A stretch of DNA of 64,000 nt, from NCBI GenBank assembly GCA_947486785.1, contig CANKUU010000010.1, positions 61,272-125,271 on the forward strand, given 5' to 3'. This DNA is from an uncultured Flavobacteriaceae bacterium (GTDB lineage Bacteria; Bacteroidota; Bacteroidia; Flavobacteriales; Flavobacteriaceae). Numbering within the stretch: position 1 is the first letter of the stretch; every line of letters starts with the position of its first letter. The position numbers and the translations under genes were made by a program. The notes beneath the pieces were generated by a model. That model was not told where the DNA came from. It worked only from the letters and a program-made list of their open reading frames with translations, and did no database searches. Positions 1 through 64,000 of this stretch are shown one piece after another.

Positions 1-1
1 T

Positions 2-721
2 TATTTAGAATACATCACCCTGTGCAATTTAGATGGTGCTTATGAAAAAGCATTATCCCTTTTAAGTAACAGGCGATTTCACCCCTGGGAAGGAGGCGAA
101 GGTCGTGTACTAGAACAGTATAAAAATACGCACTTAGGCTTAGCAAAAAAGAACTACAACATTAAAAAATTTTCGGAGGCTCTTGCTCATTTAGAAGCAG
201 CACAAAACTACCCGCACAATTTAGGTGAAGGTAAACTTTTAGGTAAACAAGAAAACGATATCTTTTACTGGCTTGGATGCACTTATGAAAGTCTTGGTGA
301 AATGGAGTTGGCGATCTCTAGTTGGAAAAAAGCATCAAGCGGAAATAGCGATCCAAGCCCTGCCCTATTTTACAATGACCAACAGCCTGATACTATTTTT
401 TATCAAGGATTAGCCCTATTAAAATTAAAAGAAATTACTGAGGCCGAAAACCGATTTCAAAAATTGCTTTCGTATGGCACAAAACATGCTTCGGACAAAT
501 TAAGACTACCTTATTTTGCTATTTCTTTACCAGATTTACTCATTTGGGAAGATGACTTAGATGTACTAAACAAAATTCATTGTAATTATTTAATCGGTCT
601 GGGAAATTTGGGTCTAGGCAACAAAAAATTGGCTATTAAAAATTTCGAAACCATTTTAAAACAAAACCGCTATCATTTGCCGTCAGTGATACATCTTGAA
701 ATGGCAAAAAATACGTATTAG
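2..721 (+). CDS. TPR-repeat / DUF5107 (YphG-like) protein, C-terminal part, truncated by left edge
   Basis: The 302..721 ORF frame stays open back to base 2 (YLEYITLCNLDGAYEKALSLLSNRRFHPWEGGEG...YPHNLGEGKL...), so 302 is not the true start. FHPWEGGEG and YPxNLGEGKL are motifs I associate with DUF5107/TPR proteins. Confidence 0.75.
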   Translation, partial: YLEYITLCNLDGAYEKALSLLSNRRFHPWEGGEGRVLEQYKNTHLGLAKKNYNIKKFSEALAHLEAAQNYPHNLGEGKLLGKQENDIFYWLGCTYESLGEMELAISSWKKASSGNSDPSPALFYNDQQPDTIFYQGLALLKLKEITEAENRFQKLLSYGTKHASDKLRLPYFAISLPDLLIWEDDLDVLNKIHCNYLIGLGNLGLGNKKLAIKNFETILKQNRYHLPSVIHLEMAKNTY

Positions 722-763
722 GTAACAACAACTAACTTAGCTTAACCGAGTAACTGTCTGATT

Positions 764-3700
764 ATGAAAATTAAATCATTTCAAACGATATGCTGCGCCT
801 TAATTATGTTGGCAGGAACCTATTCATTAAATGCGCAGCAACAAACCATAGATTTATCGGGAGCATGGCAAGTTTCTTTAGAGACTAAATCTACTGCTAC
901 AATCGAAAAAACTAAAGGTACTATTCAACTACCTTCCTCTTTAGCCGAACAAGGTTTTGGCATACAAACTCAGGGTGCCGACACAGGGGTACTAACTCCA
1001 AAATATAAATATATAGGCACAGCTTTGTACAGTAAAACAATTTATATCCCAAAATCTTGGGAAAATAAAGCTATTGAACTTTTTTTAGAACGTGTTCTTT
1101 GGAGTTCAAAAGTTTCTGTAGATGGTCATTTAATAAGTGAACAAGATGCGTTAGGAACGCCACACATTCATTCATTGGGAAAACTTTCACCAGGTAAACA
1201 TACCCTAAGTATAGCCGTTAACAATGAGATGATTCATAATATTGGCGACAAGGGTCATGCTTATAGCGATTTTACACAAGGTATTTGGAATGGCATGGTA
1301 GGCAAGTTAGAACTTCGTATGAACCCCGACATTAGAATTAAGCAAATACGCACATTTCCAATTTTAGATAAGGAACAAGTTAAGATTGAACTTTTAATTC
1401 AAGGAATAAAAAAAACAAAAGCAAAAGTAGCAATCACCATAATGGAAGTTGGGCAAACCAAAACCATTTTAGAAACTACTAGAAAAGTTGATGTTATTGA
1501 TGGCGAACATACCGTTGAACTTTTCTTAAATACTGAAAATCGTTTAAAGAAATGGAATGAGTTTAAACCCGTAACCTACCTATTAAAAACAGAGCTGACT
1601 ACCAAAAAAAATAAGGCATTAAAAGAAACAGAATTTGGCTATTTAGAAATTGGCCATAATGGCACACAAATTACCATTAACGATAAACCAGTATTCTTAA
1701 GAGGCAATTTGGATTGCGTTCATTTTCCATTAACAGGCTATCCATCAACCAAGGTTGCCGACTGGGAACGTATTTTTAAAAAACATAAAGAATATGGCTT
1801 AAACCATGTTCGATTTCATTCTTGGTGTCCACCGGAAGCAGCTTTCAAAGCCGCCAACCGAATTGGCATTTATTTACAAGTAGAAGCATCAGTCTGGATA
1901 GATAGTTGGATGAATACAGATATGTCTGCTATAGGCCGCCCTGAAATGGACACTAAAGGCCGCCCAGTAGGGCTAGGAAAAGATGCTTCTAGAGATGCTT
2001 TTGTAATCAAAGAAATGAATAGGGTAGTAAATACATATGGTAACCATCCATCATTTACAATGTTCTGTATCGGCAATGAGCTTGGAAGTTCAAATTTTGA
2101 CGTAACCAAAGAGTGGATTTCAGAACTAAAAGCCCATGATCCCAGAAGATTGTATGCGGCTTCAACGGCAAGAACGATAACCGAATCTGACGATTACAAT
2201 GTAACCCATTATATTCCAAACATAGGCCATACCCGTGGCCTAAGAGGAGCACGAACCGATTGGGATTTTGAAGAGGTATATGCACAAATGAACATTCCAA
2301 TCCTTGCTCATGAAATAGGTCAATGGCCTGTATACCCTTCATGGAAAGAAATAGACAAATATACCGGCGTATTTCAAGCTAGAAATTTTCAACAATTTAA
2401 AGCAGTTGCAGAAAAGAATGGAATTGCCGAACAAGCAGAAGATTTTAAAATGGCTTCTGGTGCTTTAAATCAAATCATGTACAAGTATGAAATTGAATCG
2501 TTTTTAAGAACTAAAAGTTGTGCAGGCATACAATTATTAAGCATGCAAGATTATCAAGGTCAAGGCGAAGCCCTCGTAGGATGGTTAGATACTTTTTGGG
2601 ATTCGAAAGGAATTACAACCAGCGAAAAATTTAAGCAACATTCTAATGAGACTGTTCCTTTACTCCGTATTCCTAAGTTTATATGGTCTTCAAATGAGAC
2701 CCTTAGTGCTAAAATACAAGTCTCTCACTATGGTCAACATCCCATTAAATCTGGAACTGTACTTGTTACAGTACAAAACGATACAGGAAACAAAGTTTTT
2801 GAAAAGCGTATGAATCCAATAGATTTTTCGGTTGGAAGTTTAATGAACATAGGCACTATACAAGTACCACTTTCTAAAATTACAAAAGCCGAACGCCTAA
2901 GTATAACCCTAACCGTTGAGAATACAGATTTTAAAAACAGCTGGAACATTTGGGTATACCCTAAGGCATTGCCTAAATTAGATTTTAAAGACAACCCTGA
3001 CGTTCTAATAAGTACTAAAATGGATGCCAAAACCATAACAGCTTTAGAAAAAGGTAAAAAGGTACTACTACTAGCGTATAACTTAGGAACTGAGAAGAAT
3101 AGTGTACCCGTAAACTACTATCCGTTATATTGGTCGCTTACCTTTTTTCCAGGGCAAGGAAAAACAAGTATCGGTATGCTTTTCAATAAAGAGCATGAAG
3201 TATTTAAATATTTTCCAACAGATTTTCATAGTGATTGGCAATGGCAACCTTTTGAAAAAAACACAAAAGCATTTGTATTAAACAGCCTACCAAAATCATA
3301 CAAACCCCTTGCTCAAGTTATAGACGATTTTCATCTAAATAATAAACAGGGTACTATTTTTGAGTTAGCGGTAGGCAAAGGCAAATTATTAGTTTGTGGC
3401 TATAACTTGCAACAACTCAATCATCCGGCAGCAAATCAGCTAGAGTATAGTTTACTGAAATACCTTAAAAGTGATAGTTTTAAACCCACTACTCAAGTTT
3501 CGCAAAAATTTTTAAAAGAACTTTTTCCCCTAGACCCACTTGCAGAAAACGTTACTACGGTAAAAAAATCTGGTAACACCCTACTTAAAGTACTATGTGG
3601 TGGTGCAACACAAAAAAAAGGTTCAGAAATACCTTGGAAAAAATCTAATGATAGTATTCTAGTACAAGCAAAGAATACCGATTATAAAATTATATCTGGT

Positions 3701-4009
3701 AATATTTCAAATGACGAACAAGGAAAATTTTGGTCCGATAAAGAAATGTCAGTATCTATAACCTGCCCTAATGGAATTTTGGGCTCGCTTTACATTCGTT
3801 TTGATGATTCTCAAAAACTTTCAAGAGAAGGCATTATAGAATTTGAAGGCAGAAAAATAAGATTAGAACCCCATGCAGAAAAAGAAGGAAAATGGATTAA
3901 ATTTCATGTAATGAGAGAAGATAGCAATGATGGCGTATTGCTATTGAAAATGAAAGCCACATCTGAATCCAATTTAAAAGTGAGTCAACTAATTCTTGAA
4001 ACAAAATAA
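764..4009 (+). CDS. Glycoside hydrolase family 2-like protein, secreted, with extra C-terminal domain
   Basis: Signal peptide; IDLSGAW sugar-binding domain start; VFLRG, NHVRFHSWCPPE, YGNHPSF...IGNE (acid/base) and AHEIG (probable nucleophile) motifs. Confidence 0.8.
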   Translation: MKIKSFQTICCALIMLAGTYSLNAQQQTIDLSGAWQVSLETKSTATIEKTKGTIQLPSSLAEQGFGIQTQGADTGVLTPKYKYIGTALYSKTIYIPKSWENKAIELFLERVLWSSKVSVDGHLISEQDALGTPHIHSLGKLSPGKHTLSIAVNNEMIHNIGDKGHAYSDFTQGIWNGMVGKLELRMNPDIRIKQIRTFPILDKEQVKIELLIQGIKKTKAKVAITIMEVGQTKTILETTRKVDVIDGEHTVELFLNTENRLKKWNEFKPVTYLLKTELTTKKNKALKETEFGYLEIGHNGTQITINDKPVFLRGNLDCVHFPLTGYPSTKVADWERIFKKHKEYGLNHVRFHSWCPPEAAFKAANRIGIYLQVEASVWIDSWMNTDMSAIGRPEMDTKGRPVGLGKDASRDAFVIKEMNRVVNTYGNHPSFTMFCIGNELGSSNFDVTKEWISELKAHDPRRLYAASTARTITESDDYNVTHYIPNIGHTRGLRGARTDWDFEEVYAQMNIPILAHEIGQWPVYPSWKEIDKYTGVFQARNFQQFKAVAEKNGIAEQAEDFKMASGALNQIMYKYEIESFLRTKSCAGIQLLSMQDYQGQGEALVGWLDTFWDSKGITTSEKFKQHSNETVPLLRIPKFIWSSNETLSAKIQVSHYGQHPIKSGTVLVTVQNDTGNKVFEKRMNPIDFSVGSLMNIGTIQVPLSKITKAERLSITLTVENTDFKNSWNIWVYPKALPKLDFKDNPDVLISTKMDAKTITALEKGKKVLLLAYNLGTEKNSVPVNYYPLYWSLTFFPGQGKTSIGMLFNKEHEVFKYFPTDFHSDWQWQPFEKNTKAFVLNSLPKSYKPLAQVIDDFHLNNKQGTIFELAVGKGKLLVCGYNLQQLNHPAANQLEYSLLKYLKSDSFKPTTQVSQKFLKELFPLDPLAENVTTVKKSGNTLLKVLCGGATQKKGSEIPWKKSNDSILVQAKNTDYKIISGNISNDEQGKFWSDKEMSVSITCPNGILGSLYIRFDDSQKLSREGIIEFEGRKIRLEPHAEKEGKWIKFHVMREDSNDGVLLLKMKATSESNLKVSQLILETK

Positions 4010-4379
4010 TTATATCTAGTACCATGCAAACGCAATTGTAGATTGTCTTAAACACGACGGACTAAATTACCCTGTGCGGCTATCTTTACAAACCAATAAA
4101 CACGCTATTGCAAGGGGCTTAGTACGGCTATCGATAAATAGTATGTACTAAAAACAATTGCTACGTATGTAAATAAAGCACTAAAAGAGATACAGTTATT
4201 TATCGCCTTGTATTTAGACTTTACAAATAAGTCTTAATTAACATAAATTTTCGCTATTTTTTGCTGGTAAAAAATTCGATTATTGCTCGCTGAGATAAGA
4301 AAATTAATATTATAACTTTTAGGACTACAAGTAAAATAAGGTACGGTTAAAACTCCTTTGACCGGTATTTCTTTTAAAG

Positions 4380-4405
4380 TTCGACAAAAAATTTTAATTG
4401 TCGAA
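4380..4405. promoter_or_regulatory. Inverted repeat TTCGACAA-N10-TTGTCGAA upstream of susC, candidate operator
   Basis: Perfect 8-bp arms read directly in the 850-bp GH2-susC intergenic region. Confidence 0.35.
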
Positions 4406-4859
4406 TTAACCGTAATTTAAAACCAATAAGGAATATTTGCTTTAAATTGCTCTAACGAGCGGAAAAAAAACTAAGAATAAAGGTAAAAGAATTGCATCGC
4501 ATCTCAAGAATTATACATTTTCCTATCCCATCTAAAAACAATACAAATAGCACAAAAACACTCTTCCAAGTACCCCTTACTACAACATTAAAAGACAAAC
4601 AATTAGCCCTATAAGGCATCAAAACTGAATTATAGTAAAATAGTCCATATAATTACAGCATTTGTCTATTCCAACCCTGTTAGATAATTTTTAAAATTGT
4701 AATGTATATGTAAAGATTATGTTAATACTTTTTATTTATAACCCCTTATTGATAATTAATAGCTTTAAAGTTATTTCATCTAAAAAAATTGTAGCGCCTT
4801 TATGCCAATGACTTTTGAGTATGTTATTAAAACCAAAAAAAAACTAAATTAGCACATCT

Positions 4860-7800
4860 ATGAAAACAATTTTTAAAAAATTAGGCTTCTTGATACTACT
4901 TATGTCTATAGTTTCATTACAGGCCCAAGAGAAAGCAATTACTGGCGTTGTTAGTGATGCAGAAACAGGTATGCCTGTACCCGGCGCTAGTGTTGTGGTA
5001 AAAGGAACTTCTAAAGGAGTCGCTACAAATTTTGATGGCGAATTTGAAATTACCCTAGATACTGACGAAACCTTAATTATTAGTTATCTGGGTTTTAAAC
5101 CAAAAGAAATAACGCCAGCAGGCAACACCAATTTAACAATTTCTTTAGAGCCTGATGCAGCGCTGTTAGATGAAGTAGTAGTAGTTGGTTATGGTACGCA
5201 AAAAAGAAAAGAAGTCTCTGGTTCTGTAGCACAAGTAGCTGGAGAAAAGTTGACTCAGGCACCCATTTCAACCTTAACAAATTCTCTCACAGGTCGCTTA
5301 CCAGGCTTAACGATTAATCAACGTTCCGCAGAACCAGGTCGTGAAAATTCACAAATTTTAGTTCGTGGCGTAAGTACTTTGGGCTCAAATACCGCTCTCG
5401 TAGTAATTGACGGTGTGGCAAATGTAGATGGTTTGGATAGATTAGATCCTCAAGATATTGAGAGTGTAACCATACTAAAAGATGCAGCTGCAGCAATTTA
5501 TGGCGCGCAGGCAGCTAATGGAGTTATTTTGGTGACTACAAAAAGAGGGAAATCTGGCAAGCCTCAGTTTACCTATAATTTAAATTCAGGAATGAATTCA
5601 CCCATTTCGCTACCAGACTTAGCCGATGGCCTTGAATATGTTACTATGATTAACCGAATTGCTTGGCGAGCGTCAGGATGGGATCCAGACTTTACGCCAA
5701 CATTTAGCGATGAAGAAGTAGAAAATATACGCAACGGAACAACACCTACGTATGAATGGAGAGATGCTGCTTACAGAAAAACTAGTTTTCAGACATCTCA
5801 TAATATATCCGTTCGTGGAGGTAGCGAAACATTTAGATATTTTACCTCAGCACGTTATTTGAATCAAAATTCTATTTTTGAAGGTGATGATATTGGAAAA
5901 AACAGACAATACAATATTAGAACTAACTTAGACTTAGCCGTAAACAAAAACTTGGATTTAGGTCTTGATATCGCATTACGGCAACAAAATGTATCTAGTG
6001 CATTTCAAAGAAGAAATGCCGTTTTAGTTAATTCACAATTGACACCACCAATTCTACCTCGGTTCATCAACGACGACATAAGATTTCCTGCAGCTGGTAG
6101 AGCAAGTCAAAATCCGTATTCCATGATACGTGAAGGCGGTTATGAAAACAATGAGCTACGTAATTTGAGTGCTAATCTAAAATTCAATTATAAGATTCCA
6201 AGTTTAGAAGGTTTAGCAATAGGTGGTTTTGTATCTTATGGTGTAAATACAGATTTTGACAAACAATTTCAAACGCCATGGTCATTCTATTTACCTAATA
6301 CGGATGACCCAACAGGAGATCCAATCAGACAACAAGCTGGTATCATACGTTTAGACCAATCCTATTCACGGGCAAATATACTCACATCAAATTTCAGAAC
6401 AACATATCGCAACTCATTCGGAAATCATAATTTAGACGTCTTACTTCAAGTAGAGAAGCAAACACAAAAATATGATGAGTTTAGGGCGACTAATGATAAT
6501 TTTTTATCTAGAGCATCAGACCAACTAAACTCGGGCAGTAGGGATAGATCAGATTCTGAGGTTGCTGGATTAGGACTTGAGGCGGCTCGCATCGGATATT
6601 CTGGCCGATTAAATTACAATTATAAAGAGAAGTATATTGCTCAACTATTATTCAGATATGACGGTTCGGAGCGTTTTGCCCCAGGTCAACGCTTCGGTTT
6701 TTTCCCAGGAATGACAGCTGCCTGGGTAATTTCTGAGGAGGATTTCTTAAAAGATAATTCTACTATTAATAGCTTAAAACTTAGGGGTTCTTGGGGGCAA
6801 TTAGGAAACGATAGAATACCTGCCTTCAACTATCTATCACGATTTAGGTTTGCGGGTAACATTGTTGTCAATGGCAATACAACACCTGGCGTTGTCGAAG
6901 AAGGTATTTCAAACCCTAACGTAACTTGGGAGGTTGCTGAAACGATAAACTTGGGTATTGAAGCAACACTTTTTAGAAATCATTTAACGATCGAAGCAGA
7001 TGTTTTTGATACACAAACTAAAGACATTTTAGCAAGTCCGTCAATTACTTTACCACAATATACGGGTATAACACCCCCACTTCAAAATATAGGCATTGTT
7101 CAAAATAGAGGTTTTGAGTTTTCAACGGCATATAGAGAGAGTATAGGAGAATTTAATTTTACAATAGGTGGTAATGTTGCCTTCTCAAGAAATAAAGTTG
7201 TCTTTGTTGATGAGGTACCTTTCGACGAAGAATACCAAAATCAAACAGGTAAACCATTAGGCTCTGGACTTATTTATGACGCAATAGGTATCTTTAGAAC
7301 GCAAGAACAACTAGATAATCTTCCTACTAGACCAGGAGATGCCTTAGGTAGTGCGATAATTAGAGATACTAATGGAGATGGCGAAATTACAATAGCCGAT
7401 AGAATTCGATTAGATAAAACTGCCAACCCAGAGTGGGTATATGGTATTACTACGAATGTCTCTTACAAAAACTTCGATTTAAACCTATTATGGCAAGGCG
7501 CTTCTGGCGGGATAAAAACAATTTCTAATATCTTTGGCCCAGGCAATAACAATTGGTCTTATTTTGCGAGAGAAACATGGGCTCCTGATAACGTTGACGC
7601 TGCATTACCAGCACCAGGACAATCAGAAGACACAAATATCTACAAAATAGAATCTAACTACCTAAGACTAAAAACTTTAGAAGCTGGTTATACGTTTCCA
7701 ACTAAAGCTATTAACGCTATTGGTTTAGATAACGTAAGGTTATATGTTAGTGGTTTCAATGTAATCACTTTTGATGCAAATTCCCATATAGGAGGTACAG

Positions 7801-7880
7801 ACCCTGAACAGAACGACTCGAGAGGTTGGGACTTCCCTAATTTAAGAACCTGGAATCTAGGTTTTAATATATCCTTTTAA
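4860..7880 (+). CDS. susC: SusC/RagA TonB-dependent outer membrane transporter
   Basis: Signal peptide, CarboxypepD-like N-domain (ITGVVSD...TNFDGEF), LDEVVVVGYG, DIESVTILKDAAAAIYGAQAANGVILVTTKRG plug, RYDGSERF, C-terminal Phe. Confidence 0.97.
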   Translation: MKTIFKKLGFLILLMSIVSLQAQEKAITGVVSDAETGMPVPGASVVVKGTSKGVATNFDGEFEITLDTDETLIISYLGFKPKEITPAGNTNLTISLEPDAALLDEVVVVGYGTQKRKEVSGSVAQVAGEKLTQAPISTLTNSLTGRLPGLTINQRSAEPGRENSQILVRGVSTLGSNTALVVIDGVANVDGLDRLDPQDIESVTILKDAAAAIYGAQAANGVILVTTKRGKSGKPQFTYNLNSGMNSPISLPDLADGLEYVTMINRIAWRASGWDPDFTPTFSDEEVENIRNGTTPTYEWRDAAYRKTSFQTSHNISVRGGSETFRYFTSARYLNQNSIFEGDDIGKNRQYNIRTNLDLAVNKNLDLGLDIALRQQNVSSAFQRRNAVLVNSQLTPPILPRFINDDIRFPAAGRASQNPYSMIREGGYENNELRNLSANLKFNYKIPSLEGLAIGGFVSYGVNTDFDKQFQTPWSFYLPNTDDPTGDPIRQQAGIIRLDQSYSRANILTSNFRTTYRNSFGNHNLDVLLQVEKQTQKYDEFRATNDNFLSRASDQLNSGSRDRSDSEVAGLGLEAARIGYSGRLNYNYKEKYIAQLLFRYDGSERFAPGQRFGFFPGMTAAWVISEEDFLKDNSTINSLKLRGSWGQLGNDRIPAFNYLSRFRFAGNIVVNGNTTPGVVEEGISNPNVTWEVAETINLGIEATLFRNHLTIEADVFDTQTKDILASPSITLPQYTGITPPLQNIGIVQNRGFEFSTAYRESIGEFNFTIGGNVAFSRNKVVFVDEVPFDEEYQNQTGKPLGSGLIYDAIGIFRTQEQLDNLPTRPGDALGSAIIRDTNGDGEITIADRIRLDKTANPEWVYGITTNVSYKNFDLNLLWQGASGGIKTISNIFGPGNNNWSYFARETWAPDNVDAALPAPGQSEDTNIYKIESNYLRLKTLEAGYTFPTKAINAIGLDNVRLYVSGFNVITFDANSHIGGTDPEQNDSRGWDFPNLRTWNLGFNISF

Positions 7881-7895
7881 TTAAAAAAAAGTACT

Positions 7896-9629
7896 ATGAA
7901 AATCTTTGTTAAACTATCTTTACTCATTCTAGCAGCAGGCATAATTAGCTCTTGCTCAGAAGAAGCGCTAGATCTTAAACCATTGGATGCAATATCTGAA
8001 AGAGATGTATTCAACGACCTGCCCTTATTAACGGCCTATGTAAACGCAACCTATTCAGGATTACCAAACGTTAACTCAGGTAACCGCATGGGATTAATTG
8101 CATTCAACGATCTTTCTAATCATAAGTATTTAAATGAAGGGGTGAAAGAGTATTTAGAAAATACACTAGATGCGGTTAATTCGGAAACAACCACTAAAAA
8201 CAAGTGGGCTAGCTCATACAGTTATCTAAAACACATTAACACTTACTTTAAACAAATTGAAAACACATCGCTTTCTGAAGATGAAATAAAAGAGCTTACC
8301 GGTGCAATGCACTTTATGCGTGGGTTTTATTACTTTGAATTACTAAAGTATTATGGTGGAGTTCCAATTATTACAGAACGTTTTGAAATTGATGCGCCAA
8401 ATTTTGACCGACCTCGTAATTCTATAGAGGAAGTTATAACTTTTATTACACAAGAATTAGATATAGCCATAAGTATGCTGCCAGATGAAGCACCAGCTTC
8501 TAAAGCAGATAAGGCCGCTGCTATGGCGGCAAAAGGCAGACTACTACTTTATGCTGCAAGTGAACTATTTAATCCTGAAGGAGATATGTCAAAATGGACT
8601 GCTGCTGCCAATGCTAATAAAGCGGTTATGGATTTAGAGTCGCACCCTATGTCAAGTGATTATAGTAGTATATTTTTAAGTAATCCGATAGATGATGAAA
8701 TTATATTTACTAGAGAATATAACTTAGATGTAAATCAAGGTGCTTGGTCGGGTTCTAACACCATGCTATGGCCAAATGGCTACCAGGGATGGTCGGTTGT
8801 ATCACCTACTCAGAAATTTATTGATATGTATGAGATGACTAACGGAGAATTACCTTACTTAGCAGATGGCACTACGGTAAACCCTGCTTCTGGTTACGAT
8901 CCTCAGAATCCGTATATAAACAGAGACCCACGTTTTGAAAATACCATCATCTATAATGGCAAAGAGTTTAAAGGCCGTAAGGTTGAATATTTTATTTCCT
9001 ATGAAGACGACGGCGATGGAAACCCTAAAGATGCAAATGGTGAAGTTAGAAAAGAAGTCTCAGGAGGATTAGATACGAAGCTCGGACCTGTATATAATTG
9101 GGAGCCGTCAGCAACTAATTACGCCTATGTTAAATTAACCGACCCATCTACATTGCCTGCACTTTCTGGAGCACCCACAGAAGAATTTACCCCAGATATT
9201 GAATACCGTAAGACTGAATTTTATCTTAATTATGCAGAAACGCAAATAATGTTAGGTAATGAAGCAGCGGCAAGAGAAGCTATTAATGCGGTGCGCGCAA
9301 GACCAAGTGTTAATATGCCACCGATTACTTCTACTGGGGCTCAACTACTCGAAGATTACAGAAGAGAAAGGGCAATTGAATTAGCACTTGAAGAACATCG
9401 GTTTATGGACATTAGACGATGGAAAATTGCTGAAGACGTTATGGGTAAACCTGTTTTGGGTATTGATGTTGAAAAAACAAGTACAGACGAAATTGTTTAT
9501 AGTTATGGAACCAAAATTGTTGAAGCCTCTAGAGTAAGAAGCTGGGATGACAGACTTTACTGGTTTCCAATACCAGACAGAGAAATAAAAGCAAGTAACA
9601 ATACCTTGACACAAAACCCTGGGTATTAA
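7896..9629 (+). CDS. susD: SusD/RagB nutrient-binding lipoprotein
   Basis: Lipobox (ISSC), FMRGFYYFELLKYYGGVPI, RDPRF, ERAIELALEEHRFMDIRRW, C-terminal QNPGY; directly after susC. Confidence 0.96.
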   Translation: MKIFVKLSLLILAAGIISSCSEEALDLKPLDAISERDVFNDLPLLTAYVNATYSGLPNVNSGNRMGLIAFNDLSNHKYLNEGVKEYLENTLDAVNSETTTKNKWASSYSYLKHINTYFKQIENTSLSEDEIKELTGAMHFMRGFYYFELLKYYGGVPIITERFEIDAPNFDRPRNSIEEVITFITQELDIAISMLPDEAPASKADKAAAMAAKGRLLLYAASELFNPEGDMSKWTAAANANKAVMDLESHPMSSDYSSIFLSNPIDDEIIFTREYNLDVNQGAWSGSNTMLWPNGYQGWSVVSPTQKFIDMYEMTNGELPYLADGTTVNPASGYDPQNPYINRDPRFENTIIYNGKEFKGRKVEYFISYEDDGDGNPKDANGEVRKEVSGGLDTKLGPVYNWEPSATNYAYVKLTDPSTLPALSGAPTEEFTPDIEYRKTEFYLNYAETQIMLGNEAAAREAINAVRARPSVNMPPITSTGAQLLEDYRRERAIELALEEHRFMDIRRWKIAEDVMGKPVLGIDVEKTSTDEIVYSYGTKIVEASRVRSWDDRLYWFPIPDREIKASNNTLTQNPGY

Positions 9630-9660
9630 AATTAAGTTGTTGAGTTAGTAGTTTAATATT

Positions 9661-9693
9661 AATATGGTGGGGTTTTTAACTCCGCCATATTTT
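9661..9693 (+). terminator. Stem-loop after susD (terminator/attenuator)
   Basis: AATATGGTGGGGTT-TTT-AACTCCGCCATATT followed by TT; stem includes G-U pairs. Confidence 0.6.
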
Positions 9694-9706
9694 CGTTAGT
9701 AGAGAT

Positions 9707-12700
9707 TTGAAAACAAAAACATTTATTTACGTATTTACGGTTTTATCTGCACTATCCTGTGTAGATAAAAAAGAGGATATTTCAAAAAAACAAGATCCTA
9801 AGAAGCAGGTTGGTTTAGATAGTAAGACCACTACATCTTTATTTACCCTATTAAACCCAATAAATACCGGAATTAATTTTATTAACAAACTCACAGAAAC
9901 CGCTGATATGAACGGCTTCTTTTATGAGTATTACTACAACGGTGCAGGTGTAAGTATAGCTGATATTAACAACGATGGTTTAAAAGATATTCTATTTATT
10001 TCTAACCTTAGAAAAAATAAACTTTACCTAAACTTAGGAGGCCTAAAGTTTAAAGATATTACTAAAGAATCTGGACTATCTGCATCAACTGGATTTAGAA
10101 CTGGCGTGACTAACGTGGATATCAATCATGACGGCTTAATGGATTTCTATATTTCTAAATCAGGAAAGTACAAGAACCCTGATAAAAGAAGAAACGAACT
10201 ATGGGTAAACCAAGGTATTGACGATTCTGGAATTCCTCTATTTAAAGAGCAAGCAGCTAGCTATAACCTAGATAGCGATATGTACTCTACACAAGCCTCT
10301 TTTTTTGATTACGATAGAGATGGTGATTTAGACATGTTTTTAATAAATCATTACATAACGCCCTTTAAGTATAGCGAGGTTGACCAATTGATAAAACAGA
10401 AAGGAAAACTAACCGGTGACCGATTATTTGAAAACGTTAATGGAAAATTTAAAGACATTACCCAACTGGCAGGCCTTACCAATACTAATAGACTAAGTTA
10501 TGCTTTAGGGGTATCAATAGGCGATGTGAATAATGATGGCTGGCCAGATGTATATGTTGCAAATGATTATGAAGGCAAAGATTACCTATACATTAACAAT
10601 AAGAACGGCACCTTTACAGACATTGCTAACACAGCCATGCAACACACTTCTTTCTATTCTATGGGCACCGATGTTGGCGACTTAAATAATGACGGATGGC
10701 TTGATATTATTACCTTAGATATGATGGCCGAAGATAATTATACTGCAAAGACGAGCATGAGCGCAATGAACACCTCTAAATTCGAAAGTGTGGTAGATAG
10801 AGGTTTGGGCTATCAATACATGTACAATACGTTGCAGATAAATAATGGTACTGTGGCAAAAAATAACTTTCCAGTATTTTCCGATGTGGCTCAACTGGCA
10901 GGAATAGCTACAACAGATTGGAGCTGGGGACCATTAATTTTTGACATGGACAACGACGGATTAAACGATATATTTATTTCTAATGGCATTAAAAAAGACT
11001 TTAGAAATAACGATTTTATATTAAAGCAGCAGCGCAGAAAAGATTCTATTAAAACAACAGATCGGTCTGCATTTATAAAAGAGGTATTACAAGAAATGCC
11101 CGAACGAAAGAAGCAAAACTATTTTTTTAAAAACAACGGCGACCTATCATTCAGTAATATGAATAACAAATGGGTGCAAGATATACCAAGCAGCTCTAAC
11201 GGAACATCTTATGCAGATTTGGATAATGATGGAGACCTAGAAATAATAGTAAACAATGCAGACGATGTATCTTTAATCTATAAAAATAATAGTAGAGAAT
11301 ATGACCTTGGAAATTATGTGAAATTTAAATTTAAAGGATCTTTAAAAAATCCAGCTGGTGTTGGCGCACGTGTGGCTCTAATATTTAGTGATAATATCCA
11401 GGTTAAAGAATTTTTCTATTCAAGAGGATTTCAATCAACTGTAGGCAATGGTCTTCATTTTGGACTCGGTCAAAAAGATACTATTCCTACCATTAAGGTT
11501 ACCTGGCCAGATGGTAAAGAGCAAATACTCAAGAATATGGTTGGCAATCGTGAAATTACTCTTGATTATAAAAATGCGGAACCATCCAACAACAATGAAA
11601 CAAAAGAATCTTTAATAACATTTAAAACCAATGGTGTATTAAATAACTCGATTACATGGAAGCATAAAGAAAATACGTTCGACGACTTTGAACGAGAATT
11701 GCTTCTACCTCATAAAATGTCGAGACTTGGCCCTGCACTAGCTGTTACAGATTATAATGGCGATGGTCTTGATGATGTATTTATAGGTGGGGCAAAAGGA
11801 CAAGCCCCAGTACTTTACCAGCAAACAACTAACGGTTCTTTTAAACCTGTGCAACAAAGTGTTTTTACAAATCAATCTGACTATGAAGATGTAAACGCAT
11901 ATTTTTTTGATATGGATCAAGACGGAGACGAAGACCTCTATATCGTTAGCGGAGGAAATGAATCTTCAGTAAACTCAGAACGTTATGAAGATCGAATTTT
12001 CGAAAACAAATCAGGTACTTTTCAACTAGTAAAAAAAGCACTTCCAAAAATATATGTAAGCGGGTCTATCATTGTACCTTTTGATTATGACGGAGATAAT
12101 GACCTTGATATATTTGTAGGAGGCAGGCAATTTCCTGGCAGGTACCCAAGCCCTGTTAGTAGTTATTTATTACGAAACGATAGTAAGCCGAATGAAATAC
12201 TATTTAAAGAGGTTAGCGCCAAAAATTTTCCTGATCTAAAGAATTTAGGCATGGTAACAGATGCCATTGCCATCGACATAGATCATAATGGCGCCAAAGA
12301 CCTAATAGTAGTGGGTGAATGGATGCCAATACGTTTATTTTTAAATAACAACAATACTTTTAAAGACGCCAGTAGCAGCTTTGGATTTGATAATACCACA
12401 GGATGGTGGAACACTATTGAGGCAGGAGATTTTGATAAGGATGGAGATTTAGACCTTGTAGTAGGTAATTTAGGTCTCAATTACAAATACAAGGCCAGTC
12501 AAGAAAAGTCATTCAATATTTATAGTGATGATTTTGACGATAATGGTTCATTTGATATTGTGCTCGGATATTATCAAGGTAATAACATATATCCTCTAAG
12601 AGGTCGCCAATGTTCATCCGATCAAATGCCTTTTATTAAAAAGAAGTTTCCGAGTTATGACGCTTTTGGAAAAGCATCCTTAGCGCAGGTCTATGGTAAC

Positions 12701-13120
12701 GAAAAATTAGATGGTGCAATAAAATATAAGGCCAAAACATTTGCATCAACATACTTTGAAAATACAGGTAAAAACAATTTCAAAGCAAAGCCTTTGCCAA
12801 ATTGGGCTCAAAAAACTTCAGTAAATGCAATAGTCTTAGAAGATTTCAATAATGATGACCATCTTGATATGTTGCTAGCAGGAAATCTGTACAATTCTGA
12901 AGTAGAAACCCCAAGAAATGATTCAGGATTTGGCACCTTACTATTTGGAGATGGCAAAGGGGCATTTCGCTCCGAAAAATTACTTAAAACCGGATTATAT
13001 ATTAATGGTGAAGTAAAAAACATAGCCAAGTTAAAAATTTCAAATAATCGAAGCGCGCTATTAGTGGCTAAAAATAATGATAGTCTTCAATGTCTAATTT
13101 GGAACAACAATGACAACTAA
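9707..13120 (+). CDS. ASPIC/UnbV (CRTAC1-like) FG-GAP/VCBS repeat lipoprotein, paralog 1
   Basis: TTG start, lipobox LSC, many DxNxDGxxD Ca-binding repeats, RGFQS...HFGLG ASPIC/UnbV segment, ETPRNDSG near the C-terminus. Confidence 0.88.
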   Translation: MKTKTFIYVFTVLSALSCVDKKEDISKKQDPKKQVGLDSKTTTSLFTLLNPINTGINFINKLTETADMNGFFYEYYYNGAGVSIADINNDGLKDILFISNLRKNKLYLNLGGLKFKDITKESGLSASTGFRTGVTNVDINHDGLMDFYISKSGKYKNPDKRRNELWVNQGIDDSGIPLFKEQAASYNLDSDMYSTQASFFDYDRDGDLDMFLINHYITPFKYSEVDQLIKQKGKLTGDRLFENVNGKFKDITQLAGLTNTNRLSYALGVSIGDVNNDGWPDVYVANDYEGKDYLYINNKNGTFTDIANTAMQHTSFYSMGTDVGDLNNDGWLDIITLDMMAEDNYTAKTSMSAMNTSKFESVVDRGLGYQYMYNTLQINNGTVAKNNFPVFSDVAQLAGIATTDWSWGPLIFDMDNDGLNDIFISNGIKKDFRNNDFILKQQRRKDSIKTTDRSAFIKEVLQEMPERKKQNYFFKNNGDLSFSNMNNKWVQDIPSSSNGTSYADLDNDGDLEIIVNNADDVSLIYKNNSREYDLGNYVKFKFKGSLKNPAGVGARVALIFSDNIQVKEFFYSRGFQSTVGNGLHFGLGQKDTIPTIKVTWPDGKEQILKNMVGNREITLDYKNAEPSNNNETKESLITFKTNGVLNNSITWKHKENTFDDFERELLLPHKMSRLGPALAVTDYNGDGLDDVFIGGAKGQAPVLYQQTTNGSFKPVQQSVFTNQSDYEDVNAYFFDMDQDGDEDLYIVSGGNESSVNSERYEDRIFENKSGTFQLVKKALPKIYVSGSIIVPFDYDGDNDLDIFVGGRQFPGRYPSPVSSYLLRNDSKPNEILFKEVSAKNFPDLKNLGMVTDAIAIDIDHNGAKDLIVVGEWMPIRLFLNNNNTFKDASSSFGFDNTTGWWNTIEAGDFDKDGDLDLVVGNLGLNYKYKASQEKSFNIYSDDFDDNGSFDIVLGYYQGNNIYPLRGRQCSSDQMPFIKKKFPSYDAFGKASLAQVYGNEKLDGAIKYKAKTFASTYFENTGKNNFKAKPLPNWAQKTSVNAIVLEDFNNDDHLDMLLAGNLYNSEVETPRNDSGFGTLLFGDGKGAFRSEKLLKTGLYINGEVKNIAKLKISNNRSALLVAKNNDSLQCLIWNNNDN

Positions 13121-16100
13121 GATTCTACATATAATTGGTATTTGCTCTCTTTTAATGGTTTTAAGTGCTTGTAACAAAGCTAAAAACCAAAAACTTTTTG
13201 TTCCTATTTCCGAAAAAGATAGTGGCATTTCGTTTTCAAACAACCTAATAGAGAGTGATACACTAAATTATTTCTTATACAAAAATCTATATAATGGGGG
13301 TGGTGTAGCAATTGGTGATATAAACAATGATGGTCTTCAAGATATTTATTTTACGGGTAATATGGTACCCAACAAGCTATACCTAAATAAGGGAAATCTA
13401 CATTTTGAAGATATCTCCGAACTAGCAGGTGTATCAGGTGATTCTAGATGGATGACTGGTGCAACTATGGCAGACGTGAACCAAGATGGATTTTTAGATA
13501 TTTATGTATCCGTTGCGGGGGTTTGGAATACACCAAAAAACATACTTTACCTGAACGATGGAAACAAAAATGGAGTTCCAACTTTTACCGAGTCTGCAGA
13601 AAGTTTAGGTGTTGCCGACCTTGGAAATAGTACTCAAGCCACATTTTTTGATTACGACCTTGATGGAGATTTAGACTTATATGTGGCCAATTATCCTGTG
13701 GTAGATATAAAAACTGGCGTTATGAATTATCGTTTTTATATGGATCACGTACATAATGGAGTGAGTGATCATTTATACAAAAATGAAAATGGATTATTTA
13801 TTGATGTTACTGAACAAGCAGGTGTGCTAAGCTATGGACTATCTTTAGGTGCCTCTGTAGCCGACTTCAATGATGATGGCTGGCCAGATCTATATGTTTC
13901 AAACGATTTTGCTACACCAGATTATTTTTATCTAAACAATGGTGACGGTACGTTTTCTGAACATTCAAAAGAAACCACTTCGCACACGTCTTTCTTTGGT
14001 ATGGGCATCGATGCAGCCGATATAAATAATGATGGATTAATGGATTTTTTACAGCTTGACATGACTCCTGAAGACAATTTTAGGTCTAAAGCTAATATGG
14101 GTAGTATGGACATACCTGCTTTTTGGGCTATGGTAAATAATGGAATGCACTATCAATACATGAAAAATTCACTTCAACTGAATAATGGCAATAATTCGCT
14201 TGGACAACCACAATTCTCCGAAATATCTAAACTAAGTAACCTTGCCCTAACAGATTGGAGTTGGGCACCGCTTATTGCAGATTTTGATAACGATGGATGG
14301 AAAGATATATTCATTTCAAATGGGTCTCGTAGAGAGTTAAACAATAAAGATTTTTTTAAAGAAATGAATAAAGATAAGGAACAGAATAAACACCTCTTAT
14401 CTTGGGTAAAAAAAATGCCCGAAGAAAAAATACCTAATTACGCTTTTAAAAATAAAGGAGGTATTGATTTTGAAAATATCGCACCCCAATGGGGGCTTGA
14501 TTTTAAAGGATGGACAACGGGTGCTTCTTATGCAGATTTAGACAATGATGGAGACTTAGATATTGTGATCAACAATGTAGATCAAACAAGCATGGTTTAC
14601 GAAAATCATTCAACAGATCGCAAAAATTCAAACTCAATTAGTATCGTATTAAACGGCTCAGACCAAAATAAATTTGGAATAGGAAGTAAAGTAAGCCTTT
14701 ACAATGATGGTAAGCAGCAATATCAAGAACTAAATTTAAGCAGAGGTTTTCAATCTTCTGTAGCTCCAACGATTCACTTCGGCTTAGGAAAAAACAAAAT
14801 TATAGATTCTCTAAGAATCCAATGGCAAGACGGCTCTAGTGAATTATTAAAATCTATTGAAGCGAATAAAAAACTTACCATTAGCCATAAAAATGCTAGT
14901 AAAACCAATAATCAAACAAATACGCATCAAAAAAAAGACCTATACTTTAAAGACATAACCGACACTATTGGTCTTAGCCATAGACATGAAGAAAACTATT
15001 TTGATGATTTTGAACATCAAATTTTATTACCTCACAAAATGTCTCAATTTGGTCCAGCATTGGCAGTAGGTGATATAAATGCAGATGGTTTAGATGATTT
15101 CTACGTAGGGGGTGCAAAAGGGTTTAAGGGAGAAATTTTTATGCAAAAAGCCAACGGAACATTTAAGAACGTAACCCAACCTATTTTTGAGGAACACAAA
15201 ACTCATGAAGATGTAGACGCAATTTTCTTTGATGCTGATGGTGATAACGACCTAGACCTCTACATCGTTAGCGGTGGTAACGAATGGAAAGAAGGAGACC
15301 CTTTCTACCGCGATCGGCTTTATGAAAATAATGGAAAAGGACTATTTACAGAGGCTGAAAATGCTCTTCCATTAATGCATGAGAGTGGATCAGTTGTTAA
15401 ACATGCAGATATTGACGGTGATGGAGACCAAGACCTATTTGTAGGCAGCCGTTTACTTCCTCGCAAATACCCCTTGTCTGGCAAATCTTATATACTTAGA
15501 AACGATAGTAGAAAAGGGCAGATAAAATTTACAGATATTACCATGCAAACAGCACCAAAACTATCCTCGGCAGGTATGGTAACAGATGCTATTTGGGCGG
15601 ATATTGATACTGATGCCGATTTAGATTTAATACTCACCGGAGAGTGGATGCCAATTACAATTTTCATTAATACTGACCAACACTTTAGCGATGAAACAGA
15701 ATCATATAATCTTCAACATCAAACAGGATGGTGGAACTGCATAGATGCACAAGACTATGATGGCGATGGCGATTTAGATCTTGTAGCGGGAAATTTGGGT
15801 GAGAACTACAAATACACCGCATCTAAAAATGAACCTTTCAGTATTTATGTAAATGATTATGATAAAAATGGGGCGATGGACATCGTACTTTCATATATTC
15901 AAAACGGAGAAGAATATCCACTTCGCGGCAAGCAATGTTCCTCTCAACAAATACCCGTAATTTCTATAAAGTTTAAAGATTATAACTCCTTTGCAAAAGC
16001 AAGCCTAGCCGATGTGTACTCAAAACAGTCTCTGTTAGAATCGAAACAATTTAAGGCTACCAATTTCGCTACAAGTTATTTCGAAAATAAAAATGGAACT

Positions 16101-16439
16101 TTTAAAATAAGACCCCTAGAGAAAATGGCACAAATTAGCTCGGTAAATTCTATTCATTCAGAAGATATCAATGGAGATGGAATATTAGATCTAATTTTAG
16201 CGGGAAATCTTTATGGTTCGGAAATAGAAACACCCAGAAATGATGCCTCTTATGGACTAAGCTTACTAGGCGATGGAAAAGGTTTCTTTGTAACACAACC
16301 AGCTATAGAAAGCGGTTTACTGATAACAGGTGAAGTACGCCAAATTAAGCCAATAAAGGTATCTAATAGAAAAAAATCACTGCTAATAGGTAAAAATAAT
16401 AGTACGCTAACCATCTTAGACATAGATTCTAAACTTTAA
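13110..16439 (+). CDS. ASPIC/UnbV (CRTAC1-like) FG-GAP/VCBS repeat lipoprotein, paralog 2
   Basis: Lipobox LSAC; same repeat architecture and shared blocks with paralog 1 (LLPHKMS, YPLRGxQCSS, ETPRND); 11-bp overlap with paralog 1. Confidence 0.88.
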   Translation: MTTKILHIIGICSLLMVLSACNKAKNQKLFVPISEKDSGISFSNNLIESDTLNYFLYKNLYNGGGVAIGDINNDGLQDIYFTGNMVPNKLYLNKGNLHFEDISELAGVSGDSRWMTGATMADVNQDGFLDIYVSVAGVWNTPKNILYLNDGNKNGVPTFTESAESLGVADLGNSTQATFFDYDLDGDLDLYVANYPVVDIKTGVMNYRFYMDHVHNGVSDHLYKNENGLFIDVTEQAGVLSYGLSLGASVADFNDDGWPDLYVSNDFATPDYFYLNNGDGTFSEHSKETTSHTSFFGMGIDAADINNDGLMDFLQLDMTPEDNFRSKANMGSMDIPAFWAMVNNGMHYQYMKNSLQLNNGNNSLGQPQFSEISKLSNLALTDWSWAPLIADFDNDGWKDIFISNGSRRELNNKDFFKEMNKDKEQNKHLLSWVKKMPEEKIPNYAFKNKGGIDFENIAPQWGLDFKGWTTGASYADLDNDGDLDIVINNVDQTSMVYENHSTDRKNSNSISIVLNGSDQNKFGIGSKVSLYNDGKQQYQELNLSRGFQSSVAPTIHFGLGKNKIIDSLRIQWQDGSSELLKSIEANKKLTISHKNASKTNNQTNTHQKKDLYFKDITDTIGLSHRHEENYFDDFEHQILLPHKMSQFGPALAVGDINADGLDDFYVGGAKGFKGEIFMQKANGTFKNVTQPIFEEHKTHEDVDAIFFDADGDNDLDLYIVSGGNEWKEGDPFYRDRLYENNGKGLFTEAENALPLMHESGSVVKHADIDGDGDQDLFVGSRLLPRKYPLSGKSYILRNDSRKGQIKFTDITMQTAPKLSSAGMVTDAIWADIDTDADLDLILTGEWMPITIFINTDQHFSDETESYNLQHQTGWWNCIDAQDYDGDGDLDLVAGNLGENYKYTASKNEPFSIYVNDYDKNGAMDIVLSYIQNGEEYPLRGKQCSSQQIPVISIKFKDYNSFAKASLADVYSKQSLLESKQFKATNFATSYFENKNGTFKIRPLEKMAQISSVNSIHSEDINGDGILDLILAGNLYGSEIETPRNDASYGLSLLGDGKGFFVTQPAIESGLLITGEVRQIKPIKVSNRKKSLLIGKNNSTLTILDIDSKL

Positions 16440-16533
16440 TAACCGCTAATAATTATAGGCCTATTTTAAGTCATTCCTAAAAAATGAGCCTTAAAAAAAA
16501 CAATAATCTCAAAAAGAAAAAGCGAATAGATTT

Positions 16534-18990
16534 ATGAAGCAAAAAGTTAAAACAATACAAAACAAGAACCTCATACTATTGGTTATATCATTGTTGTTTT
16601 TTAGCTCGTTGAAAGCCCAAGATAATGACATAAAACTTTGGTATGAAACGCCGGCAGATTTACCCATGTTTGGCATTAAGGATACAGTTAAAGATTCTGG
16701 TGATATTATTGCCGGGGTAATGTCTATGCCAGATCTATGGCGTGACAACCCCAATTGGTTATCGGCGCTACCTCTTGGAAACGGTTCATTGGGAGTTATG
16801 GTTTTTGGTGGAGTTAAACGTGAGAGAATACAGCTGAATGAAGAAAGTATGTGGTCAGGAAGCCCACAAGATAGTGACAACCCTGAAGCCTATAAACACC
16901 AAGCTAAAATAAGAGAATTACTTTTTGAAGGAAAATACAAAGAGGCAACAGCACTTACTCATAAAACACAAATTGCAAAAGGACTAGGTTCGGGTAGAGG
17001 AAATGGAGCAACTGTACCTTTTGGATGTTTTCAAACCATGGGAGACTTATGGCTCGATTTTGAAAATAAGGCAGATTTTACCAACTATAGAAGAGAACTA
17101 GACCTCGAAGATGCTGTTGTAAGAATAACGTATACCCAAAATAATATCAATTATAAACGAGAATTTTTTATTAGTACACCCGATCAAGTACTTGTAGGTC
17201 GTTTTACGGCTGACAAGCCAGGAAGTATCTCTTTTAGTGCTACTATGAGCCGACAAGAGCGTTTTACAACAAATACTCAAGATAATGAACTTGTTATGTT
17301 TGGTAGCTTGAGTGATGGCAAAGGGGGCAACGGACTAGAATATATGACCAGATTAAAAACCTTAACTAAAAATGGAAAAATAACATACGGAAACCAAAAT
17401 ATCACCATAAAAAATGCAGATGAAGTAACCTTAATTCTTTCGGGCTCTACTGATTACAAACTAGAATATCCGCATTACAAAGGGCGTGATTATAAAAAAA
17501 TCACTAAAAATAATATTGAAAAAGCAGCTGTTACCCCATGGAAAACCCTTCTCGATAGACATTTGAAAGAATATCAACCCTATTTTAATAGGGTAACTTT
17601 TGATCTAACACCCAATACAATTATTCCTACACCCACAGATAAACGATTAGCGAACTTTAAAAAAGATAAAAAAGACCTACGATTACAAGAACTTATTTTT
17701 CATTACGGGCGCTATTTATTAATAGCTGCATCAAGACCTGGCACCTTACCTGCCAATCTGCAAGGTATATGGGCAGATAAAATACAAACGCCTTGGAATG
17801 GTGATTATCATACAGATATAAACCTAGAAATGAATTATTGGCTCTCTGGACCTACTAATTTATCTGAAATGCAACTGCCCATGTTCGATCTTATACAATC
17901 ATTGGTCGCTCCTGGAAAAAGAACTGCAAAAATTCAGTATCAAAAAAATGGATGGGTGGTTCACCCAATTACAAACGTATGGGGGTATACTTCCCCAGGT
18001 GAAAATGCCACTTGGGGTATGCATACCGGCGCAGGAGCATGGATTAGCACGCATATTATGGAGCACTACCGATTTACTGGAGACACTAACTTTCTTAAAA
18101 AAATGTATCCTGTGTTAAAAGAGTCTACGTTATTTTATATGGACTGGTTAGTAGAAGATCCGAAGAGCGGCAAATTGGTTTCAGGACCCGCAGTTTCGCC
18201 CGAAAACACCTTTATTGCACCAGATGGAAGCCACAATCAAATAAGTATGGGCCCTGCACATGACCAACAAGTAATATGGCAATTGTTTACCGATTTTATT
18301 TCAGCATCAAAAATTTTAGGTAACCACAATAAATTTTCAAAACAAGTAGCAAAAGCTCGCGAAAAATTAGCTGGCCCTAAAATAGGTTCAGATGGTAGGC
18401 TTATGGAATGGGCTGAAGAATTCCCAGAAGTAGAACCAGGCCACCGACACATGTCTCATTTGTTTGCTCTACATCCTGGAAACCAAATCAACTGGAATGA
18501 AACTCCTAAATTGGCGAAGGCAGCAAAAAAATCTCTAGATGTTAGAATACAAAATGGGGGCGGCTATACCGGGTGGAGTACTGCATGGCTAATTAATCAT
18601 TATGCTCGTTTGCATGAAAGTGAAAAGGCGAAAGAAAGTTTAGATATAATTATTTCTAGAAGTACGTCAACAAATCTTTTTGGTCAACATCCTCCTTTTC
18701 AAATTGATGCAAATTTTGGCACCACAGCCGGAATGGCTGAAATGCTTTTACAAAGCCACTCTGGACTTATTGAACTACTTCCAGCGCTTCCTGTTTCCTG
18801 GGCTAACGGCACCGTTAAAGGCCTAAAAGCAAGAGGTGGTTATACCGTTGATATGTTATGGATGAATGGAAAACTAAAAAAAGCTACTATTCTTGCTAAA
18901 AATAAAGGCAAACACCAAATAAAATATAAAAATACCCTGCGCGAAATATCTTTAGAAGCTGGAGAAATTTATGAATTTACTTTAGAGTAA
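16534..18990 (+). CDS. GH95 alpha-L-fucosidase / alpha-L-galactosidase
   Basis: ALPLGNG, IQLNEESMW, YGRYLLI, PANLQGIW, YHTDINLEMNYW, SPEN, HRHMSHL, FQIDANFG, ELLPALP, GLKARGG; signal peptide. Confidence 0.93.
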   Translation: MKQKVKTIQNKNLILLVISLLFFSSLKAQDNDIKLWYETPADLPMFGIKDTVKDSGDIIAGVMSMPDLWRDNPNWLSALPLGNGSLGVMVFGGVKRERIQLNEESMWSGSPQDSDNPEAYKHQAKIRELLFEGKYKEATALTHKTQIAKGLGSGRGNGATVPFGCFQTMGDLWLDFENKADFTNYRRELDLEDAVVRITYTQNNINYKREFFISTPDQVLVGRFTADKPGSISFSATMSRQERFTTNTQDNELVMFGSLSDGKGGNGLEYMTRLKTLTKNGKITYGNQNITIKNADEVTLILSGSTDYKLEYPHYKGRDYKKITKNNIEKAAVTPWKTLLDRHLKEYQPYFNRVTFDLTPNTIIPTPTDKRLANFKKDKKDLRLQELIFHYGRYLLIAASRPGTLPANLQGIWADKIQTPWNGDYHTDINLEMNYWLSGPTNLSEMQLPMFDLIQSLVAPGKRTAKIQYQKNGWVVHPITNVWGYTSPGENATWGMHTGAGAWISTHIMEHYRFTGDTNFLKKMYPVLKESTLFYMDWLVEDPKSGKLVSGPAVSPENTFIAPDGSHNQISMGPAHDQQVIWQLFTDFISASKILGNHNKFSKQVAKAREKLAGPKIGSDGRLMEWAEEFPEVEPGHRHMSHLFALHPGNQINWNETPKLAKAAKKSLDVRIQNGGGYTGWSTAWLINHYARLHESEKAKESLDIIISRSTSTNLFGQHPPFQIDANFGTTAGMAEMLLQSHSGLIELLPALPVSWANGTVKGLKARGGYTVDMLWMNGKLKKATILAKNKGKHQIKYKNTLREISLEAGEIYEFTLE

Positions 18991-19031
18991 ATAAGATGTA
19001 TTTCTGCTTTTAAATAATTTTATTTGATACG

Positions 19032-20270
19032 TTAGTACTCTTTTAAATCGGCACTCATACCAGGTTCTTGAGGAACTTGATATTTAGAATTTTTTATTCG
19101 TACAGGATATTTAAAATAATCTTTTAAATGTGGAATATGTTCCAAAAGTAATGCTGGATGCCCTAAAGTAATATGATTAAAAAGCACCAAATGTTGGTGA
19201 ATTTGGCCCATATCGCCAACATGAGGAACTACTGGAACATTAAATTTTCTAGACAATAAACTGATAAGGATAAATTCGGATACACCCCCTACTCTAACGG
19301 CATCTACTTGATTGAAAGATACACAGCCCGATTGTAAAAAGTTTTTAAAAATTATTTTATTAGGTACGTGCTCACCTAAAGCTAATTTTACATCTACTTT
19401 TTGTGCTAAGGTTACATGAGCAGCTACATCATCAGGATGTGTGGGTTCTTCAATCCATAATGGATTTAATTTCTTTAGCTCTTCACACATAAAGATGGCC
19501 TCAGGCAAATTCCATTGCTGATTAGCATCGAACATAATCGTTGCGTTGTCACCCGCAATTTTTCGTACTAGCTCTGCCCTTCTTAAATCTACATTTGAAT
19601 CCTTTGAACCTACTTTCAATTTCATTGCCGTAAAACCCTGACCCATAGCAGATTTTATATTTTCAGCTACTTGGCTATCACTATAGTTAAACCAGCCTAT
19701 AGAGGTGTCATACCCAGGATAACCCTCTGCTAATACACGCTTTCGCAGTTCTTCACCAGAGCGTTGTGCTTCTAATAACTTTATAGCTTCTTGTTTGGTT
19801 AATACTTCCTCAAAATAAGAAAAATCTAAGGTATTAATTAAAGCTTCAGGCGAAAGATCAATCAATAGCTTCCAAAGTGGAACACCATGCGCTTTTGCCC
19901 ATAAATCATAACAGGCATTTACTACGGCAGCTAACGCTAAATGTATGACGCCTTTGTGCGGCCCAAGCCAACGAAAATTAGGGTCATCTGCCATTTTTTT
20001 ATAGCATGCTCCAAAATTAGCCATCAGTTCGTTAATCTCCTTGCCTTCAATATGAGTTACTAAATAGTCTATAGCCTGGCAAACGAGTTGATTACCATGT
20101 CCTAAGGTAAAAGCTAATCCAATACCTTCTAACTTTCCATCAGTTTGCAAATGACATACTGAGTATGCATAAATTGGGGTACTATGCACAGCATCTGAAC
20201 CTGCACCACCCTTTAATTCGAAACGCTTATCCGAAGCGAATCCTTTTATTATCTTAACTAATTTAATCAT
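19032..20270 (-). CDS. fucD: L-fuconate dehydratase-like enolase-superfamily enzyme (FucD/ENOSF1 type)
   Basis: GSDAVH, RWLGPHKGVIHLALAAVVNA.YDLWAK, KLKVG, DANQ.W, WIEEPTHPDD, GEH, PHVG match FucD/rTS-beta as I recall them. Confidence 0.82.
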   Translation of the reverse strand: MIKLVKIIKGFASDKRFELKGGAGSDAVHSTPIYAYSVCHLQTDGKLEGIGLAFTLGHGNQLVCQAIDYLVTHIEGKEINELMANFGACYKKMADDPNFRWLGPHKGVIHLALAAVVNACYDLWAKAHGVPLWKLLIDLSPEALINTLDFSYFEEVLTKQEAIKLLEAQRSGEELRKRVLAEGYPGYDTSIGWFNYSDSQVAENIKSAMGQGFTAMKLKVGSKDSNVDLRRAELVRKIAGDNATIMFDANQQWNLPEAIFMCEELKKLNPLWIEEPTHPDDVAAHVTLAQKVDVKLALGEHVPNKIIFKNFLQSGCVSFNQVDAVRVGGVSEFILISLLSRKFNVPVVPHVGDMGQIHQHLVLFNHITLGHPALLLEHIPHLKDYFKYPVRIKNSKYQVPQEPGMSADLKEY

Positions 20271-20393
20271 GATAGTTTTACTTTTTTACCTGAGCTATAT
20301 TTTAAATTATTCAAAAACGCTAAGCGTATTTTTTAGAAAACATAGCTACTTCATATTGTTTTTGAAATAAAAGTGCATCTTTATTTTTTTTCT

Positions 20394-21905
20394 TTACTCT
20401 ACTGCTGCCTTATAAAGTCCAAATTCTGCAATTCTAGGGCTTTTTCTAGCTTCTAAAATAGTTAACCTTGTCTTTTTAGCCTTAACTGGATCAAAGCGAA
20501 GTAACCTTTTATAACCAATAGTAGTTCCTTCACATATAAGCATCCACTTTCCATTTACCTCAGCTTCAAATTTAAATCGCTCTACACGTTGCCCTGTGGT
20601 GATTTGTTCTTGAAGAAGTAAACGATCAAAAGTTTTTGCTTTTGGTAATACAATACTAAGCTCTAGCTGGGTAGAATTTTCTGTTGCTAACCAAGCGGTT
20701 TTAATATTTTTATCAAAGAGTACTTTGGCATTGCTTGGTATGCCAGTGCTTTTAACGATAGCTTTACTTGCTAAATTATGTTCGAATGTTTTTTTTATTC
20801 TATGATTCCATGCCTTTAAAGTTGCTACATCTCTATCTTGGATAAGGCCTCTAGTATCAGGAGGAATATTTAATAATAATACAGAATTTTTTCCAACCGA
20901 ACTGTAATAAATATCCATAAGCTTGTCCACACTTTTAACCGCTTTATCTTGGTTTTTATGATAAAACCAACCCGGGCGTATAGAAACATCAACCTCTGAA
21001 GGATACCATACAAGTCCGCTTGCATCGTACAATTGTTCTCTACTTCCGATATCTGCAGCCATAAAATCTAATACTGGCCTAAAAGTACCTGCTGCCTGTT
21101 GAGATGCTGCTGCGATAGCATCCTCTTCTTGGCTACTTGTAGGTACTACGCTCCATTCGGTATCCCTTCCATAACCAGATTCAGTTCCAACCCAGCGTAC
21201 ATCTGGCCCTATAACTGCTATCACAGCATTTGGCTGAAGTTTACGAATGGTGGAGTAATACCGTTGCCAATCATATTCTTGTTTTTTTCCATTAGGGCCT
21301 TCTCCGTTGGCGCCATCGAACCAAACCTCAGCAATGTCGCCATATTGAGTGAGTAATTCGGTCAATTGATTTATAAAAAAATCATTGTAAGCCTGTGTTC
21401 CATACACTTTACTATTTCTATCCCATGGAGATAGATAAATGCCCAATTTAATATCATACTTTTTACAGGCCGCTGCTAATTCTTTAACCACATCGCCGTT
21501 TCCATCTTTCCAAGGGCTACTTTTTACCGAATGATTTGTGAATGCACTAGGCCATAAACAAAAGCCGTCATGATGTTTGGCGGTAAGAATAATCATTTTC
21601 ATACCCCCTTCTTTGCATGCTTTTACCCATTGCTCGGCATCTAATTCGGTCGGATTAAAAAGAGCAGGATCTTCTGTACCATCTCCCCATTCACGGTCTG
21701 TAAAGGTATTTATACCAAAATGTAAGAACGTAGTAAGCTCTAACTCTTGCCAGGCTAACTGTTTTGCGCTGGGGCGAACCATAGCAGCTTTCTCAATAAT
21801 TGTTTCACGACTGTCTTCTGGCAGTATTTTAGTTACTCCTACCTGTGCTTTTATATGCGACAAACAGATGAAAAAAAAGATAAAAAAAAGCAATTTATGT
21901 GTCAT
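20394..21905 (-). CDS. GH29 alpha-L-fucosidase (subfamily B-like) with C-terminal F5/8-type C/CBM32-like domain
   Basis: FLHFGINTF, LTAKHHDGFCLW, YLSPWD, VWFDGA (nucleophile), RWVGTESG, DVSIRPGWFYH. ATG at 21905 gives a clean signal peptide (the track uses TTG 21929). Confidence 0.93.
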   Translation of the reverse strand: MTHKLLFFIFFFICLSHIKAQVGVTKILPEDSRETIIEKAAMVRPSAKQLAWQELELTTFLHFGINTFTDREWGDGTEDPALFNPTELDAEQWVKACKEGGMKMIILTAKHHDGFCLWPSAFTNHSVKSSPWKDGNGDVVKELAAACKKYDIKLGIYLSPWDRNSKVYGTQAYNDFFINQLTELLTQYGDIAEVWFDGANGEGPNGKKQEYDWQRYYSTIRKLQPNAVIAVIGPDVRWVGTESGYGRDTEWSVVPTSSQEEDAIAAASQQAAGTFRPVLDFMAADIGSREQLYDASGLVWYPSEVDVSIRPGWFYHKNQDKAVKSVDKLMDIYYSSVGKNSVLLLNIPPDTRGLIQDRDVATLKAWNHRIKKTFEHNLASKAIVKSTGIPSNAKVLFDKNIKTAWLATENSTQLELSIVLPKAKTFDRLLLQEQITTGQRVERFKFEAEVNGKWMLICEGTTIGYKRLLRFDPVKAKKTRLTILEARKSPRIAEFGLYKAAVE

Positions 21906-21934
21906 TTCAATTTTATTTAATTCGTACAAATTTA

Positions 21935-23002
21935 TTAGAGTGATACACCGCCAATATTATTTGAAATATAAGCCGCTTCTACAAGTTTCATAGTATTATA
22001 GGCATCTTCAGTACTATTATTTAAGGGTATACTACTATCATTCATATGGTTTTGAAGTACGGCCATAGATCCAATAAAAGCATGAGGAAACCATCCGCCT
22101 ACAAGCGGCAATTCTTTCCAAGCAGTAGCTTTACCTTCATTTAGTAAACAGTACTCAAATAGTGGTGGCAAACCCTTTGGATAATTTAGCGAAAGTCCTA
22201 TTCTAATCTTTATAGCCCCTTTAGTACCCTCTATTTTTAAATAAGACTCTTGCTTATCATGACCGTAAACATGACCATGATTAGTTAGTATTCTTGCTTG
22301 TAAAAACTTGGAGTAATGAAGAATCATCGTAGATCGGGTCTGAGAAAGGTCTGGTGTATTTGGATGTGGAATGGTACTTGCCATTATTTGATTTGGATTA
22401 CCTAAAAATGAGCGTATGACATCCAAATAATGTATACTATGATACAAAATCTCTACCCGCGGCAAACCTTTTAAAAAATCCCATAAATGCCATGGTGTGT
22501 GAACACAAACTTTTAGTTCAATATCAAAAACTTCACCAAGTAAACCCTGGCTAATCATATCTCTTGCAGCTATACAATAGGGAGCATATCGAAGTTGAAA
22601 ATTAACAGCAGATTTTAAATTTTTAGTTCTACAGATTTTGAGAATTTCCTCACATTCTTCTAAATTATTACCCATCGGTTTCTGAATAAGAACACCTGAA
22701 TTATCTGGAATTTGCCTAAGAATAGCACTAATGTGGTTTGCAGGCACCGCTAAATCGTAAATAGCATTCTGTGCTTGTGCATCTATGATAAGCTTATCTA
22801 GAGTTTCGTATGCTTGACCAACTTGGGCAAAATCATTTACCAAACTATTCGCCTTAGATACATCTACATCAAATACTCCTAAAACCGAGTAATTGGCAAG
22901 TTTATATGCGGGTAAATGGGCATCTCTTACAATACCACCAGCTCCAATTATAACAATGGGTCTTGGTTTTTTAGGCTTTGGTATTTGTTGTTTTATTCTC
23001 AT
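21935..23002 (-). CDS. Gfo/Idh/MocA family NAD(P)-dependent oxidoreductase
   Basis: Rossmann IIGAGGIV..AHLPAY, QKPM (EKP-like), VNFQLRY, HSIHYLD; no signal peptide; ATGA overlap with the upstream gene. Confidence 0.85.
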   Translation of the reverse strand: MRIKQQIPKPKKPRPIVIIGAGGIVRDAHLPAYKLANYSVLGVFDVDVSKANSLVNDFAQVGQAYETLDKLIIDAQAQNAIYDLAVPANHISAILRQIPDNSGVLIQKPMGNNLEECEEILKICRTKNLKSAVNFQLRYAPYCIAARDMISQGLLGEVFDIELKVCVHTPWHLWDFLKGLPRVEILYHSIHYLDVIRSFLGNPNQIMASTIPHPNTPDLSQTRSTMILHYSKFLQARILTNHGHVYGHDKQESYLKIEGTKGAIKIRIGLSLNYPKGLPPLFEYCLLNEGKATAWKELPLVGGWFPHAFIGSMAVLQNHMNDSSIPLNNSTEDAYNTMKLVEAAYISNNIGGVSL

Positions 23003-23649
23003 TTTAATGCGATCCGTTCAAGTTCTTTCCATTTTTCAAGGGCCTTGGTTTCTGGGTTGGTTCTTTGAAATTTAGCGACATAAGCTTGCCATTCTTGTTC
23101 TTGAGGCATTGCTGCCCATTTTGCGCCATCTTTTTCCATATCAAAATAGAGAGGCAAATCCATAATCATAAAAGCCGTATAGCCTCTTAAATAAATTTCT
23201 AAATTTAAAATACCCATGGCATTCATGTTCTCCACTATTTTAGGCCATATATTTTCTGGTTGGTGTACGTTCTTATAGCATGCTAAGAGGTCTTTATCAT
23301 GTTTTAATTCGAGTGTAAAAACTTTTCGCTTACATTCACTGTACTTTTGGGTATTTAACTGCTTAGCTTTCGGTTTTTGAAAACAAGGAATTAAGGGCTC
23401 GTCTAGCCCCTTAAAGTCTATGGATGTACCAACAAGATCTTTTGTATCCACCTCATTAACTACCCTTCTACTCGATACAACAGCATCTATATTCGCTTTT
23501 AAGTCTACTAGTACAAAGTAACCTCCTATTGTTTTAAAGGCTTCTATGGTATATTTTGTGTTTATCGCTGAATTTGAAACTAATACAGAAAAACGTTTTT
23601 CAGCTACAGCGTTATCAAAACTAAAACAATATCGACTTCGTTGATTCAT
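22999..23649 (-). CDS. L-rhamnose/L-fucose mutarotase-like (RhaM family) protein with ~105-aa N-terminal extension
   Basis: C-half KRKVFTLELKHD...YKNVH...IWPKIV...GILNLEIYL...QEWQ...EKW is RhaM-like; the N-half is unexplained. Confidence 0.72.
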   Translation of the reverse strand: MNQRSRYCFSFDNAVAEKRFSVLVSNSAINTKYTIEAFKTIGGYFVLVDLKANIDAVVSSRRVVNEVDTKDLVGTSIDFKGLDEPLIPCFQKPKAKQLNTQKYSECKRKVFTLELKHDKDLLACYKNVHQPENIWPKIVENMNAMGILNLEIYLRGYTAFMIMDLPLYFDMEKDGAKWAAMPQEQEWQAYVAKFQRTNPETKALEKWKELERIALK

Positions 23650-23655
23650 TCTTTC

Positions 23656-25254
23656 CTAGTAAAATATAGTATAAATGACCAGCATTATTACTATTAGTAA
23701 CATAGATAACCAAGACACCATTTTATCAGCACCATTTATCTTCAAATAAAATGATTTTGGAATATTACTTTTAGAATTATCAAAGTAAGATACCAAAAGG
23801 TAAATCAGCGTAGCGATAATAAAGAAAATATAAGTTTGCCGAAGCCAATGTATGCCAAGACCGTTGGGGCTTGAAATATAGTTTTCAACACCATTAATAG
23901 GCAGGTATTTCTCTACTAAAAATACGATGGCTGCTATAAAACTTCCTCCAATCAATGTAAAAAAAGAGGCATTCGCAGTTCCCTTTTTAGACACTACACC
24001 CCACAAAAATACGGCTACTATAGATGGAGCAAAGATGGAGAACATTTGATTAATCAATTCGAAAATTCCACCCAGATTTCCAATAAAAGGAGACCATGAT
24101 ATTGCTAAAATTAACACTAAAGCACCTGAAACTCTTCCTATGTATAACTTTTGCTTATCGGTGAAATTATACTTCAATTTTTCGAAGACGTCATAAACAA
24201 TAAGTGTAGAGCAGCTATTCAAAGCAGCAGCAACACTACTCATTACGGCTGCCAGCAAGGCGGCAACCATTAAGCCTCGGAAACCTATTGGCATTAATTT
24301 CAAAATCATCGTGGGGAGTACACTTCTAGTATTATCTCCGATATCCGATTGAAAGAGAGCGAATGCTAAAATTCCTGGCAACACCATAATAAATACGGGT
24401 AAAATTTTTAAGAAACCCGCAAAAATGGCACCTAATTGAGCTTGCTTCTCTGATTTTGCCCCTAGTGCTCTTTGCACTATAGTTTGATCGGTACACCAAT
24501 ACCAAATACCAAGCACTAAATGACCAAAAAGGAGGTCGAAAAAGGTAAATCCTTTCACGTTTGCATCAAAAGAAACCGCTTTTAATCGATCTGGATTAAC
24601 CGCTAATTCAAATGCTTCATAACTAGTAATACCCACTTCAGGCAAGTGAAAAATAGCCAATATGGTTAATGTTAGCGAACCAATGATTAAAATTATAGTT
24701 TGTAACGCCTCAGTTACTACTACAGATGTTAATCCACCAATGATGGCGTAAAGACCAGTAGCTACACCAATAATGATTATAGACCATATGATATCAAGAC
24801 CAAAGATATTTTCAAAAACTACGGCACCAGCATAAAAACTTACTCCAATATGCATAAATAGTGCTGCAAGTATACTAAAGATAGCTAAAACCACTCTAGA
24901 TCTACCGTCATATCGCTTTTCTAGAAATTCAGGTAATGTGGTAATTTTAGTTCGAATATAGAAGGGTACAAATAGAAATGCTAGTATTAATAACTCAAAT
25001 GCCGAGAACCATTCAAAATTACCCCAAACAATACCGTCCTTAAAACCAGATTCTGCCAATCCTACCAAATGCACGGTAGAGATATTTGAAGCAAATAAAG
25101 AAGCACCAATGATAGACCAGGTTAATGATTTACCAGCCATAAAATACCCCTTTGCAGTATCCTTCTTTTTTCTACCAGACCATAAACCCACCACAATCAT
25201 GGCAAGGATATAAATTATAATTATTGCTAAATCGATGGGTGATATTGTACTCAT
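23656..25254 (-). CDS. Sodium:solute symporter (SGLT-like sugar transporter)
   Basis: YFMAGKSL, SLFASNIS, TLPEFLEKRY, GGLTSVVVTE, WYWCTDQ.IVQRAL, AAVMSS; many hydrophobic helices. Confidence 0.93.
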   Translation of the reverse strand: MSTISPIDLAIIIIYILAMIVVGLWSGRKKKDTAKGYFMAGKSLTWSIIGASLFASNISTVHLVGLAESGFKDGIVWGNFEWFSAFELLILAFLFVPFYIRTKITTLPEFLEKRYDGRSRVVLAIFSILAALFMHIGVSFYAGAVVFENIFGLDIIWSIIIIGVATGLYAIIGGLTSVVVTEALQTIILIIGSLTLTILAIFHLPEVGITSYEAFELAVNPDRLKAVSFDANVKGFTFFDLLFGHLVLGIWYWCTDQTIVQRALGAKSEKQAQLGAIFAGFLKILPVFIMVLPGILAFALFQSDIGDNTRSVLPTMILKLMPIGFRGLMVAALLAAVMSSVAAALNSCSTLIVYDVFEKLKYNFTDKQKLYIGRVSGALVLILAISWSPFIGNLGGIFELINQMFSIFAPSIVAVFLWGVVSKKGTANASFFTLIGGSFIAAIVFLVEKYLPINGVENYISSPNGLGIHWLRQTYIFFIIATLIYLLVSYFDNSKSNIPKSFYLKINGADKMVSWLSMLLIVIMLVIYTIFY

Positions 25255-25255
25255 A

Positions 25256-25888
25256 TTATGGTTTATAATGAAGTATAACAGTATTGTAGGCTCGTAATCC
25301 TTTAGGTGTCAGATGAGGCACAACTAAGCTCCATATATAAAAAGACATGCGATTATGCTCATCTTCCTTATAACCGGGCATTACTTCTTCTTGAGGCTTC
25401 CAGAATGTTATTAAGACCCTTATGGTATGTAACAATCTTAAATACATGCCGCTTAGAAGTTCTTCCTTTAGATAACCAAAAGATGTAAACCTATCGTAAA
25501 CCATCTTTATTTGTTCTTTACGAAGCAAGAAGGTTTTATCCAAAAGCACCTTTATTTTAGGATAGTTTCTAGTAATCTCAAGAACATCTAAATTAAAAAA
25601 AGAATATTTCGCCTGAAAATTTTCTAAATGAAGCAACAACCTATGAAAATGAAGCATAGGATCAGTGTTTTCATCAATGTTAGCATATGCAGCCGAGATA
25701 TTTTTTCGCATTTTTTGATAAATCGCCAAAAGCAGATCCTCTTTTGTGGGAAAATAATATTCTAAATTACCGTGACTTATGCCAAGCTCATTTGCCAAAA
25801 AACGGCTAGTAACATTAGCCATACCATGCTGGTTATAGGCCTCTACCGCTTTAAAAATAATTTTTTCTTTAGTTTTTACCTGCGTCAT
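25256..25888 (-). CDS. TetR/AcrR family transcriptional regulator
   Basis: TKEKII..A...YN..G..NVT...LA.ELGISHGNLEYYFPTKEDLL helix-turn-helix; 1 bp from the SSS start. Confidence 0.92.
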   Translation of the reverse strand: MTQVKTKEKIIFKAVEAYNQHGMANVTSRFLANELGISHGNLEYYFPTKEDLLLAIYQKMRKNISAAYANIDENTDPMLHFHRLLLHLENFQAKYSFFNLDVLEITRNYPKIKVLLDKTFLLRKEQIKMVYDRFTSFGYLKEELLSGMYLRLLHTIRVLITFWKPQEEVMPGYKEDEHNRMSFYIWSLVVPHLTPKGLRAYNTVILHYKP

Positions 25889-25900
25889 TATACTGCAATA

Positions 25901-25934
25901 TATAAAAATTAGGGCATATGCCCTAATTTTTATA
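25901..25934. promoter_or_regulatory. Perfect 34-bp palindrome, candidate TetR operator
   Basis: TATAAAAATTAGGGCATATGCCCTAATTTTTATA is its own reverse complement and lies 12 bp upstream of the tetR ATG. Confidence 0.7.
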
Positions 25935-26106
25935 AACGATCATTTTAAATAGCGTATTAGCTCCGTGGAAAATAGGTTCAAAGCTTAATTTGATTGTATT
26001 TCTGTAAATGGTAAAAACTAGCTCAAAAAGCTGCGTTTTGGTTACTATATCCTATAAATGATGAACTTGCTATTTGTGTTTTGCAACACATTTCATTTTG
26101 GGGCAT

Positions 26107-26139
26107 AAAAAAAGAGAAGCTATTTCTAGCTTCTCTTTT
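26107..26139 (-). terminator. Intrinsic terminator of tRNA-Asp
   Basis: AAAAGAGAAGCTA-TTTC-TAGCTTCTCTTTT hairpin with a U-tract on the minus strand directly after the tRNA. Confidence 0.85.
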
Positions 26140-26141
26140 CG

Positions 26142-26215
26142 CGGTCTGGACGGGACTCGAACCCGCGACCCCCTGCGTGACAGGCAGGTATTCTAACCAA
26201 CTGAACTACCAGACC
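26142..26215 (-). tRNA. tRNA-Asp (GTC)
   Basis: Minus strand GGTCTGGTAGTTCAGTTGGTTAGAATACCTGCCTGTCACGCAGGGGGTCGCGGGTTCGAGTCCCGTCCAGACCG; cloverleaf, anticodon GTC, CCA not encoded. Confidence 0.97.
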
Positions 26216-26232
26216 ATGGTGTTTAGCGACTG

Positions 26233-26263
26233 CAAATATACATGGCTTATTTAATTGCACAAA
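26233..26263 (-). promoter_or_regulatory. Bacteroidota sigma-A promoter of tRNA-Asp
   Basis: Minus strand TTTG-N19-TATATTTG, the -33/-7 consensus. Confidence 0.75.
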
Positions 26264-26288
26264 CATTTTTCTAAAAAATATATGACAT

Positions 26289-27218
26289 CTAGATAAATTT
26301 ATGCCGTTCTACCAAGTATGCATTTAAAATCTTAGAAAAATCTGAGCGAACATCTACGTCTACATAATTAATCTTGTATTGCATACATTTTAACTTAAGT
26401 GCTTCAAAATAAGAACTTAAGCTTTCTTGATATGCCTCCTTAATAGTATCGGCATACAAATCTATATGCGCTCCAGACTCTACATCAACAAAACGTTTTG
26501 GGGTATTTTCAAAATCAAAATAAAATTCTTTTCTTTTATCTAATAAATGAAATAGCACCACTTCATGCTTATTATGCTTTAAATGACGCAGCGCATCAAA
26601 CAACTTTTGATCATCCGTTGTCGTTTGAAACATATCGGTAAATAAAAAAATAAGACTACGTCGCTTTATCTTTTCGGCAATAAGATGCAAATAGGCATAG
26701 GTATCCGTTTGTTTGGCGGGTTTCTTAGCAATACTCAGCTCACTAAGTTTAGCTAATAACATTTGATGGTGCCGCTCACTACCTTTCTCTGGTGCATAAA
26801 AATCATAATTATCAGAGTAAACGCTTAAACCAACAGCGTCACGCTGCCTTTTTAAAATATTCATTAAAGCTGCAATTGCCAAAACACCAAAGCCTATTTT
26901 ATTTAAATCAGCAACATGCATTTGTTTTACCGCTGGGTAGTACATAGATGCAGAACTATCCAATATCATGTGACATCTTAGATTGGTTTCTTCTTCATAC
27001 TTTTTGGTGTAGAGTTTATCCGTTTTAGCAAATAGTTTCCAATCAATATGTTTGGTACTTTCACCAACGTTATAAATTTTATGTTCGGCAAATTCTGCTG
27101 AAAAACCGTGAAACGGACTTTTATGAATACCACTTATAAACCCTTCGACAACTTGGTTGGCAAGTAATTCTAAATTCTGAAAAAGAACAGCTTTATTTAA
27201 TTCTGATTGAAGCTTCAT
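26289..27218 (-). CDS. DUF58 domain protein (VWA-like, MoxR-associated family)
   Basis: VVEGFISGIHKSPFHGFSAEFAEH, IDWKLFAKTDKLY.K.YEEETN, LDSSASM; ATG 27218 preferred over TTG 27236. Confidence 0.9.
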   Translation of the reverse strand: MKLQSELNKAVLFQNLELLANQVVEGFISGIHKSPFHGFSAEFAEHKIYNVGESTKHIDWKLFAKTDKLYTKKYEEETNLRCHMILDSSASMYYPAVKQMHVADLNKIGFGVLAIAALMNILKRQRDAVGLSVYSDNYDFYAPEKGSERHHQMLLAKLSELSIAKKPAKQTDTYAYLHLIAEKIKRRSLIFLFTDMFQTTTDDQKLFDALRHLKHNKHEVVLFHLLDKRKEFYFDFENTPKRFVDVESGAHIDLYADTIKEAYQESLSSYFEALKLKCMQYKINYVDVDVRSDFSKILNAYLVERHKFI

Positions 27219-27236
27219 ACTACTAAGATAAAACAA

Positions 27237-27265
27237 AAAAGGTTCGGCAATTTGCCGAACCTTTT
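27237..27265. terminator. Intrinsic terminator after trxA
   Basis: AAAAGGTTCGGCAA-T-TTGCCGAACCTTTT inverted repeat with A/U tracts on both sides. Confidence 0.8.
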
Positions 27266-27286
27266 AAGAGTATATTTATTTTATAA

Positions 27287-27604
27287 CTATAATAATGCGT
27301 CGATAGCATCAGTATATACTTTCTTTGGAGAAACACCTACTTGTCTGCTTACAATTTCTCCATCTTTAAATACTAATACTGTTGGTATATTACGCACACC
27401 ATATTTCGCTGCAAATTCTTGATTTGCATCTACATCAACTTTTCCCACAATTGCTTTTCCTTCATATTCAGTACTCACTTCATCAATTACAGGACCTACC
27501 ATTCTGCAAGGGCCACACCATGCTGCCCAAAAATCTACTACTACAGGTTTCTCACTTTTTAATACCACTTCGTCGAAAGTTGCATCTGTTATTTCTAATG
27601 CCAT
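27287..27604 (-). CDS. trxA: Thioredoxin
   Basis: VDFWAAWCGPCRM active site, NIPT, 105 aa. Confidence 0.97.
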   Translation of the reverse strand: MALEITDATFDEVVLKSEKPVVVDFWAAWCGPCRMVGPVIDEVSTEYEGKAIVGKVDVDANQEFAAKYGVRNIPTVLVFKDGEIVSRQVGVSPKKVYTDAIDALL

Positions 27605-27745
27605 TTTTAATATATTTTAGTATTACACAAAGTTAGTCAAATATTCTACCATTTCCATACTTGTAAATTATTCGTTTTGACTATTAAGGTATCAATTGAA
27701 TTTATTAAATACTATTTTTACAAACCTGTAATAAAAAACAGTTTA

Positions 27746-30700
27746 TCAATTTAATTTAAAGTGCACCTTATGCGCTTCCAGTTGATCTAAGAGTTCACTT
27801 GAAATTTGAACTTTTTGTTTTCTAGAAGACAGAACTACTTTTATTTCTTGATCCATTTCATAGACAATAAAGTTAAGGGTTTGGTTACCTTGATGTGAAA
27901 CTAAGGTGTCTTTTAGCTTATACACATCCTCTTCTTTTAACTCGTCGATATTAAGCTTAATGGTTAATTTTTTCGCATATTGATCCATTACTTCTTGTAG
28001 CAACATAAAACTATTAAACTGCATTCTAGGCGGTCCTTTTTTTTGTGTTTCTCGATTAACCCATCCGTCCTTTATAAAGATTTTAACATATACAAAAGAA
28101 TTGATCATTAAAAAATGTCTAAACTTTAAATACTCTTCACCAAAAATTCGAAATTCATAAGATTCGGTATAATCTTCCATTGTAAATAAAGCCCAACCTT
28201 TTCCGTTTTTAGAAACTCGATGCTGAACGTCAGTAATTACCCCTGCTAAAGTAAGCTCATGATTTACATACTTCTCCATATCGTTGATATAGGAAATACT
28301 AGCATTACAAAAAGATTTAATTTCTGTTTTAAAATCATCTAAAGGGTGACCTGATATATAGATACCTACCACTTCTTTTTCTCTACGTAATTTTTCCATG
28401 GTACCCCATTCTTCACAGGGTGGCACTTCAGGCTCAGGAATTTCAGCCTCTGAACTTCCCCCAAACATATCTATCTGCGCAGAATTTTTATTCTCTTGGA
28501 ATCGGTTTGCTGACTTTATTACTTTTTCTAAAAATGTTATGTTGTCTCCATCGGTATGAAAATACTGAGCACGATGGGTAGTGCCAAAAGAATCAAAACC
28601 ACCTGCAACAGCCAATCCTTCGAAAGCTCTTTTATTTGCCGAACGCAAATCAATTCGCTTCGCTAAGTCAAATACAGATTTAAAAGGTCCATCCTTTTTA
28701 CGATGCGCAACTATAGTTTCTACAGCAGAGCGTCCTACCCCTTTTATAGCTCCCATTCCAAAACGAACTGCTCCCCGCTTGTTTACCGCAAACTTATAGA
28801 AAGATTCATTAACATCTGGGCCTAAAACTTCTAAGCCCATACGTTTACATTCTTCCATAAAGAAAGTAACCTGTTTTATGTCGTTCATGTTATTACTTAA
28901 CACTGCCGCCATATATTCTGCGGGATAATGCGCTTTTAAATAGGCTGTTTGGTAGGCGATATACGCATAACAAGTAGAGTGACTTTTATTAAAAGCATAA
29001 CTAGCAAAAGCTTCCCAATCTTTCCATATTTTTTCTAGTTTTTCAACATCATGACCCTTTTCAGAAGCTTGTGCAATAAATTTTGGTTTCATTTTCGCCA
29101 AAACATCAGCTTGCTTTTTACCCATTGCCTTTCGCAATACATCGGCCTCACCTTTTGAAAAACCAGCTAATTTTTGTGACAAAAGCATTACTTGCTCTTG
29201 GTACACGGTAATTCCGTAGGTTTCTTTTAAGTACTCTTCCATATCAGGAAGGTCATAAGTGATTTCTTGATCGCCATGTTTACGAGCAATAAAACTAGGA
29301 ATATAGTCCATCGGTCCAGGGCGATATAAAGCATTCATTGCAATTAAATCACCAAAAACTGATGGCTTTAGAGATCGCATATGTTTTTGCATTCCCGGAG
29401 ATTCATATTGAAAAACCCCTACTGTTTCTCCTCGTTGAAAAAGCTCATAGGTCTTTTCATCATCCAATGGAAAATCATCAGGCACCAAATCAATATCATG
29501 CTTGGCTTTTACAATTTTAACCGTGTCTTTGATTAAAGTCAGCGTTTTTAATCCTAAGAAATCCATTTTTAATAATCCTGCACTTTCAACGACAGAATTA
29601 TCAAATTGGGTTACATATAAATCAGAATCTTTTGCCGTTGCAACAGGCACAAAATTGGTAATATCGTCTGGTGTGATAATAACACCACAAGCATGAATTC
29701 CGGTATTTCTAACAGATCCCTCTAGGGTTCTTGCCATTTTTAAGGTTTGCCCTTCTAAATCGTCACCATCATGTATGTTTAGCAACTGATTTATTTTTTC
29801 TAAATCTTCTGCTCTAAACTTCTCTTTTAATTCTGCTTCGGTTTTGTTAAAAATTTTACCCAACTTTGACATTGTGGGTATCAACTTAGCTATTCGGTCT
29901 GCATCTCCAAGTGGTAAATCAAGTACACGTGCGGTATCACGAATAGATGATTTTGCAGCCATAGTACCGTAAGTAATAATCTGAGCTACTTGACTTGATC
30001 CGTATTTATTTATTACATAGTCCATAACACGACTACGACCTTCATCATCAAAATCAATATCAATATCGGGCATTGACACGCGTTCAGGATTCAAAAAACG
30101 CTCAAAAAGTAAATCATACTTTAGAGGATCTATATTCGTAATAGTTAAACAATAAGCCACTACAGAACCTGCTGCAGAACCCCTACCCGGACCTACCGAA
30201 ACATCCATATTTCGAGCTTCACGAATAAAGTCTTCGGTAATTAAAAAATAACCTGGATACCCCGAATTTTTTATCGTGTCTAACTCAAAATCAATACGTT
30301 CTCTGATTTCATCGGTAATTTCCCCGTATCGTTTTTTTGCACCCAAATAAGTGATGTGTCGCAGATAAGCATTTTCACCTCGATTTCCTCCATCGACATC
30401 AGCTGGGTCTTTAAACTCTTCGGGGAAATCAAATTTAGGTAACAGCACATCACGTGCCAGCTCATAAGGCTCTACTTTATCAAGTACTTCTTGTATATTT
30501 ACTATAGATTCTGGTAGATCTTTAAACAGCTCCTTCATCTCATCTTGAGACTTAAAATAGTACTCTTGGTTGGGCAATCCGTAGCGATAGCCACGTCCTC
30601 TTCCAATGGGTGTTGCCTGCTTTTCACCGTCTTTTACACACAATAAAATATCATGAGCATCAGCGTCTTCTTTTGCACAATAGTAGGTATTATTAGATGC

Positions 30701-32128
30701 TATTAATTTAACCTGATGCTTTTTTGCCATAGGTATCAAAACCTTATTTACACGGTCTTCATCTTCTTGCCCATGCCGCATGATTTCGACATATAAATCG
30801 TCACCAAACTGTTCTTTCCACCAAATTAAAGCCTCCTCTGCTTGCTTTTCACCAACATTTAAAATTTTACTCGGCACTTCACCATAAAGGTTTCCGGTAA
30901 GCACAATAACATCCTCTTTATATTTTTCAATTACAGCTCTATCAATACGTGGCACATAATAAAATCCGTCAGTATAAGCTATAGACGACATTTTTGCTAA
31001 ATTATGATACCCTTTTTTATTCTTTGCCAAAAGCACAATTTGATAACCATAATCTTTTACTTTCTTATTGGTATGATCATCACAAACAAAAAATTCACAC
31101 CCAATAATCGGTTTTAGCTCTGTTTCTGTGGGCAGCTCTCCTTTTTCAATAGCCTTTTCATTTCGCTCTTTTACCCCTTTGTTATTTGCTTTTATTTCTT
31201 TTACAAAATGGAAAGCTCCCATCATATTTGCATGATCGGTAAGTGCTACGGCTGGCATTTTTTCAGCTGCAGCAGATTGCACTAAATCTCTGATCGATAT
31301 GGTAGACTGTAAAACTGAGAACTGAGAGTGGTTATGCAAGTGAGCAAATGAACTCTCTGAAAGGGTTTGAATGTTTGCAGTTAATTCTTCTTCGGATGCA
31401 CTACTAGCTTCTTTTCTTAAAAGAGCATCAGCAATTTTTTTAGATGCCTTTTTAAGATTGATATGCTTTAAGCCTATTAATTCAATGGGCTTCGGATTTG
31501 CTTCTGAAAAACTATCAAAGTACCCTGCCTCAACATCTAACAATTCAAGAGAATAGTGCTTTCTTCTAACAAGCTCTAAGAAACACCTTGTAGTAGCTTC
31601 AACATCGGCGGTTGCATTATGTGCTTCTGCAAATGGCTCTCCAAATAAATATTGATGTAACTCCGTTAGGGTAGGAAGCTTAAACCTACCCCCTCTACCC
31701 CCGGGTATTTGACAAAGTGCTGCAGTTTGCTCTGTACAAGTATCTAAAACAGGAAGCTCTTGTAACTGATTTTCAACGCCCAAACGATGAAACTCTGCTC
31801 CCATAATATTCAAGTCAAAACCTACATTTTGACCTACAATAAATTTGGTCTTAGACATTGCTTCCTTAAACTTAGCCAAAACCTCAGCTAAAGGAACGCC
31901 TCTTTGCTCTGCTAATTCTGTAGAAATGCCATGAATTTGTTCTGCATCAAACGGAATATTAAACCCTTCTGGCTTCACCAAATAATCTTGATGCTCTAAA
32001 ACATTACCCATTTCGTCATGCAACTGCCACGCTATTTGAATGCATCGAGGCCAATTATCGGTATGGGTATAAGGTAGGTTCCAGTTTTTAGGAAGACCCG
32101 TAGTTTCGGTGTCAAAAATTAGATACAT
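27746..32128 (-). CDS. dnaE: DNA polymerase III alpha subunit with N-terminal DEDDh 3'-5' exonuclease domain
   Basis: N-terminal IFDTETTG...HNATAD; PHP HLHNHSQFS; GPGRGSAAGS, RVSMPDIDIDFD, KMDFLGL, YAFNKSH; clamp motif QIDMF. Confidence 0.97.
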   Translation of the reverse strand: MYLIFDTETTGLPKNWNLPYTHTDNWPRCIQIAWQLHDEMGNVLEHQDYLVKPEGFNIPFDAEQIHGISTELAEQRGVPLAEVLAKFKEAMSKTKFIVGQNVGFDLNIMGAEFHRLGVENQLQELPVLDTCTEQTAALCQIPGGRGGRFKLPTLTELHQYLFGEPFAEAHNATADVEATTRCFLELVRRKHYSLELLDVEAGYFDSFSEANPKPIELIGLKHINLKKASKKIADALLRKEASSASEEELTANIQTLSESSFAHLHNHSQFSVLQSTISIRDLVQSAAAEKMPAVALTDHANMMGAFHFVKEIKANNKGVKERNEKAIEKGELPTETELKPIIGCEFFVCDDHTNKKVKDYGYQIVLLAKNKKGYHNLAKMSSIAYTDGFYYVPRIDRAVIEKYKEDVIVLTGNLYGEVPSKILNVGEKQAEEALIWWKEQFGDDLYVEIMRHGQEDEDRVNKVLIPMAKKHQVKLIASNNTYYCAKEDADAHDILLCVKDGEKQATPIGRGRGYRYGLPNQEYYFKSQDEMKELFKDLPESIVNIQEVLDKVEPYELARDVLLPKFDFPEEFKDPADVDGGNRGENAYLRHITYLGAKKRYGEITDEIRERIDFELDTIKNSGYPGYFLITEDFIREARNMDVSVGPGRGSAAGSVVAYCLTITNIDPLKYDLLFERFLNPERVSMPDIDIDFDDEGRSRVMDYVINKYGSSQVAQIITYGTMAAKSSIRDTARVLDLPLGDADRIAKLIPTMSKLGKIFNKTEAELKEKFRAEDLEKINQLLNIHDGDDLEGQTLKMARTLEGSVRNTGIHACGVIITPDDITNFVPVATAKDSDLYVTQFDNSVVESAGLLKMDFLGLKTLTLIKDTVKIVKAKHDIDLVPDDFPLDDEKTYELFQRGETVGVFQYESPGMQKHMRSLKPSVFGDLIAMNALYRPGPMDYIPSFIARKHGDQEITYDLPDMEEYLKETYGITVYQEQVMLLSQKLAGFSKGEADVLRKAMGKKQADVLAKMKPKFIAQASEKGHDVEKLEKIWKDWEAFASYAFNKSHSTCYAYIAYQTAYLKAHYPAEYMAAVLSNNMNDIKQVTFFMEECKRMGLEVLGPDVNESFYKFAVNKRGAVRFGMGAIKGVGRSAVETIVAHRKKDGPFKSVFDLAKRIDLRSANKRAFEGLAVAGGFDSFGTTHRAQYFHTDGDNITFLEKVIKSANRFQENKNSAQIDMFGGSSEAEIPEPEVPPCEEWGTMEKLRREKEVVGIYISGHPLDDFKTEIKSFCNASISYINDMEKYVNHELTLAGVITDVQHRVSKNGKGWALFTMEDYTESYEFRIFGEEYLKFRHFLMINSFVYVKIFIKDGWVNRETQKKGPPRMQFNSFMLLQEVMDQYAKKLTIKLNIDELKEEDVYKLKDTLVSHQGNQTLNFIVYEMDQEIKVVLSSRKQKVQISSELLDQLEAHKVHFKLN

Positions 32129-32523
32129 AATGGGTTATTTAGCAGACTAAAAAAGTATCGCTAAAATTACTGAAAAGCTAGCCTGATAAAAAAGGGAGTT
32201 GTTAAGAGTTATTAACCTTAATAAGGTGCATTTTATAATACTAATACTATGACGCTATTGCTGGTGGGCCATAATTCTAACACCTCCTTAGGCTAAACCG
32301 GTTTACTCTAATGACTTTTTTTTGTAAGCTTAGACTGCACCAGCAAAATTTAACGAAAAATACAATTTGATTTTACTAAAATATTTCTAACCCAGAATTT
32401 TAATGCTTAAAACAGACCAATTAATTGGCAAAGGGCGCTACACTATTTTACTGTTCTAAACGTAAGGCTTACCTTGAAAAGGTTTTAGATTTAAATTTAA
32501 TCAAAAAAAACATAGACATTAGA

Positions 32524-32553
32524 TTGTCAATAATAACAAATGAAGTATATTTG
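32524..32553 (+). promoter_or_regulatory. Bacteroidota sigma-A promoter of rpsP-rimM
   Basis: TTG(32524)-N19-TATATTTG(32546). Confidence 0.75.
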
Positions 32554-32618
32554 CACCCCTTTTAAAGGACAAAAAAGAATTAATAACAAGGGTCGGGCAC
32601 CCAACAAATTAATGTGAT

Positions 32619-33188
32619 ATGCCAGTAAAAATTAGATTACAAAGACACGGAAAAAAAGGAAAACCATTCTATTGGATAGTTGCAGCAGATGCACGAGCAA
32701 AAAGAGATGGTAAATTCTTAGAAAAATTAGGCATCTACAATCCTAATACCAATCCTGCCACTATCGAATTAAATTTAGATAATTCTGTAAAATGGTTACA
32801 GAATGGCGCACAACCAACAGATACAGCCAGAGCAATTTTATCTTATAAAGGCGTTTTATTAAAACATCATTTATTAGGTGGTCTTCGCAAAGGCGCTTTA
32901 ACAGAAGAGCAAGTTAATGAAAAATTTAACGCTTGGATGGAAGAAAAATCTAAAGCGGTTGCTGATAAAGTAGGCGGATTAGATAAAGAAAAAGCTGAAG
33001 CCAGAGCAGCTGCATTAAAAGCTGAAAAAGAAGTAAACGACAAACGTGCATTGGCTGCCGCCGAAGCTGCATTACCAGAAACTACTGAGGCTGAAGGTAC
33101 AGATGCTAGCACGGAAGAAGCTGCTTCATCTGCTGAAGCACCTGCTAAAGAAGATGGCGCACCAGCAGAAGCTAAAGACAAAGAATAA
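32619..33188 (+). CDS. rpsP: 30S ribosomal protein S16 with Ala/Glu-rich C-terminal extension
   Basis: [36 protein letters not shown]; long acidic tail typical of Bacteroidota. Confidence 0.97.
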
Positions 33189-33203
33189 GTTAAAAGATAG
33201 ACA

Positions 33204-33731
33204 ATGCGTAAGGAAGACTGTTTCTACTTAGGCAAAATCGTCTCTCAATATAGCTTTAAGGGCGAAGTACTAGTAAAACTAGATACTGACGAACCTGAAA
33301 TTTACGAAACTATGGAATCAGTTTTTGTTGCGCTTCGCAACAATCTGGTTCCATTTTTTATATCTAAATGTCGCCTTCACAAATCTCAGTTATTACGTAT
33401 CGATTTTGAAGATGTTAACTCTGAAGATGACGCAAACAAAATCATGGGTTCTGAATTATATTTACCCCTTTCATTTTTACCCGAACTTACTGGAAACAAA
33501 TTCTACTTTCATGAAGTAATCGGATTTCAAGTATTTGATGACATTCACGGCAATATTGGCACTATTCAAAGCATCAACGACACTACTTCGCAAGCACTCT
33601 TTGAAATTAAGAAAGGAGACAAACAAGTATTGATTCCTGTAAACGATAATATTATTACTAAAGTAGATCGTAAGAATAAAACCATTCATGTTACAACTCC
33701 CGAGGGTTTAGTTGAGCTTTATATAAATTAA
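33204..33731 (+). CDS. rimM: Ribosome maturation factor RimM
   Basis: LGKIV...KGEV, FYFHEVIG, LIP, PEGL; follows rpsP. Confidence 0.95.
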   Translation: MRKEDCFYLGKIVSQYSFKGEVLVKLDTDEPEIYETMESVFVALRNNLVPFFISKCRLHKSQLLRIDFEDVNSEDDANKIMGSELYLPLSFLPELTGNKFYFHEVIGFQVFDDIHGNIGTIQSINDTTSQALFEIKKGDKQVLIPVNDNIITKVDRKNKTIHVTTPEGLVELYIN

Positions 33732-34281
33732 AGCTTTCCTCTAACATTATCTTATCATAAATCAAAACCTGTTTTGCATACCATTGATTTTAGAGACTAA
33801 ACACCGTACTTAATTACGTACTATAACGAACAAAAAAGGTAATCGCAATACTAGTTTGGGTCTTATAAAAAATCTAAGCTAATAGGTTGAGCTGTGCCAT
33901 TTTTTGGTATCTCTGCTATTAAGAACTAATAGCTTCTCTAAATTCATGATCATCTTGATCAGATTTTCTGTGCCAAAACAATAAAATTTTAAAAAGAGCG
34001 TAGCATTATCCCACAAAAGAACTCCAATACACTTTGGTCTATCTATCATCTTATTTAAGTACACCTACAAATCCCAATAAGTGGCGTACAGCTGCAAATA
34101 TGCGGTACTTTTTAAAGTATTAACCCTTTTATCTAAACCTACTTGTCTATTAATTCAGCAAGGCGACTAGTTAGTTCATTTTAACTTTAATCTTTTTTTT
34201 GTAATTTTCTGTTCACTAGAATTTCACCTCTCAATTCTAAACCACATTTCTGTATGTTCCACTTTTAACCAAAACCTTAAA

Positions 34282-36618
34282 ATGAATAAACCCGTTACCG
34301 CATTTTGGGTTGTTTTAACCGTTTGCTTTTTAAGTTTCTCTTGTAAACAAAAAAATGATTCAGAAAATCTTATCACTCTTAACCAAAGTAAAAAATCTTT
34401 ACCCAACGTCATAGACTTTACCTTTGATGTAAAACCTATTATTTCTGATCGATGTTTTAAATGCCACGGACCAGATAAAAATGCTATTGAAGGTGGCTTA
34501 TCGTTAAACACTCCAGAAGATGCCTATAAAGCACTTGGCGAGGAGCAAGATCATTTTGCTATTGTACCAAAAGAGATTAAAAAAAGCACATTGATTGAGC
34601 GTATATATAGCGACGATCCTAACCTGCAAATGCCTCCACCAGAATCTAATTTACAGCTAACAGACTATGAGAAAGCTGTTTTACAAAAATGGATTGAACA
34701 AGGCGCAAAATACAAACCACATTGGGCGTTTAGCCCTCCTACCAAACCAGAAGTTCCAAAAACAGCCAAAGATTGGGTAAACAATGAAATTGATAATTTT
34801 ATTCTTGCTAAACTGGAACAAAACGGACTTACACCAAACAAAAAAGCTACAAAAGAAAAACTCATAAGACGTATTTCATTCGATCTTACTGGCCTACCGC
34901 CAACAGTATCTCAAATCGAAAATTTCATTAAAGACAGCTCTGAAAAAGCATACGAAAAACTAATTGACACGCTACTTTCCACAACCGATTATGCAGAGAA
35001 TATGGCCGCCGAATGGATGGATATATCAAGATATGCCGATACGCATGGCTACCAAGATGATTTTGAAAGAACCATGTGGCCTTGGAGAGATTGGGTAATT
35101 CATGCTTTTAGTAAAAACATGCCTTATGATAAATTTGTCACTTATCAGCTTGCTGGTGACTTGCTGCCCAATGCAAACTTAGAACAAATTCTTGCTACAG
35201 GCTTTAACAGAAATCATAAGATTACTGCTGAAGGTGGTGTTATACCTGAAGAATATAGAATAGAATATGTAGAGGATAGAACTACTACTTTAGGTATTGC
35301 ATTTTTAGGGCTTACTTTAGAATGCGCAAGGTGCCACGATCACAAATATGACCCAATTAGTCAAAAAGCACATTTTCAATTTTTTAGTTTTTTTAATTCT
35401 ATCCCTGAAAAAGGACTTCTTAACGGAATGAAAGATCTTGGCGAACCTTACATTAAAATAACAGAAAAAGAAGCTAAAGGTGTTTTATCTTTTATCAATA
35501 TGAAAAACAACCCTACCAAAGAGGTGAGCGTTATGGTGATGAAAGAAATGAGTAAGCCCAGACCTTCATTTATTTTAAATCGTGGCGTATATGACCAACC
35601 CACTACCGAAGTATTTCCGAATACTCCTACATCTATTTTAGCATACCCCCAAGAGTACCCTAAAAATAGGCTTGGACTGGCAAAGTGGTTATTCCACAAA
35701 AAGAATCCATTAACTGCCAGAGTTGCTGTTAACAGACTTTGGCAGCGTATGTTTGGCAATGGCATTGTAAGTACTTCTTACGATTTTGGTAATCAAGGAG
35801 CACTACCAACTCATCCTGAATTATTAGATTTTTTAGCACTTAAATTCCGGGATGAAGGGTGGGATATTCGAAAAATGCTAAAGTATATTGCGCTATCTGA
35901 AACCTATCAACAAAGTACTTTGGTGAGCGCTGAATTGTTAGATAAAGATCCAGAAAATAAGCTCTTGGCACGAGCTCCACGTATTCGACTTTCCGCTCAA
36001 ATAATTCGTGATCAAGCCTTGTCTGTTAGTGGGCTTTTACACAAAGAACTTGGCGGACCTAGTGTAAGGCCATATCAACCAGAAGGAATTTGGGAGGAAA
36101 CAACCGGTGGTGGTGGTGGAAGTACTGCCTCATATATTCCTAGCAAAGGCAATGATCTTTACCGAAAAAGTATTTATACCTTTTGGAAACGTACTGTACC
36201 CCCGCCAAGCATGATGACATTTGACGCTTCTTCACGAGATATTTGCTCTGTAAAAAGACAAGAAACTAATACGCCATTACAAGCATTAGTTTTATTAAAT
36301 GATCCTCAGATTATTGAAGCCTCAAGAGCTTTGGCACTAAAAGCAATTACATCTGATGAACAATCGATAGAAGGACGAATACAGTACGCTTTTCAACGTG
36401 CTACCAGTAGACTAGCTAATGATATAGAACTTGCAAGCTTAAGTAAGTATTATAAAGAAATGCTTGTTCAAGTACAAAACAACGAGGTACAACCAGAAAC
36501 TTATTTGGCTATCGGCGATTATGCTATTCCGAAAGATATTGATCAGATAGCTCTAGCGGCATTATCTCTAACCTGTCATACCATTCTAAATTTAGACGAA
36601 ACAATCTCAAGAGGATAA
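34282..36618 (+). CDS. Planctomycete-type cytochrome c / DUF1549 / DUF1553 (PSD1) lipoprotein
   Basis: Lipobox FSC; CFKCH and CARCH heme-c motifs; HWAF, NEIDNFI, LIRRISFDLTGLPPT, WMDISRYADTHG, NRLGLAKWL, HPELLDFLA, TNTPLQALVLLND. Confidence 0.9.
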   Translation: MNKPVTAFWVVLTVCFLSFSCKQKNDSENLITLNQSKKSLPNVIDFTFDVKPIISDRCFKCHGPDKNAIEGGLSLNTPEDAYKALGEEQDHFAIVPKEIKKSTLIERIYSDDPNLQMPPPESNLQLTDYEKAVLQKWIEQGAKYKPHWAFSPPTKPEVPKTAKDWVNNEIDNFILAKLEQNGLTPNKKATKEKLIRRISFDLTGLPPTVSQIENFIKDSSEKAYEKLIDTLLSTTDYAENMAAEWMDISRYADTHGYQDDFERTMWPWRDWVIHAFSKNMPYDKFVTYQLAGDLLPNANLEQILATGFNRNHKITAEGGVIPEEYRIEYVEDRTTTLGIAFLGLTLECARCHDHKYDPISQKAHFQFFSFFNSIPEKGLLNGMKDLGEPYIKITEKEAKGVLSFINMKNNPTKEVSVMVMKEMSKPRPSFILNRGVYDQPTTEVFPNTPTSILAYPQEYPKNRLGLAKWLFHKKNPLTARVAVNRLWQRMFGNGIVSTSYDFGNQGALPTHPELLDFLALKFRDEGWDIRKMLKYIALSETYQQSTLVSAELLDKDPENKLLARAPRIRLSAQIIRDQALSVSGLLHKELGGPSVRPYQPEGIWEETTGGGGGSTASYIPSKGNDLYRKSIYTFWKRTVPPPSMMTFDASSRDICSVKRQETNTPLQALVLLNDPQIIEASRALALKAITSDEQSIEGRIQYAFQRATSRLANDIELASLSKYYKEMLVQVQNNEVQPETYLAIGDYAIPKDIDQIALAALSLTCHTILNLDETISRG

Positions 36619-36621
36619 ACT

Positions 36622-38115
36622 ATGAGTGAAAAAAAAATTATACACGAACGATCTCTCATATTAAATAGGAGAGCATTTTTAGAGAAATCAGCCTTAGGTA
36701 TTGGAGGAGCAGCACTATCCTCTCTTTTGGGAGTAAATTGTTTTCGAAAAACCGAAAGTGGGGTGCTTACCCCAGATTCGAGTTCAAGTGGCATTAAAGG
36801 AGCTTTAACCTCATTGCACCATCCAGCAAAAGTAAAACGGGTGATTTACCTATTTCAAAGTGGAGGGCCTTCGCAATTAGAGCTTTTTGACTATAAACCT
36901 ACATTAAATAAACGAAGAGGTGAAGATTTACCCGAATCTATTAGAAACGGGCAACGCCTTACCGGCATGACTTCTGGTCAAGACAAATTTCCATTAGTAG
37001 GCTCTCCATTTAACTTCAAACAATATGGAAAAAGTGGCACTTGGATTAGTGACTTGCTACCCCATATTGGAAAAATGGCTGATGATATTTGTTTGGTAAA
37101 ATCAATGTATACCGAAGCAATTAATCATGACCCAGCAGTCACCTTTTTTCAAACAGGATCACAACAACCCGGAAGACCTAGCATCGGCTCTTGGTTGAGC
37201 TACGGTTTGGGTAGTGAAAATGAAAATCTACCCTCTTTTACCGTAATGCTCTCAAGAGGTACCGGAAGACCAAAGAGTCAACCCTTGTACACAAGATTAT
37301 GGGGTAACGGTTTTTTGCACTCCTTACATCAAGGCGTGCAGTTTAGGGCTGCAAAAGACCCCGTACTCTACTTAAATGATCCAGAAGGTACTACCAAAAG
37401 TACAAAACGAGCTATGTTAGATCAATTAGCAGCACTCAACGACCAACATTACCAAGAAAATGGAGATCCAGAAATACAAAGTAGAATTGCACAATATGAG
37501 ATGGCTTATCGTATGCAAACTTCAGTACCTGAAGTAATGAATACCGATAAAGAACCTGATTATATTTACAAAATGTACGGTAGTGATGCTAAAATACCGG
37601 GCACTTTTGCAGCAAATTGCCTTTTAGCAAGAAGGTTAGCAGAACAAAACGTGCGCTTTATACAATTATATCATATGGGTTGGGATCAACATGGTGATTT
37701 GCCTGCGGCCATTGAACGTCAAGCAAAAGATGTGGATCAAGCTTCCGCTGCACTCATTGCAGATTTAAAACAGAGAGGAATGTTAGAAGACACTTTGGTG
37801 GTTTGGGGTGGAGAATTTGGCCGAACCAATTATTCCCAAGGTTTGTTAACCGATACCAATTACGGAAGAGATCATCACCCCCGATGCTTTTCTATGTGGA
37901 TGGCGGGTGGCGGCATTAAACCCGGAATTGTTTACGGCGAAACCGATGAGTTTGGATATAATATTACCGAAAACCCCGTTCATGTGCATGATTTTCAAGC
38001 AACCATGCTTCATCAACTAGGCATAGATCATGAGAAACTAGTTTATAAATATCAAGGAAGAAGGTTTCGATTAACAGACGTTGAAGGCAAAATAATTAAA
38101 GATATTTTAACCTAG
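36622..38115 (+). CDS. DUF1501 family protein (alkaline phosphatase/sulfatase-like fold), Tat-type signal
   Basis: NRRAFL twin-arginine motif; AKVKRVIYLFQSGGPSQ, INHDPA, GWDQH, VVWGGEFGRT, RDHH, HDFQAT. Confidence 0.9.
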   Translation: MSEKKIIHERSLILNRRAFLEKSALGIGGAALSSLLGVNCFRKTESGVLTPDSSSSGIKGALTSLHHPAKVKRVIYLFQSGGPSQLELFDYKPTLNKRRGEDLPESIRNGQRLTGMTSGQDKFPLVGSPFNFKQYGKSGTWISDLLPHIGKMADDICLVKSMYTEAINHDPAVTFFQTGSQQPGRPSIGSWLSYGLGSENENLPSFTVMLSRGTGRPKSQPLYTRLWGNGFLHSLHQGVQFRAAKDPVLYLNDPEGTTKSTKRAMLDQLAALNDQHYQENGDPEIQSRIAQYEMAYRMQTSVPEVMNTDKEPDYIYKMYGSDAKIPGTFAANCLLARRLAEQNVRFIQLYHMGWDQHGDLPAAIERQAKDVDQASAALIADLKQRGMLEDTLVVWGGEFGRTNYSQGLLTDTNYGRDHHPRCFSMWMAGGGIKPGIVYGETDEFGYNITENPVHVHDFQATMLHQLGIDHEKLVYKYQGRRFRLTDVEGKIIKDILT

Positions 38116-38121
38116 TTCGCT

Positions 38122-40173
38122 ATGATTACACTTGGTATTCAAATTGGTCACTTTCATCCACTTTTGGTGCACTTACCTATCGGCATCATTGTATTAGCCT
38201 GTGCTATAGAAATTTATGCTAAAATAAAGAACAAACCTGCTGATGAGGATCTCCTACTTTTTATATTGGCTACCGCAAGTATTACAGCGCTTCTTTCTTT
38301 AGGTACAGGATGGCTATTAGGAGAAGAAGGTGGTTTTGATGAAGAACTTCTTTTTCGGCACCGTTGGATGGCCATTGCCTTTACAATAGCCTCCATTTTG
38401 TTATTTTTTGTAAAACGGTCAAAAAAGCCCCTCTCAAAAAAACTGTACCCTTTATTATTTGGTTTGGTTATAATTTTAATTTCAATTACTGGTCATTTAG
38501 GAGGTAATATGACGCACGGTGAAGACTACTTGTTTAGAGAAACAGGCGGCAAAGAAATTGTAATTAAAGATATAGCAGAGGCAAACGTACATACCGATAT
38601 TGTGCAACCCATACTAGATTCAAAATGTGTAAGCTGTCACAATCAAAAAAAATTAAAAGGTGGGCTTCTCATGACCTCTGCAAAAGACCTTTTAAAAGGA
38701 GGTGATTCTGGTAGTATTTTTGATTCTATAAATAAAAAACCCCTACTAATTAGCCGATTACATTTGCCCTTGGCTGATGAAGAACATATGCCTCCAAAAG
38801 GTAAAATACAACTGACATCAGAAGAATTAAGCTTGCTAGAATGGTGGGTAGCTAATGGTCATTGTTTAGATTGTAAAACAAAAGACTTAAAAACAACCGA
38901 AAAATTAGATATAATTTTATCTAATCTTGAAGAAGACGATTCACCACATGCGCTTATAGCAGCAGAAGTAGATCCAATTTCTGCATCATGGATTGAGGAA
39001 ATGAATACTGCAGGAATTACCGTTTATACCTTATCAGCAGATAATCCTTTGTTAATTGCCAGTCTTTTTGGAAAACAAAAAAAGTTAAAAAAACACTTAA
39101 AGACATTAACCAACTATGCTGAAAACATTGTGGAACTAAATTTAGCAAATTCTACCTTTAATGATACGTTAGTAGATTTTTTAAAGCCATTTAAAAATCT
39201 TACCAAATTACAACTACAACATACCGCAATTACAGATAACGGCATTAAAATTTTTAAAGAATTTAAATTTCTAGAATCACTTAATCTGTATGGTACAGAA
39301 GTAAGTGATGCTATTTTTGAAGTGATAAAAAACATACCAAGTTTAAAGTTTCTATACCTATATCAAACAAATGTTGGTTCAGAAAAACTAGATAAATTTC
39401 AAAAAAAATTTCCAAATATTAACATCCAACATGTGCCCAAAGATGTCTTTACTTCTAATAATTTAGCAGCTCCTAGCATTTTACCTGAAATATCATTTTT
39501 TAAAGATTCATTAACAATAGCATTAGAAACCACTTTTGAAGAAACACAAATATATTATACCCTTGATGGTTCTGAACCCGACAGTTTGGCGATAGCATAT
39601 AAAAAACCTTTTAAAATTAAAGAAACAACTACCATTAAAACGATAGCAACTAAACAAGGATGGAAACCTAGTGAAGTAAACTCTAAAATATTTACGACCT
39701 CAAAAGAAATTGTAAATGCAAATTTAAATAAGTTACCCAATGAAAATTACAGTGCAAATAAAGGCAAGACCTTAATAGATTTAAAAAGAGGAACTACAGA
39801 TTTTAAAGATGGCAATTGGTTAGGGTACGAAGCCAGTAATTTTACTGCAACACTTACCTTAAAAGAACTTGAAAACATTTCTTTGGTATCTGTTGGAGCC
39901 ATTTCTACACCCGAAAATTGGATTTTTTATCCGGCAGGCATAAGCGTTTACGCTTCTAAAAATGGTACTAATTACAAACATATTAAGAGTATTAAAATAC
40001 CCGAAGAAGATCCTAATAGCAACGTTTCTATGACATTTTTTGACGTCAAAATTCCGCCAACAAAAGCAAAATTCATTAGAGTTGAAATTAAGAGTCATTT
40101 AAAAAATCCTACTTGGCACCCAAATTCTGGTGAAAAAAGTTGGATATTCGTTGATGAAATTGTGCTCCAATAA
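38122..40173 (+). CDS. Membrane DUF2231 + cytochrome c + LRR + FN3/chitobiase-like + F5/8-type C multidomain protein
   Basis: His-rich N-terminal helices (HFHPLLVHLPIG, FRHRW, GHLGGNMTHG), CVSCH, HMPPKGK, LRR units (LTKLQLQHTAITD, LESLNLYGTEVSD), IYYTLDGSEP, C-terminal WIFVDEI. Confidence 0.82.
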   Translation: MITLGIQIGHFHPLLVHLPIGIIVLACAIEIYAKIKNKPADEDLLLFILATASITALLSLGTGWLLGEEGGFDEELLFRHRWMAIAFTIASILLFFVKRSKKPLSKKLYPLLFGLVIILISITGHLGGNMTHGEDYLFRETGGKEIVIKDIAEANVHTDIVQPILDSKCVSCHNQKKLKGGLLMTSAKDLLKGGDSGSIFDSINKKPLLISRLHLPLADEEHMPPKGKIQLTSEELSLLEWWVANGHCLDCKTKDLKTTEKLDIILSNLEEDDSPHALIAAEVDPISASWIEEMNTAGITVYTLSADNPLLIASLFGKQKKLKKHLKTLTNYAENIVELNLANSTFNDTLVDFLKPFKNLTKLQLQHTAITDNGIKIFKEFKFLESLNLYGTEVSDAIFEVIKNIPSLKFLYLYQTNVGSEKLDKFQKKFPNINIQHVPKDVFTSNNLAAPSILPEISFFKDSLTIALETTFEETQIYYTLDGSEPDSLAIAYKKPFKIKETTTIKTIATKQGWKPSEVNSKIFTTSKEIVNANLNKLPNENYSANKGKTLIDLKRGTTDFKDGNWLGYEASNFTATLTLKELENISLVSVGAISTPENWIFYPAGISVYASKNGTNYKHIKSIKIPEEDPNSNVSMTFFDVKIPPTKAKFIRVEIKSHLKNPTWHPNSGEKSWIFVDEIVLQ

Positions 40174-40184
40174 AAATCGACCTT

Positions 40185-41627
40185 ATGAATAAGCTTTATC
40201 TAAAAACTTGGCTTGCTTTTTTTATACTCTGTACTATATCATGTAAAAACAAAACAGAACAAAAAGTTACAAAAGAAGCCAAAGCACCAAATGTAGTTCT
40301 CATATTTACAGATGATCAAGGTTATCAAGATCTCGGAATATTTGGTGCAGATGATATTGCAACGCCAAATTTAGACCAAATGGCAGCCGACGGCCTAAAA
40401 CTAACTAGTTATTACGCTGCACAAGCGGTATGCTCAGCTTCAAGAGCAGGTATTCTTACGGGTTGCTATCCTAATAGAATAGGAATTCATAACGCCTTAG
40501 GACCCGATAATACCCATGGCCTAAATACTTCAGAAACTACAATAGCCGAGATGCTGCAAGCAAAGGGTTACAAAACGGCTATTTTTGGCAAATGGCACTT
40601 AGGACATCATGATCAATTTTTACCTACCCGTCATGGTTTTGACGAGTGGTTTGGTATTCCATATTCAAATGACATGTGGCCCTATCACCCACAACAAGGT
40701 AGCATTTTTAATTTTCCTGATTTACCGCTCTACGAAAATGAAACGATAATTGATACCTTAACCGACCAAACACAGTTAACTACTCAAATTACAGAACGTA
40801 GCGTTGCTTTCATAAACAAGAATAAAGACAAACCCTTTTTTTTATACGTTCCGCATCCGCAGCCACATGTGCCTTTATTTGTGTCAAATAAATTTAAAGG
40901 AAAGTCTAAAAGAGGTTTATATGGCGATGTTATTATGGAGATTGATTGGTCTGTAGGTGAAATTTTAACAGCCTTAAAAGAAAATAATCTTGAAGAAAAC
41001 ACCATCGTTATTTTTACCTCTGATAATGGCCCATGGCTCGCTTATGGTAACCACTCTGGTAGTGCCTATCCACTTCGCGAAGGCAAAGGCACCGCCTGGG
41101 AAGGAGGCCAGCGAGAACCTTTTATTATCAAGTATCCGAAACAGTTAGCCGCTGGAAGCGTATTAAACCTTCCAGTGATGGCTATTGATTTACTTCCTAC
41201 ACTTGCCGAAGTAACAGAGGCCGAACTACCTTTAAAAACAATTGATGGCAAAAGTGTTTGGAAACTGATGACCGGTGAATCTAAAGAAAGCCCACAAGAG
41301 GCCTATTTCTTCTATTATAGAGTAAATGAGTTGTTTGGAGTTCGCTATGGCGACTGGAAACTATATTTTCCACATCGTTACAGAACCATGAACGGACAAG
41401 AACCTGGTAGAGATGGCCAACCTGGCGATTATAAAATGGTAGATTTAGAAGAAATAGAACTCTATAATGTGGTTACTGATATTAGCGAAACAAAAAATGT
41501 AGCCGCTGAAAATCCAGAAGTAGTTCAAAAAATAAAATTACTTGCCAATACCATGCGAACCCGACTCGGAGATTCTTTGCTAGAATTAAAAGGTTCTGAA
41601 ACAAGGCCGGCGGGCACCATAAAATGA
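40185..41627 (+). CDS. Formylglycine-dependent S1 sulfatase, lipoprotein
   Basis: PNVVLIFTDDQGY, CSASRAGILTG (Cys-type, CxAxR variant), GKWHLG, PYSNDM, FTSDNGP, GKGTAWEGG; lipobox ISC. Confidence 0.95.
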   Translation: MNKLYLKTWLAFFILCTISCKNKTEQKVTKEAKAPNVVLIFTDDQGYQDLGIFGADDIATPNLDQMAADGLKLTSYYAAQAVCSASRAGILTGCYPNRIGIHNALGPDNTHGLNTSETTIAEMLQAKGYKTAIFGKWHLGHHDQFLPTRHGFDEWFGIPYSNDMWPYHPQQGSIFNFPDLPLYENETIIDTLTDQTQLTTQITERSVAFINKNKDKPFFLYVPHPQPHVPLFVSNKFKGKSKRGLYGDVIMEIDWSVGEILTALKENNLEENTIVIFTSDNGPWLAYGNHSGSAYPLREGKGTAWEGGQREPFIIKYPKQLAAGSVLNLPVMAIDLLPTLAEVTEAELPLKTIDGKSVWKLMTGESKESPQEAYFFYYRVNELFGVRYGDWKLYFPHRYRTMNGQEPGRDGQPGDYKMVDLEEIELYNVVTDISETKNVAAENPEVVQKIKLLANTMRTRLGDSLLELKGSETRPAGTIK

Positions 41628-42337
41628 GTAAACCCTTTAAATTTAAACAGTTTTCAATAGAACAAGACCGTTGTGCAATGAAAATTGGCACCGATAGTGT
41701 TATTCTAGGCGCATGGGCAAACATCAAAAAACAACCCAAGCAGATCTTAGACATTGGTTCGGGCACCGGCATTTTAGCACTAATGCTAGCACAAAGAAGT
41801 TCTGCAGAAAATATAGAGGCCTTAGATATCGATGAAGAGGCATACGAACAATGTGTAGACAATTTTGAATCTTCGCCTTGGGCAGATCGTTTATTTTGTT
41901 ACCATGCAGGATTAGATGAGTTTGTTGATGACCTTGAAGATCGTTACAATTTAATAGTTTCCAACCCCCCTTTTTATTCAGAAGTTGTTTCTAGCGGAAA
42001 TATATCAAGAGATATTGCCAGACAAAACCAATCACTTCCCTTTAACGAACTCTTTGAAGGGGTCTCTAAACTACTTGATAAAGATGGTATTTTTGCAAGT
42101 GTGGCTCCATTTAAAGAAGAAAAAAAAATCATTAAAATCGCCCAAATTTTCAAGCTATTTCCGCTTCGAATTTTAAGGGTTAAAGGAAATGATTCTAGCC
42201 CAATTAAACGAAGTTTTATAGAATTTACCTTTACTAAAACTGACACTAAAATAGAAGAACTTATTATTGAAAAAGAACGTCATCAGTATACTAACGATTA
42301 CAAAAAACTAACGAAAGACTTTTATTTAAAAATGTAA
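41624..42337 (+). CDS. trmN6: tRNA1(Val) (adenine37-N6)-methyltransferase
   Basis: FKFKQF, MKIGTDSVILGAW, ILDIGSGTG, IVSNPPFY, YKKLTKDFYLK; ATGA overlap with the sulfatase. Confidence 0.9.
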   Translation: MSKPFKFKQFSIEQDRCAMKIGTDSVILGAWANIKKQPKQILDIGSGTGILALMLAQRSSAENIEALDIDEEAYEQCVDNFESSPWADRLFCYHAGLDEFVDDLEDRYNLIVSNPPFYSEVVSSGNISRDIARQNQSLPFNELFEGVSKLLDKDGIFASVAPFKEEKKIIKIAQIFKLFPLRILRVKGNDSSPIKRSFIEFTFTKTDTKIEELIIEKERHQYTNDYKKLTKDFYLKM

Positions 42338-42427
42338 TCTAAAAGCTGTTCTTTTTAATGGAAAAATCTAGCTTTTGAAATTTATACTGCTAAAAAAAGT
42401 GCAAAAATGACCTTTTTTAAATGAGCT

Positions 42428-42445
42428 AAACCAACCGATTGGTTT
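42428..42445. promoter_or_regulatory. Near-perfect palindrome AAACCAACCGATTGGTTT, possible operator
   Basis: 18 bp with one mismatched pair, in the trmN6-acyl-CoA dehydrogenase intergenic region. Confidence 0.3.
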
Positions 42446-42827
42446 GCTAAAGTACCTATTACCCTCAAAACTTTTTAATTTCATTACCGTTTATCGATAA
42501 AAACATAACAACATCTATGCTGTACGTTTTCTCTGTCTAAATATGTAAGTGCCAAAACAAACTAATGAGTCTAATCCACTAATTCTTTTACATTAAGCTA
42601 ATGATGGGTAAGATACCCAACTCAACACTATCAAATCAGGGGTATTATTAGCTCTATATTTAGTCGTTTAAAAAGAAACTCTATTTAAATAGGCATCATT
42701 TTTCATCTTAACGACTCCTGTAATTTGACTACTAAAACGCCATCAAAAACATAAAAAACGTACGACCAGAAAGCAGCGTACAAAACCGATTTTTAACAGA
42801 ATTATAATAAATACAACAATAGCAGAA

Positions 42828-42857
42828 TTGAATGTTATATTTTTATACTTATTTTTG
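42828..42857 (+). promoter_or_regulatory. Bacteroidota sigma-A promoter of the acyl-CoA dehydrogenase gene
   Basis: TTG(42828)-N19-TATTTTTG(42850); supports ATG 42873 as the start. Confidence 0.65.
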
Positions 42858-42872
42858 ATAAAAATTACAGCG

Positions 42873-44051
42873 ATGAAACCCGATTTATTTGAAGCACCTG
42901 ACTATTACAATCTTGATGATTTACTTTCTGAAGAACACCTTTTAGTACGCGATGCTGCTCGCCAATGGGTAAAGAGAGATGTTTCACCTATAATTGAGGA
43001 ATACGCCCAAAAGGCAGAATTTCCAAAACAGATAATTAGTGGTTTGGCAGAAATTGGTGCCTTTGGCCCATATATACCGGAAGAATATGGCGGCGCTGGG
43101 CTAGATCAAATAAGCTATGGTCTTATAATGCAAGAAATTGAACGCGGCGATAGTGGTGTACGATCAACAGCCTCTGTTCAATCTTCATTAGTGATGTACC
43201 CTATATACACCTACGGAAATGAAGCTCAACGTAAAAAATATTTGCCCAAATTAGCCTCTGGTGAATGGATGGGTTCTTTTGGCTTAACAGAACCTAACCA
43301 CGGGTCTAACCCAGGTGGCATGGATACCAAATTTAAAGACATGGGTGACCATTATCTTTTAAATGGCGCAAAACTTTGGATTTCAAATTCGCCTTTTTGT
43401 GATGTTGCTGTTGTTTGGGCTAAAAATGAGGAGGGACGTATTCATGGCCTTATTGTAGAAAGAGGCATGGAAGGCTTTTCTACACCTGAAACACATAACA
43501 AATGGTCGCTTAGAGCGTCGGCAACGGGAGAACTTATTTTTAGCGATGTAAAAGTACCTAAAGAGAATATACTTGAAGGCAAATCTGGACTAGGCGCGCC
43601 CTTAGGATGTTTAGACTCTGCTCGATATGGAATTTCATGGGGTGCGATCGGTGCTGCAATGGACTGTTATGATACCGCCCTTAGATACGCAAAGGAGAGA
43701 ATACAGTTTGGTAAGCCTATAGCCGCTTTTCAATTACAGCAGAAAAAATTGGCTGAAATGATTACTGAAATTACCAAAGCACAATTATTAGCCTTTAGAC
43801 TTGGACAATTAAAAAATGAAGGTCGTGCTACCACCGCACAGATTTCTATGGCTAAAAGAAACAACGTAGATATGGCTATTAAAATAGCTCGTGAATCACG
43901 TCAAATTCTGGGCGGAATGGGCATCACAGGTGAGTATAGTATCATGCGCCATATGATGAACTTAGAAAGTGTAATCACTTATGAAGGCACCCACGATATT
44001 CATTTACTTATTACGGGAATGGATATTACAGGGCATGCTGCTTTTAAATAA
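42873..44051 (+). CDS. gcdH: Acyl-CoA dehydrogenase, glutaryl-CoA dehydrogenase-like
   Basis: EIERGDSGVRS, FGLTEPNHGSNPGGM, LNGAKLWISNSP, RQILGGMGI, TYEGTHDIH. The track's TTG 42828 is the -33 promoter element. Confidence 0.85.
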   Translation: MKPDLFEAPDYYNLDDLLSEEHLLVRDAARQWVKRDVSPIIEEYAQKAEFPKQIISGLAEIGAFGPYIPEEYGGAGLDQISYGLIMQEIERGDSGVRSTASVQSSLVMYPIYTYGNEAQRKKYLPKLASGEWMGSFGLTEPNHGSNPGGMDTKFKDMGDHYLLNGAKLWISNSPFCDVAVVWAKNEEGRIHGLIVERGMEGFSTPETHNKWSLRASATGELIFSDVKVPKENILEGKSGLGAPLGCLDSARYGISWGAIGAAMDCYDTALRYAKERIQFGKPIAAFQLQQKKLAEMITEITKAQLLAFRLGQLKNEGRATTAQISMAKRNNVDMAIKIARESRQILGGMGITGEYSIMRHMMNLESVITYEGTHDIHLLITGMDITGHAAFK

Positions 44052-44072
44052 AGTAACAGCTTTTTTTTTGAT

Positions 44073-44106
44073 AAAAACCTTGTAGCTACTGCTTTTAGCT
44101 ACGGGT
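44073..44106 (-). terminator. Intrinsic terminator between convergent acyl-CoA dehydrogenase and SGNH genes
   Basis: GTAGCTA-N7-TAGCTAC stem with a U-tract on the minus strand. Confidence 0.55.
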
Positions 44107-44107
44107 A

Positions 44108-45871
44108 TTAATTACTTTGAAGCACTTGTTGCATTTTTTCAGCTAACAAGTAATAACCTTCTTGGTTTGGATGCAAGCCATCAGTAAAAAAGGAAGCGTT
44201 TATTTTTCCATCGGCTCTTAATAACGGAGTTCCTATTTCTTTATAATCAATAAACGCTTCGCTTGCTAAACGTTTAATTTTACGGTTTAAGTTCTTAATC
44301 AGATTTTCTTTTTCGGCTCTCGGCAGTATTCCTAAAAGTACAATTTTACTCTTAGGCTGCCTTACTTTTATAGCATCTACTAAATTCTTTAACCCCGATA
44401 AAATTTCTACTTCATTAGCAATGCCTAAATTATTAGTGCCAATTAAGAGCACTATTTTCTTCGCTTCAAAACCATCAAGTTCATCATGCTGAACTCTCCA
44501 CAATACATTTTCAATTCTATCCCAGCCAAACCCAAAATTAGCAACGCTCATGGGTGCCAAAACCTGCTGCCAAGAAGCCTCACCTCTTGCTATTGTAGCC
44601 TTTGGTTCGCCTCCCCAAAAATGAAGAATAGAATCTCCAAAAAGACATATTTCTGGGGCGCTCGCTTGGTTTAAGGCTAATATCTGCTGGTGTCTCTCTT
44701 CCCATTTATAAACAGAAATATCTCTACTTTGTGTAACCGGAATGGTAGTTATCAAATCACCACTATTCTCTTGTAATAGCACTCTCAACCATCTTTCATA
44801 AGCATCAGCGTATTGCATCATTCCAACATCGTTTGGATGCTTATAATCCACATACGAATCAAACTGAAGCGCTAATTCTTCTTTCTTTAAAAGAAAAACA
44901 TCCATAAAGCCTTCTGATCGTAATTTTTTAAATGCCTTATTTATCAAAAGATTAAGTTCACGATAAGCCTCATAACTTTTTGAATTGATAAATGTATTCG
45001 CGTAACCTGCATGAGCCGTAAGAAGTATAGGAATATTTGGCCTTTTTGTTTTTAAATCTTTAACTGCATTTAGTATACGTTGATACACCTTATCACCTTC
45101 AGCACCTAAATCTGGTAAACAATCTAAAATATATACTTTGGCATCAATCTCAGCCATTAGGTTAATAAGTTCTGGCTCTAAGCTGCCATTGGCAGAAAAT
45201 CCTAAATTAATAACAGGTCGTTCTAATTTTCGCTCTAAAATATTTGTCCAAGCCATACCTGGTCGAGAGGCATATGCACCTTTTACTATAGAAGAACCAT
45301 AAACAACAATAGGCTTCTCTTTTCTAGTGGGCAATGGCTTTAAAAAAGAGCGATCGCTTACACCAATCTCTAGTTTTTCTAGCTCGGCATATAATGGTAA
45401 AAACAACTGATATTCTCTGCCGTAGGTTAGGTAGGCATCAGTTTGGTCGTCTATAGTAAATGTATATGAACTTAGGCTATCAATGGTGTAAGACCCCCAG
45501 TATCGCAGCCATTCACCGTCATAAGATTTACTATATAAATCTAAACCGCTAACTCCAGTCGCAGGCATATCTGGCATCTTTATGAGCTCTTTTACTTTGT
45601 ACTTAACCTGAATATGCTGGGCATTTGACCAGAAACGGATAGACAAGCCTGAGGAGTGCTTTGACAATTTCCAAACTGGTTTTCTTAGTTTTTCCTTAGC
45701 TCTTTTTGGAAGCCGATGATAGGTAGATTCAAGCTCATTTGACCAACCTTGCCCCGATATTACCGAAAAATTGCTGTTTTCAGGGTTCCACCAGTTTACA
45801 TTTTCGGCAACTTGAGCCTGTAGGCTAACTAGTATAAAAACAAACATTAGCAAGCTTATATCTTTCTTCAT
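44108..45871 (-). CDS. Secreted SGNH/GDSL hydrolase with GxDLY N-domain and two SGNH domains
   Basis: Signal peptide; MPATGVSGLDLY; domain 1 VYGSSI...NLGFS...DYKHPND; domain 2 FGDSI...GFGWD...IGTNN...DGLHPN. Confidence 0.88.
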   Translation of the reverse strand: MKKDISLLMFVFILVSLQAQVAENVNWWNPENSNFSVISGQGWSNELESTYHRLPKRAKEKLRKPVWKLSKHSSGLSIRFWSNAQHIQVKYKVKELIKMPDMPATGVSGLDLYSKSYDGEWLRYWGSYTIDSLSSYTFTIDDQTDAYLTYGREYQLFLPLYAELEKLEIGVSDRSFLKPLPTRKEKPIVVYGSSIVKGAYASRPGMAWTNILERKLERPVINLGFSANGSLEPELINLMAEIDAKVYILDCLPDLGAEGDKVYQRILNAVKDLKTKRPNIPILLTAHAGYANTFINSKSYEAYRELNLLINKAFKKLRSEGFMDVFLLKKEELALQFDSYVDYKHPNDVGMMQYADAYERWLRVLLQENSGDLITTIPVTQSRDISVYKWEERHQQILALNQASAPEICLFGDSILHFWGGEPKATIARGEASWQQVLAPMSVANFGFGWDRIENVLWRVQHDELDGFEAKKIVLLIGTNNLGIANEVEILSGLKNLVDAIKVRQPKSKIVLLGILPRAEKENLIKNLNRKIKRLASEAFIDYKEIGTPLLRADGKINASFFTDGLHPNQEGYYLLAEKMQQVLQSN

Positions 45872-45922
45872 AAAATTAGTTAAAGATGGTTTTGTACAGG
45901 TTCGCTACTTTTAAACTGTAAA

Positions 45923-48223
45923 TTATACGATTTTATGCACTCTAACCTTTATTGATTTACTGCTGGGTGTTTTACTTTTATCTGCAAAGTGATGATGCGG
46001 AACCAGCACGTTTGTTTCTGGAAAATAAGCTGCCAAATTACCTTTTGGAATAGCGTAAGGAATTACTTTAAACTGAAAAGCGACTCGTTTTTCACCCTTG
46101 TACGTACTGCTTATATCAACAACATCAAATTTTTTTAGTCCTACAGAGGCCATATCCTCATTATTCATAAAAAGCACTCGCCTTTCATTATAAACACCTC
46201 TATATCTATCGTTAAGTCCATAAATAGTGGTGTTAAATTGATCATGAGAACGAATGGTCATTAGCATATACTCATCTTTCTCAAGCTTATGCTGAGGCAC
46301 CTTATTTAGGGTAAGCTGTGCTTTATGGTTGGGCAATTTACTAAAATCTAATTCGCGTGCATTGTTGGGTAAATAATATCCTGACCCTTTAGATCGCTGC
46401 TCGGTTTTGCTAAATCCTTTAACCACTTGGTCAATCTTTTCTCGAATAAGCTCATAATTTTTACCAAGTGCTTTCCAATCCATGGCATGTTTACCTTCAA
46501 AGAAGGTATCTGCAATTTCTGCTATCATTTCTGGTTCGCTCTTAATCATTGTAGATGCTGGCTTAAGCACCCCTCGAGATTGTCGAACTTGCCCCATACT
46601 ATTCTCTACGGTAATACGGCGAATTTTACCATCTTTCATATCTTTTTCTGACCTACCAAAAGTGGGCAAAATTAAAGCGGTTTTACCGGTAACTAGGTGT
46701 GTTCGATTAAGCTTAGTGCTAATTTGAACGGTAATATTACAGTTTTGAAGCGCCTCTGCGGTATATGTCGTATCTGATGCTGCCATTAAAAAATTACCCC
46801 CCAAACACATAAAAAATTTAGCCTTTCCTTCATGCATTGCTTTCATTGCACCCACCGTATCATAGCCTTCTTTATAAGGAGGTGAAAAACCTAAATACTG
46901 TTCTATATTTTTATTAAGCTCTTTGTTTACGAAATGCATAATACCCACACTTCTATCGCCTTGAACGTTGCTGTGGCCTCTTACTGGACAAGTACCTGAA
47001 TGAGGTTTACCTATTGCCCCTTTCAATAATAATAGGTTTATATACTCTCTTATATTTTCAACTCCATTTTTATGCTGGGTTAAGCCCATGGCCCAACACA
47101 CTACAATTTTAGACTTTCTTGCCAATAGATTAACCACAGCATCAACACGCTCTTTAGAAACTCCAGACTGTTCTAAAAGAGCCCTTTCATCATAGGTTTT
47201 TAAATCTGCAATTAAATTTTCATAACCATCAACGTAGTTCATTAAAAATTTATGATCAAAAATATCGCGACTAAGAACATCTAAGGTTGCTAATCGAATT
47301 AAAATTAATTTAATAAGCGGAATATCTTGATTTATTTTTACAGGAAGATGAATATCTGCAATATGATCTGCTTCGCCAATCCATCCTTTTAAATGCTGTG
47401 GATTTTTAAAATTAACTAGTCCTGATTCCTCTAAGGGGTTAATACTAATTACTTTGCCCCCATTAGCTTTACATTTAGCTAGAGCAGACAACATTCTAGG
47501 ATGGTTTGTACCTGGGTTTTGACCTGCAACAATAATTACTTCAGCCCCATATAAATCTTCAAGCTTTACAGAGCCTTTACCAATACCAAGCGTTTCTCCT
47601 AAAGCTACCCCACTAGATTCATGACACATATTAGAACAGTCGGGCATATTATTTGTACCTAGCGCGCGCGCAAACATACCGTATAAAAAAGCAGCTTCGT
47701 TACTTGATCTTCCTGAGGTATAAAAAATAGCCTCGTTTGGTGAGTTTAACTCTTTAAGTTCTGATGCAATAAGATGGTATGCTTCTTGCCAGGTTATTGG
47801 CTCATAATGCACACTACCAGGTTTAATGACAAGAGGCTCTATAATTCGTCCAAGTTTATTTAATTCATAATCTGTAAATTTAGAGAGTTCTTCTACCGAA
47901 TATTTTCTAAAAAAGTCTGAGCCAATATGAGATGTCGTTGCCTCGTCTGCCAATGCTTTTGCTCCATTTTCACAGTACTCTGCCAGCCTAGATGATTTTT
48001 TCGGATCAGGCCAGGCACAGCTCGGACAACTAAAGCCGTTTTTCTGGTTCATATCTAAAAGAGCGGTCATTGACCGTACAACCCCCATTTCTTTAAAGCT
48101 GTGCCTTAGCGCTTCTTTTACCCCTAATGCACCTGCCGCAATGCGAACTGGAGCTTTCAATTTTAAATCTGAAAAATCTTGATTTCCTCGAACGGAAACA
48201 TTTCTGTGAAAATTAGAACTCAT
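45923..48223 (-). CDS. FdhF/YdeP family molybdopterin oxidoreductase
   Basis: GFSCPSCAWPD, YCENGAKA, FYTSGRSSNEAAF, PDCSNMCHESSG, PVRGHSNVQGDR, TIRSHDQFNTTIYG, AAYFPETN. Confidence 0.93.
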   Translation of the reverse strand: MSSNFHRNVSVRGNQDFSDLKLKAPVRIAAGALGVKEALRHSFKEMGVVRSMTALLDMNQKNGFSCPSCAWPDPKKSSRLAEYCENGAKALADEATTSHIGSDFFRKYSVEELSKFTDYELNKLGRIIEPLVIKPGSVHYEPITWQEAYHLIASELKELNSPNEAIFYTSGRSSNEAAFLYGMFARALGTNNMPDCSNMCHESSGVALGETLGIGKGSVKLEDLYGAEVIIVAGQNPGTNHPRMLSALAKCKANGGKVISINPLEESGLVNFKNPQHLKGWIGEADHIADIHLPVKINQDIPLIKLILIRLATLDVLSRDIFDHKFLMNYVDGYENLIADLKTYDERALLEQSGVSKERVDAVVNLLARKSKIVVCWAMGLTQHKNGVENIREYINLLLLKGAIGKPHSGTCPVRGHSNVQGDRSVGIMHFVNKELNKNIEQYLGFSPPYKEGYDTVGAMKAMHEGKAKFFMCLGGNFLMAASDTTYTAEALQNCNITVQISTKLNRTHLVTGKTALILPTFGRSEKDMKDGKIRRITVENSMGQVRQSRGVLKPASTMIKSEPEMIAEIADTFFEGKHAMDWKALGKNYELIREKIDQVVKGFSKTEQRSKGSGYYLPNNARELDFSKLPNHKAQLTLNKVPQHKLEKDEYMLMTIRSHDQFNTTIYGLNDRYRGVYNERRVLFMNNEDMASVGLKKFDVVDISSTYKGEKRVAFQFKVIPYAIPKGNLAAYFPETNVLVPHHHFADKSKTPSSKSIKVRVHKIV

Positions 48224-48502
48224 AACTTAATTAAATTACGCCTTTACCCGAATTGTGCATGTAAAAAACATCGAGAGTATTTAAATTGCTGTAAAAGAAG
48301 GCCTCGTAATAAAATACAACTACACAAACCGAGCTTAAAAATACCCTTTATAGTTGATATTTATGTCCGAAACAACAAAATCATAGCTGCTCACCACAAC
48401 TTTAGCTTAGTTCACATCATTTCTTTTAGTAAACCCTGCCTACTATATATCTTTGAAGTGTAATTAAGAAGTATAATTTTCATTTTCATATAGTGTTCTC
48501 GT

Positions 48503-48535
48503 AAAAGAGCTCCGTTGTAAAAACGGAGCTCTTTT
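48503..48535. terminator. Intrinsic terminator after dnaE2
   Basis: AAAAGAGCTCCGTT-GTAAA-AACGGAGCTCTTTT. Confidence 0.85.
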
Positions 48536-48575
48536 TAGTTTTACTCTATTTTAATAGTAATGAACGCTTTACCCT

Positions 48576-51500
48576 TTAACGAATACTATTCTTTTGCATA
48601 AACCCAACTGCTTTAGTGGCCGTCTTCATATCGGCATATCTTGGGTCAGGCACGTAATCTTCTTTTTTCATTTTAATTACTTCAATACTTAAAAACTCAA
48701 ATTCACTGACCACCTTACCATAAAGTCGATACACTCCCCTACCTTTAAATTTATATTTTGCAGCTACTGGAGGAAAAAAAACAGCGTCAAAAACTTTTCC
48801 TTGCTGATCAACCAAAGTAGCAAAATACATGATGTCTCCTTTATGTGTACGTGTATTTTTTACGGTTACGATATAGCCATAAATATCGATATTCTTATTT
48901 AAATATCGCTCTAAATCTTTACTACCATTGTTGTTCTTTGGTTTTTCAACCAATAACTCAAAAGGAGAACACAAACAAAAGCCCAATAGCTCTAACTGTG
49001 TAAAAGCCATCTCTATAGTGGTGGCATGTAATTTTGGTATTTCAAAATTTTGCTGTCTAGGTTTAAACAGCTTAGGATGATCAATTTTCACATTTTTATT
49101 CAGAAATAAATGTGCTTTCCATAAAAGCTCGTGCTTATTAACTTTTGTAAAACGAAATGCATCAATACGAATAAGTATACTAACTTGTTCTATAGATATT
49201 AAGAGCCGGTCTAAAAAATCCTCTAAAGAAAGAAATACTCCATTTTCAATACGCTCACGTATAATACGATCTGCCACACGCACTTCTAATTCTTTCAAAT
49301 AAACAAAACCTAAATACAACTGCTTACCATAAATATGGTTTACAGAAAAACTCTTATTTATACATGGCGGATGTATTTTAGCTCCTAACATTTGAGCCTC
49401 ATGAATATAAAACTCTGCTCGATAAAAGCCACCACCATTATTAAGTACAGCTACCATATATTCTAACGGAAAATAAGCCTTTAAAAATAAGGTCTGATAA
49501 CTTTCAACAGCATAAGAGGCAGAATGCCCTTTTGCAAAAGCATAGCCCGCAAAACTGGCAACTTGACCCCATATTTCAAAAATAAGGGCGTCTTTATACC
49601 CTTTTAATCTACAATTTGAAATAAATTTTTGCTCTACCCTTTCAAACTCTTCTCGCGATCTAAACTTACCACTCATACCTCTACGCAGAACATCAGCCTC
49701 ACCAAGATTAAGACCTGCAAAATGATGCGCTACCTTAATTACATCTTCTTGATATACCATTACCCCGTAAGTCTCTGGCATAATATCAAGCATTACAGGA
49801 TGCGATTTCTGCTGAGCCCTACCCGCATTGCGATGTCGTAAAATATATTCGCGCATCATTCCACTTTTCGCCACTCCGGGTCGAATAATAGAACTTGCAG
49901 CAACCAAACCTAAGTAATTATCAACTGCTAACTTTTTTAAAAGCATACGCATTGCAGGAGATTCTACATAAAAGCAACCCATACATTGTGCGCTTTTAAT
50001 TAATTCATTCACTGCATCATCATTCTTTAATGCATTCACATCATGAATATCGAAGGTTCCTTTTTTTTCAGGTTGATTATATGCAATAATATTTAAGGTG
50101 TCCCAAATTTTTGAAAGCCCACGCTGACCTAATATATCAAATTTATAAAGTCCAACATCTTCAGCGATTACCATATCAAACTGTGTTGTAGGAAAACCTT
50201 TGGGCGGTAAGTGTGTTGCTGAAAACCAATGCAACGGTTTTTCACTAATTAAAATACCCCCGGCATGAATACTCAAATAATTAGGCATACCTTGTAGTAA
50301 TTGGGTGTATTTAACAACTAAAGCAGAAACACCATCTAATCTTGAAGCTTCAAAATTTTTAGCGCAAAGTAGGTCTATCTCATCTTTTGGTAATCCAAAA
50401 ACCTTAGCTAATTCACGAACCAGCCCTTTCCATTTAAAGGTAACATAGGTTCCTAAAAGTGCCACATGTTTAAAACGTTCAAAAATATATTTGGTAATCG
50501 CTGGCCGGTCTAGATGCGAGAAATCAATATCAAAATCTGGTGGATTAACACGATACAAGTTAATAAAGCGCTCAAAATACAAATCTAAATCTATAGGGTC
50601 TACATCTGTAATTCTTAATAAATAAGCAACAATACTATTGGCACCGCTACCTCTACCCACATAAAAAAAGCCGCGTCTAGTAGCTTCAGAAACAATATCC
50701 CAATTAATTAAAAAATACGACACAAAGCCCTTTTCTTTTATCAATTGCAGCTCTTTTTGTAACCGCTTCTCAACTACTTCTCCCCCTAAAGGGTATCGAT
50801 CTGGCAAAGCTGCTCGACAAAGCCTCTCTAACTGTAGTTCATCTTCCTCTTTTGATGTATAATAGGTCTTAAGATTCTGAGGTTGCCTACCTTCTGAAAA
50901 ATTGAAATGAATTACACAAGAATTCATGAGGCGCTCAGTATTTTCTAATATAAAAGAATACTGAGCAAAAGCAGTAGCAAGATTTTCAATCGAAAACATT
51001 TTATCTTCTTCACTAGCTTGGTCTGTTGTTGAAAGCTTACTCAATAAGATATTATTATCTATTGCCCGCAATAATCGATGGGCATTAAAATCGCGTTTAT
51101 TACGAAAAGTTACTGGCTGCTGCACTACCAATTTGTCTTTTAATTTTAATAATCTTGAAAAAGGCAAACGGCGCAAATCGGCAATAGAAATACCTACAAA
51201 CTCATAATCAGCAAACACATACTGCTCATTTTGCAGCACCTTATCAAAAGGATAAATTATAAATGCCTGCTTAAATTTTGGGGCAATTGCAGGAAATATA
51301 TCTTTATGATGCAACTTTTCTGAAAGAAAATTATTTAACTCTAAATAACCTTCATTACTCTTTGCAATACCCACAAAACATTGATCAATACCATTTCTAA
51401 AATCAACACCAAGAATGGGTTTAATTTTAAACTCAAGTGCTTTACGAACAAAATTGAGTCCGGCAGAAGTTGTATTAATATCGGTTAGCGCTAATTGACT

Positions 51501-51590
51501 TACCTTATTTTCTTGAGCCAACTTTAATAATTCAATTTCAGAGAAAGTTCCGTATCGAAGACTGTAGTATGTATGACAATTTAAATACAA
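48576..51590 (-). CDS. dnaE2: Second DNA polymerase III alpha subunit (error-prone DnaE2-type)
   Basis: TTG start; PHP CHTYYS, GRGSGANS, PPDFDIDF, SIHAGG, KFDILGQRGLS, YAFAKGHSASY (DnaE2-like); shorter than DnaE1; follows dinB. Confidence 0.9.
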   Translation of the reverse strand: MYLNCHTYYSLRYGTFSEIELLKLAQENKVSQLALTDINTTSAGLNFVRKALEFKIKPILGVDFRNGIDQCFVGIAKSNEGYLELNNFLSEKLHHKDIFPAIAPKFKQAFIIYPFDKVLQNEQYVFADYEFVGISIADLRRLPFSRLLKLKDKLVVQQPVTFRNKRDFNAHRLLRAIDNNILLSKLSTTDQASEEDKMFSIENLATAFAQYSFILENTERLMNSCVIHFNFSEGRQPQNLKTYYTSKEEDELQLERLCRAALPDRYPLGGEVVEKRLQKELQLIKEKGFVSYFLINWDIVSEATRRGFFYVGRGSGANSIVAYLLRITDVDPIDLDLYFERFINLYRVNPPDFDIDFSHLDRPAITKYIFERFKHVALLGTYVTFKWKGLVRELAKVFGLPKDEIDLLCAKNFEASRLDGVSALVVKYTQLLQGMPNYLSIHAGGILISEKPLHWFSATHLPPKGFPTTQFDMVIAEDVGLYKFDILGQRGLSKIWDTLNIIAYNQPEKKGTFDIHDVNALKNDDAVNELIKSAQCMGCFYVESPAMRMLLKKLAVDNYLGLVAASSIIRPGVAKSGMMREYILRHRNAGRAQQKSHPVMLDIMPETYGVMVYQEDVIKVAHHFAGLNLGEADVLRRGMSGKFRSREEFERVEQKFISNCRLKGYKDALIFEIWGQVASFAGYAFAKGHSASYAVESYQTLFLKAYFPLEYMVAVLNNGGGFYRAEFYIHEAQMLGAKIHPPCINKSFSVNHIYGKQLYLGFVYLKELEVRVADRIIRERIENGVFLSLEDFLDRLLISIEQVSILIRIDAFRFTKVNKHELLWKAHLFLNKNVKIDHPKLFKPRQQNFEIPKLHATTIEMAFTQLELLGFCLCSPFELLVEKPKNNNGSKDLERYLNKNIDIYGYIVTVKNTRTHKGDIMYFATLVDQQGKVFDAVFFPPVAAKYKFKGRGVYRLYGKVVSEFEFLSIEVIKMKKEDYVPDPRYADMKTATKAVGFMQKNSIR

Positions 51591-51649
51591 TATATATTTT
51601 TAATTGATAGTTTTTAGCTAAGGTTAAAGGGTTAAATACGAAATTATTT

Positions 51650-52864
51650 TTATCGCTTTCGGTGAGCCAACACTACAGGCGGTTTTCCATTAAAAGGGTT
51701 ATGCATTCTACCGATAGATTTTGAACCCATTGCAACAGCTCTTAGCACACTTCTATCACCGTAGCGATTTCTAATGGTATCCATTGCATGATAGAGATTT
51801 AACGTTTCTTCTGTGTCTTCAAAAAGATTAATTTGATAATTGCCAGATACCAAATGACTAAATCGAATACCCACCAATCGTACGAGTAAGCGCCTATTAT
51901 ATAAGGCATTAAACAAGCTTAATATTTTTGGTATTAAAATATGATCTGCACTTGTATAGGGTATTCGTAGTTGTTTAGAGTAGGTGTTAAAATCAGAATA
52001 CCGAAGCTTTACCGAAATACAGGCGGTTAACTTTTCGCCTCGTCGTAATTGATAGGCTAAATTTTCTGTCATGGCAATTAATATGCCTTTTAGTTTTACC
52101 ACGTCAATCGTATCACGTTCAAAGGTTCTCTCTGTAGAAATTGACTTTCGCTCACAAAAAGGAATTACAGGTGTATTGTCTATACCATTTGATCTTTTCC
52201 AAATAATTAGACCGTTTTTACCAAGAACACGTTGCATGACATCCATGGGCATTTCTTGAATAGTTTTAACTTGTCGCAACCCTAAATTGCGAAGTATTTG
52301 ATAGGTTTTATCACCCACCATAGGTATCTTTTTTATCGAAAGAGGTGCTAAAAACAGTTTTTCTAAACCCTTATCTACTTTTATCTTATTGTTGGGTTTC
52401 GCCTCACCTGTGGCTACCTTAGAGACCACCTTATTGCATGAAAGACCAAATGAAATAGGCAAACCTGTTTCTTTGATGATACGGTCTCGCATTTCAGAAG
52501 CATATTTATAAGTGCCAAAAAAACGATCCATTCCGGTAAGATCGGCGTAAAATTCATCGATGCTCGATTTCTCGAAAAGAGGCACCTGTTCTTTAATAAT
52601 CTCGGTAACCATATCGGAATGCTTGCTGTAAGTACCTGCATTACCACGAATAACAAAAGCTTCAGGACAAAGTTCTTTTGCCATTCGCATTGGCATACCC
52701 GAATGCACCCCAAAACCACGCGTTTCATAACTACAAGCCGCCACCACACCACGATCTCCCGTACCACCAACTAGTAATGGTTTGTTTTGTAATTCTCTAT
52801 TGAGTAATCGCTCTACAGAAACGTAAAAAGTATCTAAATCGATATGAAGTATCGTTTTACTCAT
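51650..52864 (-). CDS. dinB: DNA polymerase IV (Y-family)
   Basis: HIDLDTFY, AACSYE.R.FG, SIDE (catalytic), EAKPN, SISTERTF, QINLF clamp-type motif. Confidence 0.95.
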   Translation of the reverse strand: MSKTILHIDLDTFYVSVERLLNRELQNKPLLVGGTGDRGVVAACSYETRGFGVHSGMPMRMAKELCPEAFVIRGNAGTYSKHSDMVTEIIKEQVPLFEKSSIDEFYADLTGMDRFFGTYKYASEMRDRIIKETGLPISFGLSCNKVVSKVATGEAKPNNKIKVDKGLEKLFLAPLSIKKIPMVGDKTYQILRNLGLRQVKTIQEMPMDVMQRVLGKNGLIIWKRSNGIDNTPVIPFCERKSISTERTFERDTIDVVKLKGILIAMTENLAYQLRRGEKLTACISVKLRYSDFNTYSKQLRIPYTSADHILIPKILSLFNALYNRRLLVRLVGIRFSHLVSGNYQINLFEDTEETLNLYHAMDTIRNRYGDRSVLRAVAMGSKSIGRMHNPFNGKPPVVLAHRKR

Positions 52865-52898
52865 GAAAAATTTTTAAAAATAGAGACTGCTAATTTAT

Positions 52899-52909
52899 GG
52901 AATAAATCC
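52899..52909. promoter_or_regulatory. GGA-N5-TCC box 1 (Bacteroidetes SOS/LexA-type operator)
   Basis: GGAATAAATCC, 34 bp upstream of the dinB start; matches the motif I recall from Sanchez-Osuna et al. 2021. Confidence 0.75.
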
Positions 52910-52917
52910 ATTAATTA

Positions 52918-52928
52918 GGAAATATTCC
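52918..52928. promoter_or_regulatory. GGA-N5-TCC box 2 (Bacteroidetes SOS/LexA-type operator)
   Basis: GGAAATATTCC, 19 bp after the start of box 1. Confidence 0.75.
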
Positions 52929-53570
52929 AATAAATTATTTTAAAACTAAAATATTGTGTAATGTTCATTAATTTTAACCCAAGCCTCGCTTCGTCTTAGA
53001 TATAGACGGGTCATTTTATTTTCGTGCACGCTAAGTAGATTTTGCAAAAAAAACAACAGCCTAAATAAAGCATACTACTATTAGGCAATTATTCATCAAA
53101 CCAAAAAGAATGAAATTATTACTGTAAAAAAGAAAATCAAAAGTGCTATAAATACCCATATTTGATAGGAGTACTTTATTCAAAAATTAGCGCGTAATGT
53201 ATACCACCAATCAAAATAAGTTGCTTATTTCACCTCTTAAAGAAAGATAATTACCATTCATTTAAATCGCTACTTTATAAAAAATGGCTAGAAAAAACAT
53301 TCCAAAAAAAATGATTAAATACGCAATACTTTTTGTGTCTCTAAATTTAAATTAACAAACAGCTATTGCAATAGGCCTACTGTTTAACGATAACACAGCA
53401 AAATTAAGAAGCAAAGTACTCTTTATACATAATTTTGACAGTACTATCTATATTAAGATTAAAAACCTCTTGCTGTGTTAAGCAATTAAAAATATTCTTT
53501 AAAGCTATATATCTCTACTATTTAGGCTGTTGATTAAGAAGAAAAAAAGTATCTTGATCTAAAAGGTAGT

Positions 53571-54944
53571 TTAAAACTCTCGTACTTTAATACTTTTAAA
53601 AGAAACCTTATCACCATGGTCTTGCAATAAAATTAAGCCCTCTGATAATTGACCAAAATTTTTCCATTTTTCGTACTTACTCTTTTCTACTAAAGCCTTA
53701 AAAATTTGACTATTTCTATCAAATTCTACCACTTTTATATGATTTAGCCAATGTTCAACATGCCCATCTTTAACTACAATACGGGCATTGTTCCACTTTT
53801 CTACACCTTTAAAATTTTTACCTCTAGAACTATCACTATTCTCTGCCCTAATTAAATCATAAAGTGAACCCACAGTTCTGTTACCATTTTTTCCTTTTTT
53901 GGCATCGGGGTGGTTTTTATCATCTAAAATTTGAAATTCTAATCCTATAGCAGAACCTTCGCCTTTATTTAGATCAGAATCTACAAAATATTTTATTCCG
54001 CTATTTGCACCTTCAGTAATTTTAAAGTCTACACTCAACTCAAAATTACTAAATACATCTTCGGTAACAATATCACCACCGTTTGTCGATTCTGCACCTC
54101 CTGAAGATAATACACTTAAAACACCATCCGTTATGTTCCATCCTTTTTCTGGAAATGTTTTCAATTTTGCACCTCTCCATCCGTTCGTAGTTTTTCCATC
54201 CCAAAGCAAACGCCACCCCTTACGTTTTTCATTTCTGGTAAGTGTATTTTTTAAATAACTTATTTCAAGAACTCCCGTATCTACCCGCTTTCTTGATTGT
54301 TCTAAATCGGTAGTTTTTATTCTAATATTTCTCCAGCGTACCGTTTTTCCTTCTAAACTTCTATCATGAATGCTATGTACTTGAAAAGCTATAAAGCCGA
54401 AAGCTGTTGTATCATCTACTAAATTAGCACATTGCACACCATTCACCCAAGTACGAATACTGTTACCAATAGCTTCAATACGGTAATGATTCCATTGCCC
54501 AGGCACAAAAGCATACTGCCCTTTTGGGTTTCTTGATAATGGATACAACCATCCATTACGGGCCTCATCATAAATACCACCTGACCATTTTCTAGCACTT
54601 GTCTCAATTTCACATTGATAACCATGTACACGACCTTTCATATAATCTGAAGTACTTAAACTTCTAAACTGAACACCCGAATTTAAACCATTTTCAACAT
54701 AAACCTCAAATTCTAAAATAAAGTCATCATAAGTTTTCTTTGTGGCCATAAAACTATTTGGGCTACCTATTTTTGATGTGCCAATGAGTTCATTATTCTT
54801 AATTTGAAATTTAGCATCGCCATTTAATTGAACAAAATTTTTCAAATCTTTACCATTAAACAATACCTGCCAATCTTCTTGAGCACAAAGAAAGACACTT
54901 GATAAAAGTACCGTACTGAACAATAGTAGTTGTTGTTTTTTCAT
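53571..54944 (-). CDS. Tandem DUF1080 (3-keto-glycoside hydrolase/eliminase-like) secreted protein
   Basis: Signal peptide; two repeats of LF/W(N/D)GK...NSG...(Y/F)Q...WN..RI...G.I.(F/L)Q.H...V.(W/F)(R/K).I. Confidence 0.88.
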
Positions 54945-55013
54945 ATAAAATAGGTGCTAAATTTTTGATTTTTTTAAACTCACCTTTAATTACGTAAAAA
55001 TGTACAAAAAAAA

Positions 55014-55025
55014 TACGTTAACGTA
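55014..55025. promoter_or_regulatory. Palindrome TACGTTAACGTA upstream of DUF1080, candidate operator
   Basis: Perfect 12-bp palindrome 70 bp upstream of the ATG, with a related TTACGTAA at 54990-54997. Confidence 0.4.
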
Positions 55026-55748
55026 ATTAAATAGAAATTACATCTTTTAATGATCTATGTGAGGTGTTTAAAAACAGGACAAACTATTTTAATACAACCC
55101 GATGTAGATTAAGCAATCATCATTTAGAGCACTCACATACCAAAAACAAAATACGCGCTATTTTTGAAAAGAATAAAGAATAACCCCAACATCTTAGATA
55201 TTGAAGCATATAAATTTTAAAATACTATACTGCAATTTTCTTGGATTTTTCTGCGAATATGGCTAGATGCAGTAATTTCATTTAAGTGCATTACATAAAT
55301 ACAACAGTAGATTGCTAAACCGTTTTGACACCAAATAACAGTTAAGATTCTATTGATAATTTTTAAACCAAAAAAACAGGGAATAATAAATTAAATGAAC
55401 GCCTTATCTAATTACTAGTCTTATCCGTTGTTGTGTTAGCACGTTAATCGACTAGAGCAGATTTATAATTTACACCTATTACCAATTTAAAGCTTCTACA
55501 AATTTTCAAATGTATAATACCGCTTTATTATTGATAAAATACTATCGTATTTTAGAATTGTTTTAATGAACAATAGCTTAATTTTGTATAATTATTTTTA
55601 CTATCTCTAGGTATTTAAATTAGCAAAAAATGCCTTATACATCATCATCTTAGAGGCATATAAAACAATTAATTTTAAGTGTTTTTTTAATTTATGTAAG
55701 AAAATACTTATATTAATCATGTGCTAACGGGCCTATGAAACTTCATTT

Positions 55749-56252
55749 ATGAAAAAAAAATCTGCTTTTTACATGCGTATAATTCATCGTAATCTCGGCT
55801 TCTTTTTAGGAGGTATCATGGCGGTTTATGCAATAAGTGGTGTACTTATGATTTTTAGAAATACTGATTTTTTAAAGAAAGAAGTACTTACACAGCGAAA
55901 TGTGCCTCCAAATTTATCAACTGAAGAACTCAGAAGTACGCTAAAATTAAAAGGCACTATAACTACAGAAGATAACCTCTACTTTTTTAAACAAGGTACT
56001 TACGATAAAGAGTCTGGAGTCGCTTTTGTCTCAAAACAAGAACTACCGACGATACTAAAAAAAATGGAAAATTTGCACAAGGCCACAACAGATAGCCCTT
56101 TATATTGGCTAAACATTTTCTTTGGCGTATCATTATTATTTTTTGTAATCTCCGCTTTTTGGATGTTTTTACCTTCAACATCAGCTTTTAAAAAAGGGCT
56201 TTACTTTAGCTTAGCGGGTATTATTTTAACCTTAATTTTACTACTTGTTTAG
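55749..56252 (+). CDS. Small membrane protein, PepSY-associated TM-like
   Basis: IHRNLGFF...YAISG helix, LHK, two C-terminal hydrophobic helices. Confidence 0.65.
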   Translation: MKKKSAFYMRIIHRNLGFFLGGIMAVYAISGVLMIFRNTDFLKKEVLTQRNVPPNLSTEELRSTLKLKGTITTEDNLYFFKQGTYDKESGVAFVSKQELPTILKKMENLHKATTDSPLYWLNIFFGVSLLFFVISAFWMFLPSTSAFKKGLYFSLAGIILTLILLLV

Positions 56253-56278
56253 ACTAAAAATACGTGTTAAAGTGCAAC

Positions 56279-58441
56279 TCACTCGTCAATCAAAATCTCT
56301 AACAACTCAATAGCAGCTTCTCCTATTTTTGTACCTGGTCCAAAAACCGCAATTGCACCTGCATCAAATAAAAATTGATAATCTTGTTTAGGTATTACAC
56401 CACCTACGATAACCATAATATCTTCACGTCCATAATTTTTTAATTCTTGAATTACCGCTGGTACTAAAGTCTTATGACCAGCAGCTAATGAAGAAACACC
56501 CAAAATGTGAACATCATTTTCAACAGCTTGTTTGGCTGTTTCTTTTGGCGTTTGAAACAATGGCCCAATATCAACGTCAAAACCCAAATCAGCATAGCCG
56601 GTCGCCACTACTTTTGCACCTCTATCATGACCATCTTGCCCCATTTTAGCAATCATAATACGCGGTCGTCGCCCTTCTTGTTTTGCGAATTTATCGGTTA
56701 ATTCTTTTGCTTTTTGAAAACTTGAATCGTTTTTTATTTCTTTAGAATACACCCCTGAAAATGAATTAATAATAGCCTTATGCCTTCCAAAAACAAGCTC
56801 TAACGCCGAACTAATCTCGCCCAAAGTTGCCCTTAATCTGGCCGCATTTATAGCTAAAGCTAGTAAATTTTTATCTGCAGACAAATTTTTATCACCCGAT
56901 TCCATTTTCAATTGAGCTGCTTTTGAAAGTGCATTTAATGCTTCATTAACAGCAGCTATATCTCGTTCTTTCTTTAGCTTAGCTAACCTTTCTAATTGCT
57001 GTCGTCGCACTTCTTGATTATCGACTTCAAGAATATGAAGTTCATCTTCTTCATTTAACTGAAACTTATTTACCCCAATAATAACATCTTGTCCGCTATC
57101 AATTCTTGCTTGTTTTCTTGCTGCCGCTTGCTCTATTCTCATTTTGGGTATTCCTGCTTCAATGGCTTTAGTCATTCCACCTAGCTCCTCTACTTCTTGC
57201 ATTAAAGCCCAAGCTTTATTGGCTATTTGAGCTGTTAAATATTCTACGTAATAACTACCTGCCCAAGGGTCGACAGTTTTGGTAATTTGGGTTTCTTCTT
57301 GCAAGAATATTTGTGTTTCTCGAGCAATTCTTGCCGAAAAATCTGTGGGCAATGCAATAGCTTCATCTAATGCATTTGTATGTAAACTTTGAGTTCCTCC
57401 AAAAATGGCCGCTGTAGCCTCAATCGTAGTTCTAGCTACATTATTAAATGGATCTTGCTCTGTCAAACTCCATCCGCTCGTCTGACAATGAGTTCGTAGC
57501 GCCAATGATTTATCATTTTTAGGATTAAATTGCTTAACCAGTTTAGCCCAAAGCATTCTTGCGGCTCGCATTTTAGCAATCTCCATAAAATGGTTCATTC
57601 CAACACCCCAAAAGAAAGATAAACGCGGTGCAAAATTCTCAATTTCGAGCCCTGCTACTAGTCCGGTTTTAATATATTCTAAACCATCTGCAAGGGTATA
57701 GGCTAATTCTATATCTGCAGATGCTCCTGCTTCATGCATATGATATCCTGAAATACTAATACTATTAAATTTTGGCATAAATTTACTAGTATATTCAAAA
57801 ATATCGGCCACCAGTTGCATTGAAGCTTTAGGCGGATAGATATAGGTATTACGTACCATAAACTCCTTTAAAATATCGTTCTGAATCGTACCTGACAACA
57901 TAGAAATATCTACTCCTTGTTCTTCAGCAGCTACGATATAAAACGCCATTATAGGTAATACTGCCCCATTCATGGTCATAGAAACAGACATTTTATCTAA
58001 AGGAATTTCATCAAATAAAACCTTCATATCCTCTACCGAGTCGATAGCAACACCAGCTTTACCCACATCTCCGGTAACGCGCTGATGATCACTGTCATAC
58101 CCTCTATGAGTAGGTAAATCAAAAGCAACTGAGAGCCCTTTTTGGCCACCTTTCAAATTTCTTTTATAAAAAGCGTTACTTTCCTCTGCTGTTGAAAACC
58201 CGGCATATTGTCGAATGGTCCAAGGCCTTCGTACGTACATAGTGGTGTAAGGGCCTCTTAAGTAAGGTGGAATTCCTGCGGCAAAATCAACATGCTTCAC
58301 ATTGTCAAGGTCTTCTTTTACAAAAGATGATTTAAGCGTTATTTTTTCTGCAGTTTCAAAAGAGCGCTCGTTTGGCAACTTAGTACTTGGAGTAAAATTG
58401 GTTTTCACTAATTTTACATCTTGCAATGCTTTCCTACTCAT
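56279..58441 (-). CDS. scpA: Methylmalonyl-CoA mutase, large subunit
   Basis: [59 protein letters not shown]12 motif; ATG 58441 preferred. Confidence 0.97.
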
Positions 58442-59804
58442 TTTCAAGTCTTTTTTGTTCTATTTCTTCTGCCAAACGCCTTTCTAAAATTGGTTTAATT
58501 AGTGTTTTTCGAGGTTTAATTTTTAAAAAAGGATATATTTCAATTTCGTCTTTCATTTTATCTGCCTTGTTTTGATACCGATTGGTTCCTATCAAAACAT
58601 CATGCCCTTCATTAAAGCGCACTTGCTGTTTTTGACTACTTTCTTGTATTTTTTTCTGAATTTTATGAGCTTTTAATTCTTTTAAAAATCCACCCGATTT
58701 TTCTATTGATTTAAATAAAAGTAAAGCCTTTTCTGCCAATTGATTGGTAATACTTTCAATGTAATACGCACCATCGGCAGCGTTATCAACTTTATCAAAG
58801 TAGCTTTCGTACTTTAACAAGAGTAATTGATTTAAAGCAATGCGGTTTGCAAACTCATTATCTTTATGGTACAGGCTATCATAAGGAAAATTACAAACAG
58901 TATCTGCTCCACCCAAAACAGCGGACATACACTCTGTGGTTGTTCGCAACATATTGGTATTATAATCATAAAGCACTTTATTTCTTTTGGTAGGATAAGC
59001 AATAATGTGGCAGTTTGCTGTTATTGCATATTCTGCAGCAATACTACGCCATAAAAGGCGTAAGGCCCTAATTTTAGCAATTTCGAAAAAGTAATTTGAC
59101 CCTATAGCTATCTTAAAAGTCATCGAAAAAGAAGCGCTTAAAGTATCTTTAAAAGTATTTAAATACTCATTGGCATGTGCTAAAGCATATGCCAATTGCT
59201 GTATCATATCTGCCCCTGAATTTTGATACAGGCCAAGATCTACACAAAGTAGGTTTTTGACGTTTAAAGCGGTAAGGTCTGTTAGAATTTTAAAATCTAT
59301 CTCTCTATTGTAAAACCAGTTTCCTATTCTGGCCAACTGCCCAATAGGATCTATATTAAAATAAATTTGATGTGAAGAATTACCCGCAAAATTTTGTATT
59401 TCTTGTACATAAGCAGAGGATAAAAATGCAAACTCAAAATAAATAGGTACCTTAGATAATGCTATATCCTTTAAAAGAATTTTGACATTAAGAGTTTCTT
59501 TGGGCATTATAAAATACAAACTTTCTGCCCCACGTTTAAGTTCTTTTAATGCCTTTTCGTTAGCTAATGCCGCATTACCGGCATAAATGGCCTGTGCGGC
59601 ACTCCACCCATTAGTTCTAGTTAAATTGCTTGCGGCCTCAACAGCATCATCGCTATGATAAAAAGGCTTTACTTTAATTCCTTCAGGAGATTCCCAAACT
59701 AAAGTTTTATTATAGTCTGCCCCTTTCAAATCAAATTGTATTTTCTGTTTCCATTCCTTTGAGGAAACAGGTGAAAATTCATCAAATAAAAAAGTCTTAC
59801 TCAT
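58434..59804 (-). CDS. Methylmalonyl-CoA mutase small (beta) subunit, lacking a B12-binding domain
   Basis: [51 protein letters not shown]; no DxHxxG motif. Confidence 0.88.
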
Positions 59805-59816
59805 TTAAGATTACTA

Positions 59817-61358
59817 TTATAACGGAATATTGCCATGTTTCTTTTTTGGAAGGCTAGCGACTTTATTTTCAAGTAAAGTAAACGCTTTTATCAATTTTCG
59901 TCGGGTGTTTTTAGGTAATATTACTTCATCAATAAAACCTCTCTCTGCGGCACTGTAAGGATTAGCAAATTTTTCGGCATACTCGGCCTCTTTCTCCTCT
60001 AATTTAGCTTGAGGGTCATCAGCAGAACGTATTTCATTTTTAAAAATTATCTCGCTTGCACCTTTAGCTCCCATTACTGCTATCTCAGCACCAGGCCATG
60101 CATAATTTAAATCTGCGCCAATATGCTTAGAGTTCATTACATCATAAGCACCACCATAAGCTTTTCTCGTAATTACAGTTACTTTAGGCACCGTAGCTTC
60201 ACTTAAGGCATAGAGTAATTTAGCACCGTTAGTAATGATACCATTCCATTCTTGATCAGTACCAGGCAAAAACCCCGGTACGTCTACTAACACTAAAAGA
60301 GGAATATTAAAGCAGTCGCAGAATCGTGTAAATCGAGCCGCTTTTTTCGAGCTATCGACATCTAATACACCAGCTAAATTTATAGGCTGATTGGCAACAA
60401 TTCCGATACTTTTACCTGCCAACCGTGCGAAACCTACGACAATGTTAGTAGCGTACTCTTTATGTATCTCAAAAAAGGAATCATGATCTATAATTTCGTT
60501 AATAACATGGCGCATATCATATGGCTGATTTGCATTCTCTGGCACAATATGCTCTAAATTATCACGAACTTCTTCACCTAATTCAAAAGAAATATCTAGC
60601 GGTGCATCTGTACAATTTTGTGGCATATAACTAAGTATCTGCTTAATCTGATTAATGCACTGTATATCATTCGCTGCGGTTAAATGGGTAACCCCTGATT
60701 TTGTTGCATGTGTTACAGCACCTCCTAATTCTTCTGAACTAACTTCTTCATTGGTTACAGTTTTTACCACATTAGGCCCTGTCACAAACATATAACTAGA
60801 ATTTTCAACCATCAAAGTAAAATCGGTAATGGCCGGAGAATATACTGCTCCGCCAGCGCAAGGTCCCATTATGGCCGAAATTTGAGGAATTACGCCAGAA
60901 GCCATTACATTTCGATGAAAAATATCAGCATAACCACCTAACGAACGAACTCCTTCTTGTATTCTTGCCCCGCCGCTATCATTTAAACCAATTATAGGTA
61001 CTCCAATTTTCATGGCCATATCTATAATTCTACATATTTTTTCGGCATGAGTTTCCGAAAGGGCGCCCCCAAAAACCGTAAAATCTTGAGCGAAAACACA
61101 TACTTGCCTACCGTTTATGGTTCCGTATCCGGTTAACACACCATCCCCAAAAAAAAGTTGCTTTTCCATTCCAAAATCTTTGGTGCGATGGGTAACCAAA
61201 GCACCAAGCTCTTCGAAAGAACCTTCATCTAATAAAAAATGCACCCGCTCGCGGGCTGTAAGTTTTCCTTTAGCATGTTGCTTATCAATACGATCTTGAC
61301 CTCCAGCCAAATGTGATGCTGCTAATTTATCTGCTAGTATTTGCTTTTTATCTTTCAT
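59817..61358 (-). CDS. pccB: Propionyl-CoA carboxylase beta subunit (carboxyltransferase)
   Basis: [61 protein letters not shown]. Confidence 0.92.
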
Positions 61359-61381
61359 TGGAACTATTCAAATAATTGTAA

Positions 61382-62854
61382 TTACATTCTACTTTTTTTC
61401 CAATTAGAAGCCATTTTTGCAGGTTTTTTTACGGCCTTCTGATGTTCAAGATACAGTTTTAAGCCCATTAAAGCTGCAATGTTTTCTTCTTCATAAAATT
61501 GCTCTTTTAACTGTTTTGGGTTATAGTATTTTTTAACAAAATGTGTGTCAAAATTACCTGAAACAAAAGCTTCATGCTCAAAGAGAAACTGCCCAAAAGC
61601 TAAGGTTGTTGCAACACCTTCTATGTGATAATTCGCTATAGCTTCGCGCATTAAATAAATAGCTTCTGCCCTATCTTTTCCAAAAGTAATTAGTTTAGCA
61701 ATCATAGGATCGTAATAAATGGGTATTTTCATACCCACTTCAAAACCGTCATCCACCCGTATTCCTTCGCCTGACGGAACTTTATATTTTTCTAAAGTTC
61801 CGATACTTGGCATAAAGTTCTCTTGCGGATCTTCGGCATAAACTCGCAGTTCTAATGAATGACCTTTAATTTCAAGATCGCTTTGTTTAATACTTAATAC
61901 TTCTCTTTTTGCGATTTTAATTTGTTGTTCTACCAAGTCTACACCCGAAATAAATTCTGTAACTGGGTGTTCTACTTGTAAACGGGTATTCATCTCAAGA
62001 AAAAAGAAGTTTTTTTCTTCATCTAATAAGAACTCTACTGTACCCGCACCTTCATAATTACAAGCTTTTGCCACCTTAATAGCTGCGGCACCCATCGCCA
62101 ATCTAAGCTCTGGAGTTACTACTATAGAAGGGGCTTCTTCTACTACTTTTTGATGTCTTCTTTGAATGCTACATTCTCGTTCAAAAAGGTGAATAATATT
62201 ACCATGGGTATCTGCCAACACCTGTATTTCTATGTGCCTTGGCGAACTTACATACTTTTCAATAAATACTGAACCATCTCCAAAGGCGGCCTTTGCCTCA
62301 CTTATAGCGCGATTCATTTGCTCTTCTAAATCTTCTATTTTTTCTACAATTCGCATTCCTTTTCCTCCGCCACCTGCAGAAGCCTTAATTAGAATAGGAA
62401 AACCAATTTCTGTTGCTATTTTCTTTGCTAATTTCAAATCTGTAATAGCATCATCAATGCCCGGAACCATAGGTATATCATAGGATCGTAAAGTTTCTTT
62501 TGCTGCCAACTTATTACCCATAACCTCAATAGCATGGGGTTTTGGCCCTATAAATACAAGTCCGTTTTCTGCCACCATTTTGGCAAAAACAGCATTTTCA
62601 CTAAGAAAACCATAACCCGGATGAATCGCATCTGCTGCTGTTTGTTTAGCGGCATCAATTATTTTCTGCATTACCAAATAGGACTGAGCAGAAGGTGCTG
62701 GACCCAGTAATATTGCTTCATCAGCAAATTTTACATGGGGTGATGCTCTATCTACATCAGAATAAACTGCTACGGTTTTAATTCCCATCTTTTTAGCAGT
62801 CTTCATAATTCGAAGTGCGATCTCGCCTCTATTTGCTATTACTATCTTTTTCAT
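61382..62854 (-). CDS. Biotin carboxylase subunit of acyl-CoA (propionyl-CoA) carboxylase
   Basis: IANRGEIA, HPGYGFLSEN, KASAGGGGKGMR, RECSIQRRHQK, EMNTRLQVEHPVTE, YDPMIAKL; alternative start 62866. Confidence 0.93.
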   Translation of the reverse strand: MKKIVIANRGEIALRIMKTAKKMGIKTVAVYSDVDRASPHVKFADEAILLGPAPSAQSYLVMQKIIDAAKQTAADAIHPGYGFLSENAVFAKMVAENGLVFIGPKPHAIEVMGNKLAAKETLRSYDIPMVPGIDDAITDLKLAKKIATEIGFPILIKASAGGGGKGMRIVEKIEDLEEQMNRAISEAKAAFGDGSVFIEKYVSSPRHIEIQVLADTHGNIIHLFERECSIQRRHQKVVEEAPSIVVTPELRLAMGAAAIKVAKACNYEGAGTVEFLLDEEKNFFFLEMNTRLQVEHPVTEFISGVDLVEQQIKIAKREVLSIKQSDLEIKGHSLELRVYAEDPQENFMPSIGTLEKYKVPSGEGIRVDDGFEVGMKIPIYYDPMIAKLITFGKDRAEAIYLMREAIANYHIEGVATTLAFGQFLFEHEAFVSGNFDTHFVKKYYNPKQLKEQFYEEENIAALMGLKLYLEHQKAVKKPAKMASNWKKSRM

Positions 62855-62893
62855 TCTTATTGCCATCCATTAATAACCCACTTTTTGGCTAAA

Positions 62894-63373
62894 TTATTCC
62901 ATTTCAATAATCAATTGTCCCTTTTCTACAGCATCTTCTTTGTTCACAAGTACTGCTTTCACCTTTCCTTCGCCTTGAGAAAGAATAATGTTTTCCATTT
63001 TCATGGCAGATAAAACCAATAACGGGGTTCCTTCTTCAATCTCTTGCCCTTTTTCAACTAAAACATCTATAATTAAACCAGGCATAGGCGCTTTAATCGA
63101 ATTTATTTTCTTAGAACTTACCGCCAATAAGCCCATTTTTTTCACTTGCCGATCATAGCTATCTTGAAGTTGTACCTCATAAGAATTTCCATTTATGAGT
63201 AATCTAAAATTTTTATTTGAAACGTCTTCATGAGCTATATCAACCTTGTAACTAGTAGCATTTGCCAATACATGAAAAGAATCATGCCCCATTTCAATAC
63301 TATCTAAAGCTTCTAAATCAGTTTTAGAAAGTACTATTTCTTTTCCGTTTACAGTAATCGAGTAATCTGCCAT
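62894..63373 (-). CDS. Biotin carboxyl carrier protein
   Basis: APMPGLI, SAMKMEN biotinylation motif, V.KGQLI. Confidence 0.93.
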   Translation of the reverse strand: MADYSITVNGKEIVLSKTDLEALDSIEMGHDSFHVLANATSYKVDIAHEDVSNKNFRLLINGNSYEVQLQDSYDRQVKKMGLLAVSSKKINSIKAPMPGLIIDVLVEKGQEIEEGTPLLVLSAMKMENIILSQGEGKVKAVLVNKEDAVEKGQLIIEME

Positions 63374-63873
63374 TTCTTTTAACCTAAAATCAATAGGGAA
63401 ATATAAGTAAAAGGTATTTAATTTACAGATATTATATCATACAATTAACCTCTCGCATAAAAGTATGTTCGGTAACCTGTATTTGCGAACCTTACAAGTG
63501 AACTGTTGAAAAGAAAAATGCTTCTTTAATTTAAAAAAATATTAAAGGAATTTAACTTTAATACATGTATTCAACAAACGAACAGTAAACGCTGCTTCGG
63601 CTCTTCCCATTTTTATAAATAGCGGCCCAAAAATTTAGGCATGAGTTGAAAAAGCTTACTCCTATTGGTATCCTTAGGGCGTAGCATTTTTTAAAAATGA
63701 GTAAAAGAATAAACTCAAATTTAGACCTATTGATTATATCACTCGTAGATCTTACTAGCCTTTAGATAAAATGCGAAACACATCACATGTAGAAAAATAA
63801 GCAGCTCCTTATTCTATAAACTTTCATTTAAATGAGAAGAATGTTGTTTCGGTATAGCGGAGTTCCTAAACAT

Positions 63874-63909
63874 AAAAAAAGCCAAGATACTTATCCCAGC
63901 TTTTTTTTT
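63874..63909 (-). terminator. Intrinsic terminator of tRNA-Leu
   Basis: Minus strand GCTGGGAT-AAGT-ATCTTGGC with G-U pairs, then a U7 tract. Confidence 0.65.
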
Positions 63910-63910
63910 G

Positions 63911-63993
63911 TACCGAAGGCGGGAATCGAACCCGCACGCCTTGTGAGCAATGGATTTTGAATCCATCGTGTCTACCAATTCCACCACTTCGGC
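63911..63993 (-). tRNA. tRNA-Leu (CAA)
   Basis: Minus strand GCCGAAGTGGTGGAATTGGTAGACACGATGGATTCAAAATCCATTGCTCACAAGGCGTGCGGGTTCGATTCCCGCCTTCGGTA; long variable arm, anticodon CAA, CCA not encoded. Confidence 0.96.
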
Positions 63994-64000
63994 AAAGAAT

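Follow-up and report, generated by a model that had tools for sequence, protein, structure and literature searches.

Gene content of the locus

The window, the whole stretch of 64,000 nucleotides of marine Flavobacteriaceae DNA analyzed here, carries a SusCD locus in which two tandem genes, referred to as copy 1 and copy 2, are placed between susD and a GH95 gene (Table 1). The original prediction of two paralogous lipoproteins of ∼1100 aa at this place was exact in its coordinates. The proteins share 46% identity over 1095 aligned residues, both carry lipoprotein signals ending in Cys (...VLSALSC in copy 1 and ...MVLSAC in copy 2), and both match Pfam FG-GAP_3 (E 3e-72 and 2e-75) and UnbV_ASPIC (E 4e-18 and 7e-21). 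The predicted 11-bp gene overlap, ATGACAACTAA, can be read directly from the DNA at 13110-13120, and the three shared non-repeat blocks, FDDFE(R/H)..LLPHKMS, YPLRG(R/K)QCSS and ETPRND, were located in each translation. The DxDxDG repeats are present too; their number, given as ‘dozens’, was overstated, as the count is 14 loops per protein in a 7+7 arrangement, or 28 for the pair. The signal peptide of copy 1 is kept only with the TTG start and would be lost with the next in-frame ATG (Met67).

Table 1. Features of the SusCD locus, with the domains of copy 1 (aa, amino acids)
Feature	Coordinates	Strand	Remarks
GH2-like glycosidase, head of locus	764..4009	+	SPI signal peptide; Pfam Glyco_hydro_2_N/_C
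SusC-like TonB-dependent transporter	4860..7880	+	1006 aa, without N-terminal STN extension; TIGR04056, E 3e-261
SusD-like lipoprotein	7896..9629	+	577 aa; SusD_RagB E 1.7e-49, SusD-like_3 E 1.8e-22
RNA hairpin	9661..9691	+	14-bp stem, then AUUUUCGUU; between susD stop and copy 1 start
Copy 1, ORF	9707-13120	+	TTG start, 1137 aa
Copy 1, lipoprotein signal peptide	9707..9760	+	MKTKTFIYVFTVLSALSC, TTG counted as Met; ends at lipid-anchor Cys18
Copy 1, hydrophilic tether	9761..9838	+	26 residues, VDKKEDISKKQDPKKQVGLDSKTTTS; pLDDT <50 at residues 18-40
Copy 1, N-terminal 7-loop FG-GAP/VCBS propeller	9839..11296	+	Residues 45-530; Ca loops, DSSP of model
Copy 1, UnbV_ASPIC beta-sandwich	11312..11566	+	Residues 536-620; PF07593, E 4.3e-18, residues 551-618
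Copy 1, C-terminal 7-loop propeller	11738..13117	+	Residues 678-1137; Ca loops, separate model
Copy 2, ORF, paralogous double-propeller lipoprotein	13110-16439	+	ATG start, 1109 aa
GH95 (alpha-L-fucosidase/galactosidase family)	16534..18990	+	SPI signal; Glyco_hydro_95_cat, E 3e-167
Convergent fucose operon	19032..25888	-	Pfam matches

The GH2-like product scores 792 bits against the NCBIfam model of BT4151-type exo-beta-1,4-galactosidases, under the 1500-bit cutoff, and the same gene precedes susC in a syntenic locus (L085). The transporter is 49-61% identical to its orthologues in L001, L002, L003, L016 and L021; SusC orthologues from sigma/FecR loci measure 1116-1155 aa, and the window locus has neither the sigma/anti-sigma pair nor the SusC STN extension that most orthologues possess. 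The hairpin ahead of copy 1 folds with an MFE of -21.3 kcal/mol (z-score -4.07, equalled by 0/200 shuffles) and is absent from the output of a terminator consensus scan. The N-terminus of the GH95 protein reads ...SSLKAQDN. The fucose operon encodes a TetR regulator, an SSF symporter, a RhaM-like mutarotase, a Gfo/Idh/MocA oxidoreductase, a GH29 enzyme with an F5/8C domain and an enolase-superfamily dehydratase; in L083 the copy-2 orthologue is immediately followed by this whole set, most of which also occurs in L081/L016. SusD, whose lipid Cys opens the stretch CSEEALD, and copies 1 and 2 are the only lipoproteins of the locus, the GH2, GH95 and GH29 enzymes all having SPI signals. A search of sequencing runs found none that contains DNA of the locus.

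Predicted architecture and structural relatives

Structural modeling of copy 1 confidently predicts a CRTAC1-like propeller with its UnbV_ASPIC domain, followed by a second propeller. The full-length AlphaFold2 model of copy 1 reaches a pLDDT of 91.9 and a pTM of 0.91, and its C-terminal half modeled alone 93.9 and 0.94. The Ca loops of the N-terminal propeller start at residues 86, 138, 201, 273, 325, 413 and 504, and those of the C-terminal propeller at 682, 735, 793, 857, 908, 942 and 1046. In the model, two helical insertions (337-374 and 427-471, from DSSP) interrupt the first propeller and a five-helix insertion (about 958-1004) the second. Copy 2 has the signal MTTKILHIIGICSLLMVLSAC, a 7-residue tether (NKAKNQK) and its UnbV_ASPIC domain at residues 523-590.

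Murine CRTAC1 (ASPIC, cartilage acidic protein 1; PDB 9etn) is the only specific PDB neighbor of the bacterial proteins, both by sequence (E 1.7e-11 with one sequence, 5.9e-31 with a profile) and by structure for either half. In Foldseek it matches the N-terminal propeller with E 8e-26 and a TM of 0.73 (normalised on the target), and ranks first for the C-terminal half (E 1.9e-14), ahead of KICSTOR, LGI1, Bap1 and integrin alpha chains. It likewise joins an FG-GAP-type Ca2+-loop propeller to an UnbV_ASPIC domain, and its residues 363-507 align with the UnbV_ASPIC domain of copy 1, yet the sequences are no more than 14-17% identical. CRTAC1, a matrix protein secreted by animals, has a C-terminal EGF-like part, whereas the bacterial proteins are lipoproteins in which a second full propeller takes the place of that part, and the three helical insertions do not align to it. 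To our knowledge, CRTAC1 has no biochemical activity that could be transferred to them.

The remaining Foldseek neighbors are binding or scaffold propellers (integrin alpha, LGI1 EPTP, Bap1). Integrin alpha chains share the seven FG-GAP blades and the DxDxDGxxD hairpins, and the C-terminal profile matches alpha-V and alpha-IIb with E 3e-4 to 1e-3. Whereas no more than 3-4 integrin blades contain a Ca loop, all 7 blades of both propellers do in the copies, which also lack a beta-subunit partner. In integrins these hairpins lie on the lower face, where they are structural and away from the ligand site. The strand order given by DSSP for the model indicates that each DxDxDG loop joins two consecutive strands as a hairpin; this order and the analogy with integrins define the predicted ‘upper face’ used below. 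The Ca-dependent binding proposed originally appears doubtful, given that the modeled hairpins link consecutive strands and have structural counterparts on the lower face of integrins. The 14 hairpins of each protein would stiffen its propellers, and ligand is probably bound elsewhere.

A bacterial precedent for glycan recognition by such a fold exists in Vibrio cholerae, where the Ca-type propeller of Bap1/RbmC binds polysaccharide directly at the center of a propeller face, cradled by four Trp (PMC10102183; bioRxiv 10.64898/2026.08.03.742583). Bap1 (PDB 6mlt) ranks 10th for the C-terminal half, a weak match (E 4e-8, TM 0.38), and the copies also have family-conserved Trp, just before an inner strand in both propellers (WSW 405-407 and WW 900-901). 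Bap1 is an 8-bladed secreted adhesin without a SusCD link; the resemblance is one of analogy only.

Like SusE/SusF, the surface glycan-binding lipoproteins of Bacteroides PULs, the copies are lipid-anchored, lack a catalytic domain and come from genes immediately after susD, where paralogous pairs are frequent. SusE/F are built of tandem beta-sandwich/CBM-like domains, a completely different fold, and neither copy has a SusE/SusF Pfam match. The copies are also much larger, at about 1100 aa, and far more conserved across loci relative to SusC and SusD.

Conservation across the family

The double-propeller family comprises more than 4,000 clusters at 50% identity. A literature search found no published biochemical function for its bacterial members, in agreement with the original statement that none is established. 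The proposed partnership with SusCD holds as a genetic tie: the family gene usually follows susC-susD, and of 69 Bacteroidota loci at least 25 have SusC/SusD genes directly upstream of it. Most sampled members are single genes after susD; at least 11 loci contain sigma/FecR genes, and 4 of 63 have PAP2 neighbors. Between non-orthologous loci, the median identity to copy 1 is ∼49%, compared with ∼34% for the adjacent SusC and ∼34% for SusD. Such conservation is atypical of SusE/F-type glycan-binding proteins and would fit either conserved chemistry or a conserved protein partner.

Conserved chemistry would mean that the surface enzyme otherwise missing from the locus is one or both of the copies, which would then represent a novel Ca2+-dependent class of propeller CAZyme, a lyase or another endo-acting type, cutting a fucosylated polymer before import. 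The locus indeed contains no other lipoprotein or endo-acting CAZyme, many relatives belong to SusCD cassettes devoid of any recognisable CAZyme on the same strand, and orthogroup-conserved helical insertions occupy the predicted upper face of both propellers, the face that carries the active sites of propeller enzymes. Fold searches point the other way, the closest structures all being binding or scaffold proteins and PL or GH propellers being absent from the top 50 Foldseek PDB matches of either half. Pfam recovers only FG-GAP_3, FG-GAP and UnbV_ASPIC, and no catalytic domain, in both copies. In a sample of 149 diverse representatives, the positions invariant in at least 95% of sequences are nearly all D/N/G/F residues of the repeats, and no His, Glu, Lys, Arg or Cys reaches this threshold. 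The ‘cryptic enzyme’ of the original prediction finds no support in these analyses, and we regard an enzymatic role as improbable.

Conservation differs between the regions of the fold. Across the family, conservation is 0.72 in the predicted Ca hairpins, 0.66 in the strands and 0.45-0.46 in the predicted upper-face loops. These loops score 0.63 within each orthogroup (scaffold, 0.76) and 0.30 between the paralogs (scaffold, 0.58), and they contain 24 of the 41 fixed paralog differences. Part of this divergence is expected since faster sites diverge more over time, and the relative rate of the loops rises only from about 1.6 to 2.2. The N-terminal propeller is the domain that differs most between copies 1 and 2, with identities of 0.73-0.75 within orthogroups and 0.44 between them; the strongest paralog difference is the helical insertion of blade 6 (0.69-0.75 within, 0.21 between).

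Paired orthogroups and their proposed role

Copies 1 and 2 are old, specialised paralogs that fall in separate orthogroups, the copy-2 orthogroup having 100% local support in the tree. At least eight other loci contain both, accompanied by SusC/SusD orthologues. The four proteins are all co-orthologous in L003, L016/L081 and L021, and the order susC-susD-copy 1-copy 2 is also found in L082, L083, L085 and L086. GH29, GH95 or fucose-catabolism genes are present in 9 of 11 distinct related loci, which substantiates the fucose-containing glycan context predicted originally.

The conserved partner suggested by the family-wide identities could be SusCD itself, the copies then being substrate-independent structural subunits (a cap, spacer or assembly factor) that bind SusC/SusD and not glycan. 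The high conservation persists beside varied CAZymes (GH95, PAP2, sulfatase, GH20, GH123 or none), the SusC, SusD and propeller genes are strictly co-inherited as one module, and the model, with its confident inter-domain arrangement, predicts a rigid two-propeller body. Against this, the orthogroups follow substrate type, as the fucose loci attest, and the strongly constrained, paralog-specific surfaces of the N-terminal propeller are in keeping with specialisation for a ligand, even if co-evolution with one particular SusC/SusD pair would account for them equally well. On balance, a purely structural role seems unlikely.

The heteromer proposed originally might be an obligate heterodimer, in which neither copy works without the other. 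Coupled translation is suggested by the 11-bp overlap, and copy 1 precedes copy 2 in all seven loci or locus pairs named above. Their tethers are complementary in length: 21-27 residues follow the lipid Cys in nine measured copy-1 orthologues and 6-7 in ten measured copy-2 orthologues. Pairing nevertheless appears not to be obligatory: L084 (a 23-kb contig) has a copy-2 orthologue alone, directly after susD, copy 1 stands without copy 2 in the 10 kb covered for L001, and in L002/L080 the copies lie ∼19 kb apart in one locus with GH29 and GH95 genes between them. With most sampled family members also single, an obligate dimer is a rather doubtful proposition. The difference in tether length suggests that the copies probably act at different heights or steps.

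Export signals bear on the side of the membrane concerned. The stretch after the lipid Cys of copy 2 (CNKAKNQK) has no acidic residue, and hence no evident surface-export signal of the Bacteroidota type. Together with a 7-residue tether that holds it at the membrane, this would be consistent with copies facing the periplasm from the inner leaflet of the outer membrane and acting after import, for example by holding oligosaccharide for periplasmic glycosidases. However, acidic residues are found near the Cys in copy 1 (CVDKKED) and in several copy-2 orthologues (CEVS.., CDSSKE.., CELKE.., CDQDN..), and the place after susD is the usual one for genes of surface proteins; a periplasmic location is quite improbable.

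Our preferred reading, held with middling confidence, is that the pair acts as non-catalytic, substrate-adapted surface partners of SusCD. As accessory outer-membrane lipoproteins of the importer, they would catch a fucose-containing glycan at the cell surface, or hold it in position there, and pass it to SusD/SusC, after which the SPI-signal exo-glycosidases (GH2, GH95 and GH29) and the fucose operon would finish its breakdown in the periplasm and cytoplasm. Specificity may come from the N-terminal propeller, through its loops and helical insertions on the face opposite the hairpins. On its tether of ∼25 residues, copy 1 could serve as a distal catcher, and copy 2, 7 residues off the membrane, as its membrane-proximal partner. 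The family itself is recurrent and uncharacterised; within it, the pair belongs to a distinct two-gene orthogroup tied to fucose loci, and this conserved, fucose-linked pair offers a version of the family that is open to direct testing.

The gene pair, its locus and its architecture

The two paralogous lipoproteins that follow susD in this Flavobacteriaceae locus, copy 1 and copy 2, are best explained as proteins that would act as non-catalytic partners of the SusCD importer encoded beside them, adapted to its substrate. Direct reading of the window bears out the original prediction of two lipoprotein genes at the positions listed in the table, with an 11-bp overlap (ATGACAACTAA). Copy 1 begins with TTG, and no other start retains its signal peptide. 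The lipobox cysteines are Cys18 (copy 1) and Cys21 (copy 2), both signals being of the lipoprotein type, and the proteins are 46% identical across 1095 residues. No further propeller paralog was found in the window.

Features of the gene pair (ORFs in window positions, domains in copy 1 residues)
Feature	Coordinates	Strand	Description	Source
Copy 1 ORF	9707-13120	+	TTG start, 1137 aa	
Copy 2 ORF	13110-16439	+	ATG start, 1109 aa	
Disordered tether	18-40			AlphaFold2 model
N-terminal propeller	~45-530		Helical insertions 337-374 and 427-471	AlphaFold2 model
UnbV_ASPIC beta-sandwich	536-620			AlphaFold2 model
Conserved linker motif			H.EN.F.DF..E.LLPHKMS, between beta-sandwich and second propeller	
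Second propeller	678-1137		Five-helix insertion ~958-1004	AlphaFold2 model

Adjacent susC and susD genes (SusC TIGR04056, E 3e-261; SusD_RagB, E 1.7e-49) with GH2, GH95 and GH29 nearby give the locus the hallmark of a PUL. The upstream order is GH2, an 850-bp gap, SusC and SusD, and GH95 lies downstream of the pair. The susD stop is separated from the start of copy 1 by 77 nt, which contain a hairpin with a 14-bp stem (z-score -4.07). Beyond GH95, a convergent operon encodes TetR, an SSF symporter, a RhaM-like mutarotase, a Gfo/Idh/MocA oxidoreductase, GH29 with F5/8C and an enolase-superfamily dehydratase. SusD, copy 1 and copy 2 are the only lipoproteins of the locus; GH2, GH95 and GH29 carry SPI signals and are thus presumably periplasmic exo-enzymes.

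TetR heads the convergent fucose operon of the window. Sigma/FecR or IclR regulators occur at orthologous loci. The gap before susC (4010-4859) holds no ORF, and a degraded regulator within it was rejected since tblastn revealed no sigma or FecR remnant. The window SusC (1006 aa) is devoid of an N-terminal STN-type extension. FecR and a SusC of 1116-1155 aa are found in most orthologous loci sampled from other genomes (L003, L016/L081, L021, L082-L084, L086), most of which also have an ECF sigma factor; L085 resembles the window in this layout, and in L001 the regulator is of the IclR type.

Pfam and NCBIfam searches on both copies return FG-GAP_3 (E 3e-72, 2e-75), UnbV_ASPIC (PF07593; E 4e-18, 7e-21, both above the 23.4-bit cutoff and aligned to CRTAC1 residues 363-507) and FG-GAP, and nothing else. 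The predicted DxDxDG repeats are present, at 14 loops per protein (7+7) and not the dozens once attributed to them. An AlphaFold2 model of copy 1, built on a 78-sequence alignment, has a pLDDT of 91.9 and a pTM of 0.91, with a pLDDT of 93.9 for the C-terminal half alone. Foldseek searches of the PDB place murine CRTAC1 (9etn) first, both for the whole of copy 1 (E 8e-26, target-normalised TM 0.73) and for its C-terminal half (E 1.9e-14). The remaining matches are generic multi-propeller proteins or binding and scaffold propellers (KICSTOR, LGI1 EPTP, Bap1, integrin alpha chains); DDB1, SF3B and CPSF were discarded as whole-protein relatives, TM values of 0.11-0.22 denoting generic multi-propeller resemblance only. 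Sequence and profile searches of the PDB yielded CRTAC1, integrin alpha chains and one secreted esterase at E 0.03, and nothing more.

The N-terminal two-thirds of both proteins are homologous to CRTAC1, the vertebrate cartilage acidic protein, with which they share an FG-GAP/VCBS Ca2+-loop propeller (seven loops in the N-terminal half) and a UnbV_ASPIC domain directly behind it. The whole architecture differs, however, for vertebrate CRTAC1 combines a single propeller, ASPIC and an EGF-like tail, whereas here the place of the tail is taken by a second propeller of 460 residues, and the bacterial insertions of copy 1 do not align to CRTAC1. The pair also shares with SusE/F the position of a lipoprotein gene directly downstream of susD, but the beta-sandwich or CBM-like domains of SusE/F are absent from the Pfam assignments.

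Orthogroups and the fucose link

In a FastTree phylogeny of 80 family members, for which only local support values are available, copy 1 groups with the first genes of L001, L002, L003, L016 and L021, and copy 2 with the second genes of L003, L016 and L021, both with 100% local support. Copy 1 and many single-gene forms share a clade of 33 rows, and the copy-2 clade falls outside it; this makes the duplication an old one and contradicts a recent tandem event. The copy-2 orthogroup comprises 14 clusters at 60% identity or more, before a drop to 55%.

The order SusC-SusD-copy 1-copy 2 recurs in L081 (with the layout of L016), L082, L083, L085 and L086. The window and L085 are syntenic (GH2, a 1006-aa SusC, SusD, the pair, GH29 with F5/8C, GH95 and TetR-SSF nearby), and in L083 the pair is directly followed by TetR-SSF-RhaM-sulfatase-Gfo-GH29x3. 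In a single-strand Saprospiraceae locus (L002/L080), ~19 kb containing GH29 and GH95 genes separate the two orthologues, which rules out an earlier reading of L002 as devoid of copy 2. The copy-2 orthologue stands alone after susD in L084, and L001 has copy 1 alone within 10 kb. Since each copy also turns up on its own or at a distance from its partner, an obligate heterodimer of copy 1 and copy 2 is unlikely. The two may plausibly cooperate, as they co-occur in at least eight other loci and their stop and start codons overlap.

Of 11 distinct related loci, 9 have GH29, GH95 or genes of fucose catabolism within 10 kb. The two others are L086, with two sulfatases before the contig end, and L082, with a PL9-like beta-helix protein. 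The latter, a TARA ocean scaffold, encodes this Pel9A-like protein (PL9-type) at 13933-16311 behind the four-gene module and has no fucosidase, so the link between orthogroup and fucose is not absolute. In the Saprospiraceae locus, a single gene of 1285 aa (L080, 13390-17247) fuses GH29, F5/8C and GH95 domains, and in L002 (18405-20711) a GH95 adjoining this fusion gene is split into ORFs of 494 and 265 aa, perhaps a frameshift or a pseudogene.

Other genes of the window were also recorded. Two methylmalonyl-CoA mutase subunits are encoded beside a carboxyltransferase and a biotin carboxylase, a set of the propionyl-CoA carboxylase type (56279-62866, minus strand) that could process propionate if fucose is broken down via propanediol. 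A 587-aa protein (44108-45871, minus strand) combines an N-terminal GxDLY domain with two esterase domains of the SGNH/GDSL type, an architecture resembling that of carbohydrate or sialate O-acetylesterases. A 457-aa protein with two 3-keto-disaccharide hydrolase (PF06439) stretches (53571-54944, minus strand) is unlinked to the fucose locus. A second DnaE-like polymerase of 1004 aa adjoins a Y-family polymerase with IMS domains (48576-52864, minus strand), an arrangement reminiscent of ImuB/DnaE2-type mutagenesis cassettes; the main DnaE of 1460 aa (27746-32128, minus strand) has an N-terminal RNase_T exonuclease domain.

Paralog divergence and the proposed role of the pair

The tether between the lipid-bearing cysteine and the first strand measures 21-27 residues in nine measurable copy-1 orthologues and 6-7 in ten copy-2 orthologues, a conserved difference suggesting that the copies stand at different heights above the membrane. 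Divergence is unevenly distributed along the proteins. Identity within orthogroups is 0.73-0.75 in the N-terminal propeller, 0.69-0.75 in its blade-6 insertion (residues 427-471) and 0.60-0.63 in the C-terminal propeller, versus 0.44, 0.21 and 0.49 between paralogs, which places the strongly constrained surface that is specific to each paralog on the N-terminal propeller.

Integrin propellers carry their Ca hairpins on the lower face. Loop faces were assigned by this rule together with the DSSP strand order of the model. Across the family, conservation is lowest in the loops predicted to form the upper face (0.45-0.46), strands and Ca hairpins standing at 0.66-0.72. Inside orthogroups these loops come close to the scaffold (0.63 versus 0.76); between paralogs they have diverged (0.30 versus 0.58). 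The fixed differences between paralogs number 41, with 24 in these predicted loops and 36 in the N-terminal half. As the relative rate of the loops goes only from ~1.6 to 2.2, their divergence is suggestive and not decisive, and part of it is expected because faster sites diverge more with time. Family-conserved tryptophans just ahead of an inner strand in both propellers (WSW 405-407, WW 900-901) may lie at a binding site.

The suggestion that the proteins are cryptic enzymes fared poorly. Pfam and NCBIfam gave no catalytic-family match, and no propeller CAZyme (PL11, PL22, PL24/25, PL42/GH145 or similar) appears in the Foldseek PDB top 50 for the whole protein or its C-terminal half; none of the features that define known propeller CAZyme families is found in the pair. 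H, E, K, R and C are all absent from the 90 positions that are at least 95% invariant among 149 diverse members. This test for invariant catalytic residues is not absolute, since H313, K348, H653, E655, R807 and E871, among others, are 90% conserved in the closer 78-sequence set. That the propeller proteins are themselves enzymes is held to be unlikely. Many SusCD cassettes nevertheless contain nothing besides propeller lipoproteins, and no further enzyme that is surface-bound or endo-acting is encoded in the fucoside locus; an active site would then be formed by the orthogroup-specific insertions on the N-terminal propeller. The more specific proposal that they constitute the catalytic surface component, as a new class of Ca2+-dependent CAZymes, is rated as slightly less probable still.

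A non-catalytic partner of SusCD is indicated by the conserved scaffold with one variable face, by an orthogroup that tracks substrate class, by structural neighbours that are all binding proteins and by the composition of the invariant positions. The bacterial Ca-type propeller of Bap1, which binds a tetrasaccharide at the centre of the propeller face via four tryptophans (PMC10102183; bioRxiv 10.64898/2026.08.03.742583), points in the same direction. Three observations count against such a partner and keep both the enzymatic and the structural alternatives under consideration. Many related cassettes are without a CAZyme. A surface-export motif is plausible after the copy 1 cysteine (CVDKKED) but not evident in window copy 2 (CNKAKNQK). 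The family is also more conserved than SusC and SusD: at non-orthologous loci the propeller protein is ~47-52% identical to copy 1, against 29-38% for the adjacent SusC and 22-35% for SusD. A structural subunit of SusCD, for which these observations leave some room, is rated unlikely, though somewhat more probable than an enzyme.

Recurrence of the family and its significance

Scanned in full, 1.84 billion cluster representatives (clusters at 50% identity) yielded 48,978 proteins at E <=1e-3 and 4,111 at E <=1e-30, the best 150 matches being nearly all ~1100 aa long and matching almost the entire query. Word-indexed searches gave at least 8,000 matches, which their sources label, for example, 'VCBS repeat-containing protein' or 'enediyne biosynthesis protein E4'. 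Genomic context was sampled at 79 loci from species-representative genomes (69 from Bacteroidota), seeded with copy-1 peptides and biased to copy-1 relatives. In this sample, at least 25 of the 69 loci from Bacteroidota have SusC-SusD immediately upstream of the propeller gene, and about nine more have the gene a few ORFs beyond, on the strand of susCD. At least 11 loci have genes for an ECF sigma factor and a FecR anti-sigma factor ahead of susC. Same-strand downstream neighbours are diverse (GH95, PAP2, sulfatase, GH20, GH123, or none), and single-propeller forms of ~570-660 aa (567-657) occur in other phyla without SusCD (L070-L074).

In a separate clade of the family (L008, L009, L011-L013, L018, L020, L037), the propeller gene is four or five genes downstream of susD, behind conserved ORFs of ~875, 600, 370 and 480 aa. 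A Pfam tally suggests that FAD-dependent oxidoreductase and GH109-like proteins are among them, and these loci may encode a non-hydrolytic sugar pathway.

Searches of the literature for ASPIC/UnbV, FG-GAP, VCBS or CRTAC1 together with SusC, SusD or PULs found nothing relevant, and double-propeller proteins are absent from the main text of a North Sea PUL catalogue (PMC6298971); the original statement that these proteins have no established bacterial function agrees with the literature searched. The family is thus recurrent and unstudied, and what is new here is a fucose-linked orthogroup, a rule for tether length and the mapping of the divergence to the N-terminal propeller. In environmental Bacteroidota, few genes are commoner behind susC and susD than those of double-propeller CRTAC1-like lipoproteins. 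The pair offers an unusually well-defined entry to them, with a likely substrate class narrowed to fucose-containing glycans, a conserved tether difference and a located distinguishing region, namely the N-terminal propeller and above all insertion 427-471. Its role, once known, would fill a gap in the glycan-uptake model used for marine and soil metagenomes, and might also inform the equally obscure vertebrate CRTAC1.

Follow-up and report, generated by a model that had tools for sequence, protein, structure and literature searches.

A TetR-headed operon of an uncultured Flavobacteriaceae bacterium encodes a candidate Gfo/Idh/MocA sugar 1-dehydrogenase within a predicted oxidative L-fucose module

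Introduction

Fucose is the main sugar of fucoidans, which are degraded slowly, a matter of consequence for the storage of carbon in the sea. The closest described systems for its use are those of oxidative (non-phosphorylative) L-fucose catabolism, i.e. the FucD operon of Xanthomonas campestris, BmulJ_04915/04919 of Burkholderia multivorans and route III of Herbaspirillum huttiense, with the genes in one cluster. The Gfo/Idh/MocA superfamily also comprises aldose 1-dehydrogenases, among them the D-xylose 1-dehydrogenase Gfo6 of Haloferax, the D-galactose 1-dehydrogenase 4EW6, the L-glucose-oxidising scyllo-inositol/L-glucose dehydrogenase 5YAB of Paracoccus and the L-arabinose 1-dehydrogenase of Azospirillum; no link between this superfamily and fucose was found in the literature. 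The types of L-fucose dehydrogenase named in the literature consulted are SDR, aldo/keto reductase and MDR (PMC6336799, PMC13406643), and in current surveys fucose users are classed by a fixed KO set comprising the SDR dehydrogenase K18333 together with K18334, K18335, K07046, K18336 and K01685 (PMC13668718). An L-fucose mutarotase of the RhaM fold has a precedent as well (Watanabe 2020, as cited in PMC11199699).

The DNA analysed here, referred to as the window, is a 64,000-nucleotide stretch of contig CANKUU010000010.1 from an uncultured Flavobacteriaceae bacterium. Its source genome holds candidates for all six steps of the pathway (mutarotase, 1-dehydrogenase, COG3618 lactonase, FucD, SDR-type KDF 4-dehydrogenase and FAH hydrolase), but they are distributed among three contigs and do not form a single cluster. 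The operon in the window differs from the described systems also in the predicted uptake by an SSS symporter under TetR control and in the type of its dehydrogenase, which is a Gfo/Idh/MocA protein.

Organisation of the operon

Six minus-strand genes constitute one unit coding for TetR, an SSS symporter, a RhaM-type mutarotase, the Gfo/Idh/MocA protein (Gfo for short), a GH29 enzyme and FucD. The unit adjoins a SusC/SusD-GH95 fucoside locus:

26141-26215, minus: tRNA-Asp followed by a hairpin and a T-run, the upstream boundary of the operon (ARAGORN and sequence reading)
25901-25934, no strand: candidate TetR operator, a 34-bp palindrome with 100% complementary arms
25256-25888, minus: repressor of the TetR family, heading the operon (Pfam TetR_N 37.8 bits, TetR C-terminal domain 62.1 bits)
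23656-25254, minus: sodium:solute symporter of the SSS/SGLT type (Pfam SSF 245 bits, TIGR00813 328 bits)
22999-23649, minus: double-length RhaM-family mutarotase, FucM-like (Pfam rhaM 70.6 bits, residues 108-213)
21935-23002, minus: cytoplasmic Gfo/Idh/MocA oxidoreductase (three Gfo/Idh/MocA Pfam domains)
20394-21905 (ORF to 21929), minus: GH29 alpha-L-fucosidase, exported, carrying an F5/8 type C (CBM32-like) domain at its C-terminus (Pfam Alpha_L_fucos 137.9 bits, F5_F8_type_C 31 bits)
19032-20270, minus: L-fuconate dehydratase FucD of the MR/MLE group, enolase superfamily (full-length match to ENOSF1 and Xanthomonas FucD)
16534-18990, plus: GH95 alpha-L-fucosidase, whose gene closes the convergent SusC/SusD locus (557 bits for the Pfam GH95 catalytic domain)
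9707-16439, plus: two FG-GAP/ASPIC propeller proteins, glycan-uptake part of the fucoside locus (Pfam)
7896-9629, plus: SusD, glycan-uptake part of the fucoside locus (Pfam)
4860-7880, plus: SusC, glycan-uptake part of the fucoside locus (Pfam)

Every domain of the operon ORFs exceeds its curated Pfam cut-off. The TetR and SSS genes are separated by 1 bp and the SSS and mutarotase genes by 6 bp, and direct reading of the sequence places an ATGA overlap at the junction of the mutarotase and Gfo genes, so that the tight coupling from tetR to GH29, followed by FucD, which an earlier sequence-only reading of this DNA had described, was confirmed. The spacing between Gfo and GH29 is 5 bp with a TTG start of the latter, or 29 bp with the ATG at 21905, from which a clear signal peptide starts; 123 bp lie between GH29 and FucD. 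The observation made in the same reading that no lactonase, SDR, FAH or aldolase gene is present in the window holds for its annotated ORFs of at least 100 aa.

The putative operator is a perfect palindrome (17+17 bp, no spacer) situated 12 bp upstream of the tetR ATG, with the core TTAGGGC-N4-GCCCTAA. Nowhere else in the 3.57-Mb genome does this core occur in perfect form. The features of TetR-family autoregulation are present, namely the HTH, the ligand domain and the palindrome at the gene's own promoter as the predicted operator. The same gene order from TetR to FucD recurs in four further loci (L012, L013, L014 and L040), and the arrangement is therefore not due to chance. TetR orthologues of 52-56% identity head the operon in all four, and the operator core ahead of tetR is kept in L012 and L013 and differs by two changes in L014; the proposal of a TetR-led operon was right and is strengthened by this conservation. 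Across the orthologous operons the symporters are 73-77% and the FucD proteins 70-76% identical. In L012-L014 the equivalent position is also occupied by GH29, but of another lineage (28-38% identity), and an exported sulfatase belongs to the operon in three relatives.

Gene content, coupling, operator sequence, localisation signals, the identity of FucD and the whereabouts of the remaining pathway genes are established directly. The six genes are best explained as one TetR-autoregulated operon, an uptake and upper-pathway module of oxidative L-fucose catabolism attached to a fucoside polysaccharide-utilisation locus; as a whole, with the Gfo step included, this explanation is judged somewhat likelier to be right than wrong, and the data support the earlier designation of a fucose-type, non-phosphorylative operon. 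According to it, the periplasmic GH29 enzyme, with GH95 next door, would free L-fucose, the presumed substrate of the SSS importer to judge from the genomic context, which would enter the cell together with Na+. The FucM-like mutarotase would convert the alpha into the beta anomer, and Gfo would oxidise beta-L-fucopyranose at C1 to L-fucono-1,5-lactone, probably with NAD+. The lactone would be opened by the enzyme encoded on contig C21, the only close L-fuconolactonase homologue of the genome, or would hydrolyse spontaneously; FucD would then yield 2-keto-3-deoxy-L-fuconate, and an SDR and FAH pair encoded on contig C1 would lead to pyruvate and L-lactate.

FucD and the mutarotase

The operon dehydratase, present as a single copy in the genome, matches human ENOSF1 (4A35) with E 8e-111 over residues 13-411 and Xanthomonas FucD (1YEY/2HXT) with E 2e-96 over residues 22-409, while other acid-sugar dehydratases score 1e-29 or worse. 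In the mandelate racemase subgroup a KxK motif provides the base and three carboxylates bind the metal, with an Asp-His dyad in addition. The corresponding KxK, D/E/E and D...H motifs are aligned in the operon protein, and KLKVG, DANQQW, WIEEP, GEH, QVDAVR and PHVG match identical motifs of ENOSF1. What had been called a FucD-like dehydratase is, on the evidence of these alignments, a genuine FucD, i.e. an L-fuconate dehydratase.

The mutarotase is 216 aa long, and its RhaM domain (PF05336, 70.6 bits) is confined to residues 108-213. This does not agree with the canonical single RhaM homodimer of ca. 105-aa subunits. The C-terminal half is the conserved RhaM domain, with the Tyr/His pair Y125 and H129 (YKNVH) invariant in six homologues, while the N-terminal half is degenerate and poorly conserved. 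In the AF2 model (pLDDT 73 overall, ca. 89 in the C-terminal half) the C-terminal half superimposes on YiiL 1X8D, RhaU 2QLW and the Acidovorax L-fucose mutarotase 7BYU with TMt 0.71-0.79. It shares with the last, FucM of Acidovorax avenae, the RhaM fold (TMt 0.79), the Tyr/His pair and the setting of an oxidative fucose operon, but is twice as long owing to the weakly conserved N-terminal half. The best matches to the whole model are tandem two-domain ABM-fold proteins, and for the N-terminal half a further ferredoxin-like fold is predicted with low confidence; the protein thus looks like a single-chain pseudo-dimer. Homologues of 220-225 aa have the extra N-terminal half as well. A separate RhaM gene of 115 aa is located on contig C2.

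The Gfo/Idh/MocA oxidoreductase

Gfo belongs to the superfamily, with its N-terminal Rossmann and C-terminal alpha/beta domains, by three Pfam matches, all above their cut-offs (PF01408 36.8 bits, PF22725 32.5 bits, PF02894 30.0 bits), and by its AF2 model (pLDDT 96.5), which has a TM of 0.73-0.82 to many members. No signal peptide was found in it, and no paralogue in the genome. As a Gfo protein without an SDR domain, it falls outside the canonical SDR L-fucose dehydrogenases (NCBIfam NF052481, BmulJ_04919 type). The QKPM motif pointed out in the sequence-only reading is real: Q107-K108-P109-M110-G111 is invariant in 61 family members, with Gln replacing the usual Glu of the E-K-P motif and with Lys and Pro invariant. 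Gfo keeps the Lys of the E/Q-K-P motif and the His/Asp pair of the C-terminal domain. Strand beta-2 ends in a near-invariant Asp45, which makes NAD+ the probable cofactor. Among solved structures, the best matches have E-values of 1e-10 for the protein by itself and 9e-18 for the profile of its family, and the family is, as judged by its sequences, a distinct, uncharacterised subfamily with less than about 20% identity to any solved structure (13-20% among the best relatives).

The similarity to the Gfo/Idh/MocA aldose 1-dehydrogenases Gfo6, 4EW6 and 5YAB consists in the two-domain fold (TM 0.75-0.79 for the AF2 model) and in the genomic pairing with a lactonase and a dehydratase; the sequence matches are weak and remote (E 1e-5 to 1e-10, 12-20% identity), and Gfo differs by the Gln for Glu of QKPMG. 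The best solved relative both by family profile (9e-18, near full length) and by fold (TM 0.79-0.82) is the Agrobacterium radiobacter protein 5UHW-5UIB with NAD+ and Mg, sharing only 19% identity with Gfo and annotated in the PDB merely as an oxidoreductase with these two ligands. Its substrate may be a sugar acid and not an aldose, and the series reportedly includes sugar-acid complexes. This match and the constant proximity of Gfo to acid-sugar enzymes would fit an activity directed at sugar acids or keto-deoxy intermediates (of the oxidoisomerase type, or as a 4- or 5-dehydrogenase on L-fuconate or KDF) opening a side route. Such a role is improbable, since the identity to 5UHW is so low and the fold scores hardly distinguish between Gfo/Idh/MocA proteins (TM 0.73-0.79), several clusters combine a lactonase and a neutral-sugar permease with no other lactone-making enzyme, and a dedicated KDF dehydrogenase is already present. 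The fold matches also comprise the NAD-dependent glycoside hydrolases 8QC2, 8QC5 and 8ZN9 (TM 0.78-0.79), which, together with the cytoplasmic location of Gfo and its being encoded after a transporter, could point to an NAD+-dependent glycosidase (GH109-, GH4- or sulfoquinovosidase-like) acting on a modified glycoside or small fucoside that the symporter would bring in. We regard this as very improbable: these matches are no better than those to dozens of dehydrogenases, the family is tied throughout to lactonases and acid-sugar dehydratases and not to glycoside loci, and the mutarotase of the operon implies a free reducing sugar as the substrate.

Neighbourhoods of the Gfo family

In Bacteroidota, Acidobacteriota and Mesorhizobium, i.e. 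in at least three phyla, genes of the Gfo family adjoin those for sugar-lactonases (COG3618 or SMP30), acid-sugar dehydratases and the lower fucose pathway. Acidobacteria have a Gfo-KDFDH-FucD-FAH operon with other, unrelated genes upstream; a search of that genome for the SDR L-fucose dehydrogenase yielded no orthologue (31% identity at best). The Bacteroidia genome G228, in which this SDR was not found either, has FucD-KDFDH-FAH-lactonase-Gfo in a row; an aldo/keto reductase gene lies ca. 5 kb away, beside an SSS gene, and Gfo is therefore not the sole conceivable first enzyme there. In Chitinophagaceae, Gfo is the only oxidoreductase clustered with an SMP30 lactonase, a KDPG-type aldolase, an MR/MLE dehydratase and an MFS protein, and in the sister clade of the operon's own Gfo a lactonase and a RhaT-type sugar permease lie directly beside it. 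The tree places these contexts in separate, fully supported clades. Since sugar-lactonases, FucD, KDF dehydrogenase and FAH hydrolase surround the family in several phyla, Gfo is plausible as a new sugar 1-dehydrogenase, and an aldose 1-dehydrogenase role, as predicted from these neighbourhoods, has good comparative support. Gfo probably represents a new type of 1-dehydrogenase for fucose-type sugars, existing beside the canonical one. Points counted against it as the L-fucose 1-dehydrogenase are that a lactonase gene is absent from the operon, that the SDR enzyme co-occurs, that 5UHW is the best match and that G228 has the aldo/keto reductase gene.

The rest of the pathway and the substrate

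The steps reported as missing are encoded elsewhere in the genome. Contig C21 carries an SDR L-fucose dehydrogenase (NCBIfam FucosDh 350 bits, cut-off 300; E 8e-74 to 4GKB/4GVX) beside a homologue of L-fucono-1,5-lactonase (sole PDB match 4DLF/4DO7 at 1e-49, with NCBIfam FuconLaconase as the best match) and FucP (535 bits, cut-off 280), and contig C1 an SDR similar to KDF dehydrogenase (2.6e-42 to 8Y11, whose function is named in PMC13406643) and an FAH hydrolase (1.5e-76 to 8GSR). Of these pathway enzymes the operon itself holds, besides the Gfo candidate, only FucD and the mutarotase. With the lactonase and SDR on C21 and KDFDH and FAH on C1, this is not a single-cluster operon of the Xanthomonas type. 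Nor does the genome fit the phosphorylative FucI/FucK/FucA pathway: although it is 99.8% complete, a search for the FucI/FucU domains (PF02952, PF05025) gave no match in it, and control genomes did give matches. Since the KDF dehydrogenase-like SDR and the FAH hydrolase are encoded on C1, of the two options offered earlier for the lower pathway, "elsewhere" stands and "novel" falls; the pathway logic is already known, and the apparent gaps are ordinary scattering of genes over the genome.

A canonical fucose dehydrogenase operon elsewhere, with Gfo dispensable, had been named as evidence against a Gfo dehydrogenase. One half of this is present, namely the canonical SDR enzyme on C21. The SDR enzyme is also found in the genomes of 3/3 relatives carrying the Gfo operon and in 10 of the 11 Bacteroidia genomes with a Gfo homologue, and because of this co-occurrence Gfo would constitute a parallel first step under separate (TetR) control, not a replacement. 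Plain redundancy of the two enzymes would be odd, which makes a different substrate of Gfo possible. Gfo could oxidise at C1 another fucose-configured sugar (L-galactose, D-arabinose, 6-deoxy-L-talose, or methylated or otherwise modified fucose from algal glycans), leaving plain L-fucose to the C21 SDR and dehydration of the resulting acid to FucD. The systematic co-occurrence of the two dehydrogenases, which do not replace each other, is consistent with such a division, as is the presence in the genome of two dehydratases (FucD and a UxaA-like one) and two transporters (SSS and FucP) against one lactonase and one KDFDH/FAH pair, which fits two upper branches converging on one lower pathway. 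In genome G493 the SDR gene lies directly with those for FucP, FAH and KDFDH, marking the SDR as the L-fucose enzyme there, and FucD, as Yew et al. are said to have found in 2006, also takes L-galactonate and D-arabinonate. This division of substrates is nevertheless rather unlikely: the GH29 of the operon, the sulfatase in three relatives and the adjoining GH95 all point to fucose itself, and in relatives the SDR cluster comprises an LgoD-like Zn-ADH, UxaB and UxaA, i.e. an L-galactonate route, so that this cluster is the better candidate for the other sugar. The L-galactonate branch of the C21 cluster is decayed in the source genome.

Returning to L-fucose oxidation by Gfo, its own clade, clade A, comprises more than 100 proteins of at least 57% identity from marine Flavobacteriaceae, Cyclobacteriaceae and relatives, and the arrangement from TetR to FucD is found in 5/5 cases with a readable context. 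Clade A may be an L-fucose 1-dehydrogenase, dependent on NAD+, that evolved independently and has so far gone unrecognised, and the wider family may supply the first oxidative step of several undescribed deoxy-sugar routes, one of them CoA-dependent, a proposal that we regard as evenly poised. If it is true, many marine Bacteroidota possess a first-step enzyme absent from the lists, and with it a Na+ symporter that is likewise not listed and a TetR regulator whose operator is defined; L-fucose dehydrogenase has had a further independent origin after the SDR, AKR and MDR types, and KO-based calls seeking only the SDR-type enzyme under-count marine fucose users. With L-galactose or a modified fucose as the substrate instead, the operon would mark the breakdown of a sugar whose use by marine bacteria has yet to be described. 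The CoA-transferase/MaoC/SBP-like/lactonase/Gfo module, of which no copy was found in the source genome, lacks FucD, TetR, SSS and GH29, but in other genomes it is located in or beside fucose loci, and its Gfo forms a sister clade of 45-53% identity.

Organization of the operon

The window corresponds to C10:61272-125271 of a host genome that is 3.57 Mb in size, 99.8% complete and has a G+C content of about 35%; its homologues indicate Bacteroidota. The fucose-type operon, whose observation as such by the sequence-only reading was confirmed, comprises six genes of the minus strand:

25256-25888, minus strand, TetR
23656-25254, minus strand, SSS symporter
22999-23649, minus strand, RhaM-domain protein (mutarotase), 216 aa
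21935-23002, minus strand, Gfo/Idh/MocA oxidoreductase, 355 aa
20394-21929, minus strand, GH29 with an F5/8-C domain
19032-20270, minus strand, MR/MLE dehydratase (FucD)

The reported spacings of 1 bp and 6 bp and the ATGA overlap were all re-read in the sequence, and the gap between the GH29 and FucD genes is 123 bp. The GH29 reading frame more likely begins with the ATG at 21905, the first codon of a typical signal peptide. Upstream of the operon the previous unit ends with tRNA-Asp, a hairpin, and a T-run. A SusC/SusD locus that also encodes two FG-GAP/ASPIC proteins, a GH2-like protein, and GH95 is convergent with the operon.

The oxidative fucose pathway is scattered over three loci

By sequence the dehydratase is a genuine FucD: it matches human ENOSF1 (8e-111) and Xanthomonas FucD (2e-96) over the full length, with the catalytic motifs of its subgroup aligned, while other acid-sugar dehydratases score far lower. 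The genome search for amidohydrolase, SDR, and FAH genes called for by the sequence-only reading found all of them. The Amidohydro_2 search led to a cluster on contig C21, in which an AraC regulator is faced by a row of genes for a UxaA-like dehydratase, a 223-aa ORF, a COG3618 lactonase, an SDR, an MFS transporter, a sulfatase, FGE, and a galactokinase. The lactonase has 4DLF/4DO7 as its sole solved relative (1e-49), and its top NCBIfam match is L-fucono-1,5-lactonase (259 bits, under the cut-off of 400). The SDR is similar (8e-74) to 4GKB/4GVX, the Burkholderia L-fucose dehydrogenase (PMC13406643), and passes the NCBIfam FucosDh cut-off (350 vs 300), and the MFS transporter is FucP (535 bits vs 280). 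The FAH search led to an SDR and FAH pair at C1:459342-461001; this SDR, the 2-keto-3-deoxyfuconate (KDF) dehydrogenase KDFDH, matches the Herbaspirillum KDF 4-dehydrogenase 8Y11 (2.6e-42) and BDH2 (4.7e-40), and the FAH protein matches the L-2,4-diketo-3-deoxyrhamnonate hydrolase 8GSR (1.5e-76), whose substrate should, by stereochemical reasoning, be identical to the diketone derived from fucose. The pathway genes of the operon, C21, and C1 are each present in a single copy.

No FucI or FucU domain was found in this 99.8% complete genome, which speaks against the phosphorylative fucose route. Since the lactonase, the fucose dehydrogenase, KDFDH, and FAH were located and FucI and FucU were not, the genome is predicted to lack a phosphorylative fucose pathway and to hold a complete oxidative one, distributed over three loci. 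The steps that had been considered missing, and from which a lower pathway elsewhere or a novel one had been proposed, are thus encoded by the lactonase and SDR genes on C21 and the KDFDH and FAH genes on C1. The assignment to fucose and the location of the lower pathway elsewhere held, while the novel pathway is ruled out, as all four enzymes are encoded in the same genome; judged from its gene content, the operon would be one part of a canonical oxidative fucose pathway whose genes are scattered. A canonical fucose dehydrogenase elsewhere in the genome, which the same reading, if the oxidoreductase were also dispensable, had counted as evidence against its proposal of the oxidoreductase as a new sugar 1-dehydrogenase, is indeed present, namely the SDR (SDR-Fdh) on C21 with the lactonase and FucP. 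With the aldo/keto reductase (AKR) of the Bacteroidia genome G228 as a query for a fucose dehydrogenase of the AKR type, only 25%-identical AKRs were found in the genome under study.

In two other genomes carrying the operon, G492 and G493, the equivalent of the C21 cluster comprises AraC and the row Zn-ADH (LgoD-like)-UxaA-UxaB-lactonase-SDR-FucP, a gene content predicted to specify a fucose/L-galactose cluster with an L-galactonate to tagaturonate to altronate branch. In the genome under study this cluster is partly decayed at C21:18320-21307 (L004:4321-7308 in the neighbourhood set), where genes that are full-length in G492 and G493 are reduced to remnants of Zn-ADH (residues about 4-79, C21:18320-18535) and of the tagaturonate reductase UxaB (residues about 4-149, C21:20789-21223). 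The 223-aa ORF is the UxaB stump and matches only positions 1-141 of the 482 of tagaturonate reductase. The AraC, UxaA-like, lactonase, SDR-Fdh, and FucP genes are still intact. With Zn-ADH and UxaB reduced to stumps, FucD of the operon is the only intact, clearly assignable L-fuconate dehydratase, and the two loci are complementary for this step.

The Gfo/Idh/MocA oxidoreductase

The oxidoreductase (Gfo) has no predicted signal peptide and no paralogue in the genome. More than 100 proteins from Maribacter, Polaribacter, Flagellimonas, Echinicola, Algoriphagus, Portibacter, and others are 57-68% identical to it, all named just "Gfo/Idh/MocA family", and the Protein Atlas likewise gives generic family names only. 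Its NCBIfam matches are all sub-threshold, including the D-xylose 1-dehydrogenase Gfo6 at 1.6e-10, and solved structures are matched with E-values of 1e-10 at best for the single sequence and 9e-18 for the family profile, at 13-20% identity. In an alignment of 61 family members Q107-K108-P109-M110-G111 are invariant, as are N134, Q136, R182, E184, S189, H191, Y192, D194, R197, and H242; D45, at the end of strand beta-2, is near-invariant and would favour NAD+ as the cofactor. The AlphaFold model (pLDDT 96.5) has the generic family fold (Foldseek TM 0.73-0.82), with 5UHW as the top match ahead of 1,5-anhydrofructose reductase, aldose-aldose oxidoreductase, NAD-dependent glycosidases, and scyllo-inositol/L-glucose dehydrogenase. 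The modelled fold does not discriminate between functions.

The gene neighbourhoods of Gfo homologues were read at 51 loci from genome and metagenome collections, plus regions from genomes sampled at the order and class level, and the neighbours were typed from their Pfam domains and their BLAST matches to reference proteins from the genome under study. In the maximum-likelihood tree the family splits into context-pure, fully supported clades. One of them (clade A; 45 rows, SH-aLRT 100) comprises the Gfo of the window and every homologue of at least 57% identity. Its context was readable in five cases, i.e., the window, L012 of Maribacter, L013, L014 of Wocania, and L040, and the order TetR-SSS-double RhaM-(lipoprotein sulfatase in three)-Gfo-GH29-FucD is found in all five, the L040 sequence ending after Gfo. 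The sulfatase, of the S1 family and lipoprotein type (SpII-like), lies between the mutarotase and Gfo genes at L013:6759-8291, L014:8397-9965, and L040:2704-4278, and is absent from the operon of the window; the sulfatases of the relatives have signal peptides and are exported. The insertion suggests that the operon serves sulfated fucans.

The sister clade, from Chitinophagaceae and Cytophagales, has the arrangement MaoC, SBP-like protein, two family-III CoA-transferases, a divergent lactonase, a RhaT-/ureide-permease-like transporter, and Gfo. The module of MaoC hotdog, SBP_bac_1-like, CoA-transferase, divergent COG3618 lactonase, and Gfo genes is seen at L018:3761-11053 and also at L019, L020, L022, L023, L029, L038, L045, L069, and L070; it often adjoins canonical fucose genes and GH95, with L069 and L070 lying next to fucose genes. 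It is explained by no known pathway. Directly 3' of Gfo at L038:11223-15873, and in the same order at L023, there are genes for a RuBisCO-like protein, a four-carbon acid-sugar kinase (SBD_N/NBD_C), an Asp/Glu racemase-family protein, and an SBF transporter; the combination resembles acid-sugar pathways of the tetronate or apiose type.

In Acidobacteriaceae there is an operon Gfo-KDFDH-FucD-FAH with unrelated genes upstream, and genes for a lactonase and an MFS transporter lie about 9 kb from it; no orthologue of SDR-Fdh was found in the Silvibacterium genome (best identity 31%). In Chitinophagaceae, AraC-controlled sets at L030:5761-11071 and L050 comprise an SMP30 lactonase, a KDPG-type aldolase, an MR/MLE dehydratase 26% identical to FucD, an MFS transporter, and Gfo as the sole oxidoreductase, and would constitute a compact Entner-Doudoroff-like route for some sugar. 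G228 has FucD-KDFDH-FAH-lactonase-Gfo in a row and SDR-Fdh was not found in it; an AKR gene lies beside an SSS gene about 5 kb from this row, which makes G228 a weaker case for Gfo catalysing the first step. The feature these neighbourhoods appear to share is a lactonase or a lactone-consuming pathway together with a sugar permease, as expected of an aldose 1-dehydrogenase.

Coexistence with the canonical fucose dehydrogenase

An SDR-Fdh orthologue (54-72% identity) accompanies the clade-A operon in each of the three other genomes that have it, as do the lactonase, the UxaA-like protein, and FAH, and the SDR is present, often less than 10 kb away, in 10 of the 11 sampled Bacteroidia genomes with any Gfo homologue. 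Gfo therefore does not displace the SDR in Bacteroidota, and its role as a replacement there is ruled out by this co-occurrence. Gfo without SDR-Fdh was encountered only in Silvibacterium, Mesorhizobium, and possibly G228, the last with its nearby AKR.

The Gfo clade very probably consists of aldose 1-dehydrogenases, with L-fucose as the probable substrate. A parallel L-fucose 1-dehydrogenase is ranked first, at slightly better than even chances; the two enzymes are possibly isofunctional under different regulators and cofactors. Action of Gfo on a fucose-configured sugar other than L-fucose is ranked second and is rather improbable, because the exported GH29, the exported sulfatase of the relatives, the neighbouring GH95, and FucD all favour fucose itself, and the L-galactonate genes in relatives stand beside the SDR, pointing the SDR cluster the other way. 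Some different role altogether is also possible.

The types of L-fucose dehydrogenase named in PMC6336799 and PMC13406643 are the SDR type, with two lineages, the aldo/keto reductase type, and the MDR type of archaea, and a literature search found nothing connecting Gfo/Idh/MocA with fucose. For Algoriphagus marincola, a non-orthologous dehydrogenase, "FucO-II", was predicted by Leyn et al. 2017, its protein family not being stated in the accessible part of that paper; it may or may not belong to the Gfo family. The new element here is the orphan Gfo/Idh/MocA clade, found together with an SSS importer, a double FucM, and a TetR repressor with its predicted operator.

Distribution and origin

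Gfo homologues occur in 5 of 200 sampled genomes of the same order and in 11 of 300 sampled genomes of the class. Apart from the Gfo of the genome under study, none of those in the order and class samples exceeds 53% identity, which makes clade A a sparse group in both. The clade-A operon is present in none of the other 200 sampled order genomes, and relatives from the same family (genus g2) have only the sister-clade Gfo module, without FucD. This distribution suggests that the operon was acquired laterally and perhaps makes up for the decay of the C21 cluster.

TetR and its predicted operator

A perfect 34-bp palindrome lies 12 bp before the tetR ATG. Its core, TTAGGGC-N4-GCCCTAA, is kept before tetR in L012 and L013 and has two changes in L014. 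Since the perfect core occurs once in the whole genome, TetR would be a local autoregulator of its own operon. A two-mismatch operator-like site at C1:457961-457978 (ATAGGGCTACTGCCCAAA) lies 1.4 kb upstream of KDFDH-FAH, inside the 5' end of an LRR-protein ORF, and is most likely due to chance: three two-mismatch sites were seen in the genome vs roughly ten expected under uniform composition. A wider TetR regulon is not supported, the perfect core being single and two-mismatch sites no commoner than chance. Scans for sigma-70 promoters and terminators gave matches below the shuffle expectation; Bacteroidota promoters differ from sigma-70.

The mutarotase

The RhaM domain of the mutarotase occupies only its C-terminal half (residues 108-213), in which Y125 and H129 are invariant among the homologues compared. 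Homologues of 220-225 aa are found in the orthologous operons, Flagellimonas, and Seonamhaeicola. The N-terminal part of about 105 residues (window 22999-23322) is weakly conserved, with R6, E36, and L86 invariant besides the start Met. In the AF2 model the C-terminal half is confident and matches YiiL, RhaU, and the Acidovorax L-fucose mutarotase 7BYU in fold, residues 53-81 are poor, and the N-terminal half is predicted as beta-alpha-beta-beta; the best fold matches of the whole model are tandem two-domain ABM-fold proteins. The N-terminal part is thus predicted to be a degenerate ferredoxin-like half, disordered at 53-81, and the model fits a single-chain pseudo-dimer of RhaM. Assignment of the protein as FucM has a precedent in the RhaM-fold fucose mutarotase FucM published by Watanabe et al. 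2020, as cited in PMC11199699. A second RhaM gene, of the ordinary kind with a single domain (115-aa frame, 106 bits), is located at C2:59544-59861, surrounded by genes for a 1056-aa protein and several proteins of 320-380 aa.

Follow-up and report, generated by a model that had tools for sequence, protein, structure and literature searches.

Genes for a DUF1501 protein and for a protein with PSCyt and PSD1 domains stand side by side in Planctomycetes and Verrucomicrobia, and the domains of these modules are said to go back to work by Studholme in 2004. Membrane-targeted electron transport has been proposed as the role of the pair (Kamneva et al., 2012, PMC3542564). Genomes of oxic layers show an enrichment in PSCyt genes, which have sulfatases and CBMs in their vicinity (He et al., 2017, PMC5615132). 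A four-gene variant comprises DUF1501, a PPC-like protein, a PSCyt1/Big_2/PSCyt2/PSD1 protein and a PSCyt1/WD40 protein (PMC3542564; PMC5615132). Likewise, Proteobacteria join in one operon a Tat-exported DUF1501 protein and a large uncharacterised partner, DUF1800, but the latter has no reported cytochrome domains; these pairs sometimes adjoin sugar-modifying genes (PMC5122149).

The window analysed here, 64,000 nucleotides of DNA from an uncultured Flavobacteriaceae bacterium, holds a pair of the former kind at the head of a cassette of four genes. An earlier note had seen in this cassette its best candidate for an undescribed system. Yet the association of PSCyt/PSD1 with Tat-DUF1501 was already present in Kamneva et al. 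(2012, PMC3542564), and genes 1 and 2 make up this 'DUF1501-PSCyt' module, known but still without a characterised function; as far as we could find in the literature, there is no earlier report of gene 3 as a fixed third partner. The gene order given by that note is exact, with gaps of 3, 6 and 11 bp, and all the domains and motifs that it named were found again by Pfam and motif scans:

34282-36618, + strand: gene 1, lipoprotein-type PSCyt1/PSCyt2 (DUF1549)/PSD1 (DUF1553) protein, 778 aa (Pfam; 35 syntenic homologues aligned)
34453-34644, + strand: gene 1, PSCyt1 haem-c domain, aa 58-121, C58xxC61H62 and Met117-Pro118 (Pfam, E 6e-17)
34786-35403, + strand: gene 1, PSCyt2/DUF1549 domain with the second CxxCH (Pfam, E 9e-85)
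35323-35337, + strand: gene 1, second CxxCH, C348-A-R-C-H352-D-H-K-Y-D-P
35665-36450, + strand: gene 1, PSD1/DUF1553 domain (Pfam, E 7e-99)
36622-38115, + strand: gene 2, Tat-exported DUF1501, divergent alkaline-phosphatase-superfamily protein, 497 aa (Pfam, E 5e-163)
36664-36681, + strand: gene 2, twin-arginine motif N-R-R-A-F-L, aa 15-20
37804-37827, + strand: gene 2, strand W-G-G-E398-F-G-R-T, equivalent to the metal-ligand strand 'S-D-H/N-G' in sulfatases, NPP and LtaS
38122-40173, + strand: gene 3, inner-membrane DUF2231/PSCyt1/LRR/CHB_HEX_C/F5-8 protein, 683 aa (Pfam)
38122-38532, + strand: gene 3, DUF2231 four-helix membrane domain with conserved His cluster (AF2 model; conservation)
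38626-38802, + strand: gene 3, PSCyt1 haem-c domain, C169xxC172H173 (CVSCH) and H222-M223-P-P (Pfam, E 6e-6)
39019-39426, + strand: gene 3, leucine-rich-repeat domain (Pfam LRR_8/LRR_4; Slit2 LRR 2v9s, E 3e-5)
39502-40170, + strand: gene 3, CHB_HEX_C/Fn3_assoc and F5/8 type C (discoidin-like) domains (Pfam)
40185-41627, + strand: gene 4, Cys-type S1 sulfatase lipoprotein (Sulfatase PF00884, E 2.5e-62)
40431-40445, + strand: gene 4, formylglycine motif C83-S-A-S-R

Common to this cassette and the modules of Planctomycetes and Verrucomicrobia are two adjacent genes with identical Pfam architectures, a Tat signal on DUF1501 with a signal peptide on its cytochrome partner, carbohydrate-binding add-on domains, and sulfatases as occasional neighbours. 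The four-gene variant is analogous in content to the PSD1, DUF1501, propeller and PSCyt1 of Bacteroidota. The host, by contrast, is here a member of Bacteroidota, and its second cytochrome carries a DUF2231 membrane anchor and an LRR domain where that variant has WD40. The propeller of Bacteroidota, if present, is a separate Tat-exported NHL protein, missing in this window. Finally, the link to intracellular membranes is impossible here.

Gene 3 has at least 572 matching stretches in species-representative genomes. A sample of its homologues gave 117 unique loci, 92 of which, with at least 5 kb upstream of gene 3, were assessable for the upstream genes. DUF1501 is found upstream on the same strand in 83 of them, while PSD1 and DUF1501, order and strand kept, precede gene 3 in 81; these loci are spread over Flavobacteriales, Cytophagales, Chitinophagales, Sphingobacteriales, Saprospiraceae and Fodinibius. 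About nine loci associate an NHL protein with gene 3 without the PSD1/DUF1501 pair. The arrangement is far beyond chance, and genes 1 to 3 are one conserved set, which recurs in about a hundred other Bacteroidota genomes. It might be argued that the genes are neighbours by accident and have no common function, the cassette being located outside any PUL and flanked by housekeeping genes (dnaE, rpsP, rimM, TrmN-like, acyl-CoA dehydrogenase), but this idea, hardly credible, is for genes 1 to 3 already contradicted by the 81 loci and the several orders to which they belong.

Between DUF1501 and gene 3 there is a slot of variable content. Among the 83 loci with DUF1501 upstream it holds NHL (45), TIM (22) or rhaM (4), and it is empty in 12, as it is in the clade of this window. 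The occupant changes with the lineage: the NHL protein is a propeller and the TIM protein a xylose-isomerase-like barrel, both of the Tat type and with RR N-termini, rhaM is an L-rhamnose mutarotase, and a GH29/GH95 fucosidase may also fill the slot. A Dyadobacter locus reads GH95, PSD1, DUF1501, rhaM, gene 3, and in Arcicella GH29 lies within the cassette. By raw count, fucosidases are near only 15 of the 78 fully assessable loci, which weighs against a fucose-type substrate.

The relatives of gene 1 are labelled 'PSD1 and planctomycete cytochrome C domain-containing protein' at NCBI. Its N-terminus, ...CFLSFSC-KQK, resembles a lipoprotein signal when read by eye. CxxCH occurs twice in the protein (residues 58 and 348), while even one such motif appears in less than 0.2% of composition-preserving shuffles. 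Profile matches of PSCyt1 to FoxE (5mab, E 4.7e-4) and to hydrazine synthase alpha (5c2v, E 0.005) indicate that this domain is homologous to solved haem-c domains. What PSCyt1 shares with FoxE and class-I-like haem-c domains (5mab, 5c2v, 4rlr) is the series CxxCH ... (R)MP ... W(I)xxGA, over some 90 residues, the rest of genes 1 and 3 being unrelated to them. Around the second CxxCH, 19 diverse homologues all keep C348, C351, H352, H354, Y356, D357 and P358, and it is from this motif that PSCyt2 may be predicted to bind haem as well. In the alignment of homologues, Arg, Asp and Trp are invariant at many positions of the PSD1 domain, and so is a single cysteine, Cys655. Profile searches of solved structures found no relative of PSCyt2/DUF1549 or of PSD1/DUF1553.

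In gene 3, a hydrophobicity scan gives three hydrophobic stretches, and the AF2 model has four helices within residues 8-131 (8-35, 42-69, 74-99 and 103-126; pLDDT 81-93). Because loops 36-41 and 99-108 of DUF2231 are positively charged, the N-terminus, all the conserved histidines and the C-terminal domains are probably on the periplasmic side. These histidines belong to the motifs 'HPxxVHLPIG' (H12, H17), 'HxW' (H80) and 'TGHxGGNMTHGEDYL' (H125, H132), and all of them cluster at the periplasmic end of the four-helix bundle, a pattern that does not match the two-haem, transmembrane haem-b wire that had been envisaged, and leaves it unsupported. The one-sided cluster may bind a metal instead of haem. 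Foldseek gave no significant relative of DUF2231 among solved structures. Further along the protein, the motif residues of PSCyt1 are invariant in homologue alignments, with marginal matches to solved cytochromes c (E 0.018), and the LRR region can be aligned in all homologues, those of Cytophagales and Chitinophagales stopping after it. Among the sampled loci, the CHB_HEX_C and F5/8 tail is found in Flavobacteriaceae, Cyclobacteriaceae, some Saprospiraceae and unclassified Bacteroidota; in this window the last 218 residues resemble the domains at the C-terminus of 6q63, a GH20 hexosaminidase (E 5e-24).

Knowing that FoxE, the best solved relative of PSCyt1, is a cytochrome that oxidises Fe(II) in the periplasm, and that His, Glu and Asp residues of gene 3 form a conserved cluster at the surface of the membrane, one might prefer a module devoted to a metal, with oxidation or uptake of iron or manganese, rather than to carbohydrate. 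We hold this to be very improbable: the FoxE likeness is restricted to a generic haem-c domain, and the genes that recur nearby point to glycans (GH29, GH95, rhaM, TIM barrel, SusC/D, sulfatase).

Identity to the nearest relatives is 91% for gene 2, 77-78% for gene 1 and 63-64% for gene 3. Gene 2 is 74-92% identical to its relatives in Flavobacteriaceae, Cyclobacteriaceae and Saprospiraceae, and belongs to a family of 26,209 cluster representatives (E<=1e-3). Neither R16 nor R17 changes in 64 homologues of 34-58% identity, and the Tat segment aligns with the Tat signal of formate dehydrogenase FdhA. His/Asp clusters are present at 167 (INHD), 354 (WDQH), 416 (RDHH) and 456 (HDFQ). Of 28 weak profile matches, those on the catalytic domain are all to chains of the alkaline-phosphatase (AP) superfamily and have one segment in common, W-G-G-E398-F-G-R-T, where Glu-Phe replaces the Asp-His or Asp-Asn of sulfatases and NPPs. 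Gene 2 has two segments in common with S1 sulfatases, the helix and strand about the second metal-ligand motif and, later, 'D..(P/A)T.L..LG'; unlike them, it has neither an N-terminal DD pair nor the C/S-x-P/A-x-R nucleophile, and reads E-F-G for D-H/N-G. A motif scan of the full protein found no [CS]x[PA]xR and, together with alignment to AP-superfamily relatives, no canonical N-terminal Asp or nucleophile motif. The AF2 model (mean pLDDT 42) is too poor to inspect the active site.

PhoD and PhoX are Tat-exported and use Fe3+/Ca2+. Gene 2, exported in the same way and placed within the AP superfamily by Pfam and profile matches, might be an ordinary metallo-hydrolase, a phospho- or sulfo-esterase, with cytochromes that carry none of the electrons of catalysis but bind the substrate, tether the enzyme or maintain the state of a redox-sensitive metal in it (Fe, for example). 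The LamG or F5/8 binding domains frequent on gene 1 relatives (see also PMC3542564) and the LRR and discoidin-like domains of gene 3 would suit this role, which we nevertheless consider unlikely: gene 2 is devoid of the canonical AP nucleophile and ligands, and strict conservation, from one order to another, of the three CxxCH of genes 1 and 3 and of the Met ligands (the distal 'MPP' Met) is hard to square with mere tethers.

The most economical reading is a periplasmic electron-transfer role for genes 1 to 3. To this extent the proposal of the earlier note stands, with three genes as one unit, two proteins with haem-c-type domains and a Tat protein; its membrane haem b and its role for the sulfatase do not. 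We tentatively suggest, with a probability of about 0.4, a cytochrome-c-linked periplasmic redox enzyme whose substrates derive from glycans and are possibly of the fucose type. The three proteins would make one conserved, periplasm-facing redox module. Gene 2, a Tat-exported, very strongly constrained and divergent member of the AP superfamily, would likely be its catalytic subunit, with gene 1 as Sec-exported lipoprotein partner, contributing a FoxE-like haem-c domain, PSCyt2 with its invariant CxxCH, and PSD1. Gene 3, a four-helix inner-membrane anchor, would tether this pair to the membrane by its periplasmic haem-c and LRR domains. The module would oxidise, or otherwise redox-process, a glycan-derived substrate in the periplasm, electrons then passing via haem c towards the aerobic respiratory chain, while the adjacent slot would supply a different periplasmic sugar-handling enzyme in each lineage. 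In the clade of this window, the sulfatase that follows would trim a sulfated, perhaps fucose-type, substrate.

Periplasmic two-subunit dehydrogenases (SorAB sulfite dehydrogenase, glucoside 3-dehydrogenase, gluconate 2-dehydrogenase) also consist of a catalytic subunit exported by Tat and a cytochrome-c subunit. The likeness, in division of labour, export routes and operonic arrangement, is one of function and does not mean homology: molybdopterin or FAD is bound by the catalytic subunits of these enzymes, whereas DUF1501 has an alkaline-phosphatase-type fold without a recognisable cofactor site. We know of no enzyme with this fold that performs redox chemistry, and this counts against a redox reading.

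Gene 4 is a regular member of the S1 formylglycine-dependent sulfatases, its closest solved relative being human arylsulfatase A (E 7e-75). Cys-type S1 sulfatases are normally matured by FGE or anSME, which does not favour a scheme where the four genes make one system, with the sulfatase as integral partner and electrons passing from a membrane haem b to haem-c proteins and a metallo-DUF1501 for sulfatase activation or redox desulfation. Tight packing of the four genes in this window, retention of the sulfatase downstream in the Maribacter/Zobellia clade, the sulfatases that often adjoin PSCyt genes in Verrucomicrobia (PMC5615132) and the sulfatase-like character of DUF1501 all speak for that scheme. 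However, the earlier note had itself tied its case to the conservation of this neighbour, and only 18 of 91 assessable loci have an S1 sulfatase downstream of gene 3. Most of these belong to that same clade; the sulfatase is sometimes 4 kb away and, in some Maribacter loci, split off by opposite-strand genes. As the histidine pattern of DUF2231 does not fit the wire either, a single system of four genes is quite improbable. In the sampled Cytophagales and Chitinophagales cassettes the sulfatase was not seen, except for distant and different sulfatases at one Spirosoma locus (L122), and it is missing from loci L001, L011 and L033. Since nearly all the loci that have it come from one flavobacterial clade, gene 4 is a clade-specific accessory, outside the core. 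Gene 4 shares 4 bp with a fifth gene, for a TrmN-like tRNA methyltransferase (41624-42337), and the position of these two genes next to genes 1 to 3 is possibly due to chance. A fucose-type PUL is located in the same window, 8-33 kb upstream of the cassette.

The four genes lie on the forward strand of the window, with intergenic gaps of 3, 6 and 11 bp, as follows.

34282-36618, +, gene 1: ORF with PSCyt1, PSCyt2/DUF1549 and PSD1/DUF1553 domains (Pfam)
36622-38115, +, gene 2: ORF with a DUF1501 domain (Pfam, E 5e-163)
38122-40173, +, gene 3: ORF with DUF2231, PSCyt1, LRR, CHB_HEX_C/Fn3_assoc and F5/8 type C domains (Pfam)
40185-41627, +, gene 4: ORF with a Sulfatase domain (Pfam)

This layout had been described in an earlier note, and the observation is real, down to the named domains (all recovered by Pfam) and the motifs: two CxxCH in gene 1 and one in gene 3, C83SASR in gene 4 and, in gene 2, NRRAFL and four His/Asp clusters, the C/SxP/AxR motif being absent. 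Upstream, the order is rpsP, rimM and a 550-bp spacer, then gene 1; downstream, a gene for a TrmN-like tRNA methyltransferase overlaps gene 4 by 4 bp. The G+C content of the window is about 35%, and the nearest related loci are those of Maribacter. An Rfam scan of the 550 bp upstream of gene 1 gave no match, while a scan for sigma-70 promoters and terminators, with a model that does not represent Bacteroidota promoters, stayed at background level. Just 5' of rpsP (32579-32613) stands an S16-Flavobacteria ribosomal-protein leader (Rfam RF03138, 44.8 bits).

Loci holding a homologue of gene 3 were gathered from one genome per species. A first scan with the protein yielded 50 loci; a second, with a profile of its N-terminal 260 residues, met at least 572 matching stretches, and the 80 best of these were retained. 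Pooled and freed of duplicates, the two scans made 117 loci, and synteny was counted in those whose upstream sequence runs to 5 kb or more (n = 92). An exact look-up of the gene-3 protein in the assemblies gave no record. DUF1501 stands upstream of gene 3 on the same strand in 83 of these 92 assessable loci, and PSD1 (the gene-1 homologue) and DUF1501 are both upstream in 81. The hosts of the collected loci are Flavobacteriaceae, Cyclobacteriaceae, Spirosomaceae, Chitinophagaceae, Sphingobacteriaceae, Saprospiraceae and Fodinibius. Genes 1-3 are therefore a triad, conserved in 81 of the 92 loci, and they read PSD1 > DUF1501 > slot > gene 3, the slot being a position of variable content. The interpretation first put forward is partly supported: genes 1-3 behave as a unit, but the system is neither undescribed nor centred on the sulfatase, and a two-haem wire does not fit.

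Gene 4 itself reads as an ordinary Cys-type S1 sulfatase: it matches PF00884 at E 2.5e-62, it has C83SASR, D43-D44 and D280-N281 when aligned to arylsulfatase A, and its closest solved relative is the human arylsulfatase A, with GalNAc-6-sulfatase, steryl-sulfatase and carrageenan sulfatases next. Among the 91 assessable loci (117 collected), 18 have an S1 sulfatase after gene 3; nearly all of these are in the Maribacter/Zobellia clade, and in some the sulfatase is 4 kb off, behind opposite-strand genes. It is missing in L001, L011 and L033, and outside this clade two collected loci only have one, distant and different. Judged by the condition that the earlier note had set for its own proposal, the sulfatase is not a conserved member of the cassette. 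A model centred on sulfatase action can call upon the tight packing of the four genes in the window; with such a narrow distribution of the sulfatase, we regard it as very improbable.

PSCyt and PSD domains were reportedly defined in 2004, in Rhodopirellula. Loci combining DUF1501 with PSCyt1/PSCyt2/PSD1 and displaying Tat motifs were then described as a conserved membrane-targeted electron-transport module of unassigned function, with a few carriers among the Bacteroidetes and with a variant of four genes in which a PSCyt1/WD40 protein comes in addition (Kamneva et al., 2012; PMC3542564). Sulfatases and CBMs as neighbours, as well as an enrichment in oxic-layer genomes, were added later (He et al., 2017; PMC5615132). 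The later papers found only repeat the 2012 and 2017 descriptions. We found no experimental function in the literature on DUF1501, DUF1549, DUF1553, DUF2231 and DUF1800, and the DUF1800-DUF1501 pairs of Proteobacteria are equally without characterisation in the literature found. DUF2231 has one passing mention in the literature searched, where its fusion to PSCyt1 was not found. The claim of novelty thus has to be narrowed, as the module formed by genes 1 and 2 had been published in 2012 (PMC3542564). Indeed, DUF1501 here adjoins, and is co-oriented with, a PSCyt1/PSCyt2/PSD1 gene (gap of 3 bp; 81/92 loci), gene 2 carries a twin-arginine motif, and gene 1 has an N-terminus which, judged by eye, resembles a signal peptide, of the lipoprotein type. 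The hosts differ: the module of 2012 was described mainly from the PVC superphylum, with a proposed link to intracellular membranes, whereas the window comes from a flavobacterium, as its S16-Flavobacteria leader and the Maribacter origin of the nearest loci indicate. We know of no intracellular membrane compartments in Bacteroidota, and the link with such membranes is therefore rejected for this host. The window cassette is a Bacteroidota variant of a known, unsolved DUF1501/PSCyt module, to which the present analysis contributes a fixed partner, the DUF2231 cytochrome, and an accessory slot of variable content.

Taken as a profile of 19 homologues, the PSCyt1 domain of gene 1 matches solved haem-c domains, FoxE (5mab, E 4.7e-4) and the alpha subunit of hydrazine synthase (5c2v, E 0.005), with which it has in common the pattern CxxCH...MP...WxxxGA. 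The combination of a conserved CxxCH with a distal ligand, proper to c-type cytochromes, is present as sequence motifs that mark putative haem sites: C58xxCH with M117-P, plus C348xxCH, in gene 1, invariant or nearly so, and C169xxCH with H222-M223-PP in gene 3, invariant. The second CxxCH of gene 1 falls within a block of PSCyt2 that is invariant, C..CHDHKYDP. For PSCyt2 and for PSD1, the PDB gave no solved relative in either sequence or profile searches, and the best match of the gene-3 PSCyt1 to solved cytochromes is weak (E 0.018).

The rest of gene 3 is a membrane anchor followed by repeats and further domains. An AF2 model of residues 1-285 shows a confident four-helix membrane bundle, with a poor haem-c part. 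The positively charged loops 36-41 and 99-108 would place its N-terminus and C-terminal domains in the periplasm. Over 49 homologues, the blocks HPxxVHLPIG, HxW and TGHxGGNMTHGEDYL are conserved, and the conserved histidines 12, 17, 80, 125 and 132 all sit where helices 1, 3 and 4 meet the periplasm. They could make up one predicted site at the outer face, for haem b or a metal. A di-haem transmembrane cytochrome b of the cytochrome b561, NarI or MsrQ type was considered for DUF2231 and rejected on this positioning of the histidines: proteins of that type have two His pairs about 13 residues apart on two helices, with a haem near each face, an arrangement that DUF2231 does not have. Foldseek against the PDB brought back generic four-helix bundles for the gene-3 bundle (best E 0.34), and the DUF2231 profile met cytochrome b561 at E 6, with no solved relative. 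The membrane haem-b wire that had been imagined is thus not a two-haem one, its conserved histidines being on one face and its fold and sequence without a solved relative. The LRR region aligns in all homologues. The CHB_HEX_C and F5/8 domains, which are similar to the C-terminal part of a GH20 hexosaminidase, were seen among the loci sampled in Flavobacteriaceae, Cyclobacteriaceae, some Saprospiraceae and unclassified Bacteroidota.

Within the set, constraint is strongest on gene 2. Its product has 91% identity with the nearest relatives, where gene 1 reaches 77-78% and gene 3 63-64%, and it keeps 74-92% identity between Flavobacteriaceae, Cyclobacteriaceae and Saprospiraceae, far above its operon partners; either very strong constraint or a recent transfer from family to family would explain this. 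The DUF1501 family is vast: a search with gene 2 alone gave 26,209 cluster representatives at E<=1e-3. The Tat motif NRRAFL occupies residues 15-20, and over 64 homologues with 34-58% identity the invariant residues are R16, R17, G81, K92, H169, G189, W191, E311, R337, R345, D355, H357, D372, D381, E398, G400, R401, G415, R416, H418 and T461. Pfam places DUF1501 near Phosphodiest (E 0.003). Profile searches of the PDB gave 28 matches, all weak (E 0.007-2); 19 of them fall on the catalytic domain, and these are all chains of the AP superfamily aligned over one shared segment (LtaS, S1 sulfatases, SGSH and phosphonate monoester hydrolase, with ENPP4 appearing when a narrower profile was used). 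Compared by hhalign, the gene-2 profile and that of the gene-4 sulfatase align over 33 columns, at a probability of 23%. An AF2 model built from a 31-sequence alignment (74-92% identity) was unusable, with a mean pLDDT of 42. The N-terminal metal-binding Asp pair and the C/S-x-P/A-x-R nucleophile of sulfatases are absent from gene 2; its first strand ends G-G-P-S-Q, and H169 alone is invariant in the possible nucleophile region. The second metal-ligand motif, Asp-His/Asn-Gly in AP-superfamily relatives, is absent as well, E398-F399-G400 standing in its place (E398 and G400 invariant, F399 in at least 90% of homologues). Because the Asp pair and the nucleophile motif are missing and E-F-G replaces the ligand motif, gene 2 appears to be distantly related to sulfatases without being one of them. 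It might still be a plain metallo-hydrolase, which the cytochromes would merely tether or whose metal they would maintain. This is the main rival to a redox role: the AP-superfamily matches would suit it, the loss of the familiar metal ligands and nucleophile would not, and we hold it to be unlikely.

The content of the slot between DUF1501 and gene 3 varies among the 83 loci with DUF1501 upstream: it is an NHL six-bladed propeller of about 345 residues in 45, a Tat-signal xylose-isomerase-like TIM barrel of about 310 residues in 22 and an L-rhamnose mutarotase in 4, while 12 have an empty slot. The propeller, with a twin-arginine N-terminus and some 50% identity across orders, often has beside it either a small CHB_HEX_C protein or the pair of a GH29 fucosidase and a glyoxalase. 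Sequence and profile searches of the PDB gave no solved relative of the TIM barrel. These accessory enzymes all handle sugars in the periplasm, two of them being Tat-exported as well. Like the window, its nearest relatives L001, L002, L003 and L005 have an empty slot. In most other Flavobacteriaceae, the junction of genes 2 and 3 contains a Tat-NHL propeller gene and a small CHB_HEX_C gene (see the slot genes of L004 and L006, at ~6870-8710); both are absent in the window, where the two genes are 6 bp apart (38115-38122), and in its four closest relatives. Remnants of NHL or TIM genes were searched for in the window, and none was found. The empty slot of this clade looks like a clean two-gene loss. 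About nine loci, all in Cytophagales, have NHL > gene 3 without the pair of genes 1 and 2, and this suggests that gene 3 is able to serve more than one periplasmic partner. In some Cytophagales (L031, L032, L035-L038 and L046-L049) the propeller and the gene-3 homologue have no PSD1/DUF1501 within 8 kb, and around them are found genes for PadR/PspC, for a TonB receptor or for an aldo-keto reductase.

α-L-Fucosidases recur by the cassette in four lineages: GH29 is within it in Arcicella, the order in Dyadobacter is GH95 > PSD1 > DUF1501 > rhaM > gene 3, GH95 is near it in Sphingobacterium, and GH29 or GH95 in some Chitinophagaceae. In the window, a fucose-type PUL (764-25888) is located 8-33 kb upstream of the cassette, with the following genes.

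764-4009: GH2-like gene
4860-7880: SusC
7896-9629: SusD
9707-16439: two ASPIC/UnbV FG-GAP proteins
16534-18990: GH95
19032-20270, -: fuconate-dehydratase-like gene of the enolase superfamily
20394-21929, -: GH29+F5/8
21935-23002, -: Gfo/Idh/MocA
22999-23649, -: rhaM-domain protein
23656-25254, -: SSF symporter
25256-25888, -: TetR

Other Maribacter/Zobellia loci have a SusD/ASPIC cluster directly downstream of the cassette instead.

In periplasmic dehydrogenases, a Tat-exported subunit works with a haem-c partner, and electrons go to the respiratory chain. The set considered here would have a highly constrained subunit exported by Tat, a haem-c partner exported by Sec and a second haem-c protein anchored in the membrane, a division of subunits like that of dehydrogenases feeding the respiratory chain, by analogy and not by homology. 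The reading that we favour, with a probability of roughly 40%, is that genes 1-3 would form a cytochrome-c-linked periplasmic redox enzyme, acting on glycan-derived, possibly fucose-type substrates, with the sulfatase as an accessory of a marine clade. A bolder proposition, rather doubtful at this stage, would see in the triad an unrecognised class of respiratory-chain-coupled glycan-processing enzyme, where an AP-fold subunit would perform or need electron transfer via a dedicated haem-c partner and a new membrane cytochrome, DUF2231 providing one His-ligated site at the outer membrane face, in addition to haem c. If true, glycoside hydrolases and sulfatases would have in it an oxidative counterpart, used in thousands of PVC and Bacteroidota species. 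DUF1501 and PSCyt/PSD1 are among the most multiplied families of marine and freshwater polysaccharide degraders, and the function of the module described in 2012 is still unassigned. The Bacteroidota form is compact, fixed to a membrane cytochrome and flanked by fucosidases, mutarotase, TIM barrel, NHL propeller and sulfatase. The triad is present in Zobellia, Dyadobacter, Chitinophaga, Pedobacter and Sphingobacterium, among other genera, which we regard as cultivable and open to genetic work, and this, together with its compactness, makes the old question of the function of the module directly testable. Were the module to couple glycan processing to respiration, models of algal-polysaccharide turnover would have to accommodate a new enzyme class.

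In Sphingobacterium, a short multi-copy repeat lies just 3' of the gene-3 homologue (L074, 9584-9714); many contigs start or stop there, and its depth reaches about three times that of its flanks. Runs labelled as ant metatranscriptomes also hold the Sphingobacterium cassette, on 30-140 kb contigs of that genome; as these look like DNA, the runs are uninformative on transcription. A look for expression evidence turned up no run for the window itself.

Further along the window, all on the reverse strand, come a double GDSL/SGNH esterase (44108-45871) and a molybdopterin oxidoreductase (45923-48223), homologues of which (cluster c33) are also downstream of the cassette in L002 and L004. A protein with two 3-keto-disaccharide hydrolase (DUF1080) domains, a family found in oxidative glycoside-cleavage pathways, is encoded at 53571-54944 (-). 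The large and small subunits of methylmalonyl-CoA mutase, a carboxyl transferase and a biotin carboxylase (56279-62866, -) indicate propionate metabolism. The gene for DNA polymerase III alpha (27746-32128, -; 1460 aa) includes, at its N-terminus, a fused exonuclease domain of the RNase_T type. Another DnaE-type polymerase, shorter than the first (1004 aa), adjoins a Y-family (impB/mucB/samB) polymerase gene at 48576-52864 (-), a layout which we take to be that of an ImuB-DnaE2 mutagenesis cassette. Two tRNA genes are present in the window, at 26142-26215 and 63911-63993.
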